Position numbers and translations under genes: made by a program
Assembly: GCA_045837725.1 (NCBI GenBank)
Contig: JBEWZL010000302.1
Span: 496,001 to 523,904, forward strand
Reading direction: 5' to 3'
DNA from: Vermamoeba vermiformis
Taxonomy: Eukaryota
DNA: 27,904 nt
Shown: one piece after another, positions 1 through 27,904 of the stretch
How the letters are laid out: the number at the start of each line of letters is the position of its first letter
How positions within the stretch are numbered: the stretch's first letter is position 1
The notes under the pieces: generated by a model
Told to the model about the DNA's origin: nothing
Database searches by the model: none
Seen by the model: the letters and a program-made list of their open reading frames with translations, nothing else

Positions 1-2586
1 CAGTGGGATATGAACTGTGAATGTGGTTCCTTCGCCGAGTTTGCTAGCGACAGTGATGACACCGCCGTGCAGCTTAGTGAGTTCTTGAATGAGCGCAAGA
101 CCAATGCCTGAGCCTTCGAAGCTTCGGCCTTGTGAGGTTTCGACCCGATGGAATCTACGGAACATGTTGGGCAGTTCGTGTTCAGGAATGCCCACGCCCG
201 AGTCCTTGACGCTAAGTTCGACGTGATCGCCAACTTTCTTTAGCTCTACGCGGATGTGTCCTTTGAGTGTGAACTTGTAGGCGTTGGAAATCAAGTTCAT
301 GACAATCTTCTCCCACATCTCTGTATCGACGTAGACTAGTTCGTCTATAGCTTGAACTTCGACAATGTAATCTAATGAGGATTGCTCCATGACTGACGTG
401 AAGAGTTGACAAAGTTCACGTGTCAGCTTGGTAAGGTCTGTAGGGGTAAAGCAAATTTGAGCGCGTCCAGCTTCAATGCGCGAGAAGTCCAAGATAGTGT
501 TAACGAGCTTCAACAGCCGCAGTGCATTTCTTTGGATCAAGGTCTGGCGAGCTTTCTGACGCTCGTTGAGTGGATCGGTTTTGTCAGCAAGAGAATCGGC
601 CAAAGGTCCCAACATTAAGCTGAGGGGCGTGCGGAACTCGTGACTGACGTTCGTGAAGAACAAAGTCTTCGCGTGATCGATCTTAGCCAACTCTTCTGCG
701 CGTCTCTTCTGCTCTTCGTAAGATCTGACGGTGTCCAAAGCCTTGGCAATGTGACCAACGACCATGTCAAAGAATGATTTGTAGTCTGCGTTGTAAAGTT
801 GACGAGGACTAATGCCAGCGACAAATACACCGATAGGCTTCTCTTTTGCATCGGAAATGATCGGCAATACGATGGCCAGATCTGGTGACTCGGGCCAAAT
901 ACCTCCTGGAAGCCGACCGACTTTGTTGTTCAAATCGCTGACCTTGATGGAGTGCATGGCATTAATCACTGCCGAGAATGGCCACACGCAGTTGTTAGAC
1001 TCGATGTCAACTTTTTCTGGGCAAGCTGCGTGACCAGGTTCGATGCCTGTGTAAGACTGCAGAACCAACGTCTTCTCGTCGTCAAAGAGGTACATGAGCG
1101 TGAAGGGCAGGTCAGCAGGGCACGTGTTCAGTGCTTTGGAGAGGGCCATGCAAACATCGCGCGTTGTGCCTGTCTTGTCGGTGGCACTAACTTCACGTAG
1201 CAGGTCCATTCTGCGAGTATTAAGCACTTTCTTGGTAGTTTCGAATGTCACGTTGATTACACCAACCACTTTCATTTCCTCGTCGAAGATTGGAGAAAGT
1301 GAAAATGTAAAGTAGACTTCCTCAGCAAATCCATTGCGTTCCATAACGAGCATCAAATCTTGTTGCAAGTTAGAGCTTTCGCCTTGTAGAGCTCCTTCGA
1401 GCATTGGCATAATTGAGCCCTTGATATCTCCCCAGATCTCCAGACCCTTCTTGCCCATAGCAGGATGTTTGTCGCCAAGATAAGGACGATAAGCGTCGTT
1501 ATATAACAGATAAAGATCTTTGCCCCACCAAATACTCATCGGAAATTCGTTCTTCAAGCAGATGTTGACCGTGATGACAAGACTTCGAGGCCAGGAGGTA
1601 ATAGGACCCAAGCCGGACTTGCTCCAGTCAACTCCGAGCATGTATTTGCCCATTTCACCTAATAAGTCAATTAGTGATGAGATTTCTAGATTTTTAGTCC
1701 GGATTTAATCCGTACCGCCAGATTCGATCAGCTCGAAAAAGTTTCGCGGAAGGTTAGTACCCGTTTTAACGACCGGTAAGATCGTATTGTTGACGCTCGA
1801 TGGTTCTTTGCTGGCTGCGGTGGCGGTCATTTCCTGATCGGGATTCGTCGCGCGTGGCAGTCGCAGTGTCACGGTGAATTTAGTTCCTTGGCCTTTACTG
1901 CTTTCCACCGATATTTTGCCACCCATAAGCTCTACGAGACCTTTGCAAATAATAAGTCCGAGCCCAAATCCTCCGAATTGTGTTGCGATGGAATTGTTCG
2001 CCTGTGCAAATCTTTGAAAGAGTCGCTTTTGTTCCTCTTCCGTCATTCCAATGCCAGTGTCTAAGACGTAAAATAACAGCTCGTATTCATCTGTGGTAGT
2101 GTCCAGCGTGTATTTCAAGCCAACTGTGATCGTTCCTTCTGGTGTGAATTTGAGCGCGTTGCCAATCAAATTGATGGCGATCTGCTTTAATTGTGTTTCG
2201 TCCGCCTTCACGAATAGATGCTCTTCTGGAAACTCTATGACTATGCGTTGCTTGGGATTGAGGTTCGGTTTAAATATTCGAATAACGTCTTGAATTGTTT
2301 TGGTTGTGTCTACGACGGAGGGATGCAGATCGAGCTTCGCTTCTTCCAGTTTAGCTGTGGTAAGAAACTTGCTAGTGACTGACATTTGATGCTTCACGCT
2401 AACGTCTATGCCATTGAGGTAATCGTCAAGCTCGCTAAGAGTCTCTGCATCTATTTTCGACCGCAACGAATTCAAAGCATTTCTTAGTTGCTCTAAATTG
2501 CCAAATATTCCTTGCAAAGGACTTTGTAGTTCATGACAAATATTCGTCATGTAGTTCCGGAGGTCTGTGCCCTGTGCTTGATCCAT
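1..2586 (-). CDS. Sensor histidine kinase with two kinase modules (HisKA-HATPase, PAS, GAF-like, HisKA-HATPase); 3' end lies outside the window
   Basis: Exon 2586-1716 has H-box NICHELQSPL, N-box NLIGNALKF, DTGIG and GGFGLGL. A 57-nt GT-AG intron (1715-1659) joins it in frame to an exon open from 1658 to 1, reading GEMGKYMLGVDWSKSGLGPITSWPRSL...MSIWWG...YNDAY (bacterial-type PAS-associated segment), later FFTNVSHEFRTPL, NLISNAYKF, DSGVG, GSGIGL. The true start is uncertain (possible upstream intron 2838-2613). Confidence 0.9.
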
Positions 2587-3332
2587 TCTGTCAGGCCACT
2601 GCTAACCTCACTTTCTGTTGATAAATTATGTCAATAGGTATACGAATTAAATTTAACTTGATGTAAAAATAATTAGCTTTAGGGAGAAGGTTTGAGCTAA
2701 CTAACTCCAAATCCATTTCGCACAAAATATAAAATTCAGTTTTGCAACGCGATAAATTGTAAACCTTCCTCTACTACTACAATTTTCAATAAACGCATTT
2801 TGTTATTAAGAGAATATAAAATAATCGAATAACATTTACCTATTGCCTCGGACTTGAGGTGTTGCACGGGAAGTTGTAGTAAAATCATGCGGGATACTTG
2901 GCAAAGCTCGAATTTGCTCACGAAATTCCAAACTGAATCAAGTTTACGCATGTCGTTCCGCACCAAGGTTTGGGTTGGATGTGGCGGTCTGGCCCGAACG
3001 TAGAAGCATCCATGTTGGCTCGTATAGAAGCGTAATAGGCCATAGATACATTGTGTTCGATGGTATTGCGACCTCGTTAATTCCTTTTGAAGCGATGTGA
3101 TTGACAAATATTTTCTAAACTCCGGAAAATTCGCTCAAATCTCCTAAATGCCCCGAACTCTTCCCGATGTGGCATTACCACGGTAAATCGTTATCACGTA
3201 TCTTATTGTTGCATTACATAAAGCGAACGTTTGTTAATTAATTTCAGTTTAATGTTACAATTTAGTTCGCATATTTACATGGCAGCTGTTATTTACATTC
3301 GTTATTTCGAGGCCCGTGTTAAACAAAAAGCG

Positions 3333-4558
3333 CTAATTCTCGAGTTCGTTGTTGTGTGAAACGCGGGATGACATCACTGTTCGCCGCAAAGCGAGGTACG
3401 GTGTTTTTGTGGTTCCAAACACAGCCATGTGCACGATCCCAGTTGTGTTCGTAAAAATCGTGAAGAAGGCAACGCCAACTGCATCGAGTTCTGTCTTGCC
3501 TTCAGAGATTTGCACCATGCGCAATATGTCTCTAGTAATGTTGATAATACCGTAACAAAACAAAAATATTATCATTCGCTTCGCTGTGCTAAAGATTGAC
3601 TTCCTCCACGACGAATTCTCCGCCTTTCCACCCGCCTTTTTCCACGACTTAATCAGAATAAGCAAGCAGGGATTACGAAGTCTATGAGCTTACCTTGACT
3701 AGCCTATCAATGAGCAGTGCAAAAAAAACCTCCGCAGCAACGACGAGAATAAGCGAAGGGATCCAGAATGCGTAAAGAGCCACGTTCTTTGTCGTGAACG
3801 CTACGCTGCACCTGTTGAAGAAAACAAAAAATTTTAATTGACCTGGTCGCCAGCCTTTAATTAAGCTTAGAAATGCAACGTACCATAGCTCTCGACCACT
3901 ATAAAGGTCCAATACTAAAAATGTAATTGCTGGCGCGAGTGGTACACCCCAAGCAGCAAAGATCATGGCAGCTTCGGCAAGTTTTGGTCGTTTTAGCATT
4001 TGCGAGCGGCCAATAATAACAAATAAGTCGATACTTAAAATAAGTACCCAGATATTCCAACTTATGTAACCGTAGTAGACAAAAAAACCTAATATTCTAA
4101 TATTAATATTTAAAAAAAATGCCACGCTCTAATTACCTACTTACCTTGTATTCTGCATGCGGTAGATTCCGGATTGTCAAAAGGCCGGTCAGCTGCTTGA
4201 GGACAATTAAAATTTGTTTTGCAATCCCGAGATGGCGAAAAATTTAATACCATAAATATTAAAATACGAGTCAATAATTTTTATTCTTATTTAATCAGTC
4301 TATTTGTGATCACAATAACTAATTTTCAACCAAAGCTATGTTTGCAAAAATTTACTTACCTAAAGAGTTGATTACGATGCCAACATTTGTCAATAAGCAG
4401 GATCCAATCGAATATAAGAATACTCTCGAAGGAAACTTTCGGTTGCCTGCGTCACAGCTATAAGCAATCAGGAGGAAGAGATTGCAAACCAGGGAAATCC
4501 AAGCCAAGACATCTGTAAGTATTAACAAAGCCGAGGTCGTCTCAGCATCCATAACCAT
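3333..4558 (-). CDS. 7TM GPCR, Dictyostelium cAMP-receptor-like (CAR/Crl) or Fsl-like
   Basis: Five exons spliced by eye give about seven hydrophobic segments, RKFPSR after TM1, CRIQGFFVYY at TM3, W-GVP in TM4, WC in ECL2 and GIVHMAVFG in TM7. Introns have canonical GTAAG/GTACG donors. Confidence 0.8.
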
Positions 4559-4725
4559 CGAATTGTTGCTGTCATGCAAGCATTTAAAACGGTTATCTCT
4601 CCGAAGAACCGACAGAAACTATCTAAAGCAAATCCAAGGGAGTTTTCTAGATAGAAAGAAAATTTGTTTTTGCCAACGCAACACAGATAACTTTCGATAA
4701 ATCGATTGGGCACCACTTCGCGGAC

Positions 4726-7143
4726 ATGGCCGAGCTAGAATCAAAGACCCGCGACGAGCTGATCGAGGAGATCCGCAAGTTGCGGACGCAGGTCATTACG
4801 CCTCGTGAGCGTAATGCAACAATAAGCTATGACAATATGTTTCAATTTGTTGGACTTATGGACCCTCAAGGCAATTTACTCCAAGTGAATCCAGCAGCTC
4901 TAAAAATTAGCGGAGGTAATTTAGACCGAGTATACCCGATAATCTCTGATCTTGTATTCTTTTTGCTTTATGAAATCAAATATGAAAATTTTCTTACCCA
5001 ATTAACCTCAATACTGATTTTTACGTCATACTATAGTCCAATTAGAAGATATTATTGGCGTTCCCGCTTGGGATTCACCTTGGTGGCGAAACATGAGCGC
5101 GGATACACGCATGACGTTGAAGCACTACGTACAAGTAGCGTATAAAGAGAAGAGACTCGTGCGATATGAAGTGGAGATTGAAGCGCCTGGCGATCAAAAG
5201 CTGATTTATATCGATTTTTCCATCAGTCCTGTGTTTGGTACGTGTTTTTTTGACCGATTTCCCGATGCTATATATTATTCACGTCTTATTTGGCTTATGC
5301 CAATGTTAATTAACTATTGCCAATACTACGTGACACGGAAAGTGAATCAAAGTTAATAAGTCTGATCCAATCCACAGATGATGACGGAAATATCAAATGT
5401 TTCATCACCGAAGGTCGAGATATTACCGAAAGAAAACATGCAGAAGATGAAATCAGACGTAAGAACGAAGAATTAAATATGGTAAGAACGATTTCAATCT
5501 ACGACCAAATTAGAATTACATTGCAATTTCATAATTAACGCACAATTACAGCACAAATCAAGTTGCGTAATAATAATTAACTCTAACGACCCTCTATTAG
5601 TTGAACCAAAAGATTCAAGAGCTCGACAAACAAAAATCGATTTTTTTGGCAAATGTCAGTCACGAACTTAAAACTCCTTTGGCGCTCATCCTCGGGCCCG
5701 CTGAAAAGATCCTACGTCAAGATCCATTGATTACTGCAGATGTAAGAGCTGCCATGGAAAGCATTTTGGCAAACGGCAATATCCTGCTTAAGGTAATAAT
5801 CAAATTTTACAAAATTTCTTCGACCAAATTACTTAATTTACTCCGTCTTTTCGAAGCACGTGAACGACCTCTTGGACTTGTCAAAACTCGAAGCAAAAAA
5901 AGCTCTATGTGATTACATCGAAGTCAGAGATTTTTCAAACTATTTGAAAAGACTGAGTTCAAATTTCGAAGTCCTCGCAGTAGACCGCGGGATCCACTAT
6001 GACGTTATCGAAGGAAATGGATTCAAAGTGCATTGCGACGTCGATAAGATGGAAAAGGTTTTCTTAAATCTGCTGTCAAATGCATTCAAATTCACGCCCA
6101 GCAACGGACACATTGTCGTTGAAGTAACACACGAAGAACCCTGTTCACAGAAGCCACGTGGCTTAGTCCGGATCTCGGTGAGAGACTCAGGCCCAGGAGT
6201 TCCCGAAAAACTACAAACAAAAATCTTCGAGCGATTCCAGCAAGGTGACGAAGGTAAGTTTAAAGTTTTTCTGTTTGCAAAGCTAAGTTATTGCTGAACA
6301 GGACTTGCACGTAAATACGGTGGCACGGGCTTAGGCTTAGCAATTGCCAAAGACTTCATTGAGCTTCATCAAGGAACGATCTCTGTTGGATCCTCTTCTT
6401 TGGGCGGTGCCGAATTCATCGTAGAATTTCCTCAATTCGCTCCCAGTGAAGTCAAAGTAACGCGCGACGACAGTGGTAAGCAATGTGAATACCCCCATGG
6501 GAGACTATCGTTAATTCAAGCTGAAATAGGTTCGGCTCTTGGCCTTCAAACTGTTCTCGATGTGAAAAGTCAACTTCCCATTCTCATCGAAAAAGCCGAG
6601 CTTGATGACCTTTCAATGGAGTCCACTAGCCCTTCCGGGGAAAGTTCAACTACCCACGTGACTACCAACGAGAAGGATGTGATCTTGATTGTCGAGGACA
6701 ACATTGCCATGAACACATTCATCAAAGAGGCGCTGGAAGATGAGTTTACAGTCATCACAGCGTTCAACGGAAAAGAGGGACTGAGATTGGCCGAAAAACA
6801 CTTGCCAGACTGTATTCTAACCGACATTATGATGCCGCTCATGTCAGGCGACCAACTTGTTCGCGAAGTGCGCAAAAATCCAGCGATGGACAAAATACCA
6901 ATTATTTTATTAACTGCCAAGGCTGACGACGACGTTAAAGTTCAATTACTACGCAATGGAGCTCAGGATTACATTAACAAACCGTTCAACGTCGAAGATG
7001 TTAAAGCAAGAATATCGAATATGATCACTATTAAGAAAACTTGGCAATCATTAACGAGCACACTCAACGCACAAACAAAGAGTCTCAACGAGTTGATCGA
7101 TGATATTAAGATCTTGTTTAGTCACGACCCCGCTTGTAAATAA
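4726..7143 (+). CDS. Hybrid histidine kinase PAS-HisKA-HATPase-REC
   Basis: Spliced exons give a PAS segment ([13 protein letters not shown]...[12 protein letters not shown]...EGRDITERK), H-box [34 protein letters not shown] and a receiver ([21 protein letters not shown]). Stop TAA at 7141-7143. Confidence 0.93.
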
Positions 7144-7164
7144 ATGTACGTATCTTTGTCGATT

Positions 7165-10100
7165 CTACTGTTTGATCACTAATGGACCAGCAGCAGTCAC
7201 AGGGGTGGTTTGAACGACGTTTTGCTCGATGGCTTTGAACGACTGCAATGTGATATTCAACGAGGCGTAGATCTCTTCGAGCTTGTCTTGAACCAAGAAC
7301 GACTTGGGCGAGTTGGACACGGCGTAATCACTGATTGAGTTCTCCAGAATATTCTTCTCACGGTCGTCTGGGATCAAAGAAGGACGCTCTTGCTCGATCT
7401 GCACGCCCATGCCTGACTGACCCTTGAGTGGTGGCGGGGCTTTCTTGATGGGAACATTGCCTTTAGCGCAGACTGCGTTGAAGTCCCTGAAGTTGTCTAG
7501 CAAGAACTTGACGGCGTCGGTGATCTGTTCGAGTCTCTCTTTGATAATCTCGAAGGCCACGTGGCGGAATGGCATGTAGTTGCTGCTCTTCAAAACCTCA
7601 AAGCTTGGACCAGCATTGTTCAGACCGTACTTGTCAGCTGAGAGAAAAGGTTAGAACTATAATGTCACTCTATGAATGAAGCATACCAGGCAAAATCGTG
7701 AGAAGGTTGGCTAACGGAGTCAGAATGCTCTTCATGAGAGGCGAGAACAACTTGTACAAAGTGGTCGTGTCGGCGCTGGTGTTGTCGGAGCTGCCAAAGA
7801 ATCGGTAAAGTACCAACAACATAGTCTCGTAGACAGCGTTGAAGATAACCATTGTGTAGAAGGTCAAAGGCACCTCATCCTTTCGGATCAAGTTGACTTG
7901 GCTCTGCTCGCCCAGGTTATCTTCGTGCACGCGAGTAGCAGGGTTGTTGAGTACTGGACGAACAGCTTGCTCGTACCAGTCCCTGTCTTCGTGCGAGATC
8001 TCACGTAGAATGTGCATGAACTTGCCAAAGTGCGAGTCCTTGCGAGGAATGAGCAGGCCATTCTCGACAACGCATTCAGGTCCTCCTTCACCTTGCTCGA
8101 TGATCAAGTCAATTGCATTGATGGCATCTTTGGCAGTGCGGATAGGACCGAGATGACCGAATTGTGGCGCTTGTTGTTCCTTGAAGAAGCCGTAAACTTG
8201 TGCGGATTGCGGACCCAAGAACAAGTTGGGAATGGCATCAGTTTCGAACACCTTGCGCAACTGCTCGTACAAGGTGCTGATCGTTGGGTAAGGTTGAGTG
8301 GTGGCGAAGAGTTGGTTCAAATCAACACTGATCACCGAGTTAGATAACTTCGACTTTAGCTTTGAACTTACTGTTTGCGGTAGTCTTGCACACCACGCAA
8401 CAAGAACGACTTGTTCTGGTCTTGCTGAGTGAACTTTCGGTATGCCATAAGCCACTCTTGACGTTGTTGAGGGTTCAAGTCGATCCACTCCTTATGAGGC
8501 ACGAGTGCTCTCACCTCAGGGTCACGAACGGCAAGCATCCAAGCCTCACGCATCTGATCCTCGACAACAGGATCTTGGGACTTTTGTGCTTGCTGTTGAG
8601 ACTTGCCAGACTGTGGCTTGTTGCTCTCCTTGTTGGCTGACTTCTTGCGAGTAGAGTTGGACAAAGAGCTCTTGCTGTTGTTGTTCTTGAACTCGATCTC
8701 CTCGCTGCCGTCGTCGTTGCGGACACTGCTGATCAAGGTTGACTTGACCTCAGTTGCTTGGGCCTTTTGGTTGTTCGCTTGACGTTGCTTGAATTGATTG
8801 ATCAACTGTTGCTTCACGGCATCGTATTTCTTGGACATTTGGAACAACCAATCAGCAACGATTGCCTCGTAAGGTTGTTCGAACTTGGCGAATCTAAGTA
8901 GAGAATTAACGATGACTACTCTTAAAAGACCTAAGTACTACCTTCGCACGGTGTCAATGGAGAACTTGGTAAGCTTGAATTGAATACCAGGCGAGAAGTA
9001 GTTCTTGTTCTGCGGGAAGTTGATGTCGAAGAAGTGAGGAGCTCCACCAACAGCATTGACGAGGTTCATCACGTAGCCCAAGTGCAACATCTCTTGCTTG
9101 GCGACTTCAATGATGGTGTCTCGCCACTTGGCTACTTTTTCGACTCGCTCTTTGGGCCATCCCACTGGTGCAAGCATTAGAACCATCTCGCAATAGAATA
9201 TCACTTACTCATTTCTTCAGGTTGCTTCAAGGACCAAGCACCAAACAAGTATTGCAACATCAAGCCTTGCTCTTGGTCGGCAGCGATAGTCAATGCGTAG
9301 AGCAATTGATCACGAGTCTTGATGGCGAAGCTAAACACCGTATTAGTACCGTCGAGTCGAGGACTTACAACACTTACTGAGCATCGTAAGGGTGTGATTC
9401 AGGCTGTGGTACGGGCACAACAGGTGTGACAGGCGTGACATCGGCACGGCTGGCCAAGATATAGTCCGTCAAGATTCTGCGCTTGGCTGAGCTCATCTCA
9501 CGAGTGACAGGCATGAACCACGTCTTGTCGAAGTTGACCTTGTTGATCATCTCGGCAATCATAAAGCCCTTAGTCTTGACTTCGTTGGGGTCAATCAAAC
9601 TGAAGCGGGTTGCCATCGTAGGATAGAGCAAGTAGTAGTAGCGCAGAACATTCTTTTTGACGAAGTCCCAGCTAAGTCTTTCCTCCAAGGGAGCCTACAT
9701 GGCGTTAGTACTAGAAGAAACTGCTTATGTAATACTTACTCGCAACAAGTGTGCGTCGTTGGGCAGAACACGAACACCAACCCAGAACACATCGTCCCAC
9801 TGGTCTCGAGTGACAAAGCCTCCGTCTTTAGGCAGCTCGCTCACAAACAACAGCTGAGCAGCACCTGAGAAAGTACCTTGAATCGAGACAACGCCGACAC
9901 CCTTGGCATCAGTCGTGCATTGACCCACAATTCCTGGGCGGTAGCTCGGGCAGAACGGATCGAAGGTCACAATTTGTGGCTTTTCCACTGTTCCAACGGC
10001 GCTGCTGGCGACTTCAACAAAGTAAGTAAACGGAACGAATCGTACAATCACCAGCTTACACTGCAGGTCATTGTCAGGGAAGTTATCGGGATTGAAGTAC

Positions 10101-11930
10101 TGGAAGATGTAAACAGTCTGGTTAGCCCATGGCTTGCCTACGAAGAGTTAGTTTGTGTTAGTTTAATCGTGGAGGACTTACCAGCTTGGTACGCGTGGAA
10201 AGATAACTGAGTTGTCTCATGGTGGTCGAGATAGATGTCCACTTGGTCGCCGTTGAACGTGACAGGCTCTTCGGTCAGAAGCGTGACTGTCTTGCCGGCC
10301 TTGTCCTTGGCCAAAGCCACAAATGTGCCCTCGCGCACCTGTTGGACGGTTGCTTTGCCTCGGAATGGAATCTCAACGATTCCATTGCGAGCGTTGTAAT
10401 ATTCGGTACTGTAAGGGATGTCTCCGATGAAGATTTGTTTGTTGTCTTTTGTGTTAAGGTACAGCTTGAACTCGCCGAAGTTGAACTTGGGACCCAGAGT
10501 CGGGACTAAGCTTGCGTCGAGGTTCTCGTATTTGCTAGCGACAGCCCAGTACTTGCTGTCGTCACGATTGGCGAATGGAACAGTGGCCAGCATGTCCATA
10601 GTAAGGATTTGCCTGAAGCGAATGTTAGAACTGATTTACGTTCAATCAGTAAGACATACGTCTTCTCGTCGACTTTAATCCACGAGGGAGAAAGATGTTG
10701 AGGCTGCTTGTCAGTACCAGCGCCAGGAATGGGATCCTTGTAAGTCAGCAAGCGACCTGAATTTCGAGTTAGGTCGATTTTGCAAGTGTTCTCGTCTCAA
10801 TCAGCAGTACCTGCAGGAACGCCCATGGGCTCATATACAGGCGCGTCAGGCACATCGCGATAGTTCCAAAGTTCGATCGTTCCATAGACGCTGCCATAGG
10901 CAGGAGTAGGAGGACGATCCAAGTTCTTAAGAGTCAACCAAATAGTCGGGTGGATGGTGTTGAATAACATGTAGCGAACGGAAATACCATCAGCGCGACC
11001 TTTGTCAAGAGCCTCTTTCATTGCTTTGAGCACCGGCGATGATTTGACAGCATCGTGATCAAGAGCCAGTTTTTCTTTTCGGATCACGAACTTGAACGAA
11101 CCAGAACAGCCTAAGTATGGTTAGATGCGTTTCAAAATGCTTTAAAGTACCTTCATTCTGCGGAACAAATGGAGTAGCCGGATAATTGACGGTTGAAATT
11201 TGATTGAAATTGAATATTCTGTTGTGCGAGATGGAAGGATCTGATCCTACAAGAACAGGGACTTGACCTAAACAGTGTAAGCAGCGATGTAAAACTTAGG
11301 TTTGAATCTTACCCGATGAACCTCCCAGGCGTAATTCTCCGCTGAAGATCTGTGATGTGTAAATTCCAGACATATCCAGATCAACCATTTTGGGCTTGGT
11401 GCGATTTCCATGCAGGAGGTGACCGAGCAACTCCACGGACATGCCAACCATTTTAGAATCATGCGCGACATTGCCGTCAATCTCAACTAAAAATTGCAAC
11501 GGTTAAGGATCTTGATATCTTATACTTAAAATTAAACTATATAACATAATTTATTTGAGTAAACGCGGGCAACAAACGCGAACTGAACTTTTAGAGACTT
11601 AAACGGTTTGAAGCAAATCCGGATTAACGGATCGTCCGACCAGAAACTAGCCTTACCTGACGTTACTTTAGTATCTTCCCACCAAAAGGAGTTCGATCCA
11701 TTAAGATTCCAATACCCAGCATTGCCAGGATTGTTAACGGAATCCGAGACCCACTTTTTGAACTCCTCATCCGTGTAGTTTGCTTGCAATGAACCGTCGG
11801 GATTCTTAATATACAATGCAAGGGTGCCAACGTCAATATTCTGACCGTGGTCATTATTGGAGGTTGGCACATCTGCGACGTATTTTCCTTTAAAATGAAT
11901 TCGCGGATTCGTCCAGCAATTCGAGGCCAT
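7165..11930 (-). CDS. vioB: VioB-like protein (iminophenyl-pyruvate dimer synthase / RebD-StaD family) with C-terminal ferritin-like domain; multi-exon
   Basis: Collinear matches to VioB as remembered: PRIHFKG..ADVPTSNND (VioB PRIHFRG..VNAPTANRD), TLGPKFNFG (DLGAKLPLG), NGIVEIP (HGIVDLP), VRVLPND (LRVLPDD), VLRYYYLLYPTM (VMAYYELVYPFM), FMPVTREMS (YMPSTRELS), LMLQYLFGAWS (VMLQYLYAAYS), QEMLH (EEMIH), EQGEGG, SHF. ATG at 11930, stop at 7165-7167, canonical introns. Confidence 0.88.
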
Positions 11931-12107
11931 TGTCGACAGTATTGTATAACACAATAAAATAATATCAATTGTGTTAACGTGTTTCTGAACACGCCGTTGA
12001 CAAACAAACGTGAGATATTTTTGTCTTCAAAGTTTTCCCGCTTCAAAAAAACGGTAATATTTTGTTACTGCCCTACAAACGTAACACCATAATACAAGTT
12101 ATTATAC

Positions 12108-14210
12108 ATGTATCTCAAGCTAACAGCCGTATTTGTGACGGTCGCTCTGCTCGTTTTCAGCGCTTTCGCTGACGACGACGCTGCTAGAACCCAGAAAACC
12201 TTGGATAGTAAGCTTGTTTTTACAACCACATTACTCAGATTTTAGTTACTAACTTTCCGTTTAATTTCAGATTTTTTCAAGGCCACCGAAACTTTAAACT
12301 GTGATCTGTGGGTCGACCAATTTGCCGACGATTACGTTATTCAGGATCCTGCTGATAGCCCGCCATTCAGTGGTACCAAGGCTCAATTGATGGAGAGTTG
12401 CTTGGAAGGAAATCCTAAGACTTTTGCTTGGATGAACGTTACCACTCAATACTTTATTACCGGCCTTTCTGCCTCTGCTCGCTGGAACGTGGCCGGAAAG
12501 AGCAAGGACGGCTGCCCCTTGACTTTCGGTAATATTTACCGCTCTTCACCAATGCCGTTAAATAAGTGCAATACTTAAATTTTTCTGAATAGGCGGAGTT
12601 GATTCATTCGTATTAAACAAGGCCGGAAAGATTAAGCAGCTTACTGGTTATTGGGATCCTTCTCAGATGCAAACTCAGCTTCTGTAAGTCAGCATCTGGA
12701 TTTTTGCCGTTTATGGAAAATTTTTATTTTGTTAACAAATTTATGTAGGTGCTCTAACCACACCAAGAAATTGTATGCCCGTACGATGGAGGTTTACTCG
12801 TACATCCATCAATTGGATGCCGATAAATGGGCCGCTCAATTTGTTCCCGATGCAGTTATGAGCTGCCCTATGTCCGCTCCCGCATATCATGGCCGCGAAG
12901 CTATCAGGTAATTACTTTATATAATGTAAATTTAACTTTAAGTCTGAAATCGCGTCAATCACCGGTAATCAGGTAAATATCTCGGTTATTTTTAACCTAT
13001 TCCAAATTTAGAGCTTACGCACAAACCGCTTTCTCGAACTACGATTACTACGATTACGTCATTACTAAGGACTTCGTTGTTGACGGTCAATCTGTTGTTT
13101 TCTGGCGTGTTGGTATGCCACCCGCAAACACTTTGAATTTCTTGCTGAACTTTTTCAATAGCTTCTGCCTCTTACCTTGGTTGCCGCATCAAGCTTTTGG
13201 CCTACAACACTATTATATACGACGAAGATCTTCAAATTACTGAGTGGCGCGATTACTTCGACGTAACCGAAGAGATCTCTCAGATGGTGAATTGCGAGAA
13301 TGGAACTAACCGCCCCGTTGCTCCTGTTTGGCCCAGCACTTTCGAGTCTGATTTCACTGGTAAGTCATGACGCTATTGTACTATCAACGACTAACAGCGA
13401 TTAGTTGAATTGGACATGTGGCCTGGCTTCGTTTCCAAGGGTCACTTGTGGTACGACTGGACCACTCGCTCGCAACGTGCCGACTACATCGGTAAGTCTT
13501 TTCAACCTGCTATATGCTCTTGCTAATCGAGGTAGACTGGTGCTTGCCTCTCACCGATCAATTGCCTCCCTTCATGAACTACACTTGCACGTACATCATG
13601 CGCGATCACACCACTTACTACATTGACAAGATCAACCCCGCCAAGCCCACTTGCTGCGTCTTTGATAACAGTACGTGTTTACATTCAATTTTTAGTGTTC
13701 CTGTGCTAATTTTCGTTGCTTTTAGACCTCCCTCCTCCAGTTCCTGACTTCGCATCCGGCATGACTTACAACGGCACAACTACCGTCGATGGCCAATTGG
13801 TCTCTTCTTGGTACTTGTTGGGCCCCTTCCCCTACGGTCCTTTCTATTACTGGGCCTCGGTGCAAAACAACTTACCCGTCAAGTTCAAGGGTCCCACTAC
13901 TCTCAACCAAACCACGCTCTCCTACAAGACTGTCAACATTCACCCCATTCCTACCGAAGCTTTTGCAGTCCCCGCTGATTGCACCAAGATTTGCGAGGTT
14001 CCCAACGACACTCCTGTAGACGGTTCCAAGCCTGCTCGAGTTCACCACCGCATGCACCACAACCACGTGCCTCATGCCTCGACCACGTCTCACAAGTCTT
14101 CTGGCAGTTCGGAAACCACAGTTGACGATCATGTGCACGACAATGTGAATCCTCATGACTATGCTAACGCTGCCCCTCAGCAATACTACACTGCCCACCA
14201 CGATGAATAG
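12108..14210 (+). CDS. Secreted protein: two SnoaL/NTF2-like domains + LolA-fold (ependymin-related/VioE-like) domain + His-rich tail
   Basis: Signal peptide MYLKLTAVFVTVALLVFSAFA. SnoaL repeats WVDQFADDYVIQDP...GKIKQLTGYWD and WAAQFVPDAVMSCP..YHGREAIR...ITEWRDYFD. From ~13313 PVWPSTFESDF..GHLWYDWTTRSQRADY..CC..PPVPDF..TYNGTTTVDG..LPVKF..FAVPADC. Tail contains HHRMHHNH. Confidence 0.8.
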
Positions 14211-14418
14211 ATCTTGTAGGCGGAAAGTACCGCGATAGTTAAATAATTCGTTATTTAGCTGTTTGTCAATTCTTGCCCGAAAGACTACGTTATAATGGCA
14301 TTGGTTAAAGTTTTAAATCAAACATCCAAATCTCCGCTTTTGCTAATTTTGGCAATCACGTGCGACCTAACACTAATTTTAGAGTTTTGGCAAACGATTT
14401 ACTTTTGAAAATCGCGAC

Positions 14419-17400
14419 ATGACGGCAACCACAAAGCCCATTGATTTGGACGAGCTCTTCCCAAAATACCTTGGGAGCCGCCAAGAAAAAGCTCGATTGG
14501 CCCTTTTGGGTCAGCCTGGCTTGATCTTCAAAAGTTACGACATGACCGGAAGCTACAAATATTTAAATATCAAGACCAAAAGAATGCTATCCGTCGAGAA
14601 CCGAGGTTTATTGAAGATCCATAAACTTTCGTATCCGTGGATCGTAACAATTCACCAGAAAGATAAGACAAATGACGAGATACAATTACACAATGTGGAA
14701 ACGGAGCAGACGAAGCGAGCAAGTTTAACACTTGGAGAAGGCGAGACGTGCAGCGTGCTTCTTTGTAACAGTTCTGGCATCCTTATCGTTACCGATAAAC
14801 AATTTTATTTTATCAATTATGCCACATTCGGCGAAGACAAACCTCGCACGATTGCTTTATCGAGCACAAAATTGCTTGAGAGGGCATCCAACCAATTTTC
14901 CGCTATCGAAGACAACAAAGCACTCATCGCAAACGGATGGCAGTTTCAACTTTGGGACATCGAGACAGGCAAATGCCTGAATACGGCAAATTTAGAGCGC
15001 GAAGAAGACCCAATGCCGTTCCAAATTCTCAGTCTGCGAGATGGGGTGGTGATCGGAAGCACTCTCAAAAAGCTTTACATGTGGACTGATTCAGGTAAAA
15101 TATCAAAAATTAATTAATTTAGGAATTTATTACACGTATTGGTTGACATTTTAGACGTCAATTTTTAAATTGAAATCAGTATTGAAAAAATCATCATTAA
15201 TTTTAATTTAAATTTTAACTTGCAGGCGTAAACTCAATCCAAATCCGCGATCCATGCTCTTGCTTCATTATAGATGATGGAAAATTATTCGTCGCAAGTA
15301 TTACCGGGCAGATCTCGGTTTACGAATTTCCAAAACCCGCCCTGGTGCGTGAGTTGAATGTTGGTGCTGCAGCTGGGATGAATTTTCTCGAGCAAATGCA
15401 AAGTAGCAGAATCAATGACTTGATTTACTTCGATGAAGTCCTATTTGCCATAACAGAAAACGGTATGACGGATGAGATCGCGAATTAGTTCCGAGTCTCA
15501 CACTTTTGCTCTCAGGCGACCTACAAGCGTGGAACACTACACAAGAAAACAGTACTGCTCCATTGAAGACGCAAACTTTGAAGGGAAAAGCGAAGAGAAT
15601 GATCAAACTCGACGGCAAGATCTATATTCTCGTCGTCCGCAAAGGCAAGCACGAAGAGCTGGTTCTCTACAATCCCCACGTCAAGAGATTGCTCGCCGCC
15701 AATGCAGTGTCCGCGAGCGCGAGCACGCCTTCTGTTGCTGCCGGTGAAGTGCGCAAGGACGGTTACTTGATGGTCAAGGCATACGACTCAAAGAAGGGCA
15801 AGCGACGATACGTGCAGCTCCGCGACAACATTTTGTACGAGTACTCATCGCCTAGCGTACGTAATTCTTTAGCACGATTGTATTATGCTAATCCTGAGGA
15901 CAGGACATCGCGCCACTTGGCACCTACGTGATGAGCCCTACTGCGAGCATTGAGGTCAGCGCCTCTAAAAAATCGAAACAAGGCTACGTCAGACTCCACT
16001 TGAACGACAAACAGTTCATTACTCTCAGCACTGATAACGCCGTCGAGGAAGACGAATGGTACAAGGCTCTGAATGCTTCCATCAAGGACTTGAAGTTCTC
16101 TTCGTTCGCGTACTCCGTGCCATTCACGAGCATTCAACTCGTGAAGGACGAGCGCGGTAATGTGATCAAGTTAGGCAAAGGAGCGGAGTCTTTAGTAGTG
16201 CGAGGTATGTTGATCACTATTTTTCGAAGCAAATCTAATGGTCTTCAAGCTTTGTTGAACGGTCGTGATGTTGCCGTGAAGCTTTTCAACCAGAACACTC
16301 CGTCAAAGATCTTCAAGAACGAAATCGAAATATTAAGGTACGTGCGGAGTACTTAGTGCAACTCAAGCTAACGGTATTTAGCGCGCTAAGACACCCGTGC
16401 ATTATGGAGCTTGTTGGTGCTTGCGTCAAGCAGCCCAACTTAGCACTCGTTCAGCCCTTGATGCTCCGAGGTTCATTGTATGACGCCCTTCACGGAGCCA
16501 AGAAGCTTGATCCCACGAAGTACACGTGGAAGTTGTACTTGAAGATTGCAAATGACATTGCTTCAGGTAAGTCAAATGCCTCTCTTTGGCGTTTATTCAA
16601 TAAACTAACGCGTCGTTGCAGCAATGAACTACCTGCACAACTTCACGTTGAACAACGTCAAACAGCCGATCATCCATCGTGATTTGAAACCTTCCAATTT
16701 GCTGGTCAACTCTTTGGATGCAGACAGCAATGCCGTGACAGTTAAATTGACCGATTTTGGTATCAGTGCTATTGATGCCAAGACTGAGACCAGCTCGAGC
16801 GGCACAACTGCGTACATGGCACCTGAAGTTCAAGAGCGTGGTGAGAGCGTGACCAAGTCCGATGTGTACAGCTTTGGCATTGTTTTATGGGAGATGCTCA
16901 CGCAAGCGGTGCCCCCTACTGTCAAGCGAGTCGCGTACGTATTGTGATTGCTGCTGAAGTGATCATACTAACCACAGTGACAGTAACGAGCACGCAAGGA
17001 GTATCGCCCCGAATTCATTCCCCGAGTATGCGCCTGCGGAATTAGTTTCGCTCATTCGAGGTACCAAACAACACAATGTGTTTAAGGCCGCTAACAGCTA
17101 TTTTAGAATGCACGTCCGTGTCACCGAACATGAGACCTACTTTCGAGGGTGTCATTGAACGTCTTATGGATTGCACTGTGGCAATGATTTCCAGCAACAG
17201 AATCAACGAGCCAGTGACCTCGCCAGCCACCGCCAATCAAAGTGCTACCAGCGGTTTGGTCATTCCCAACAAGCTCTACGGTCGCGAGCCTGAAATCAAG
17301 TCCGTATTGAAGGCATTCGATCGCTTCAAGAACGGAGCCAAGGAAATTCTGTTTATTAAGGGCTATGCTGGCATTGGCAAGTCCTCCTTCATTGAGAAGA

Positions 17401-20400
17401 TGAGTCAGTACGCTTCGACCCGTGGGTACGTCTGCAATGGTAAATGGACTCAACAACAGCGCCGCATCCCATACTTTGCCATCACTCAGGCATTGAGTGG
17501 CCTACTGAGATCAAAAGCGAAGACTTGGACTGACGAGGAGAAGCTCAATTGGAAGAACAAGTTCTTATACGTTTTTGAGGAAACATCTCGCCGCGTTCTT
17601 TTCGAGTTGGTCCCTGAAGCAAGGAAGATCGTGCACACTGCTGCGGAGACTACCGATTCTTTGGATGAAAGCGGCAGCGGCCCTGATATGGCCAATATCA
17701 GCAAGGACAAGTTCAACTACACCTTGGTTACGTTCTTCAAGATGCTCGCTACCAGTGAACATCCTCTGATCATTGCTTTGGACGACTTGCAATGGGCCGA
17801 TAGCGCAAGCTTTGATTTGATTACTGCTTTGTTCACCGATCCTTCGCTCAAGTACTTGCTGCTTGTTGGCACATACCGTGATAATGAAATTTCATCGAAG
17901 CATGGTCTGTTGGTAAGTGTAGAAGTTGCTTCTTGATCCACTGATCTAACTTTTCGTGCAGAATGCTCTTCAAGACATTAACGCAGCGCACATTACTTCA
18001 GTTGTCGAGGTTCGATTGCCACAGTTACAAAGCGATAGCGTGTTCAGAATGTTGTGCGATACCTTTAATGTCAAGTCTACTGACAAGAGTGAGCGTGGCG
18101 AGTTGACGGAGTTGGCAAGCATTGTCACCACTAAGACATTCGGCAATCCATTCTTCATTCATCAGTTCTTGCAAAGTTTGTTCTTAGATAAGCTCGTCAA
18201 TATCGACGCTCAACACCGTTGGTCTTGGAACTTGAAAGAAATCAAGGCATCAAAGGCCACCGACAACGTGTCCAGTATTGTTACGAAGAACATCAATGGC
18301 TTGTCTAAGAAGGCCATTCAATTACTCCGTCTCGCCAGCCACCTGACTTCCACATTCACGAGCAAAGTCCTTGCTGTGCTTAGCGTAGTTCAGCCAGAAA
18401 GCAAGTCTGTCTCGAAGCCATCGAGTGACGAGGTCAAGACTGTTGAAGAAGTATTGTCGGAGGCCGTGCAAAAGGGCTTGCTGTTCCTGAAGTCCAAGCA
18501 CACGTACAAGTTCGAGCACGACGAGATTCAACAAGTTCTGTATGGAATGATCGACAAGAACGAAAAGCAATCCACGCACTACGCTATTGGTCGCGCCTTC
18601 AACAAGATCATTCACTCAAGCAGTTTGGCCAAGAGCTTCCCTACGATCAGCTTGTTTGAAACCGTGCATCAACTTAATGCCGGAGCAGAGTTGATCAAAG
18701 ACCAATCCGAGTTCATTCAGCTCGCGCAACTCAACTTGGAGGCAGCAAAGATTGCCATTCACAAGATGATCGCGTTCGAGTCCGCCTACGGATTCTTGCA
18801 AGCTGCTATGAAGTATTTGGACCTGGAAAAAGGAAAGGGAACTAACGAGAAGGTTCACTGGAATCTCAACTACGAACTCTGCTTCTCAATCTATTTCGAG
18901 CTCCTCCACTGCGAGATTAATCAAGGTTTATTGAACGATGCTGAAGCTACCATCGAGTACTTATTCCAGAAGGTCGACAACAAGAACAAATTGCAAAAGG
19001 CTCGCTTGTACGAGATGAAGGTGCACTTGCAAGAGTCCAAATACCAACCCTTGGAAGCGTGTCAAACTGCGCTGGACTGCCTTAACTACTTGGGCATCTT
19101 ACCGGAGAAGACAATCGTCTTCGCGCTGCTTCAAAATCCCGCGCCTGTGTTCGCACTTGCCCAACAGGTCGATGCCTCCAAGATATCTCAAGCTGAGTTG
19201 CGTGCACGCGCTGCGAGATCGTTCGTTCAGCAAGTCACTCCCGAAGTCGATTTGGCCAACAGAGTTCTGCTCACCGCAATGATTTCAGGTAATTACTCGA
19301 ATGTCCGTAAATAACAGTACTAACAGAGTGTTGAATAGCGATTCTGAGTGGTATCGTCCCCGTGTCCAGTTTGTTCTCCCTATTATGGATGAAACTGATG
19401 CTCGAGAATCCCGGCTTAAAGGTGTCGCCTTATGCTCTCTTCGTCTACTCTTCGTATTGCATCAACTTCCGTGGCGATATGAACACGGCCGTTGATCTTA
19501 CACGCTTGGCATACAACCTCCTTCAAGACAGCAACGACCCTCATCGCGCCATTGCTTTGCTCAACACGGCCACGTACTTGGGTTTCAGAATGTTCCCGTA
19601 CAAGGACGTGCTCGTTAGCATGAACAAGGTCTACGAAATGGCCACTGAAGACGGTGCATTTGCCAGCGTTGGTTACGCGTGCATTCACGAGGTGTACATC
19701 ATGGTGATGGGCGGTGAGAATGTCTCACAAGCTATCGTCAAAGCCGAGAAATGGAAGGTCCTTATGCTTGCCAAGAGAAACTTCTTCATTGTGTTTGGTA
19801 TCAACATCTCATTGGCTATCTTGAAGCTATTGCGCGGCGACACGCTACACAACGATACTCTTACCTTCGAGGGTTTCAGTCAAGAGGAAACTGAAAGGGG
19901 TTTGACCCACATGCCTCCAGTTGCAGTGTTCACGTATTTAGTGTACAAGATGTTTGCCAAGGTAAGCGCAATTGTAGTGTCGATCAACAGCCCAACTAAC
20001 GAGCGAACCTAGTGTCTATTCAATCGCTGGGAAGAGGCCTATGAAATCCAGAAGCGCATTATCGCGGAGTGCGAGAACCCCATTAAGGGTTTCTTGTTTT
20101 ACGCGTTCTGGCTGTTCTTGGCTGCCCTAGTACCGCTCAAGCTGTACAAGAAGAATGTAACTTCAAAGACCAAGCGTCACGAGTACAGCGCGTTGTTTGA
20201 TGACTACATGAAGGTAGCTGCATAATGACAGTCTTATATACCTCGGTACTAATTAAATACGGTTATTAGCGCTTGAAGGAGTACGAGATGGGCGGTCAAA
20301 ATATTCAACACTGGCTGGACTTGTTGCACGCTGAAGAGCTTGCAAATTCGTTCTATCGACACCGCAAGCGAGTGTCCGTGCCATCGTCGACTAGCTTGAC

Positions 20401-21645
20401 GAGCAGTTCATCTAGCGCTGGTTCTCCTCTCCCTACAAACTCCTCGCCTAGTCTCACCCGAAAGGATGCCAAGACCAATCTTCAAGAAAAGAGCGAAAAG
20501 TCACACTTGAAGTATCTAGAGGCCACGCACTACTATAACAAGAGCAAAGAGCATGCCATCAAAGTTGGCAGCTTGGTATTTGCTGGATGGGCCGCGGAGT
20601 TCTGTGCTGACTTCTGCACCGACTTGGGCTGGGAAAGCATGACACGTGTTTATGCTTACGACGCGTTCAAACTCTACGAAGAGGCTTCTGCATCAAGCAA
20701 AGTTGAACACATCAAGAGCAATTACGACGATGTCCTTGCCGAGTTCACGAAAATCATTGGCACAACAGAGTCGAGCAGTGCTGTCGATGAAAGTTCTGTC
20801 AACCCTCATAGCATTCTACTCCTCAAGCAGTTTGGTCGTAACTTAATGTCACAAGTCAGAAATGAGACTAAAAACCCTAGCCTTCGTGATGCTATCGATG
20901 TGTACTCCGATTACATCACGAACATGGATCTTGCCTCGCTGACGACAGACTCAAGCGAGTTAAGTTCAGCAAGCAGCACGATCTCAACCAGCTTGGAGAC
21001 GTCGCGAAGCACGGTAAGTTGCAACCACGAATAATTAAGTGCATTCGTTTTACTGACAAGTCTCTTAGGAAATTCAAGTTGAAAAAGAGCTCGCAAGCAC
21101 GCTGAACATGGTCAAACTAATTCAGCAGGTGTCAAATCCTGATGTCGATATTACACACTCGCTCAGCTTATTGATCCCCAACAACATTTGTCTCCCGTTG
21201 CTCTTGACGCCTGCTAATTTCAAAGAAATCATTACGATTTACACGGTCGCTTTCATAGTGAACTTCGGTCAGCATCCCAAGTATCACCTGGCTTTATTCT
21301 TGTACGTACTATCAGCTTTAATTGTTAACTCTGGCTAATTAATTACTTTCAGAGAGCCTAGTGCTGAACTGCGAATAGTGTTCCAGCTAACGGACTTTAT
21401 CCCGAAAGAAACATCTGTGCCTCTCCAGGGCGAGACTGCCGATGTGCCTGTTGGAGTTAAAAACTCATTACGACCAAGTAAGTTGCTTGCTTTGTTATTG
21501 TTTGAACAAAAACTAATGCCACTTTACAGTTGAGCAATTGTTGGATAGTGTTCAAGCAGAGTTCAGCTATTGTCGTGTGGTTAGAGATCAATACATTCAG
21601 CATGTGCTCAAGATGACTTGTGCTTTCCATGCTTCAGACAAATAA
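14419..21645 (+). CDS. Large multidomain protein: WD40-like beta-propeller, PH, TKL protein kinase, STAND/AAA_16 NTPase, TPR-like helical region
   Basis: LWDIETGKCL-type repeats. PH: KDGYL..KRRY..EWYKAL (~15750-16090). Kinase motifs GKGAES, VAVK, HRDLKPSN, DFG, APE, SDVYSFG (~16160-17170). LYGREPE, Walker A GYAGIGKS, Walker B LDDLQWAD, GNPFF, FEHDEIQ. The exons checked join in frame through GT-AG introns to TAA at 21643-21645. Confidence 0.88.
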
Positions 21646-21983
21646 GACATTGCTTTGTAATAAATTATTTTTCATTGAATTGAGCCTATTAAAACACTCA
21701 AACAGTACACAATTTTCTTTTGAATGAGGTGGCTTCTCTTATCCCATTCAAAGGTCTGGGCTGTAAATCATCCCTAAGCCTTTATTTGATTTAGTAGTCT
21801 GTAATTAACAACTGACCAAAAGTTCATGTCAGACAATCAAGAACAAAACAAGCTGCCATGTAAAGAAAAACTGAATGAAGCCTTTCAGCCAAATGAACAT
21901 CTCAATTATCCAATTGACACACTGAAGGACTCTTGCTTGGGACCCAACTTTTTCCTGTGGGAACAGGTAATCTTCATGCAGTC

Positions 21984-22417
21984 TCAATCTGGATGCCTTT
22001 GATTTGATAGTCTATGGTTGGGGATGCAAAATGCAGTGGCAATTTTTTTTGGTGATGGATACCATGGAAAACAAAATGGCAACCATTTTGCCACCTGTTC
22101 ACTGTGGTAAACATGTACTTCAAGTGTTCTTAATTGATGCAGAACTTGATGGCACCAATTGATGTGCCAGGCTAGATGACATTCTTGCCGCTCTTGTCCT
22201 TGTCCCAAGGTGAAGGCATGTTGAGCATGAACATTACCAGCTGATGCAAGTGCACCTGGTACATCATTTTGCTGTGCTGATTGGTAATTGAAATGCTGGG
22301 CAAAAAGTTCAGCATAGGAATGATGCAGCCAGAGTCCAACAGGACTGTGTGGTCTGACAGGCTGTGGTAAAGTTTGCCTTGGAAAAAAACTTGGTCAGGT
22401 GTGTGGGATTTTGTCAA
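21984..22417 (-). pseudogene. Decayed His-Me finger (His-Cys box homing endonuclease-like) gene fragment
   Basis: Minus-strand reading VHLHQLV...KFCIN*EHL...VNRWQNGC with in-frame stops resembles the CxNPxHL...N..RNxC motif of zf-His_Me_endon proteins. It lies in a CpG-depleted tract. Confidence 0.45.
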
Positions 22418-23113
22418 ACCTTGCCAAGTTGTATGTGGGTATTGTATGGAATAAAAATAAAAAACTTAAGTAGGGAAGAAAAACGTTTTTTTCTATGGTG
22501 CCTCCTTCACCAAAGCTTGTAGTTAGCTCCACTCTCCTCCAACCTTTTTGCAAGCCTTATTCACTCAAGGAAGAACATGCTGCAATGTTTGGGGCAAACA
22601 TTAACTTTACTTATTTTAATTTCCTTCATGTTAGGTTGTTTTTACTTAATATAGGTTAATAACTGTTTATTATAGGTACATCAGTTTGACCTAATTTACT
22701 TGTGTGGTCTGTGCAAATAGAACTTGGGGTATCAAATCCTTCTTCATGCTTTTGACTCTGAGCTGGAGATTTGTGGTGAAGGACACTGCATCCAGTCTAA
22801 AGAACACCTGAGTGTGTATGCAAGATGTCTTACCTAGAGATCCAGAGTTGGATTGTTTCTCAGGGATAGGAGACTTCAGGAACTCATGGTCACTAGAAGA
22901 CAGTGGAAGATCCATCTGAGATGCGCCCAAGAAAGTGGTTGGCCTAGTCAGGATAAGGTACTTACATATCAGGATGAATGTCTTCTAGCTTCCTGATGAA
23001 TATTAAAAATTTAGTAAGCCAAGATCCACTCAAGATCGAGTACTGAAAAAAAGACAATTTGCTAAAAATAAACTGAGAGGAGGAAATATCGATTTCTAGT
23101 GCTTAATATACAT

Positions 23114-23141
23114 CAGTCGCGGCCAAAAGTATCGCCCCGTC
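23114..23141 (+). mobile_element. Possible left terminal inverted repeat of a Tc1/mariner-type element
   Basis: CAGTCGCGGCCAAAAGTAT resembles Tc1-like termini (CAGT..GGCCAAAA) and marks an abrupt return of CpG. It is not directly preceded by TA and no partner TIR was seen in the window. Confidence 0.35.
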
Positions 23142-23265
23142 ACTTGACTAGGGCCATTTCCGGTAGGAGAAAGTTTGCATGGCCAAAACGGGCGTTTATT
23201 ATCAGCATATGCTTATTATTTAGCATATGCTAAAATGTATCGAAAACATATGATGAACTAGATAT

Positions 23266-24132
23266 GGCAAGATCCATGAGTCTCAGCTCACATGGAATGG
23301 CCAAATATACATCAACCTGTGATAAATTGGACAAATGCAACGCAAAAAAAGTGGATGCAGTTAAAAAACTGCAAAATGGAGAGCAAAAATAAACAGCAAA
23401 AAAAATTCCTTGGAAGTGACCTGAGTTAATTATTCAAACTTTGTGTGGTCTTGCACACCGATTTTTCCAGCATCCAACAGCAACATCCTAAACAAATGCG
23501 GCCAAATCATAATGTATCTGGAGGGCAAGTACCAAAAAACTAGCAAAATTGTTGCTTTAACATAACAAATACTGAGCACCAACAAGAACAAAACACCTCA
23601 GAAAAATAAAAAAGTTACATATGCAACAGTGGGGTTTGAACCTGCGCCCTAGGGCTTCTGAGGGGCAAGCAAAAACGTGTGGCGCGTTTTTACTCCTTGA
23701 CAAACAATTTCTGAAGAAATTTTTACAAAATTGCACCTGTTTTGCAGTATTTTGTCAGTTCTTTGAGCTTCTGGAGTAAAAACGCGCCACGCGTTTTTGC
23801 TAGTGGTGATAACTTCCTCAGAAAGGCAACAATTATCCATTAATTTGTTGCCTTGCTGAGGCCCCAAAATGCTTATCCATACCCTCCATTGTGTTGGCAT
23901 TGCTGAAACATGATGTCTGGTTGGTGAAAAATCCTGACCTCAGGTGAGGAAGATTGAGTTATTCTGTCTGTCTGAGACTCCCAAGTCCTCAGACTACAGG
24001 TGAAAAAATTGCAATTTTATGCTGTTTAAAAATTCCATTCCCATTTATTTTTAGAGAAGTTTTGCTGTTTAGATACAAAAATAAATGGGATGAAAAAAGA
24101 CCCCAGTTGAGCTGAGACTCGTGGATCTTGCC
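23266..24132. mobile_element. Non-autonomous TIR element (MITE), 867 bp
   Basis: 25-bp TIRs GGCAAGATCCA(T/C)GAGTCTCAGCTCA at 23266-23290 and 24108-24132 (one mismatch), flanked by ATAT on both sides. No credible ORF inside. Confidence 0.85.
23668..23801. repeat. 29-bp inverted repeat with 76-bp spacer inside the MITE
   Basis: AGCAAAAACGTGTGGCGCGTTTTTACTCC (23668-23696) and GGAGTAAAAACGCGCCACGCGTTTTTGCT (23773-23801), one mismatch. Confidence 0.9.
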
Positions 24133-24189
24133 ATATGTAAAATAGCATATGAACCAGAGCATATGCAATTTATTAATTAAAAAACAATT

Positions 24190-24634
24190 TTACTTTTTCT
24201 TCTTTTGCTGCAGGAGTGCCAGTTGTTGCTTCAATTTGCGCTCCTTCTCATTGTCAGAGTCATTTTCAGAGATTGATGACTCTGGATCAGCTGTAAGGGT
24301 AGGAGGAGGGAGGAGAATGTAAAGACTGAACAGACATTAGAATGCAAGATCTGTTTAAGTTTGAAACTTACGTCTTTGTATCCTGGCGACTCAAATGTAC
24401 TAAACCAAGTTGATCTAGCTTGAGAAGTTGCATTTTAACATGATCCTTGTGTAGCCCTAGAATTCGAGAATTAGATACATATGATTAAATACATATGATT
24501 AAATACATATGCATTTTACCAGTATCGTTGGTAACTGTTGTGCATTATATAGGATTTAGGGCTGGGGGTGTGGTTGCGGGCGTAGAAGGCCCGTAAATCG
24601 TGCTGGGTTACGCCCCGGAAAAAACCGGCAAAAT
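24190..24634 (-). pseudogene. Small spliced gene, winged-helix-like segment plus acidic/basic tail; apparent frameshift, 5' end unresolved
   Basis: Introns 24519-24457 and 24371-24326 (GT-AG with CTAAT) give TVTNDTGLHKDHVKMQLLKLDQLGLVHLSRQDTKTLYILL...ENDSDNEKERKLKQQLALLQQKKKK*. The upstream part of exon 24634-24520 is open only in another frame. Confidence 0.5.
24472..24511. repeat. Short tandem repeat (ATACATATGATTAA, ~2.7 copies) in an intron; CATATG motifs also cluster at 23205-23252 and 24146-24165
   Basis: Direct reading of the sequence. Confidence 0.8.
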
Positions 24635-24699
24635 CTGGCACGAATTGGAAAGAATTAGAACATAAACGCATTATTTTATTTAATGCTAGGCATGAACAG

Positions 24700-27600
24700 A
24701 GAGCCCAAACAATGGGCTTTAAGGTGATATTTGTTATTTGAGATAGCGCGGCGAGGTAAGTCTGAAATCGGAATTATTCCGGCGGGGATCAGAACGCCCC
24801 GGATCAAAAAGTTTTTTAATACGCGTTTATTTTGGTTAATTTTGATTAAAAATGATAGTTATTGGCAACTACTAACGCGTAGTATTGCCAGAAAAAATTA
24901 GAAAAATCGCGACGGTGAAATAACGTCGCGTAGATCTGAACACTCAAAACGGTCAGATCTGAAGAAATTGATAGTAAATATGGCGTTAATAATACGTAAG
25001 TATCACCATAAAATCATTATTTTATTTTTTATCGCGGTTCTGATTCGGATTCCGATTTCGCATCGGATTCAAAACCGCGAGATCAGCGAAATTCTCGCAA
25101 ATAAATGCATTAAATAATGTTAAAAGTATTGTTAATCACTTTTATTACAGTTTGGAGTCATTAACTTCGATCTGACAAGTCCGTTTCCGGATACGAACTT
25201 GTCACTAAAAATAGTGCAACGAGAGATCGACCACAAGGGTCGAATTATTGATTGTTTATTGCCGATTAACAGCAGGCAGTCACGCGCCGCGGCACCAGAG
25301 CCGTTCAGCGCGAGTTATTTTCGATGTTACAGTGATGCGATTTTGGATTTACAATACTTCGATCACAACGGTCGAATTATTGTATTAATTAGATATATTA
25401 GTGACAATAAACACGCGCACAACGATATTCAGCGTCGTTGCAGCGCGGCTTTCAACTCAGCAATTTCTCGCGCCTAAATCTCGGTGCAGCGACCGAGATC
25501 TTAAAAGGTAATAATTATCCTATCATCCTTCCACCATTTATAATACATAGAAATCGTTAATTCAATTATTGATTTTTCAAATTAAAAATTAAAGATCCGG
25601 ATTAGAGCTTAGTGCTCGAATTTTTATTAAAATAGTATGTAATTATATGTAACGCATTGCTCTAATATTAATTTTTTATTACAAGATTGATTACAAAAAC
25701 ACGAGCGCGATCGAAAGTTTTCTTGACTTTCGTACCGCGAGATCCCGACCACCAATGGTCGTTTCAGTGTATACTGGTACTTTTCGTTCGTGTCCCGCTG
25801 CGGGGGCGATCACTACTGCTCGCCGACGGGGTCGGTAACTAGATGGCGAGTTCGAATCTGCCCAGGCCCTGGAAATAATTCAGTAAGTATTTAAATATAT
25901 TCAATAGCGATGAAATAATCGTACCAATGCGTCGATTATTAATTTAAAAATCAAGATAATTTTTTTAAAATTAGTGAAATCGGATCGAGCTTCGTGCTCG
26001 TGCAAAATTTAAATAATTGTTTTTTTTATTACTAATACTACATACTAATGCCTATTTAATAGGTTATTTGAGCGTCAATACGAAGACGCTTGTTCTAGAT
26101 CGAGCGCGAGGTAGATCGCTCGATCCCCGTCACTTTATCAAGCGTAAGTAGCTTAAATATATTGCCTTAATAGTGGTTAACATCCTAACGCTGCTTGTTT
26201 AGGCGTCAAAAGTTAACAAGAACGGATCTCGAACGTGATCTTCTCGCGTTATCAGATCCGTTACATCACCCATAATAGCCCGGTAAGTGCGTCTACAGTT
26301 AGATATTGTTTAATACTAACCCGTTATATTACTAGAAATAACGAAGACGACTACGGAGAAAAAATTTAGTGATCGAGATCCAACGCGTCTCGATCTTTCA
26401 AAATTTATATGGAGAGCATCGATTGCTCTAACGGTAAGCAGTACTCCTTATATATTAACATTTAAACTCATTGATACTAATTTTACGCGTAGGAGATGAC
26501 ACGGAGCTCCTTGCCCAGAGATCGGGTTGCGACATCCCGCTCTTTCAAAAGTTAGTGACGCGCATCGATCGCGTCGAAAGTAAGTAAAATTGATTTATAA
26601 TAATTAATCATTGTTATTTAATATACTAACGTTTTAATCTGTAGATTTGATCGCGGCACTGATTACACCAAGTAGGCCGGGTCGTAAAACTGTTAGAGCG
26701 CATTTATTGCGCAAAAGGTAAGACCAACGCAATTTATATGATAGGTGCGTTGTACTGATTAATTTTTTTAATAGAATGAGTGGCTTTACGGACTTAACGG
26801 ATCTGCGATCTGTTCACTACGTGCCGTAATTTTTCATCAATAGTAACGCTATTTAGAACGGTAAGTAACCAGATTAATAGTATATGGCTCTTAATAACGC
26901 GTTATTTTAGCAGATCCTATCAAAACCCTTTCATGGCGAGACTGTACGCGGATCCGAAAAAATTGAATGGCCTTATTCAAAGGCTACTTAAGGTAAGTAA
27001 AGATCGTTTAACATAACCCTTAATATCGTATTTATCGCTAATTGTAATTACAGAGCTTCGTTGATGCGATCACGGATCTCTCATCAGATCTGACCCGCGA
27101 AGAAAAGTCAGTCGTTCGCTAACAATCTCAGAGGTAAGTTAATATTATTATTTTATATTCTAAATACTAACACGTTATATTATTAAAATAGGTGAATGGT
27201 TAATTTAAAAGAACAGACGCGGATCGAGCAGTAACATCCAGATCCGTTAAACTGTACATAGCGCGTATCGATCGCGCTAAGAGTAAGCGTACCGTAATAT
27301 ATATTTATATTACATTATATTTATTAATTGTTTTTAGTTGAAAGAGAGTTTTTACGGCAAATCGGATCCGCGATCTGTTACAACTTTGCGCCGTCGTTGA
27401 AGTCAAAGACTACGCCAAACAACAAGGTAAGTTATCAAAATCAATAGTATACGGTAAACATTATTGACTTGTGTTATTAGAATTACTCAAAATACGTTTG
27501 TTATTGCTCGGAACCGGATCGAAGAGAGCACATCTCGATCCGTAAAAATTTTAAGTAATCGCATTGATCGCGCCAAAGGTAATTATATCTTAATGAATTT

Positions 27601-27904
27601 TAATTTTACAATATTCTAATTGATAATTATACTCAGAATGAGAGCGTGTACGGACTTGACGGATCGTGTTGCACTGGTCACGTCGCTAAATTTCTAGCAC
27701 TGTTACACAAGAGTAAGTTGTTAGCAAGCAATGTTTAATTAAGTATAGTGGAGCTAACATTTGATTATGTAGAACGCGAACGAGTTTAGTTGCCGGCGGA
27801 TTCGGTCATTAAAAATGCACGATCTCAGCAAAACGAACACAACTGAAAGGTAAGTTTGAAATTTGTTATTTATTGATAGGTTTTTATACTAAGCTTTGAT
27901 TAAG
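24700..27904 (+). ncRNA. Putative multi-exon spliced long non-coding RNA with repeated hairpin exons; continues past the window end, start approximate
   Basis: 17 donor sites (mostly GTAAG) at 24756, 24996, 25508, 25883, 26144, 26283, 26434, 26580, 26718, 26861, 26993, 27134, 27283, 27427, 27579, 27713 and 27850. Each is followed by an AT-rich intron, usually with a CTAAY/CTGAY-type branch, and an AG acceptor. Exons 26203-26282 and 27192-27282 have stops in all three frames. Confidence 0.7.

What the first reader, a model, noticed from the sequence alone, without database searches (positions are those of the whole stretch)
7165..11930. Full-length, intron-containing eukaryotic homolog of violacein synthase VioB
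Seen: motifs are collinear with VioB from the N-terminal PRIHF through YYxLxYPxM/MPxTRE to the ferritin-like domain (EQGLMLQY, QEMLH, EQGEG, SHF), split by many canonical introns, so this is not bacterial contamination. Known: VioB/RebD/StaD are heme enzymes coupling two indole-3-pyruvate imines in bacterial bisindole pathways, and violacein is toxic to protist grazers. Inference: an old, domesticated horizontal transfer giving a protist bisindole-type chemistry or another oxidative role. Partial VioB-like proteins may already be known in eukaryotes; I cannot check this here.
Basis: partly seen in the sequence, partly recalled or inferred. Interest (0 to 1): 0.85.

Follow-up and report, generated by a model that had tools for sequence, protein, structure and literature searches.

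The report
Amoeba gene related to violacein enzyme VioB
A free-living amoeba of the Vermamoeba type carries an expressed, 13-intron nuclear gene of bacterial origin for a distant, full-length relative of the enzymes that start violacein and staurosporine synthesis, but what it makes is unknown.

Summary
On the minus strand, 11930..7165, lies a gene of 14 exons and 13 GT-AG introns encoding 1346 aa. A spliced contig in run X3 shows all 13 junctions. A Vermamoeba vermiformis transcriptome protein (P0166) is 88% identical. Of 36 listed differences from that strain, 35 are synonymous.

The protein matches the VioB model TIGR04492 collinearly. It has a beta-rich N-domain with no Pfam family and a PF12902 ferritin-like domain. 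It scores 215 bits, against about 800 for RebD/AtmD-type synthases, 1870 for true VioB and a cut-off of 1250. So it is not a VioB orthologue.

In the N-domain tree it is sister to all fused VioB and chromopyrrolic-acid synthases (SH-aLRT 98-99). Placing it with its best-scoring N-only relatives is rejected (p-AU 0.0006). The ferritin-domain data do not reject that placement (p-AU 0.68).

All other relatives found are bacterial or of unnamed origin, apart from two unnamed environmental fragments. Composition matches neighbouring genes. This points to an old bacterial transfer.

No partner pathway gene lies in the window. Bisindole chemistry is possible but not shown. I found no paper reporting this gene.

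The parts
7165..11930 (-). Whole gene, ATG to stop: 14 exons, 13 introns, CDS 4041 nt, 1346 aa
   Evidence: Gene model. All 13 junctions are seen in the spliced contig of run X3. 88% identical over 1343 columns to the transcriptome protein P0166.
11657..11930 (-). Exon 1 (aa 1-92), with PRIHF at 11906-11892
   Evidence: Hits TIGR04492 positions 6-99.
11313..11486 (-). Exon 2 (aa 92-150). Intron 1 (11656-11487, 170 nt) precedes it.
   Evidence: Joint 11486/11657.
11151..11267 (-). Exon 3 (aa 150-189). Its acceptor was corrected to 11268 by the transcript.
   Evidence: Joint 11265/11311 (cut +2)..
10811..11110 (-). Exon 4 (aa 189-289)
   Evidence: Hits TIGR04492 positions 206-283.
10660..10756 (-). 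Exon 5 (aa 289-321), carrying the conserved GRLL motif
10182..10612 (-). Exon 6 (aa 321-465)
10060..10137 (-). Exon 7 (aa 465-491). The following intron 7 (10059-10012, 48 nt, in frame) was found only through the transcript.
   Evidence: Joint 10011/10060. P0166 lacks these 16 residues.
9740..10011 (-). Exon 8 (aa 491-581), an Ig-like beta-sandwich part of the N-domain
   Evidence: VIA-align matches aa 442-579 to intimin and S-layer Ig-like domains, Z up to 8.6.
9378..9694 (-). Exon 9 (aa 582-687): helical end of the N-domain, with YYYLLYPTM (9640-9614) and MPVTRE (9514-9497). This is the best-conserved stretch of the family.
   Evidence: TIGR04492 positions 504-582, E 6e-14. M613, M647 and P648 (P0166 numbering) are invariant in 83 rows.
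7687..9330 (-). Exons 10-13: ferritin-like domain (PF12902). Candidate metal ligands are E707 (9272-9249 motif), E752/H755 (9096-9082), E1053/E1056 (8098-8084) and H1075 (8035-8018 motif).
   Evidence: Pfam. Residues conserved in at least 90% of 41 fused bacterial relatives. Coordinates.
8372..8893 (-). Exon 12 (aa 802-976): mostly a lysine-, glutamine-, serine- and asparagine-rich insertion in a variable loop of the ferritin-like domain. The environmental fragment P0014 covers only its tail, which matches.
   Evidence: The matching loop in the bacterial homologue P0016 is short and low-confidence (pLDDT under 50 at 159-169).
7165..7637 (-). Exon 14 (aa 1190-1346): C-terminal helical extension starting at AGPSFE, then the stop codon
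   Evidence: AGP is conserved in the fused relatives, and A-G-x-x-F is nearly invariant in the stand-alone set.

Best explanation
This is a functional nuclear gene of an amoeba of the Vermamoeba vermiformis type. It encodes a cytosolic 1346-aa enzyme of the VioB/StaD/RebD superfamily. The N-domain (about 670 aa) is a stack of beta-sandwiches ending in a conserved helical segment. It is fused to a PF12902 ferritin-like four-helix-bundle domain that keeps the family's Glu/His motifs. The gene came from bacteria long ago. It has since gained 13 introns and host-like composition, and it has diversified. It is a deep sister lineage to all characterised iminophenyl-pyruvate dimer (chromopyrrolic acid) synthases, not one of them.

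Inferred mechanism: an iron-dependent oxidase (heme b and/or a carboxylate-bridged iron site) that uses O2 or H2O2 to oxidise or couple an amino-acid-derived imine or enamine supplied by a separate amino-acid oxidase.

Shown here: gene structure, transcription and splicing, purifying selection, homology, domain architecture and tree position. Inferred only: cofactor, reaction type and substrate.
For: Structure and expression:
- All 13 joints are present in a spliced 3790-nt contig.
- Three reads of run X23 (same species label as X1, the run that may be the source of this DNA) run from exon 13 into exon 12 sequence with synonymous changes.
- An independent Trinity protein, P0166, is 88% identical.
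- 35 of 36 listed coding differences from run X3 are synonymous.

Homology:
- TIGR04492 is hit collinearly, and the whole protein scores 214.8 bits, E 1.8e-63.
- PF12902 is found.
- 83 near-length relatives include named VioB, RebD-like and CCA (AtmD) synthases at 22-30% identity, most with a best local alignment over 53-59% of the query.
- The amoeba protein has the same residue at 118 of the 234 columns that are at least 90% conserved in 41 fused bacterial proteins. These include PRIHF, GRLL, VRVLP, MPxTR, and E707, E752, H755, E1053, E1056, H1075.

Phylogeny:
- In the N-domain tree of 81 rows, the split {amoeba + 25 fused} versus {N-only} has SH-aLRT 99.
- A 33-row set gives 98.
- Holding the amoeba with its best-scoring N-only relatives costs 28.3 lnL, p-AU 0.0006.
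- For the ferritin domain, holding the amoeba clade with the fused clade is not rejected, p-AU 0.68.

Origin:
- 213 relatives were found in 185,579 prokaryote species genomes.
- None was found in IMG/VR.
- Only 3 of 234 hits in 1.84 billion representatives exceed 41% identity.
- CDS GC3 is 0.60, against 0.44-0.64 in neighbouring genes.

Fold:
- The AF2 N-domain model has pLDDT 88, pTM 0.92 and is mostly beta.
- The ferritin fold of the nearest bacterial homologue has pLDDT 91, with best PDB match 3hl1.
Against: - No biochemical datum exists for this protein or for any member outside the VioB/CPA-synthase crown group.
- The TIGR04492 score is a sixth of the equivalog cut-off and about a quarter of RebD/AtmD-type scores.
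- The ferritin-like half scores far higher against stand-alone bacterial ferritin-like proteins (155-175 bits) than against VioB (18-35) or CPA synthases (39-87).
- In the free ferritin-domain tree it does not join the fused clade; the backbone has at most 82 support.
- The amoeba branch (1.06) and the fused-clade stem (1.04) are both long, so the sister relation could owe something to long-branch attraction.
- The trees are 'quick' searches with SH-aLRT support only. The AU group was named after the tree was seen. An 81-row AU test never finished.
- No amino-acid oxidase, VioE, P450 or other pathway gene lies in the window.
- Fold searches found no catalytic fold in the N-domain.
- No invariant His, Cys or Tyr that could be an obvious heme ligand appears in the 83-row N-domain alignment.
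Confidence: 0.6

Rival explanations
1. It is a true iminophenyl-pyruvate (IPA imine) dimer synthase. With an amoebal L-tryptophan oxidase encoded elsewhere, it would make chromopyrrolic-acid- or violacein-type bisindoles in the amoeba.
For: It has the same two-domain order as VioB/StaD/RebD and is sister to that clade. Half of the clade's near-invariant residues are kept, including all candidate metal-site motifs. The ESM Atlas puts it nearest to 1078-aa actinobacterial PF12902 proteins, score 0.96.
Against: It scores 215 bits on the VioB model, against about 800 for enzymes known to do this chemistry. It lies outside, not inside, the characterised clade. The other half of the clade-conserved residues differ. 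No partner gene lies within 27.9 kb. The paper searches run turned up no report of a VioB homologue in an amoeba or other eukaryote. No search was made for amoebal bisindole products.
Confidence: 0.15
2. The fusion arose independently. An N-only gene and a stand-alone ferritin-like gene, a pair that lies adjacent in many bacteria, were transferred and fused in the amoeba lineage or in an unsampled donor. The protein would then work like the uncharacterised split bacterial pairs, not like VioB.
For: The highest pairwise scores of the N-domain are to N-only proteins (L001, 153.7 bits), and those of the ferritin domain are to stand-alone proteins (155-175 bits). N and F genes lie within two genes of each other, or on the same fetched locus, in 18 of 87 loci (union). 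At least one other fusion, P0262, sits inside the N-only part of the tree, so fusions recur. L054, 837 aa, is its sister there, but no ferritin-like part was detected in it.
Against: The N-domain tree and the AU test place the amoeba with the fused clade and reject the L001 group. The ferritin-domain data fit a common fused ancestor at least as well. In the seven split pairs where the ferritin gene is the immediate neighbour of the N gene, it lies upstream, which is the reverse of the fusion's order.
Confidence: 0.2
3. It is bacterial contamination, an assembly chimera or a decaying pseudogene.
For: The family is otherwise bacterial.
Against: 13 spliceosomal introns are removed in transcripts. 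The frame of 1346 codons is open. 35 of 36 listed differences between strains are synonymous. The gene is flanked by intron-bearing eukaryotic signalling genes. Its composition is host-like. The same gene occurs in an independent transcriptome.
Confidence: 0.01

Closest known systems
VioB, iminophenyl-pyruvate dimer synthase of the violacein pathway (NCBIfam TIGR04492; here P0220 Collimonas, P0224 and P0237 Janthinobacterium)
   Same: It has the same order of a roughly 670-aa N-domain and a PF12902 ferritin-like domain. Matches are collinear over profile positions 6-926 of 1003. PRIHF, GRLL, MPxTR, E..QY, EMxH, EQGEG and SH motifs are shared.
   Different: It scores 214.8 bits, against 1870.5 for true VioB and a cut-off of 1250. 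The best local alignments to the VioB rows are about 25-31% identical, most over 18-27% of the query. The ferritin half scores only 18-35 bits against VioB. It carries an insertion of about 150 aa and 13 introns, and it is eukaryotic. No vioA, C, D or E lies nearby.
StaD / RebD / AtmD chromopyrrolic acid synthases of indolocarbazole pathways (here P0195 'RebD-like', P0206 'putative CCA synthetase' of Actinomadura melliaura, P0184, and Streptomyces and Lentzea rows)
   Same: They share the fused architecture. Among named proteins these are the best-scoring full-length relatives (up to 206 bits for the unnamed P0180). Together with VioB they form the clade to which the amoeba protein is sister.
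   Different: These enzymes score 791-815 bits on TIGR04492, against 215 for the amoeba protein. The amoeba protein lies outside their clade, separated by a stem of about 1 change per site. That they are heme b enzymes is recalled knowledge, not tested here.
Uncharacterised bacterial 'split' relatives: N-domain-only proteins of about 600-830 aa (L001, L006, L016, L081, P0001, P0002 and others), with or without an adjacent PF12902 gene
   Same: They give the highest pairwise N-domain scores (L001, 153.7 bits). They share the YYLLYPxM and MPVTRE motifs used to find them. No Pfam family covers the N-domain in either group.
   Different: They are separate genes, often with the ferritin gene upstream. 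In the tree they fall on the other side of a split with 98-99 support. Their gene neighbourhoods vary: TonB receptors, DedA/VTT proteins, kinase-AAA-TPR proteins and an unknown 440-aa family.
Stand-alone and CDGSH/globin-fused PF12902 ferritin-like proteins (P0016, P0017 Cystobacter fuscus, P0003-P0010, P0188 and others)
   Same: Outside the amoeba-like fragments they are closest to the amoeba ferritin half, at up to 41% identity over the exon-13 query and 155-175 bits for the whole ferritin half. They share the same C-terminal AGPxFE helical extension.
   Different: They have no N-domain. Some carry Fe-S and globin modules instead. Their function is unknown.
PDB 3hl1, ferritin-like protein CC_0557 of Caulobacter (a structural-genomics entry)
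   Same: It is the best solved-structure match to the model of the nearest bacterial ferritin-like homologue P0016 (Foldseek E 2.6e-4, TM 0.63 on the target).
   Different: It is 18% identical and has no assigned function. The model is of P0016, not of the amoeba protein. No sequence-level PDB hit was found for VioB, the N-domain or exon 13.

Membership tests
VioB equivalog (NCBIfam TIGR04492) | Whole-protein score at or above the curated cut-off of 1250 bits | tested here: not met
   The orthologue P0166 scores 214.8 bits. True VioB (P0220) scores 1870.5.
VioB/StaD/RebD superfamily (fused iminophenyl-pyruvate dimer synthase-type proteins) | Collinear N-domain followed by a PF12902 ferritin-like domain in one polypeptide | tested here: met
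   TIGR04492 positions 6-926 are matched in order by the exons. PF12902 is found. The full-length alignment to 41 fused proteins is.
VioB/StaD/RebD superfamily | Falls phylogenetically with the fused clade rather than with N-only or stand-alone relatives | tested here: met
   N-domain: SH-aLRT 99 and 98; the alternative placement is rejected at p-AU 0.0006. Ferritin domain: the union is not rejected, p-AU 0.68, but it was not recovered in the free tree. The protein is sister to the characterised clade, not inside it.
VioB/StaD/RebD superfamily | Conservation of the clade's near-invariant residues | tested here: inconclusive
   118 of 234 columns that are at least 90% conserved in 41 fused proteins are identical in the amoeba protein. 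All Glu/His motif residues are kept. The half that differs includes many aromatic and charged positions.
Chromopyrrolic acid / IPA-imine dimer synthases (function) | Heme b cofactor and coupling of two indole-3-pyruvate imine molecules | not testable with these tools
   This needs protein expression, UV-vis and ICP measurements, and LC-MS assays.
Chromopyrrolic acid / IPA-imine dimer synthases (function) | Genomic or functional partnership with an L-tryptophan oxidase (VioA/StaO/RebO) and downstream enzymes | tested here: not met
   No such domain was found in the window pieces scanned with Pfam. Those covered all ORFs of at least 120 aa not overlapped by a longer ORF, plus several smaller ones. 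Eukaryotic pathway genes need not be linked, and the rest of the genome could not be searched.
Pfam PF12902 (Ferritin-like) | Score above the gathering threshold of 22.3 bits | tested here: met
   49.0 and 37.5 bits on two exon-level pieces.

The most novel reading that the evidence does not exclude
A bacterivorous amoeba has domesticated a bacterial bisaryl-coupling oxidase. It uses it either to make its own tryptophan- or other aromatic amino-acid-derived dimer (a signalling, pigment or defence compound, which would be the first such pathway in Amoebozoa), or to intercept imine intermediates of toxic bisindoles such as violacein made by its prey. Because this lineage branches below all known VioB/StaD/RebD enzymes yet keeps a conservative ferritin-like domain, it could also show what the ancestral reaction and cofactor of the whole superfamily were.
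Probability: 0.12. Interest if true: 0.85.

Novelty: new variant of a known kind. Interest (0 to 1): 0.5.

Why it matters
VioB, StaD and RebD open the only known routes to the violacein and indolocarbazole scaffolds. I found no solved structure by sequence search. Their N-domain has no Pfam family.

A eukaryotic, intron-rich, expressed member under purifying selection shows that this enzyme type works outside bacteria. It also supplies a deep outgroup for working out which residues are ancestral.

If the amoeba enzyme couples amino-acid imines, it would point to unrecognised secondary metabolism in a very common water-system amoeba. This amoeba hosts Legionella and giant viruses and grazes on bacteria (recalled from the abstracts listed).

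If it does something else, it becomes the first experimentally approachable handle on the large, unstudied family of N-only and ferritin-like gene pairs.

On the sober side, bacterial genes are common in this amoeba. About 10% of its genes have bacterial best hits (PMC7125106, passages read). The transfer itself is therefore not surprising.

Tried and rejected
- **Whole-genome search.** No genome is held for this window. A VioA-like partner could therefore not be sought outside the window.
- **First gene model.** It had 13 exons and was wrong in two places. It was replaced.
- **Word-indexed search with exon 9.** It found only two N-only proteins.
- **JGI metagenome contigs.** Seven relatives were found. 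Their N-domain matches lie in uninterrupted frames; six contigs have 55-73% GC and one (L086) 40%. No eukaryotic orthologue was among them.
- **IMG/VR viral contigs.** None found, so a giant-virus route has no support.
- **ESM Atlas with exon 9.** Only small unnamed bacterial clusters came up.
- **Kinase plus AAA_16 plus TPR gene.** Such a gene lies next to the N gene in 7 bacterial loci, and the window has a kinase-AAA_16 gene at 15.4-21 kb. I tested whether this reflects co-transfer. Only generic domain similarity was found (27 and 17 bits), so the idea is rejected.
- **Unknown 440-aa neighbour families in bacterial loci.** I tested two of them as divergent ferritin-like proteins. hhalign gave probability 0.1-0.2%, so this is rejected.
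- **ebo link suggested by earlier notes.** Only 1 of 130 neighbour proteins in my loci is EboE. An EboF-like partial transcript of V. vermiformis is mentioned in PMC5133447 (passage read), but its authors could not exclude contamination. This was not pursued.
- **Fold searches of the N-domain.** Foldseek gave no global match (TM at most 0.14). VIA-align gave only Ig-like and SOD-like beta-sandwich matches, Z at most 8.6, for aa 289-579. Residues 1-290 were barely tested.
- **AU test on the 81-row N-domain set.** It did not finish in three calls and was replaced by a 33-row set.
- **RNA raw-read runs X21-X23.** They laid only 11, 2 and 21 reads, all 95-99% alike, so they come from a diverged strain. 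Expression level cannot be judged from them.
- **Paper searches for a eukaryotic or amoebal VioB.** They returned no paper reporting one.
- **Closed supplements.** The HGT tables of PMC7125106 are supplementary and closed. They may list this gene.

Full report
**1. The observation**

The region 7165-11930 holds, on the minus strand, a chain of open frames that start at an ATG (11930) and end at a TAG (7167-7165). I joined them at GT..AG sites into a first model of 13 exons.

Laying public runs on the stretch gave a direct test. Run X3 (Logan contigs, library type guessed as RNA, organism label B) holds a 3790-nt contig that skips 13 segments.
- Eleven of these are my introns, exactly or within the stated ambiguity.
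- One is an extra in-frame 48-nt intron (10059-10012).
- One moves the acceptor of intron 2 to 11268.

The corrected model has 14 exons and 13 introns. Twelve introns are 40-54 nt and one is 170 nt. All are GT..AG, and most have a CTAAC- or CTAAT-like branch site. The CDS is 4041 nt and encodes 1346 aa.

**2. The gene is transcribed, spliced and constrained**

- Besides the X3 contig, three reads of run X23 (same species label as X1, the run that may be the source of this DNA) continue from exon 13 into sequence that reads as the end of exon 12 with synonymous changes (table 7).
- The 90%-identity cluster of an exon-13 fragment contains P0166. This is a 1374-aa Trinity-derived protein labelled Vermamoeba vermiformis in EukProt.
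- P0166 is 88.2% identical to my model over 1343 columns with 3 gaps. It shows the same two corrections.
- Of the 36 coding differences between X3 and the window that one search listed, 35 are synonymous. Another 28 differences were not shown. The 4 differences listed for X21/X23 are also synonymous.

The window therefore comes from an amoeba of the Vermamoeba vermiformis type, though not the EukProt strain.

Its flanks fit a eukaryotic chromosome.
- Two HisKA/HATPase histidine-kinase units lie at 1-2601 (-).
- A histidine kinase with a receiver domain lies at about 4651-7143 (+).
- A kinase plus AAA_16 STAND-type gene lies at 15.4-21 kb (+).

The CDS has GC 0.496 and GC3 0.60, inside the range of its neighbours (GC3 0.44-0.64). 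The introns have GC 0.37.

**3. What the protein is**

Exon translations hit NCBIfam TIGR04492 (VioB) at profile positions 6-99, 206-283, 504-582, 662-721 and 744-926 of 1003. PF12902 is found on two pieces. No Pfam family covers the N-terminal 670 aa, either here or in the bacterial relatives.

Whole-protein scores on TIGR04492:

| Protein | Bits |
|---|---|
| Amoeba orthologue P0166 | 214.8 |
| P0182 (unnamed) | 716 |
| P0206 (AtmD-type) | 791 |
| P0195 (RebD-like) | 807 |
| P0180 (unnamed) | 815 |
| True VioB, P0220 | 1870.5 |
| Curated cut-off | 1250 |

So this is a full-length homologue but not an orthologue. It is much farther from VioB than the indolocarbazole enzymes are.

**4. Relatives**

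- A pattern scan of one genome per prokaryote species found 213 confirmed relatives, of which 80 were kept. It was biased to proteins sharing the YYLLYPxM and MPVTRE motifs.
- Nearly all of these are N-domain-only proteins of about 600-830 aa, from Acidobacteriota, Myxococcota, Chloroflexota, Bacteroidota, Actinomycetota and other phyla.
- A PF12902 gene lies close to the N gene in 18 of 87 loci (union; Pfam check). It usually sits directly upstream.
- N genes are tandemly duplicated in 7 loci.
- A full-length search with P0166 found 83 near-length relatives. They include named VioB, 'RebD-like chromopyrrolic acid synthase' and 'putative CCA synthetase' (Actinomadura melliaura). Identities are 22-30%, most over 53-59% of the query, and the best score is 206 bits.
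- The exhaustive HMMER search with exon 13 against 1.84 billion representatives gave only 234 hits at E <= 1e-3.
  - After the amoeba's own fragment (94%) come two short environmental proteins, P0014 (45%) and P0015 (47%).
  - After those come stand-alone bacterial ferritin-like proteins, at 41% identity or less.
- P0014 matches the tail of the amoeba's insertion, and both fragments carry the C-terminal extension. With the amoeba they form a clade (SH-aLRT 93). Their source organisms are unknown.
- No relative was found in IMG/VR.

**5. Phylogeny**

- N-domain, 81 rows: the amoeba is sister to all 25 fused VioB/CPA-type rows. The split from the N-only rows has SH-aLRT 99. One other fusion, P0262, sits with L054 among the N-only rows.
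- N-domain, 33-row subset: the same split has support 98. Forcing the amoeba to join its best-scoring N-only relatives is rejected, with delta lnL 28.3 and p-AU 0.0006.
- Ferritin domain, 78 rows: the backbone is unresolved, and the free tree does not join the amoeba clade to the fused clade. The constrained tree that joins them is 10 lnL better than the tree the quick search found, p-AU 0.68.
- The lower similarity of the amoeba ferritin half to VioB (18-35 bits) than to stand-alone proteins (155-175 bits) fits fast evolution on the stem of the fused bacterial clade. It does not prove it.

Caveats:
- These are quick searches with SH-aLRT support only.
- Two long branches meet.
- The AU group was chosen after the tree was seen.
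- L029, which comes from a genome flagged unpublished, is among the rows, but nothing depends on it.

**6. Structure and residues**

- AlphaFold2 on residues 1-672 of P0166, with an 83-row alignment, gave pLDDT 88.1 and pTM 0.92. The model is mostly beta-strand with a helical C-terminal segment.
- Foldseek found no global PDB match, with TM at most 0.14.
- VIA-align matched aa 442-579 to intimin and S-layer Ig-like domains (Z up to 8.6) and aa 289-470 to SOD-like sandwiches (Z about 7). Residues 1-290 were barely tested.
- In the 83-row alignment the invariant residues are G231, G266, E440, M613, M647 and P648. No invariant His, Cys or Tyr marks an obvious heme ligand.
- The nearest bacterial ferritin-like homologue, P0016, folds confidently (pLDDT 91.3). 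Its best match is the unassigned structure 3hl1, followed by Dps and bacterioferritins.
- The amoeba protein is identical at 118 of the 234 columns that are at least 90% conserved in 41 fused bacterial proteins. These include E707, E752, H755, E1053, E1056 and H1075.

**7. Function**

What is shown is a conserved, expressed, two-domain protein of the VioB superfamily. What is inferred is an iron-dependent oxidative reaction on an amino-acid-derived imine or enamine. That inference rests on three points.
- The only characterised relatives do this. That VioB, StaD and RebD are heme enzymes acting after L-Trp oxidases is recalled knowledge.
- The Glu/His motifs of the ferritin-like domain are retained.
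- PF12902 genes recur beside amino-acid oxidase genes. The fungal lodA/lodB-like clusters are one case (PMC4417212, passages read). An earlier unchecked note of this scan on a bacterial cassette is another.

Against a bisindole role stand the distance from the characterised clade and the lack of any partner gene in the window.

The gene neighbourhoods of the bacterial N-only relatives vary and do not name a pathway. They include TonB receptors, DedA/VTT proteins, kinase-AAA-TPR proteins, an unknown 440-aa family, and one EboE among 130 neighbour proteins.

**8. Origin and novelty**

Several facts point to an old bacterium-to-amoeba transfer with an unidentifiable donor.
- The family is distributed in bacteria.
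- The amoeba lineage sits below the crown of the fused clade.
- The gene has 13 introns.
- Its composition is host-like.
- Two relatives at 45-47% identity appear to share its derived insertion (only P0014 reaches it, and only its tail).

For comparison, the published means for V. vermiformis CDC-19 are 3.5 introns per gene overall and 2.7 for bacterial-like genes (PMC7125106, passages read).

Searches of the paper library returned no report of a eukaryotic VioB homologue. The searches combined VioB with eukaryot and HGT, VioB with amoeba, the family and domain names, and Vermamoeba with violacein. The main text of PMC7125106 mentions neither VioB, ferritin nor violacein. Its supplementary tables were closed.

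The protein already exists as an unannotated entry in EukProt. I therefore rate this a new variant of a known kind, of moderate interest. The gene is real and unusual, but its chemistry is open, and bacterial genes are common in this amoeba.

Noticed in passing
window 7141-7167: The histidine-kinase/receiver gene on the + strand stops at 7141-7143, and the VioB-like gene on the - strand stops at 7165-7167. Only 21 nt separate the two convergent stop codons. Three reads of X21 carry a poly(A) tail starting about 7163 on the + strand, so the 3' UTRs of the two genes must overlap.
   Followed up: partly
window 12107-14210 (+): A gene is transcribed divergently about 180 bp from the VioB-like start codon. 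It has a signal-peptide-like N-terminus, two weak SnoaL/NTF2-like repeats (E 0.004 and 0.03, both below Pfam cut-offs) and a Cys- and Trp-rich tail with no family. A shared promoter region is possible. Any functional link is untested.
   Followed up: partly
window 15400-21034 (+): A large multi-exon gene encodes a tyrosine/serine-threonine kinase piece, AAA_16 (E 5e-29) and helical repeats. Bacterial kinase-AAA_16-TPR genes sit beside the N-domain gene in 7 loci, but the similarity is only generic.
   Followed up: yes
window 21100-27904: This stretch is AT-rich (GC 0.37-0.41) and holds no open frame of 140 aa or more. I did not look for repeats or RNA genes.
   Followed up: no
window 1-2601 (-) and 4651-7143 (+): Three histidine-kinase units lie within 7 kb. 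Two HisKA+HATPase units are in tandem on the minus strand, one with a GAF domain. A kinase with a receiver domain lies on the plus strand.
   Followed up: no
L005, L007, L024, L044, L048, L050, L069 (about 6-12.5 kb each); L043: N-domain-only genes occur as tandem pairs in 7 bacterial loci and as a convergent pair in L043. The two copies of a pair fall in different parts of the tree.
   Followed up: partly
P0262 (893 aa, Umezawaea) and L054:7107-9617: A second, independent fusion of an N-domain with a ferritin-like domain, P0262, sits deep inside the N-only part of the tree, with L054 as its sister. P0262 has no TIGR04492 hit at E <= 0.001.
   Followed up: partly
L025:10268-11587 and 12 further loci (mainly Bacteroidota and Acidobacteriota); L016:1669-2988 and 3 further loci: Two conserved families of about 440 aa with no Pfam hit lie directly next to the N-domain gene. 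They are not ferritin-like by hhalign.
   Followed up: partly
runs X5-X7, X12: Several runs labelled with other organisms (C, D, E) hold 23-36% of the gene's words. Water and aquifer metagenomes hold 25-30%. None of these runs was laid, so this is no evidence of habitat.
   Followed up: no

What the first reader, a model, noticed from the sequence alone, without database searches (positions are those of the whole stretch)
24700..27904. Seventeen-intron, non-coding, ~140-bp periodic exon array: candidate new structured lncRNA system
Seen: 17 successive introns with canonical signals like those of the host genes. From 26063, 13 exons of 73-98 nt alternate with 50-65-nt AT-rich introns (donor spacing 132-152 nt). 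Exon lengths do not keep frame, and at least two exons are closed in all three frames. Exons are CpG- and GATC-rich and mostly self-complementary, unlike the decayed DNA nearby. Inference: splice sites kept without an ORF suggest selection on an RNA; splicing would concatenate hairpin modules into a scaffold, decoy or small-RNA precursor, possibly combinatorially. I know no described family like it.
Basis: partly seen in the sequence, partly recalled or inferred. Interest (0 to 1): 0.9.

Follow-up and report, generated by a model that had tools for sequence, protein, structure and literature searches.

The report
Tandem non-coding exon-intron array
A eukaryotic locus made of some twenty ~140-base repeat units, each a short hairpin-rich exon plus a tiny well-kept intron, has no protein-coding capacity and is most likely an unannotated spliced non-coding RNA gene, but whether it is transcribed could not be tested.

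Summary
From 26063 to the window end, 13 exons of 73-98 nt alternate with 12 complete introns of 50-65 nt and one cut by the window end. Twelve of 13 donors are GTAAG, 12 of 12 acceptors are YAG, and donor spacing is 132-152 nt. Intron-like triplets number 14 on the + strand, 1 on the - strand, and 2.8 on average in shuffles.

Every coding test failed. These were fully spliced ORFs, alternative-site and exon-skipping ORF paths, host codon usage, stop density, Pfam and a 1.84-billion-protein search.

The units are old duplicates. Exons fall into related types, and intron interiors are barely above random identity. Yet splice signals survive in AT-rich introns, which argues for selection on splicing.

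Exons are CpG-rich (observed/expected about 1.8-2.0), enriched about 20-fold for CGGATC, and hold more short hairpins than shuffles. Covariation support is modest, and no test separates RNA from DNA palindromes.

No RNA run, orthologue, paralogue or Rfam family was found. My best reading is a spliced modular lncRNA (confidence about 0.45). Rivals are a long-dead repeat gene, splicing-only cis regulation, and an inert repeat. I rate it a new variant of repeat-built lncRNA genes, interest 0.6.

The parts
24544..24715 (.). Putative divergent promoter region between a small - strand two-exon ORF and the first array exon. It has a TATATAAT on the - strand at 24544-24551 and an AT-rich TATA-like stretch on the + strand at about 24670-24688.
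   Evidence: Read from the sequence. This is inference only; no transcript data.
24716..24755 (+). First exon. Its 5' end is uncertain. It ends at the first GTAAGT donor.
24756..24882 (+). Intron of 127 nt: GTAAGT, TACTAAC at 24870, TAG at 24880-24882. It contains GC-rich hairpin modules.
   Evidence: z -1.5.
24883..24995 (+). Exon of 113 nt with two adjacent hairpins (7-bp and 8-9-bp stems).
   Evidence: MFE z -4.6 on +, -3.7 on -.
24996..25150 (+). Intron of 155 nt, GTAAGT..CAG. It encloses a hairpin with 19-nt arms at 25032-25080, which looks like a unit whose inner splice sites were lost.
   Evidence: inverted repeat I7; z -3.7.
25151..25507 (+). Long exon of 357 nt. It looks like about three fused units: a 24-nt repeat recurs at 132-nt spacing, with AT-rich spacers that lack a donor. 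It holds a 113-codon ATG-less open frame (25136-25477) with no homologue.
   Evidence: direct repeat D9; z -5.5 on +, -3.5 on -.
25508..25685 (+). AT-rich stretch starting GTAATA. It is one long intron or two, around a 40-nt GC-rich module (25595-25634) with a GAGC/GCTC hairpin.
25686..25882 (+). Exon of 197 nt, GC- and CpG-rich, with several short hairpins.
   Evidence: z -1.6.
25883..26062 (+). AT-rich stretch starting GTAAGT and ending TAG. It is one intron or two, around a short module homologous to the one at 25595-25634.
   Evidence: D4, D12.
26063..26143 (+). E1, 81 nt, with a 9-bp stem hairpin.
26144..26202 (+). Intron I1, 59 nt, GTAAGT..CTAAC..TAG.
26203..26282 (+). E2, 80 nt, with a 9-bp stem around CGGATC/GATCCG. 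Closed in all three frames.
   Evidence: (z -3.7).
26283..26335 (+). Intron I2, 53 nt, GTAAGT..TACTAAC..TAG. Its 3' part is homologous to that of I8.
   Evidence: z 11; D3.
26336..26433 (+). E3, 98 nt, B-type, two hairpins.
26434..26492 (+). Intron I3, 59 nt, GTAAGC..TACTAAT..TAG.
26493..26579 (+). E4, 87 nt, B-type, two hairpins. The second ends 4 nt before the donor.
26580..26644 (+). Intron I4, 65 nt, GTAAGT..TACTAAC..TAG.
26645..26717 (+). E5, 73 nt, B-like. A hairpin ends 5 nt before the donor.
26718..26774 (+). Intron I5, 57 nt, GTAAGA..TAG.
26775..26860 (+). E6, 86 nt, A-type. Closed in all three frames.
   Evidence: (D5, D17).
26861..26910 (+). Intron I6, 50 nt, GTAAGT..TAG.
26911..26992 (+). 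E7, 82 nt, with a hairpin near its 3' end.
26993..27053 (+). Intron I7, 61 nt, GTAAGT..CAG.
27054..27133 (+). E8, 80 nt. Closed in all three frames.
27134..27191 (+). Intron I8, 58 nt, GTAAGT..TACTAAC..TAG.
27192..27282 (+). E9, 91 nt, B-type, two hairpins. The second ends 3 nt before the donor. Closed in all three frames.
27283..27337 (+). Intron I9, 55 nt, GTAAGC..TAG.
27338..27426 (+). E10, 89 nt, A-type.
   Evidence: (E6-E10 z 10.3).
27427..27480 (+). Intron I10, 54 nt, GTAAGT..TAG.
27481..27578 (+). E11, 98 nt, B-type, with an 8-bp first hairpin.
27579..27636 (+). Intron I11, 58 nt, GTAATT..CAG.
27637..27712 (+). E12, 76 nt, A-type.
   Evidence: (D5).
27713..27772 (+). Intron I12, 60 nt, GTAAGT..CTAAC..TAG.
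27773..27849 (+). E13, 77 nt, the least structured exon.
   Evidence: z +0.8.
27850..27904 (+). Intron I13, starting GTAAGT and cut by the window end. The array probably continues beyond the window.

Best explanation
The locus is an unannotated, multi-intron, non-protein-coding transcription unit on the + strand. It was built by repeated tandem duplication of a ~140-bp unit made of one short exon and one minimal intron.

Shown here: the repeat ancestry, the intact splice signals, the absence of coding capacity, and an excess of short hairpins in the exons.

Inferred:
- The unit is transcribed, probably from a divergent promoter at about 24550-24715.
- Its introns are removed.
- Selection acts on that removal.
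- The mature RNA is a chain of interchangeable ~80-nt modules. Many modules carry two 5-9-bp hairpins joined by an A-rich linker.

I think this RNA most likely works as a multivalent nuclear scaffold or decoy for one or a few RNA-binding proteins. The many strong introns would secure its processing and accumulation.
For: 1. Intron array far beyond chance and strand-specific. The count is 14 on + against 1 on -, with shuffles averaging 2.84 and never exceeding 7 in 300. Twelve of 13 donors are GTAAG and 12 of 12 complete introns end in YAG. Host introns are of the same type.

2. The units are old duplicates.
- Exons form related A and B types, with pair z-scores up to 10.3 and a mean of 1.41 over 78 pairs.
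- Introns keep only traces of homology. I2-I8 has z 11, and one repeat family (D3) covers four intron 3' ends, including the intron at 24868.
- Intron interiors average 0.584 identity against 0.554 shuffled.
- Their GC is 0.14-0.34, yet the G residues of the donor and acceptor persist.

3. No sign of coding.
- The 1098-nt spliced product has stops throughout all three frames, and its longest ORF from an exon start is 210 nt.
- Four of 13 exons are closed in every frame.
- There are 50 stop triplets in the exons against 48.5 +/- 4.6 in shuffles.
- The codon log-odds (best of three frames) is -0.04. Host coding scores +0.28, and non-coding controls score -0.07 and -0.01.
- ORF threading with alternative sites gives 752 nt against 504 +/- 154 with shuffled exons; 7% of shuffles reach the observed value.
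- With exon skipping the best path is 400 nt against 316 +/- 102; 25% of shuffles reach it.
- Pfam gave nothing at E < 0.1 for 10 open frames.
- The 113-codon frame has no true relative among 1.84 billion representatives.

4. Structure.
- Exon MFE z averages -1.01 on +. Introns average -0.07 and host coding +0.21.
- Upstream exons have z of -4.6, -5.5 and -1.6.
- The longest perfect stem averages 6.23 bp against 5.00 +/- 0.25 (0 of 200 shuffles reach it). In the last 40 nt it is 4.62 against 3.60 (0 of 300).
- For the two-hairpin model on five B-type exons, 80% of cells pair against 73.6% shuffled (6 of 500 shuffles reach this). Six pairs change on both sides against 3.4 expected (14 of 500).
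- The spliced RNA has z -2.8.

5. Exon composition is held apart from the introns without any coding need. CpG observed/expected is 1.81 and CGGATC occurs 10 times against 0.5 expected.

6. The z-score is lower on + than on - for 12 of 16 exons. This is only a weak hint of RNA-level pairing.
Against: - No expression or splicing data exist for this locus.
- No orthologue or paralogue was found, so conservation between species is untested.
- Whole-exon identity is no further above random than intron identity: exons 0.555 against 0.519, introns 0.584 against 0.554. Constraint on exon sequence is therefore weak or local.
- With G-U allowed, stems are no longer on + than on - (7.38 against 7.85). 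The palindromes could act as DNA or be a mutational by-product.
- Covariation rests on five sequences and on a structure derived from those same sequences. In addition, the second hairpin shifts register between copies.
- Permuting exon order gives equally or more stable folds (-331 +/- 5 against -322), so there is no order-specific architecture.
- Some modules lie inside introns (24756-24882, 24996-25150). Two units seem to have lost their donors (within 25151-25507). Inclusion of a module, and splicing of every unit, are therefore not strictly required.
- E13, E8 and E4 are not more structured than shuffles.
- Nothing identifies a binding protein.
Confidence: 0.45

Rival explanations
1. It is a long-dead protein gene. 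Under this reading the array is the remnant of a gene for a repetitive protein with one repeat per exon, now decayed beyond recognition.
For: Tandem arrays with one repeat per exon are typical of repeat proteins (from my own knowledge). Some exon pairs share peptide-like strings with apparently synonymous differences, for example the 3' ends of E9 and E11 read in one frame. Nine of 13 exons keep one open frame. The threaded ORF is somewhat longer than the null, with 7% of shuffles reaching it.
Against: Stop density equals random expectation (50 against 48.5). Codon usage is at the non-coding level. Nine of 13 exons with an open frame is about what chance gives; my estimate is 0.64 per exon. 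Conserved nucleotide blocks sit in different frames in E3 and E4, because a 1-nt length difference lies between the shared blocks. Variable columns in the 26-nt family D1 fall 6, 2 and 5 on codon positions 1, 2 and 3 (my count). There is no homologue. A gene this decayed should have lost many of its 13 donors and acceptors, yet none is lost.
Confidence: 0.15
2. Splicing or transcription itself is the function. The locus would be a cis-acting element whose dense strong introns recruit the splicing machinery and thereby affect neighbouring genes or local chromatin. The mature RNA and its hairpins would be incidental.
For: Splice signals are the best-kept features. Exon sequence overall is hardly more conserved than intron sequence. 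Exon order does not matter for folding. The possible divergent promoter shared with a small - strand ORF fits this picture. Cases where lncRNA splicing, not sequence, acts locally are known (recalled: Engreitz et al. 2016, not read here).
Against: It does not explain the sharp CpG- and GC-rich exon composition, the 20-fold CGGATC excess or the hairpin excess. No effect on neighbouring genes can be assessed here.
Confidence: 0.15
3. It is an inert DNA repeat. A tandem satellite-like or mobile-element-derived array happened to be seeded by an exon-intron fragment. Its palindromes would act at the DNA level or arise by template switching, and any transcript would be noise.
For: The region is built from short direct and inverted motifs. 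Palindromic 6-mers occur at 24 per kb against 16 in host DNA. There is no strand asymmetry in stem length. The array lies next to a CpG-depleted, probably repeat-derived block. The whole-array RIP-type indices are 1.09 and 0.75; they pass the thresholds I recall (0.89 and 1.03).
Against: Neutral decay cannot keep 12 of 13 GTAAG and 12 of 12 YAG in introns whose interiors are near random identity and 14-34% GC. The signals are strictly on one strand. Within exons the RIP-type index TpA/ApT is 0.73, like the host's 0.75. No further copy of either exon type occurs elsewhere in the 27.9-kb window.
Confidence: 0.15
4. It is part of a larger coding gene. The array would be an extremely intron-rich leader of a coding region beyond the window end, or a coding gene read in some unusual way.
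For: The array runs off the window, so downstream content is unknown.
Against: A leader with 17 or more introns and many upstream ATGs and stops would be without precedent, as far as I recall. Host genes in the window are read normally by the standard code.
Confidence: 0.05
5. It is a small-RNA precursor. Exon hairpins or introns would be processed into small RNAs, as in a miRNA or mirtron cluster or a snoRNA host.
For: Periodic arrays of this layout host snoRNAs or miRNAs in other organisms. In SNHG14, 29 and 48 consecutive introns each give a snoRNA (PMC11608373; I saw the search listing and the start of the abstract only).
Against: The introns are 50-65 nt and unstructured, with mean z -0.07. 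Perfect stems in exons are 4-9 bp. Rfam gave 0 matches at gathering scores and 0 at E <= 5. I saw no consistent C/D or H/ACA boxes on inspecting the sequences.
Confidence: 0.05

Closest known systems
snoRNA host-gene arrays, such as SNHG14 with the SNORD116 and SNORD115 clusters (PMC11608373; search listing and start of abstract seen)
   Same: A long non-coding gene built from tandemly duplicated units, each with a non-coding exon and an intron, so that dozens of consecutive introns are kept.
   Different: In those arrays the intron carries the functional RNA (a box C/D snoRNA) and units are kilobases long. Here the introns are minimal (50-65 nt), AT-rich and unstructured with no Rfam match. 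The exons are the GC-rich, hairpin-bearing part.
Repeat-module lncRNAs: Xist A-repeat, NORAD repeat units, FIRRE repeats (recalled, not read here)
   Same: A non-coding RNA made of repeated short structured or protein-binding modules. The modules are thought to act multivalently, and their order is not critical.
   Different: In those RNAs the modules lie within large exons. Here nearly every module is a separate exon flanked by its own intron, and no binding protein or motif is known.
Introner elements (PMC9860276; search listing and start of abstract seen)
   Same: Many short introns of similar size at regular spacing in a protist genome.
   Different: Introners are families of near-identical introns dispersed in unrelated genes. 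Here the intron interiors are almost unrelated, with mean pair z 0.68 and one strongly similar pair (z 11) among 78. The repeated thing is the whole exon-intron unit.
Tandem arrays of mutually exclusive exons, Dscam-type (recalled)
   Same: Tandemly duplicated similar exons. A sequence in an upstream exon (25168-25184) is complementary to the conserved motif of A-type exons (88% over 17 nt), which is reminiscent of docking and selector pairing.
   Different: Those exons are coding, of equal length and in the same frame. Here lengths are 73-98 nt and there is no ORF. By my estimate the complementarity is near chance level for a region this size.
Earlier scan note e1-635933 (Naegleria gruberi: a row of seven evenly spaced splice donors in a non-coding gap)
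   Same: An apparent chain of small introns in an unannotated non-coding stretch of a protist genome, also without transcript evidence.
   Different: It is another genome with fewer units. It is an unchecked AI note that I did not test.

Membership tests
snoRNA or miRNA host-gene array | Tandemly repeated non-coding exon-intron units | tested here: met
snoRNA or miRNA host-gene array | Each intron carries a structured small RNA (box C/D, H/ACA or a pre-miRNA hairpin) | tested here: not met
   Introns are 50-65 nt with mean MFE z -0.07. Rfam gave 0 matches at gathering scores and 0 at E <= 5.
Introner elements | Introns form a family of closely similar sequences | tested here: not met
   Intron pair mean z is 0.68, with one pair at z 11. 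Interior identity is 0.584 against 0.554 shuffled.
Introner elements | Copies dispersed in many unrelated genes of the genome | not testable with these tools
   No genome is held for this window.
Repeat-protein gene or its pseudogene | An open reading frame through the spliced exons, or residual depletion of stops | tested here: not met
Repeat-protein gene or its pseudogene | Host-like codon usage or protein homologues | tested here: not met
   (-0.04 against +0.28); the only hit, P0004, is an artefact of summed weak matches to a perfect tandem repeat (BLASTP E 5.2).
Mutually exclusive exon cluster | Variant exons of equal length and frame within a coding gene | tested here: not met
   Exon lengths are 73-98 nt and there is no ORF.
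Structured RNA family in Rfam | A match to a curated covariance model | tested here: not met
Spliced long non-coding RNA | Transcribed and spliced, with no translated ORF | tested here: inconclusive
   Absence of an ORF is shown. Transcription and splicing could not be tested, because no RNA run was listed.
Spliced long non-coding RNA | Conserved secondary structure supported by covariation | tested here: inconclusive
   6 pairs change on both sides against 3.4 expected (14 of 500 shuffles). This rests on five paralogous exons only, with a structure derived from them. No orthologues are available.
RIP-mutated repeat (fungal repeat-induced point mutation) | High TpA/ApT and low (CpA+TpG)/(ApC+GpT) | tested here: inconclusive
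   The whole array scores 1.09 and 0.75. Exons alone score 0.73 and 0.89, and the host 0.75 and 1.17. The thresholds are recalled, and the host may not be a fungus.

The most novel reading that the evidence does not exclude
This is a previously undescribed kind of RNA gene in a protist. Tandemly duplicated exon-intron units each contribute one ~80-nt two-hairpin module, and every one of the many minimal introns is kept by selection. Splicing assembles a long multivalent hairpin chain and could vary its module content. The RNA would act as a scaffold or decoy for a dedicated RNA-binding protein.
Probability: 0.25. Interest if true: 0.85.

Novelty: new variant of a known kind. Interest (0 to 1): 0.6.

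Why it matters
If the locus is transcribed and spliced as predicted, it would be a clean natural case of selection keeping more than a dozen introns in a gene that encodes no protein. That bears on a standing question: whether splicing of lncRNAs is functional in itself, or only serves to assemble the RNA.

It would also show that repeat-module lncRNAs, known mainly from animals, arise in intron-rich protists, and with a one-module-per-exon layout that has not been described. That layout makes module number and choice open to regulation by splicing.

If instead the locus turns out to be silent, it would be a caution. Splice-signal arrays in repeats would then be able to persist for reasons we do not understand.

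Tried and rejected
- RNA evidence: no RNA holder was listed for 24600-27904.
- Own genome: none is held, so paralogous arrays could not be sought.
- Synteny in relatives: a metagenome scan with the C-terminal exon of the upstream NTPase gene gave 146 pattern matches, none confirmed.
- DNA motif scans with the conserved A-type exon motif gave 0 hits in metagenome contigs and 0 in prokaryote genome contigs. A shorter motif gave 7 single hits in viral contigs, which I judge to be chance and did not follow up.
- Earlier scan notes: nothing by place or by sequence, and nothing for one word set. Two other word sets gave one loosely parallel note.
- The 113-codon frame in 25136-25477 has no Pfam match. 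Its one hit among 1.84 billion representatives (P0004, E 3e-15, 10 stretches) is a perfect ~100-aa tandem repeat that sums weak matches. BLASTP gives E 5.2, so I rejected it.
- Names of relatives of the NTPase gave no organism. The Atlas points to diatom-like relatives for the NTPase but is uninformative for the kinase, so the host taxon stays open.
- Other scans: tRNA scan 0; Tandem Repeats Finder found no ~140-bp array because the copies are too diverged; the bacterial promoter and terminator scan is not meaningful here.
- RIP as the sole cause of the composition was rejected, because the exon TpA/ApT equals the host's.
- C/D or H/ACA boxes, tRNA-like arms and UNAAAC-type motifs were looked for by eye in the exon sequences. 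They were found only sporadically and I dropped them.
- Literature searches for a described equivalent found none. This covers only the open-access library searched, and supplements were not consulted.


Full report
**1. What is there**

The window is eukaryotic. No prokaryote-type genome is held for it. Its genes carry short GTAAGT..CTAAC..YAG introns of about 30-110 nt. The genes include hybrid histidine kinases, a response regulator and a STAND/AAA_16 NTPase. The nearest Atlas clusters for the NTPase are mostly diatom, which is a lead only.

- 13 exons of 73-98 nt;
- 12 complete introns of 50-65 nt and a 13th cut at 27904;
- GTAAG donors in 12 of 13 introns (GTAAGT in 9) and GTAATT in the other;
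- TAG (10) or CAG (2) acceptors in 12 of 12 complete introns;
- branch-like CTAAC, CTAAT or similar motifs before most acceptors;
- donor spacing of 132-152 nt.

The same unit continues upstream to about 24716 in less regular form:
- Introns lie at 24756-24882 and 24996-25150, and each encloses GC-rich hairpin modules.
- A 357-nt exon (25151-25507) looks like three fused units. A 24-nt repeat recurs in it at 132-nt spacing, followed by AT-rich spacers without a donor (D9).
- Two ~180-nt AT-rich stretches (25508-25685, 25883-26062) each surround a small homologous GC-rich module.

**2. More than chance**

An intron-like pattern (GTAA[GT], branch, YAG at natural distances) occurs 14 times on the + strand of 24700-27904 and once on the - strand. 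In 300 dinucleotide shuffles the mean was 2.84 and the maximum 7. Twelve of the window's 23 + strand GTAAGT lie at or after 24756, and no - strand copy lies beyond 24371.

**3. The units are diverged duplicates**

- Exons fall into an A type (E6, E10, E12) and a B type (E3, E4, E9, E11, with E5 and E7 more distant). Local-alignment z-scores reach 10.3, with a mean of 1.41 over 78 pairs (repeat families D1, D2, D5 and D17).
- Introns are mostly unalignable, with mean z 0.68. I2 and I8 are an exception (z 11). One repeat family (D3) covers the branch-to-acceptor part of four introns, including the one at 24868, so the whole locus shares one ancestry.
- Global identity is only slightly above shuffled for intron interiors (0.584 against 0.554) and for exons (0.555 against 0.519).
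- Profiles of the A and B exons find no further copy in the other 24 kb of the window.
- Tandem Repeats Finder misses the array because the copies are so diverged.

**4. Not coding**

- The 1098-nt spliced product has stops throughout all three frames. Its longest ORF from an exon start is 210 nt.
- Four of 13 exons are closed in every frame.
- Stop triplets in the exons number 50 against 48.5 +/- 4.6 in shuffles, so there is no residual depletion. The rates are 4.55 per 100 nt in the exons and 2.93 in host coding sequence.
- A codon log-odds score trained on host ORFs gives -0.04 for the best frame of 16 array exons. Host coding chunks score +0.28 (sd 0.17), the neighbouring non-coding block -0.07 and host antisense -0.01.
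- With any YAG 30-130 nt after a strong donor allowed as acceptor, the best ORF is 752 nt, against 504 +/- 154 with shuffled exons (7% of 200 shuffles reach it). With looser sites it is 908 nt against 671 +/- 170 (7%).
- With exon skipping the best path is 400 nt through 5 of 13 exons, against 316 +/- 102 (25% of shuffles reach it).
- Ten open frames of the region have no Pfam match below E 0.1.
- The one long frame (113 codons, no ATG, in the fused exon) has a single hit among 1.84 billion representatives. That hit is a protein made of perfect ~100-aa tandem repeats, whose ten weak matches add up. BLASTP gives E 5.2, so I discard it.
- Shared nucleotide blocks of E3 and E4 lie in different frames, because the sequence between them differs by one base. 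The conservation is therefore at the nucleotide level.

**5. Selection on splicing (inference)**

Intron interiors are 14-34% GC and near random identity. Even so, the G at donor positions 1 and 5 and the G of the acceptor are kept in essentially every unit. Neutral decay that erased the interiors would have erased many of these. The sharp switch in composition coincides with the splice sites in a locus with no coding constraint: exon GC is 0.39-0.55 with CpG observed/expected 1.81, and introns are AT-rich.

I considered a RIP-like mutation bias, since GTAAGT, TACTAAC and TAG contain no CpA or TpG. The whole array passes the usual indices (1.09 and 0.75; thresholds recalled). However, exon TpA/ApT (0.73) equals the host's (0.75). 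A mutation bias therefore does not explain the exons.

**6. Structure**

*Exon folding compared with controls*
- Exon MFE z-scores average -1.01 on + and -0.56 on -. Introns average -0.07 and host coding chunks +0.21.
- The upstream exons are more structured, with z of -4.6, -5.5 and -1.6 on + and -3.7, -3.5 and -0.7 on -.

*Stem lengths*
- The longest perfect stem per exon averages 6.23 bp against 5.00 +/- 0.25 (0 of 200 shuffles reach it). Within the last 40 nt it is 4.62 against 3.60 (0 of 300).
- In five exons (E3, E4, E5, E6, E9) this hairpin ends 3-7 nt before the donor.

*The B-type module and its covariation*
- Many exons show a first hairpin built on CGGATC...GATCCG, an A-rich linker, and a second hairpin.
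- CGGATC occurs 10 times against 0.5 expected, and GATC 44 times against 17.
- On an alignment of five B-type exons, this two-hairpin model pairs 80% of cells against 73.6% in shuffles (6 of 500 reach it). Six pairs change on both sides against 3.4 expected (14 of 500). Slid controls pair 29-45% of cells.

*Caveats*
- There are only five paralogous sequences.
- The structure was derived from those same sequences.
- The second stem shifts register between copies.
- Stems with G-U allowed are no longer on + than on - (7.38 against 7.85).

*The spliced RNA as a whole*
- The spliced RNA folds at -322 against -295.8 +/- 9.3 (z -2.8). Permuting exon order gives -331 +/- 5, so the folds are local and interchangeable.
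- The z-score is lower on + than on - for 12 of 16 exons, which is only suggestive.

*Known RNA families*
- Rfam has no match at gathering scores or at E <= 5, and no tRNA was found.

**7. Context**

The upstream NTPase gene ends near 21640. A CpG-depleted block follows (21600-24550, CpG observed/expected 0.27).

On the - strand, 24432-24193 can be read as a small two-exon ORF with a 46-nt host-type intron. A TATATAAT lies about 110 nt upstream of its ATG. The array's first donor is at 24756 on the other strand. A shared divergent promoter at about 24550-24715 is therefore plausible but not shown.

**8. What could not be done**

- No RNA run was listed.
- No genome is held.
- Scans for the orthologous locus or for the exon motif found nothing in metagenome contigs or prokaryote genome contigs. 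Viral contigs gave only chance singles.
- Earlier scan notes hold nothing for this place or sequence. One unchecked note describes a row of seven splice donors in a Naegleria non-coding gap (e1-635933), which is a loose parallel.
- Literature searches found no described equivalent in the open library. Searches supplied the comparison cases, for which I saw only listings and abstract starts.

**9. Reading**

The best-supported account is a spliced non-coding RNA gene made of duplicated exon-intron units whose splicing is under selection. Its exons contribute short hairpin modules, and I favour a multivalent scaffold or decoy role (confidence 0.45). The function is inference, and the ORF-less spliced architecture is what the sequence shows.

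Rivals and their confidences:
- a long-dead repeat-protein gene (0.15);
- a locus where splicing or transcription itself is the function (0.15);
- an inert DNA repeat with inherited introns (0.15);
- part of a larger gene (0.05);
- a small-RNA precursor (0.05).

**10. Comparison and novelty**

The layout resembles snoRNA host-gene arrays, but the introns are empty. In its proposed working it resembles repeat-module lncRNAs, but each module is its own exon. It fails the defining tests for introners, mutually exclusive exon clusters, miRNA or mirtron clusters and repeat-protein genes (see the membership table).

I rate it a new variant of a known kind, with interest 0.6. It is a clean and statistically solid oddity, but it has no expression or cross-species evidence yet.

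Noticed in passing
window 21600-24550: This block is strongly CpG-depleted: observed/expected is 0.27 overall and 0.07 in 22001-23000, with TpG 1.46 and CpA 1.29. It lies between host-like DNA (1.06) and the CpG-rich array (1.9-2.0). It has no Pfam match in six open frames. It holds a tRNA-like stretch around 23625-23660 on the - strand (read by eye; ARAGORN finds no tRNA). It is probably an old methylated repeat or mobile-element remnant.
   Followed up: partly
window 24193-24432 (- strand): A possible small two-exon gene of about 67 codons. The ATG is at 24432, a 46-nt GTAAGT..CAG intron spans 24324-24369, the tail is Lys-rich and the stop is at 24193-24195. A TATATAAT box lies at 24544-24551. 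The gene is divergent from the start of the array. No homology search was run.
   Followed up: partly
window 25136-25477 (+): A 113-codon open frame without ATG lies inside the fused exon and contains an internal repeat. It has no Pfam match and no true homologue, and its codon score is at the non-coding level. It is probably chance; my rough estimate is about 0.1-0.2 such frames expected in a region of this size and composition.
   Followed up: yes
P0004: A phmmer E-value of 3e-15 arose purely from ten identical tandem repeats each giving a weak match; BLASTP gives E 5.2. This is a reminder that summed scores against perfect-repeat proteins mislead.
   Followed up: yes
window 25168-25204 against 26788-26803 and 27650-27666: The most conserved motif of the A-type exons has an inverted, 81-88% complementary copy in the long upstream exon, where it forms half of a local hairpin. 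It could be long-range pairing or just an inverted unit fragment. By my estimate it is near chance level.
   Followed up: partly
window 11617-11642: An AT-rich spacer of a - strand gene region contains ATCCGGATTAACGGATCG. It shares a 10-mer with the array module at 25596 and resembles the A-type motif. The nhmmer profiles gave no significant hit there.
   Followed up: partly
window 12100-14210 (+): A typical host gene with many short AT-rich introns and a Pro/Thr/His-rich C-terminal exon. It was useful as the local standard for intron signals and was not analysed further.
   Followed up: no
window 17076-21640 (+): A STAND/AAA_16 NTPase gene with TPR-like repeats. Relatives at 86-87% identity sit on large metagenome or assembly contigs (P0002, P0003, and cluster members on contigs up to 478 kb). 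These contigs would be the place to look for an orthologous array.
   Followed up: partly

What the first reader, a model, noticed from the sequence alone, without database searches (positions are those of the whole stretch)
26063..27849. Exons fall into two repeat classes with covarying stems
Seen: class A exons end in a hairpin just before the donor with a similar loop but different stems: AGAGC-ATCGATT-GCTCT (26413-26429), GACGCG-CATCGAT-CGCGTC (26557-26575), GCGCA-TTTAT-TGCGC (26698-26712), TAGCGCG-TATCGAT-CGCGCTA (27259-27279). An upstream GATC-closed stem with variable interior is common (GATCGAGA..TCTCGATC, CGGATCGA..TCGATCCG, AACGGATCT..AGATCCGTT). Class B exons (26775, 27338, 27637) share TACGG..CGGATC and each follows a class A exon. 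Inference: duplication of exon-intron units with compensatory change, i.e. selected structure; variable interiors could be specificity elements.
Basis: partly seen in the sequence, partly recalled or inferred. Interest (0 to 1): 0.78.

Follow-up and report, generated by a model that had tools for sequence, protein, structure and literature searches.

The report
Spliced non-coding array of hairpin exons
A stretch of a freshwater eukaryote's genome carries at least 13 short hairpin-rich exons split by textbook mini-introns with no protein reading frame, most likely a spliced non-coding RNA from a many-copy family whose function is still unknown.

Summary
26063-27849 (+) is 13 units of mean 142 nt: an exon of 73-98 nt (GC 0.45) and an intron of 50-65 nt (GC 0.25). 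All 13 donors read GTAAG/GTAAT and all 13 acceptors YAG. No reading frame survives splicing.

The quoted hairpins sit at the stated coordinates. Perfect stems of 6 bp or more number 9, against 3.3 in shuffles (1 of 500). Mean folding z is only about -1.0; 4 of 13 exons fold no better than shuffles.

Class A (E3, E4, E5, E9, E11) and class B (E6, E10, E12) are real. Covariation in class A exceeds the controls but rests on five sequences. The pre-donor hairpin is largely one conserved near-palindrome in two registers.

New points:
- The gene starts near 24.7 kb, with larger, more strongly structured exons.
- Its 5' blocks occur in tens of diverged copies in the source organism.
- Relatives in water metagenomes keep the donors.
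- Rfam, C/D-box, Pfam and protein searches found nothing real.

Best reading (0.42): a spliced non-coding RNA of tandem two-hairpin modules acting as a multivalent binding platform. No RNA data exist. Rivals: repeat DNA with dyad symmetry, decayed coding repeats, small-RNA precursor.

The parts
24883..24995 (+). upstream exon Ea: a CGCG-type hairpin directly followed by a GATC-type hairpin
   Evidence: Flanked by ..ACTAACGCGTAG| and |GTAAGT. Folding z is -3.6 and -3.8.
25180..25507 (+). upstream exon Eb: two to three hairpin modules without introns between them, including the 97-nt three-hairpin block 25224-25320
   Evidence: z -4.9 for the whole exon and -4.0 for the block. Summed depth is about 9300 against about 200 for identical contigs. 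Other copies are tandem, with spacers of 15-36 nt.
25686..25882 (+). upstream exon E0, the most copied block of the family
   Evidence: Summed depth is about 14000 at 25754-25867, with up to 25 variant contigs. z -1.45. No Rfam match.
26063..26143 (+). exon E1: two hairpins (26071-26090 and 26098-26125), variable tail
   Evidence: Paralogues keep GTAAGT after a different 19-nt tail (loose ends at 26124).
26203..26282 (+). exon E2: one long bipartite hairpin, AACGGATCT..AGATCCGTT enclosing AACGTGA/TCGCGTT
   Evidence: z -3.4. At 26236, T is C in the other contigs, turning a U.G pair into C-G.
26336..26433 (+). exon E3, class A
26493..26579 (+). exon E4, class A; two double changes in hairpin 1 relative to the class consensus
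26645..26717 (+). exon E5, class A (divergent hairpin 1, loop TTTAT in hairpin 2)
26775..26860 (+). exon E6, class B
   Evidence: (D12).
26911..26992 (+). exon E7, loosely A-like (start corrected by one base)
   Evidence: The class A model R1 scores it only 7.6 bits, E 3.7.
27054..27133 (+). exon E8, loosely B-like (ACGGATCT..AGATCTG)
   Evidence: z about +0.5.
27192..27282 (+). exon E9, class A
27338..27426 (+). exon E10, class B (one base shorter between TACGG and CGGATC)
27481..27578 (+). exon E11, class A (hairpin 2 decayed to 3 bp)
27637..27712 (+). exon E12, class B (hairpin lengthened by an inserted GTG..CAC)
27773..27849 (+). exon E13, degenerate A-like; the array runs off the window
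   Evidence: R1 scores it 10.9 bits, E 0.77. A donor lies at 27850.
26144..27772 (+). span holding the twelve short introns between E1 and E13 (50-65 nt, GC 0.25), each with GTAAG/GTAAT; a CTRAY-type branch motif is found in most (8 of 12 by pattern scan, the rest read by eye), followed by YAG
   Evidence: Introns of the neighbouring coding genes are built the same way at 44-63 nt.
25883..26062 (+). long intron that contains an exon-like module (hairpin GAGC-TTCGT-GCTC plus an A/U run). Similar long introns lie at 25508-25685 and 24996-25179.

Best explanation
The locus is a gene on the + strand for a multiply spliced RNA that codes for no protein. It starts near 24.7 kb and runs off the window at 27.9 kb.

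Its exons are diverged tandem copies of a module of about 70-90 nt:
- a hairpin whose stem base is (C)GGATC/GATCC(G);
- an A/U-rich linker (AAAA-YUKU);
- a GC-clamped hairpin that in class A carries the palindromic loop AUCGAU;
- a short A-rich tail.

In the 3' half of the gene one module equals one exon. In the 5' half several modules share an exon. Splicing would string the modules together into an RNA with 20 or more regularly spaced short hairpins.

My inference for the mechanism is a multivalent platform. It would bind many copies of a hairpin- or loop-specific RNA-binding protein, possibly helped by loop-loop pairing.

The gene belongs to a dispersed family with tens of copies in the same organism.

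Shown here: splice-signal conservation, absence of a reading frame, hairpin and motif excess, some compensatory change, and copy number. Inferred only: that the locus is transcribed and spliced, and what the modules bind.
For: Splice signals:
- 13 of 13 units have consensus donors and acceptors. Eight of the 12 short introns also match a branch-point pattern, in the same style as introns of the neighbouring coding genes.
- Relatives keep GTAAGT although the adjoining exon tail differs (loose ends at 25913, 26124 and 26266).

No coding capacity:
- There are stops in all three frames of the spliced product. E2, E6, E8 and E9 have stops in every frame.
- Homologous class A exons differ in length by amounts that are not multiples of 3 (98, 87, 73, 91, 98 nt).
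- Pfam found nothing for 10 of 10 exon translations. Two protein searches gave no true relative.

Structure:
- 9 hairpins against 3.3 expected (1 of 500).
- Upstream exons fold at z -3.8 and -4.9.
- The + strand folds better than the - strand (mean z -1.0 against -0.5).
- In class A, 80% of cells pair and 7 pairs change on both sides, above the shuffled and slid controls.

Family variants fit the predicted pairs:
- 25254 G>A together with 25277 C>T (G-C to A-U; both are present in all 3 contigs of run X5).
- 25276 G>A (U.G to U-A).
- 25289 G>A (G.U to A-U).
- 26236 T>C (U.G to C-G).

Motifs and copy number:
- CGGATC is in 8 of 13 exons. GATC observed/expected is 5.6 in the exons.
- 422 contigs of run X1 match at 80% or better. 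Summed depth is 5000-14000 over the 5' blocks, against about 200 for identical contigs.
Against: - No RNA data exist. No listed run is on record as RNA, so transcription and splicing are inferred from sequence alone.
- Folding is unremarkable for 4 of 13 exons, and the mean z is only -1.0.
- The covariation rests on 5 sequences and on a structure derived from them.
- The conserved motifs are themselves palindromes (GATC, CGCG, ATCGAT). Hairpin potential could therefore be a by-product of conserved DNA words, and the - strand also folds somewhat better than shuffles.
- Some family variants break predicted pairs. 25274 A>T does so, and 25254 G>A is seen in 10 X1 contigs against 3 for its partner change.
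- A family of tens of copies is unusual for a long non-coding RNA and usual for mobile or satellite DNA.
- A local excess of synonymous-looking differences (E9 against E11: pS 0.71, pN 0.26 in one frame) hints at past coding.
Confidence: 0.42

Rival explanations
1. The locus is repeat DNA, a satellite-like or non-autonomous mobile family. On this view its function or spread depends on DNA-level dyad symmetries (GATC, CGCG and ATCGAT palindromes, inverted repeats of 6-9 bp), for example as protein-binding or cruciform sites. The transcript and its introns would be secondary.
For: - The 5' blocks have tens of copies. Other copies of block 25224-25320 are tandem, with periods of about 112-133 nt.
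- Self-complementary words are strongly over-represented on both strands: GATC observed/expected 3.8, CGCG 7.5 and CpG 1.9 in 24500-27904.
- The - strand of the exons also folds slightly better than shuffles (mean z -0.5; for E1 the - strand is the better one).
- The locus sits next to a CpG-poor transposon-like block and near the end of the window.
Against: - Sixteen consecutive consensus introns on one strand are kept although the introns themselves have diverged beyond alignment. Neutral repeat DNA would lose them.
- Tandem Repeats Finder sees no array here. Units are only 38% identical by column, so there is no homogenisation as in satellites.
- No terminal repeats or transposase were found. 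The window ends inside the array, so this is weak.
- G.U pairs outnumber A/C mismatches 7 to 3 in the class A stems, which leans towards RNA on the + strand (counted and alignment A4).
Confidence: 0.22
2. The exons are decayed coding exons of a repeat-protein gene family. On this view the hairpins are incidental to CG-rich Arg/Ser/Ala/Asp codons, and this copy is a pseudogene.
For: - In one frame the 3' halves of E3, E4, E9 and E11 are open and read alike (..SRSVKLYIARIDRAK against ..SRSVKILSNRIDRAK). E9-E11 gives pS 0.71 against pN 0.26, and E3-E9 gives 0.69 against 0.31.
- Three stops in the window are sense codons in other copies, at least in one frame: 26236 TGA/CGA, 25841 TAG/TTG, and TAA/CAA in a subfamily (one search read).
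- The chain E0 frame 0, E1 frame 1, E2 frame 1 is phase-consistent, and 6 of 8 family differences are synonymous in it.
Against: - No frame runs through the spliced exons. The class A motif frame ends with one spare base, while the class B motif frame starts in phase 0.
- Length differences between homologous exons, and 3 of 6 tandem periods of the Eb block elsewhere (112, 122 and 131 among 112, 132, 122, 132, 120, 131), are not multiples of 3.
- The 97-codon open frame of Eb contains no ATG.
- A second frame over the same hairpin gives equally synonymous-looking changes (R-A-S-I-A-L against R-A-S-I-A-S), so the signal is not frame-specific.
- Summed over the six class A pairs, pN/pS is 0.76 in the best frame and 0.77 in another.
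- 9 of 13 exons have an open frame, against about 6 expected by my estimate, which is not significant.
- Pfam and two protein-database searches were empty.
Confidence: 0.12
3. The transcript is a precursor from which each module is cut out as a small RNA of 70-100 nt. The product would be snoRNA-like or Sm-class-like, as in polycistronic or mixed exon/intron snoRNA clusters.
For: - The module size fits.
- Elsewhere the modules lie head to tail with spacers of 15-36 nt, and the 97-nt block ends in a T run.
- About half of the linkers contain an AAUUUUU-like run between two hairpins.
- Exon-encoded snoRNAs exist in fungal clusters (PMC2780460, passages read). RNase III hairpins can release exonic snoRNAs (PMC12508059, abstract read).
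Against: - No box C/D candidate exists in 24500-27904: 0 candidates with a C box at 1 mismatch or fewer, a D box and a 4-bp terminal stem.
- By eye, no hairpin-hinge-hairpin-ACA layout is present (exon ends).
- Rfam is empty at the gathering threshold and at E up to 10, including on single exon pairs.
- No hairpins form across exon junctions (mean gain -2.47 against -2.83 kcal/mol for non-adjacent controls).
- Splicing joins exons rather than releasing them.
Confidence: 0.1

Closest known systems
Firre long non-coding RNA with its exonic repeating RNA domain (RRD); PMC4820808, abstract and passages read
   Same: A repeated RNA domain sits in separate exons of one non-coding gene: 7 of 13 human and 11 of 23 mouse exons, per the paper. 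There the repeat acts as a multi-copy protein-binding and localisation signal.
   Different: The Firre repeats are local to one locus, whereas these blocks have tens of copies genome-wide. RRD is 156 nt by my recollection and is not built of two short hairpins. Introns here are 50-65 nt. There is no sequence relation. Function is untested here.
Xist A-repeat and NORAD repeat units (recalled, no paper read here)
   Same: These are tandem GC-rich short hairpins separated by U/A-rich linkers. They serve as multivalent protein platforms within a long non-coding RNA.
   Different: Those repeats lie inside one exon, are single-locus and are found in mammals. The comparison comes from memory and was not tested.
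Non-coding snoRNA host genes and mixed exon/intron snoRNA clusters of fungi (PMC2780460, passages; PMC12508059, abstract)
   Same: They are many-exon non-coding Pol II genes with short open frames only. One structured small RNA per repeating gene unit occurs, and an exon-encoded small RNA is documented.
   Different: In those genes the functional RNAs usually lie in the introns. Here the introns are minimal and unconserved, and the exons carry the structure. No C/D or H/ACA features are present, and there are no junction hairpins.
Introner elements, i.e. transposon-born introns (recalled)
   Same: They involve many similar-sized short introns in aquatic eukaryotes and multi-copy sequence associated with splice sites.
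   Different: The introns here are not similar to each other. It is the exons that are repeated.
Palindromic kissing-loop hairpins such as the oskar mRNA dimerisation loop (PMC11567897 and PMC7357161, search listing and start of abstracts only)
   Same: E3, E4 and E9 carry a 6-nt self-complementary sequence (AUCGAU) in a 7-nt loop on a GC stem.
   Different: Only 3 of 13 exons have the perfect palindrome. No evidence of RNA-RNA pairing exists here.

Membership tests
Box C/D snoRNA (exon-encoded cluster) | C box RUGAUGA near the 5' end, D box CUGA near the 3' end, short terminal stem | tested here: not met
   A scan of 24500-27904 (+ strand) gave 0 candidates with a C box at 1 mismatch or fewer, a D box 45-130 nt downstream and a stem of at least 4 bp. 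No Rfam snoRNA reached threshold. The DdR5 match at 18.3 bits against a gathering score of 70 is chance.
Box H/ACA snoRNA | Hairpin - ANANNA hinge - hairpin - ACA three nucleotides from the 3' end, with large internal pockets | tested here: not met
   Stems are 5-9 bp without pockets. None of the 13 exon ends has ACA at -3 (listing). Rfam found nothing.
Sm-class small RNA (snRNA, SL RNA or SmY-like) | Sm site (a purine-flanked U run) between two hairpins; known family model | tested here: inconclusive
   AAUUUUU-like runs lie between the two hairpins in about half of the modules (E3, E6, E7, E11, E12 and the modules in the long introns). The others have AAACUGU-type linkers. No Rfam match.
Protein-coding repeat gene | One reading frame continuous across spliced exons, with a start codon | tested here: not met
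   All three frames of the spliced product have many stops. Motif frames are out of phase between class A and class B exons. There is no ATG in the 97-codon frame of Eb.
Protein-coding repeat gene | Relatives among known or predicted proteins | tested here: not met
   Pfam matched 0 of 10 translations. The word-index search gave 0 hits. The exhaustive HMMER search gave one hit, P0122. It is a protein of at least 10 identical 100-residue repeats, which multiply a weak 31%-identity match.
Tandem satellite DNA | Head-to-tail copies similar enough to be detected as an array | tested here: not met
   Tandem Repeats Finder at minimum score 30 reports no period near 142 in 26063-27849. Exon column identity is 38%.
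Introner-type introns | Introns are copies of one element | tested here: not met
   The alignment of the 12 introns has 50% mean column identity in AT-rich sequence and no invariant column. Only introns 2 and 8 share a block (20 nt at 95%; 26 nt at 88%, D3).
Long non-coding RNA with exonic repeat domains (Firre-like) | Repeat domain confined to exons of a spliced non-coding gene | tested here: met
   Class A and class B motifs occur only in the predicted exons.
Long non-coding RNA with exonic repeat domains (Firre-like) | The transcript exists and is spliced as predicted | not testable with these tools
   No listed run is on record as RNA.
Long non-coding RNA with exonic repeat domains (Firre-like) | Repeats local to the locus | tested here: not met
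   The 5' blocks are present in tens of copies elsewhere in the source organism.

The most novel reading that the evidence does not exclude
A previously undescribed class of eukaryotic RNA gene: a dispersed family of multiply spliced RNAs in which every exon is a two-hairpin cassette. Each cassette has a conserved stem base (GGAUC/GAUCC), a conserved palindromic loop, and freely varying leaders, interiors and tails.

The concatenated cassettes would form either a programmable array, with the variable parts acting as specificity or guide segments, or a multivalent kissing-loop scaffold that seeds an RNA granule or a chromatin domain.

The dense, regular consensus introns would themselves be functional, for example by loading splicing-dependent proteins at about 85-nt intervals or by marking the multi-copy transcript as 'self'.
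Probability: 0.1. Interest if true: 0.85.

Novelty: new variant of a known kind. Interest (0 to 1): 0.55.

Why it matters
If the RNA is made and spliced as predicted, it would be an unusually clean natural example of a non-coding gene in which selection keeps splice sites and short hairpins while everything else drifts. It would also exist in tens of copies, which makes covariation tests and pull-downs feasible.

It would give a handle on two questions. One is what repeated structured exons do in non-coding RNAs outside animals. The other is why a non-coding transcript would keep an intron every 140 nt.

If it turns out instead to be repeat DNA or a dead gene family, it is a cautionary case. 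Palindromic words (GATC, CGCG, ATCGAT) can by themselves produce apparent 'covarying hairpins'.

Tried and rejected
- **Known RNA families.** Rfam at the gathering threshold on the whole window found nothing. At E up to 10, 24300-27904 gave one chance hit, 26336-26579 gave none and 27192-27578 gave two chance hits.
- **tRNA or tmRNA.** None found.
- **Own genome.** Not held.
- **Earlier notes of the scan.** Nothing on this genome or on similar sequence.
- **RNA evidence.** No RNA holder is listed among the 6 runs.
- **Relatives in public collections.**
  - A 20-nt stretch of E1 gave 0 hits in metagenome contigs.
  - A 22-nt degenerate E0 motif gave 5 hits there. All are contigs with GC 0.67-0.72 and no further similarity, so they are chance matches.
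  - The same motif gave 0 hits in viral contigs.
  - The only comparative data are therefore the tables, of which 589 differences and 79 indels were not shown.
- **Alternative genetic code.** The in-frame TGA that interrupts the HATPase_c match at 6295-6297 (+ strand) lies just before an intron-like 3' end. The in-frame TAA at 1705-1707 (- strand) lies between two kinase domain sets; I did not resolve it. I saw no need for another code.
- **5.8S rRNA.** From memory, the conserved exon words resemble the 5' part of 5.8S rRNA. Rfam's model gives no match even on 244-387-nt searches, so I dropped this lead.
- **Hairpins across exon-exon junctions**, as in the Pac1 case. No excess was found.
- **More class A members.** The covariance model of class A finds no further member in the window beyond its five training exons. 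The next best match is E13, at E 0.77.
- **Literature.** Searches for a described equivalent returned nothing relevant. Supplements were not consulted.
- **Organism.** The neighbouring gene's nearest Atlas clusters are eukaryotic, most often diatom. This is a lead only.
Full report
**What is in the sequence**

Positions 26063-27849 on the + strand hold 13 units. Each has an exon of 73-98 nt (mean 84.5, GC 0.452) followed by an intron of 50-65 nt (mean 57.4, GC 0.251).
- The donors are GTAAGT (9), GTAAGC (2), GTAAGA (1) and GTAATT (1).
- The acceptors are TAG (11) and CAG (2).
- Donor-to-donor spacing is 142.2 +/- 6.5 nt.
- Eight of the 12 short introns match a strict pattern with a CTRAY-type branch motif 4-28 nt before the acceptor. 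By eye most of the others have one too.
- Introns of the neighbouring protein-coding genes have the same build at 44-63 nt, so these are ordinary spliceosomal introns of this organism.
- I corrected one boundary: E7 starts at 26911.

The window is eukaryotic. It carries bacterial-type hybrid histidine kinase genes interrupted by such introns. The nearest Atlas clusters of a neighbouring gene are eukaryotic, most often diatom. That is a lead only.

**The locus is larger than the finding**

The same style of gene structure starts upstream:
- a donor at 24756;
- exon 24883-24995;
- exon 25180-25507;
- exon 25686-25882;
- three long introns of 178-184 nt that each contain an exon-like hairpin plus an A/U run.

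These upstream exons are more strongly structured than the 13 exons of the finding. Their z-scores are -3.8, -4.9 and -1.45 for the whole exons, and -4.0 for the 97-nt block 25224-25320. The array runs off the window at 27904.

**Not coding, as far as can be tested**

- The spliced exons have many stops in all frames, and four exons have stops in every frame.
- Homologous class A exons differ in length by non-multiples of three.
- Ten exon translations gave no Pfam match.
- The 97-codon open frame of exon 25180-25507 has no ATG and no relative in the word-index search.
- The only hit in the exhaustive search, P0122, is spurious. It consists of at least ten identical 100-residue repeats that multiply a weak 31%-identity match.

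I looked hard at a coding-like signal. In one frame the 3' halves of E3, E4, E9 and E11 are open and read alike. E9 against E11 gives pS 0.71 and pN 0.26. Three stops in the window are sense codons in other family copies in at least one frame.

Against this:
- The motif frames of class A and class B exons are out of phase.
- A second frame over the same hairpin looks equally 'synonymous'.
- Summed pN/pS is 0.76 and 0.77 in two different frames.
- Tandem copies of the 97-nt block elsewhere have periods of 112, 132, 122, 132, 120 and 131 nt.

I keep decayed coding repeats as a rival at 0.12.

**Check of the observation**

- Perfect stems of at least 6 bp with loops of 3-16 nt number 9 in the 13 exons, against 3.32 +/- 1.62 in dinucleotide shuffles; 1 of 500 shuffles reached 9.
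- Whole-exon folding energy is only modestly better than shuffles. Mean z is about -1.0. The best exons are E2 (-3.4), E9 (-2.3) and E1 (-2.1), while E4, E8, E10 and E13 are at about 0 or above.
- The - strand gives a mean of -0.5, and the short introns about 0.

Class A (E3, E4, E5, E9, E11) is a real repeat class. Mean column identity is 68% over about 70 nt, the tail forms a 5-copy 26-nt family (D1), and the covariance model scores its members at 60-75 bits, although it was trained on those same five exons.

Class B (E6, E10, E12) is also real. TACGG-N5-6-CGGATC matches three times in the window, only in these exons, against 0.04 expected.

CGGATC occurs in 8 of 13 exons. Sixteen of its 22 occurrences in the window lie in 24800-27665. 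In the exons GATC is 5.6-fold and CpG 1.8-fold over expectation.

**Covariation**

I tested the class A alignment with hairpin 1 at columns 10-18/32-40 and hairpin 2 at columns 53-59/67-73.
- 80% of cells pair, against 71% after shuffling partners (4 of 500).
- Seven pairs change on both sides, against 4.0 expected (11 of 500).
- Slid registers pair at 31-44%.

E4 has two double changes in hairpin 1. E3 has one in hairpin 2 (C-G to A-U).

Against this, E9 has two one-sided mismatches, E11's hairpin 2 is reduced to 3 bp, and E5 is out of register in the alignment. The 'different stems, same loop' of the pre-donor hairpin is largely one conserved near-palindrome, GCGC-ATCGAT-(C)GCGC, read in two registers.

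With five sequences and a structure derived from them, this is suggestive and not proof.

**Evidence from other copies**

One DNA run of the (coded) source organism holds 422 contigs that match 24500-27904 at 80% or better.
- Contigs identical to the window have depth of about 180-220.
- Summed depth is about 9300 at 25184-25297, 14000 at 25754-25867, 9000 at 25982-26095 and 5000 at 26210-26323.
- It is only about 450-1300 over 26666-27904.

The 5' blocks are therefore a family of tens of diverged copies. The distal exons have a few close copies only.

Three water or aquifer metagenome runs hold relatives at roughly 85-100% identity. Where their sequence departs from the window it still shows GTAAGT at the corresponding place (loose ends at 25913, 26124 and 26266).

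Several family differences fall on predicted pairs in a structure-preserving way:
- 25254 G>A with 25277 C>T (both present in all three contigs of one run);
- 25276 G>A;
- 25289 G>A;
- 26236 T>C.

One difference breaks a pair (25274 A>T), and the two partners of the double change are not equally frequent in the main run. Only the best-supported 40 of 629 differences were shown to me.

Searches of public metagenome and viral contigs gave no true relatives.

**What it is not**

- Not a known RNA family.
- Not tRNA.
- Not box C/D: 0 candidates.
- Not H/ACA by layout.
- Not a detectable tandem satellite.
- Not introner-type introns.
- No hairpins form across exon junctions.

**Best explanation and rivals**

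My best reading, at 0.42, is a multiply spliced non-coding RNA. It is built from diverged tandem two-hairpin modules: a GATC-based hairpin, an A/U-rich linker and a GC-clamped hairpin. It belongs to a dispersed multi-copy family and works as a multivalent platform for a hairpin-binding factor.

The nearest analogue in how it would work is the exonic repeating RNA domain of Firre (PMC4820808, abstract and passages read). It fails that analogue's 'local repeat' property.

Rivals:
- repeat DNA whose dyad symmetries matter at the DNA level (0.22);
- decayed coding repeats (0.12);
- a precursor for small RNAs (0.10), by analogy with exon-encoded snoRNAs in fungal clusters (PMC2780460, passages; PMC12508059, abstract).

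The remainder is left for something not considered. Transcription, splicing and function are all inferred; no RNA run was listed.

**Verdict**

The locus is odd and probably undescribed, but what it does is open. RNA-seq and a full assembly of the source organism would settle most of it.

Noticed in passing
window 21660-24500: This block has CpG observed/expected of 0.27, against 1.06 in 1-21000 and 1.88 in 24500-27904. It holds a 49-nt inverted repeat (23247-23295 / 24103-24151, 82% complementary, 807 nt apart) and a 29-nt near-perfect hairpin (23668-23696 / 23773-23801). It looks like a transposon or foldback insertion with a methylation-type CpG deficit.
   Followed up: partly
window 1-2601 (-), 5800-7143 (+), 14383-21650 (+): Several hybrid histidine kinase genes are present, with GAF, HisKA, HATPase_c, receiver, AAA_16 and kinase domains. 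Their best named relatives are bacterial (cyanobacteria, myxobacteria) at about 41-49% identity. Yet they carry spliceosomal introns of 44-63 nt, one of which splits the HATPase_c domain near 6297.
   Followed up: partly
window 25224-25320: This 97-nt block of three hairpins (z -4.0) ends in a T run. In other copies in the source organism it is repeated head to tail, with spacers of 15-36 nt that themselves contain GAATC..GGATTC hairpins. A second, partial copy lies at 25359-25466.
   Followed up: partly
window 25846-25864: The most copied exon contains GGCGAGTTCGAATCTGCCC. From memory this resembles a tRNA T-arm or a polymerase III B box. ARAGORN and Rfam find no tRNA.
   Followed up: partly
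window 26312-26337 and 27163-27188: Introns 2 and 8 share a 26-nt stretch around the branch point at 88% identity (AATACTAAC.CGTTATATTA), although the introns are otherwise unalignable.
   Followed up: no
window 26336-27578, class A exons: The conserved words CTTTCAAAA, CGGATCTC and GCATCGAT recall, from memory, the 5' part of eukaryotic 5.8S rRNA. Rfam's models give no match even in very small search spaces, so this is probably coincidence.
   Followed up: partly
protein P0122: The exhaustive protein search returned a 1289-residue protein made of identical 100-residue repeats, with E 3.9e-13. This is an example of a repeat protein inflating a weak 31%-identity match.
   Followed up: yes
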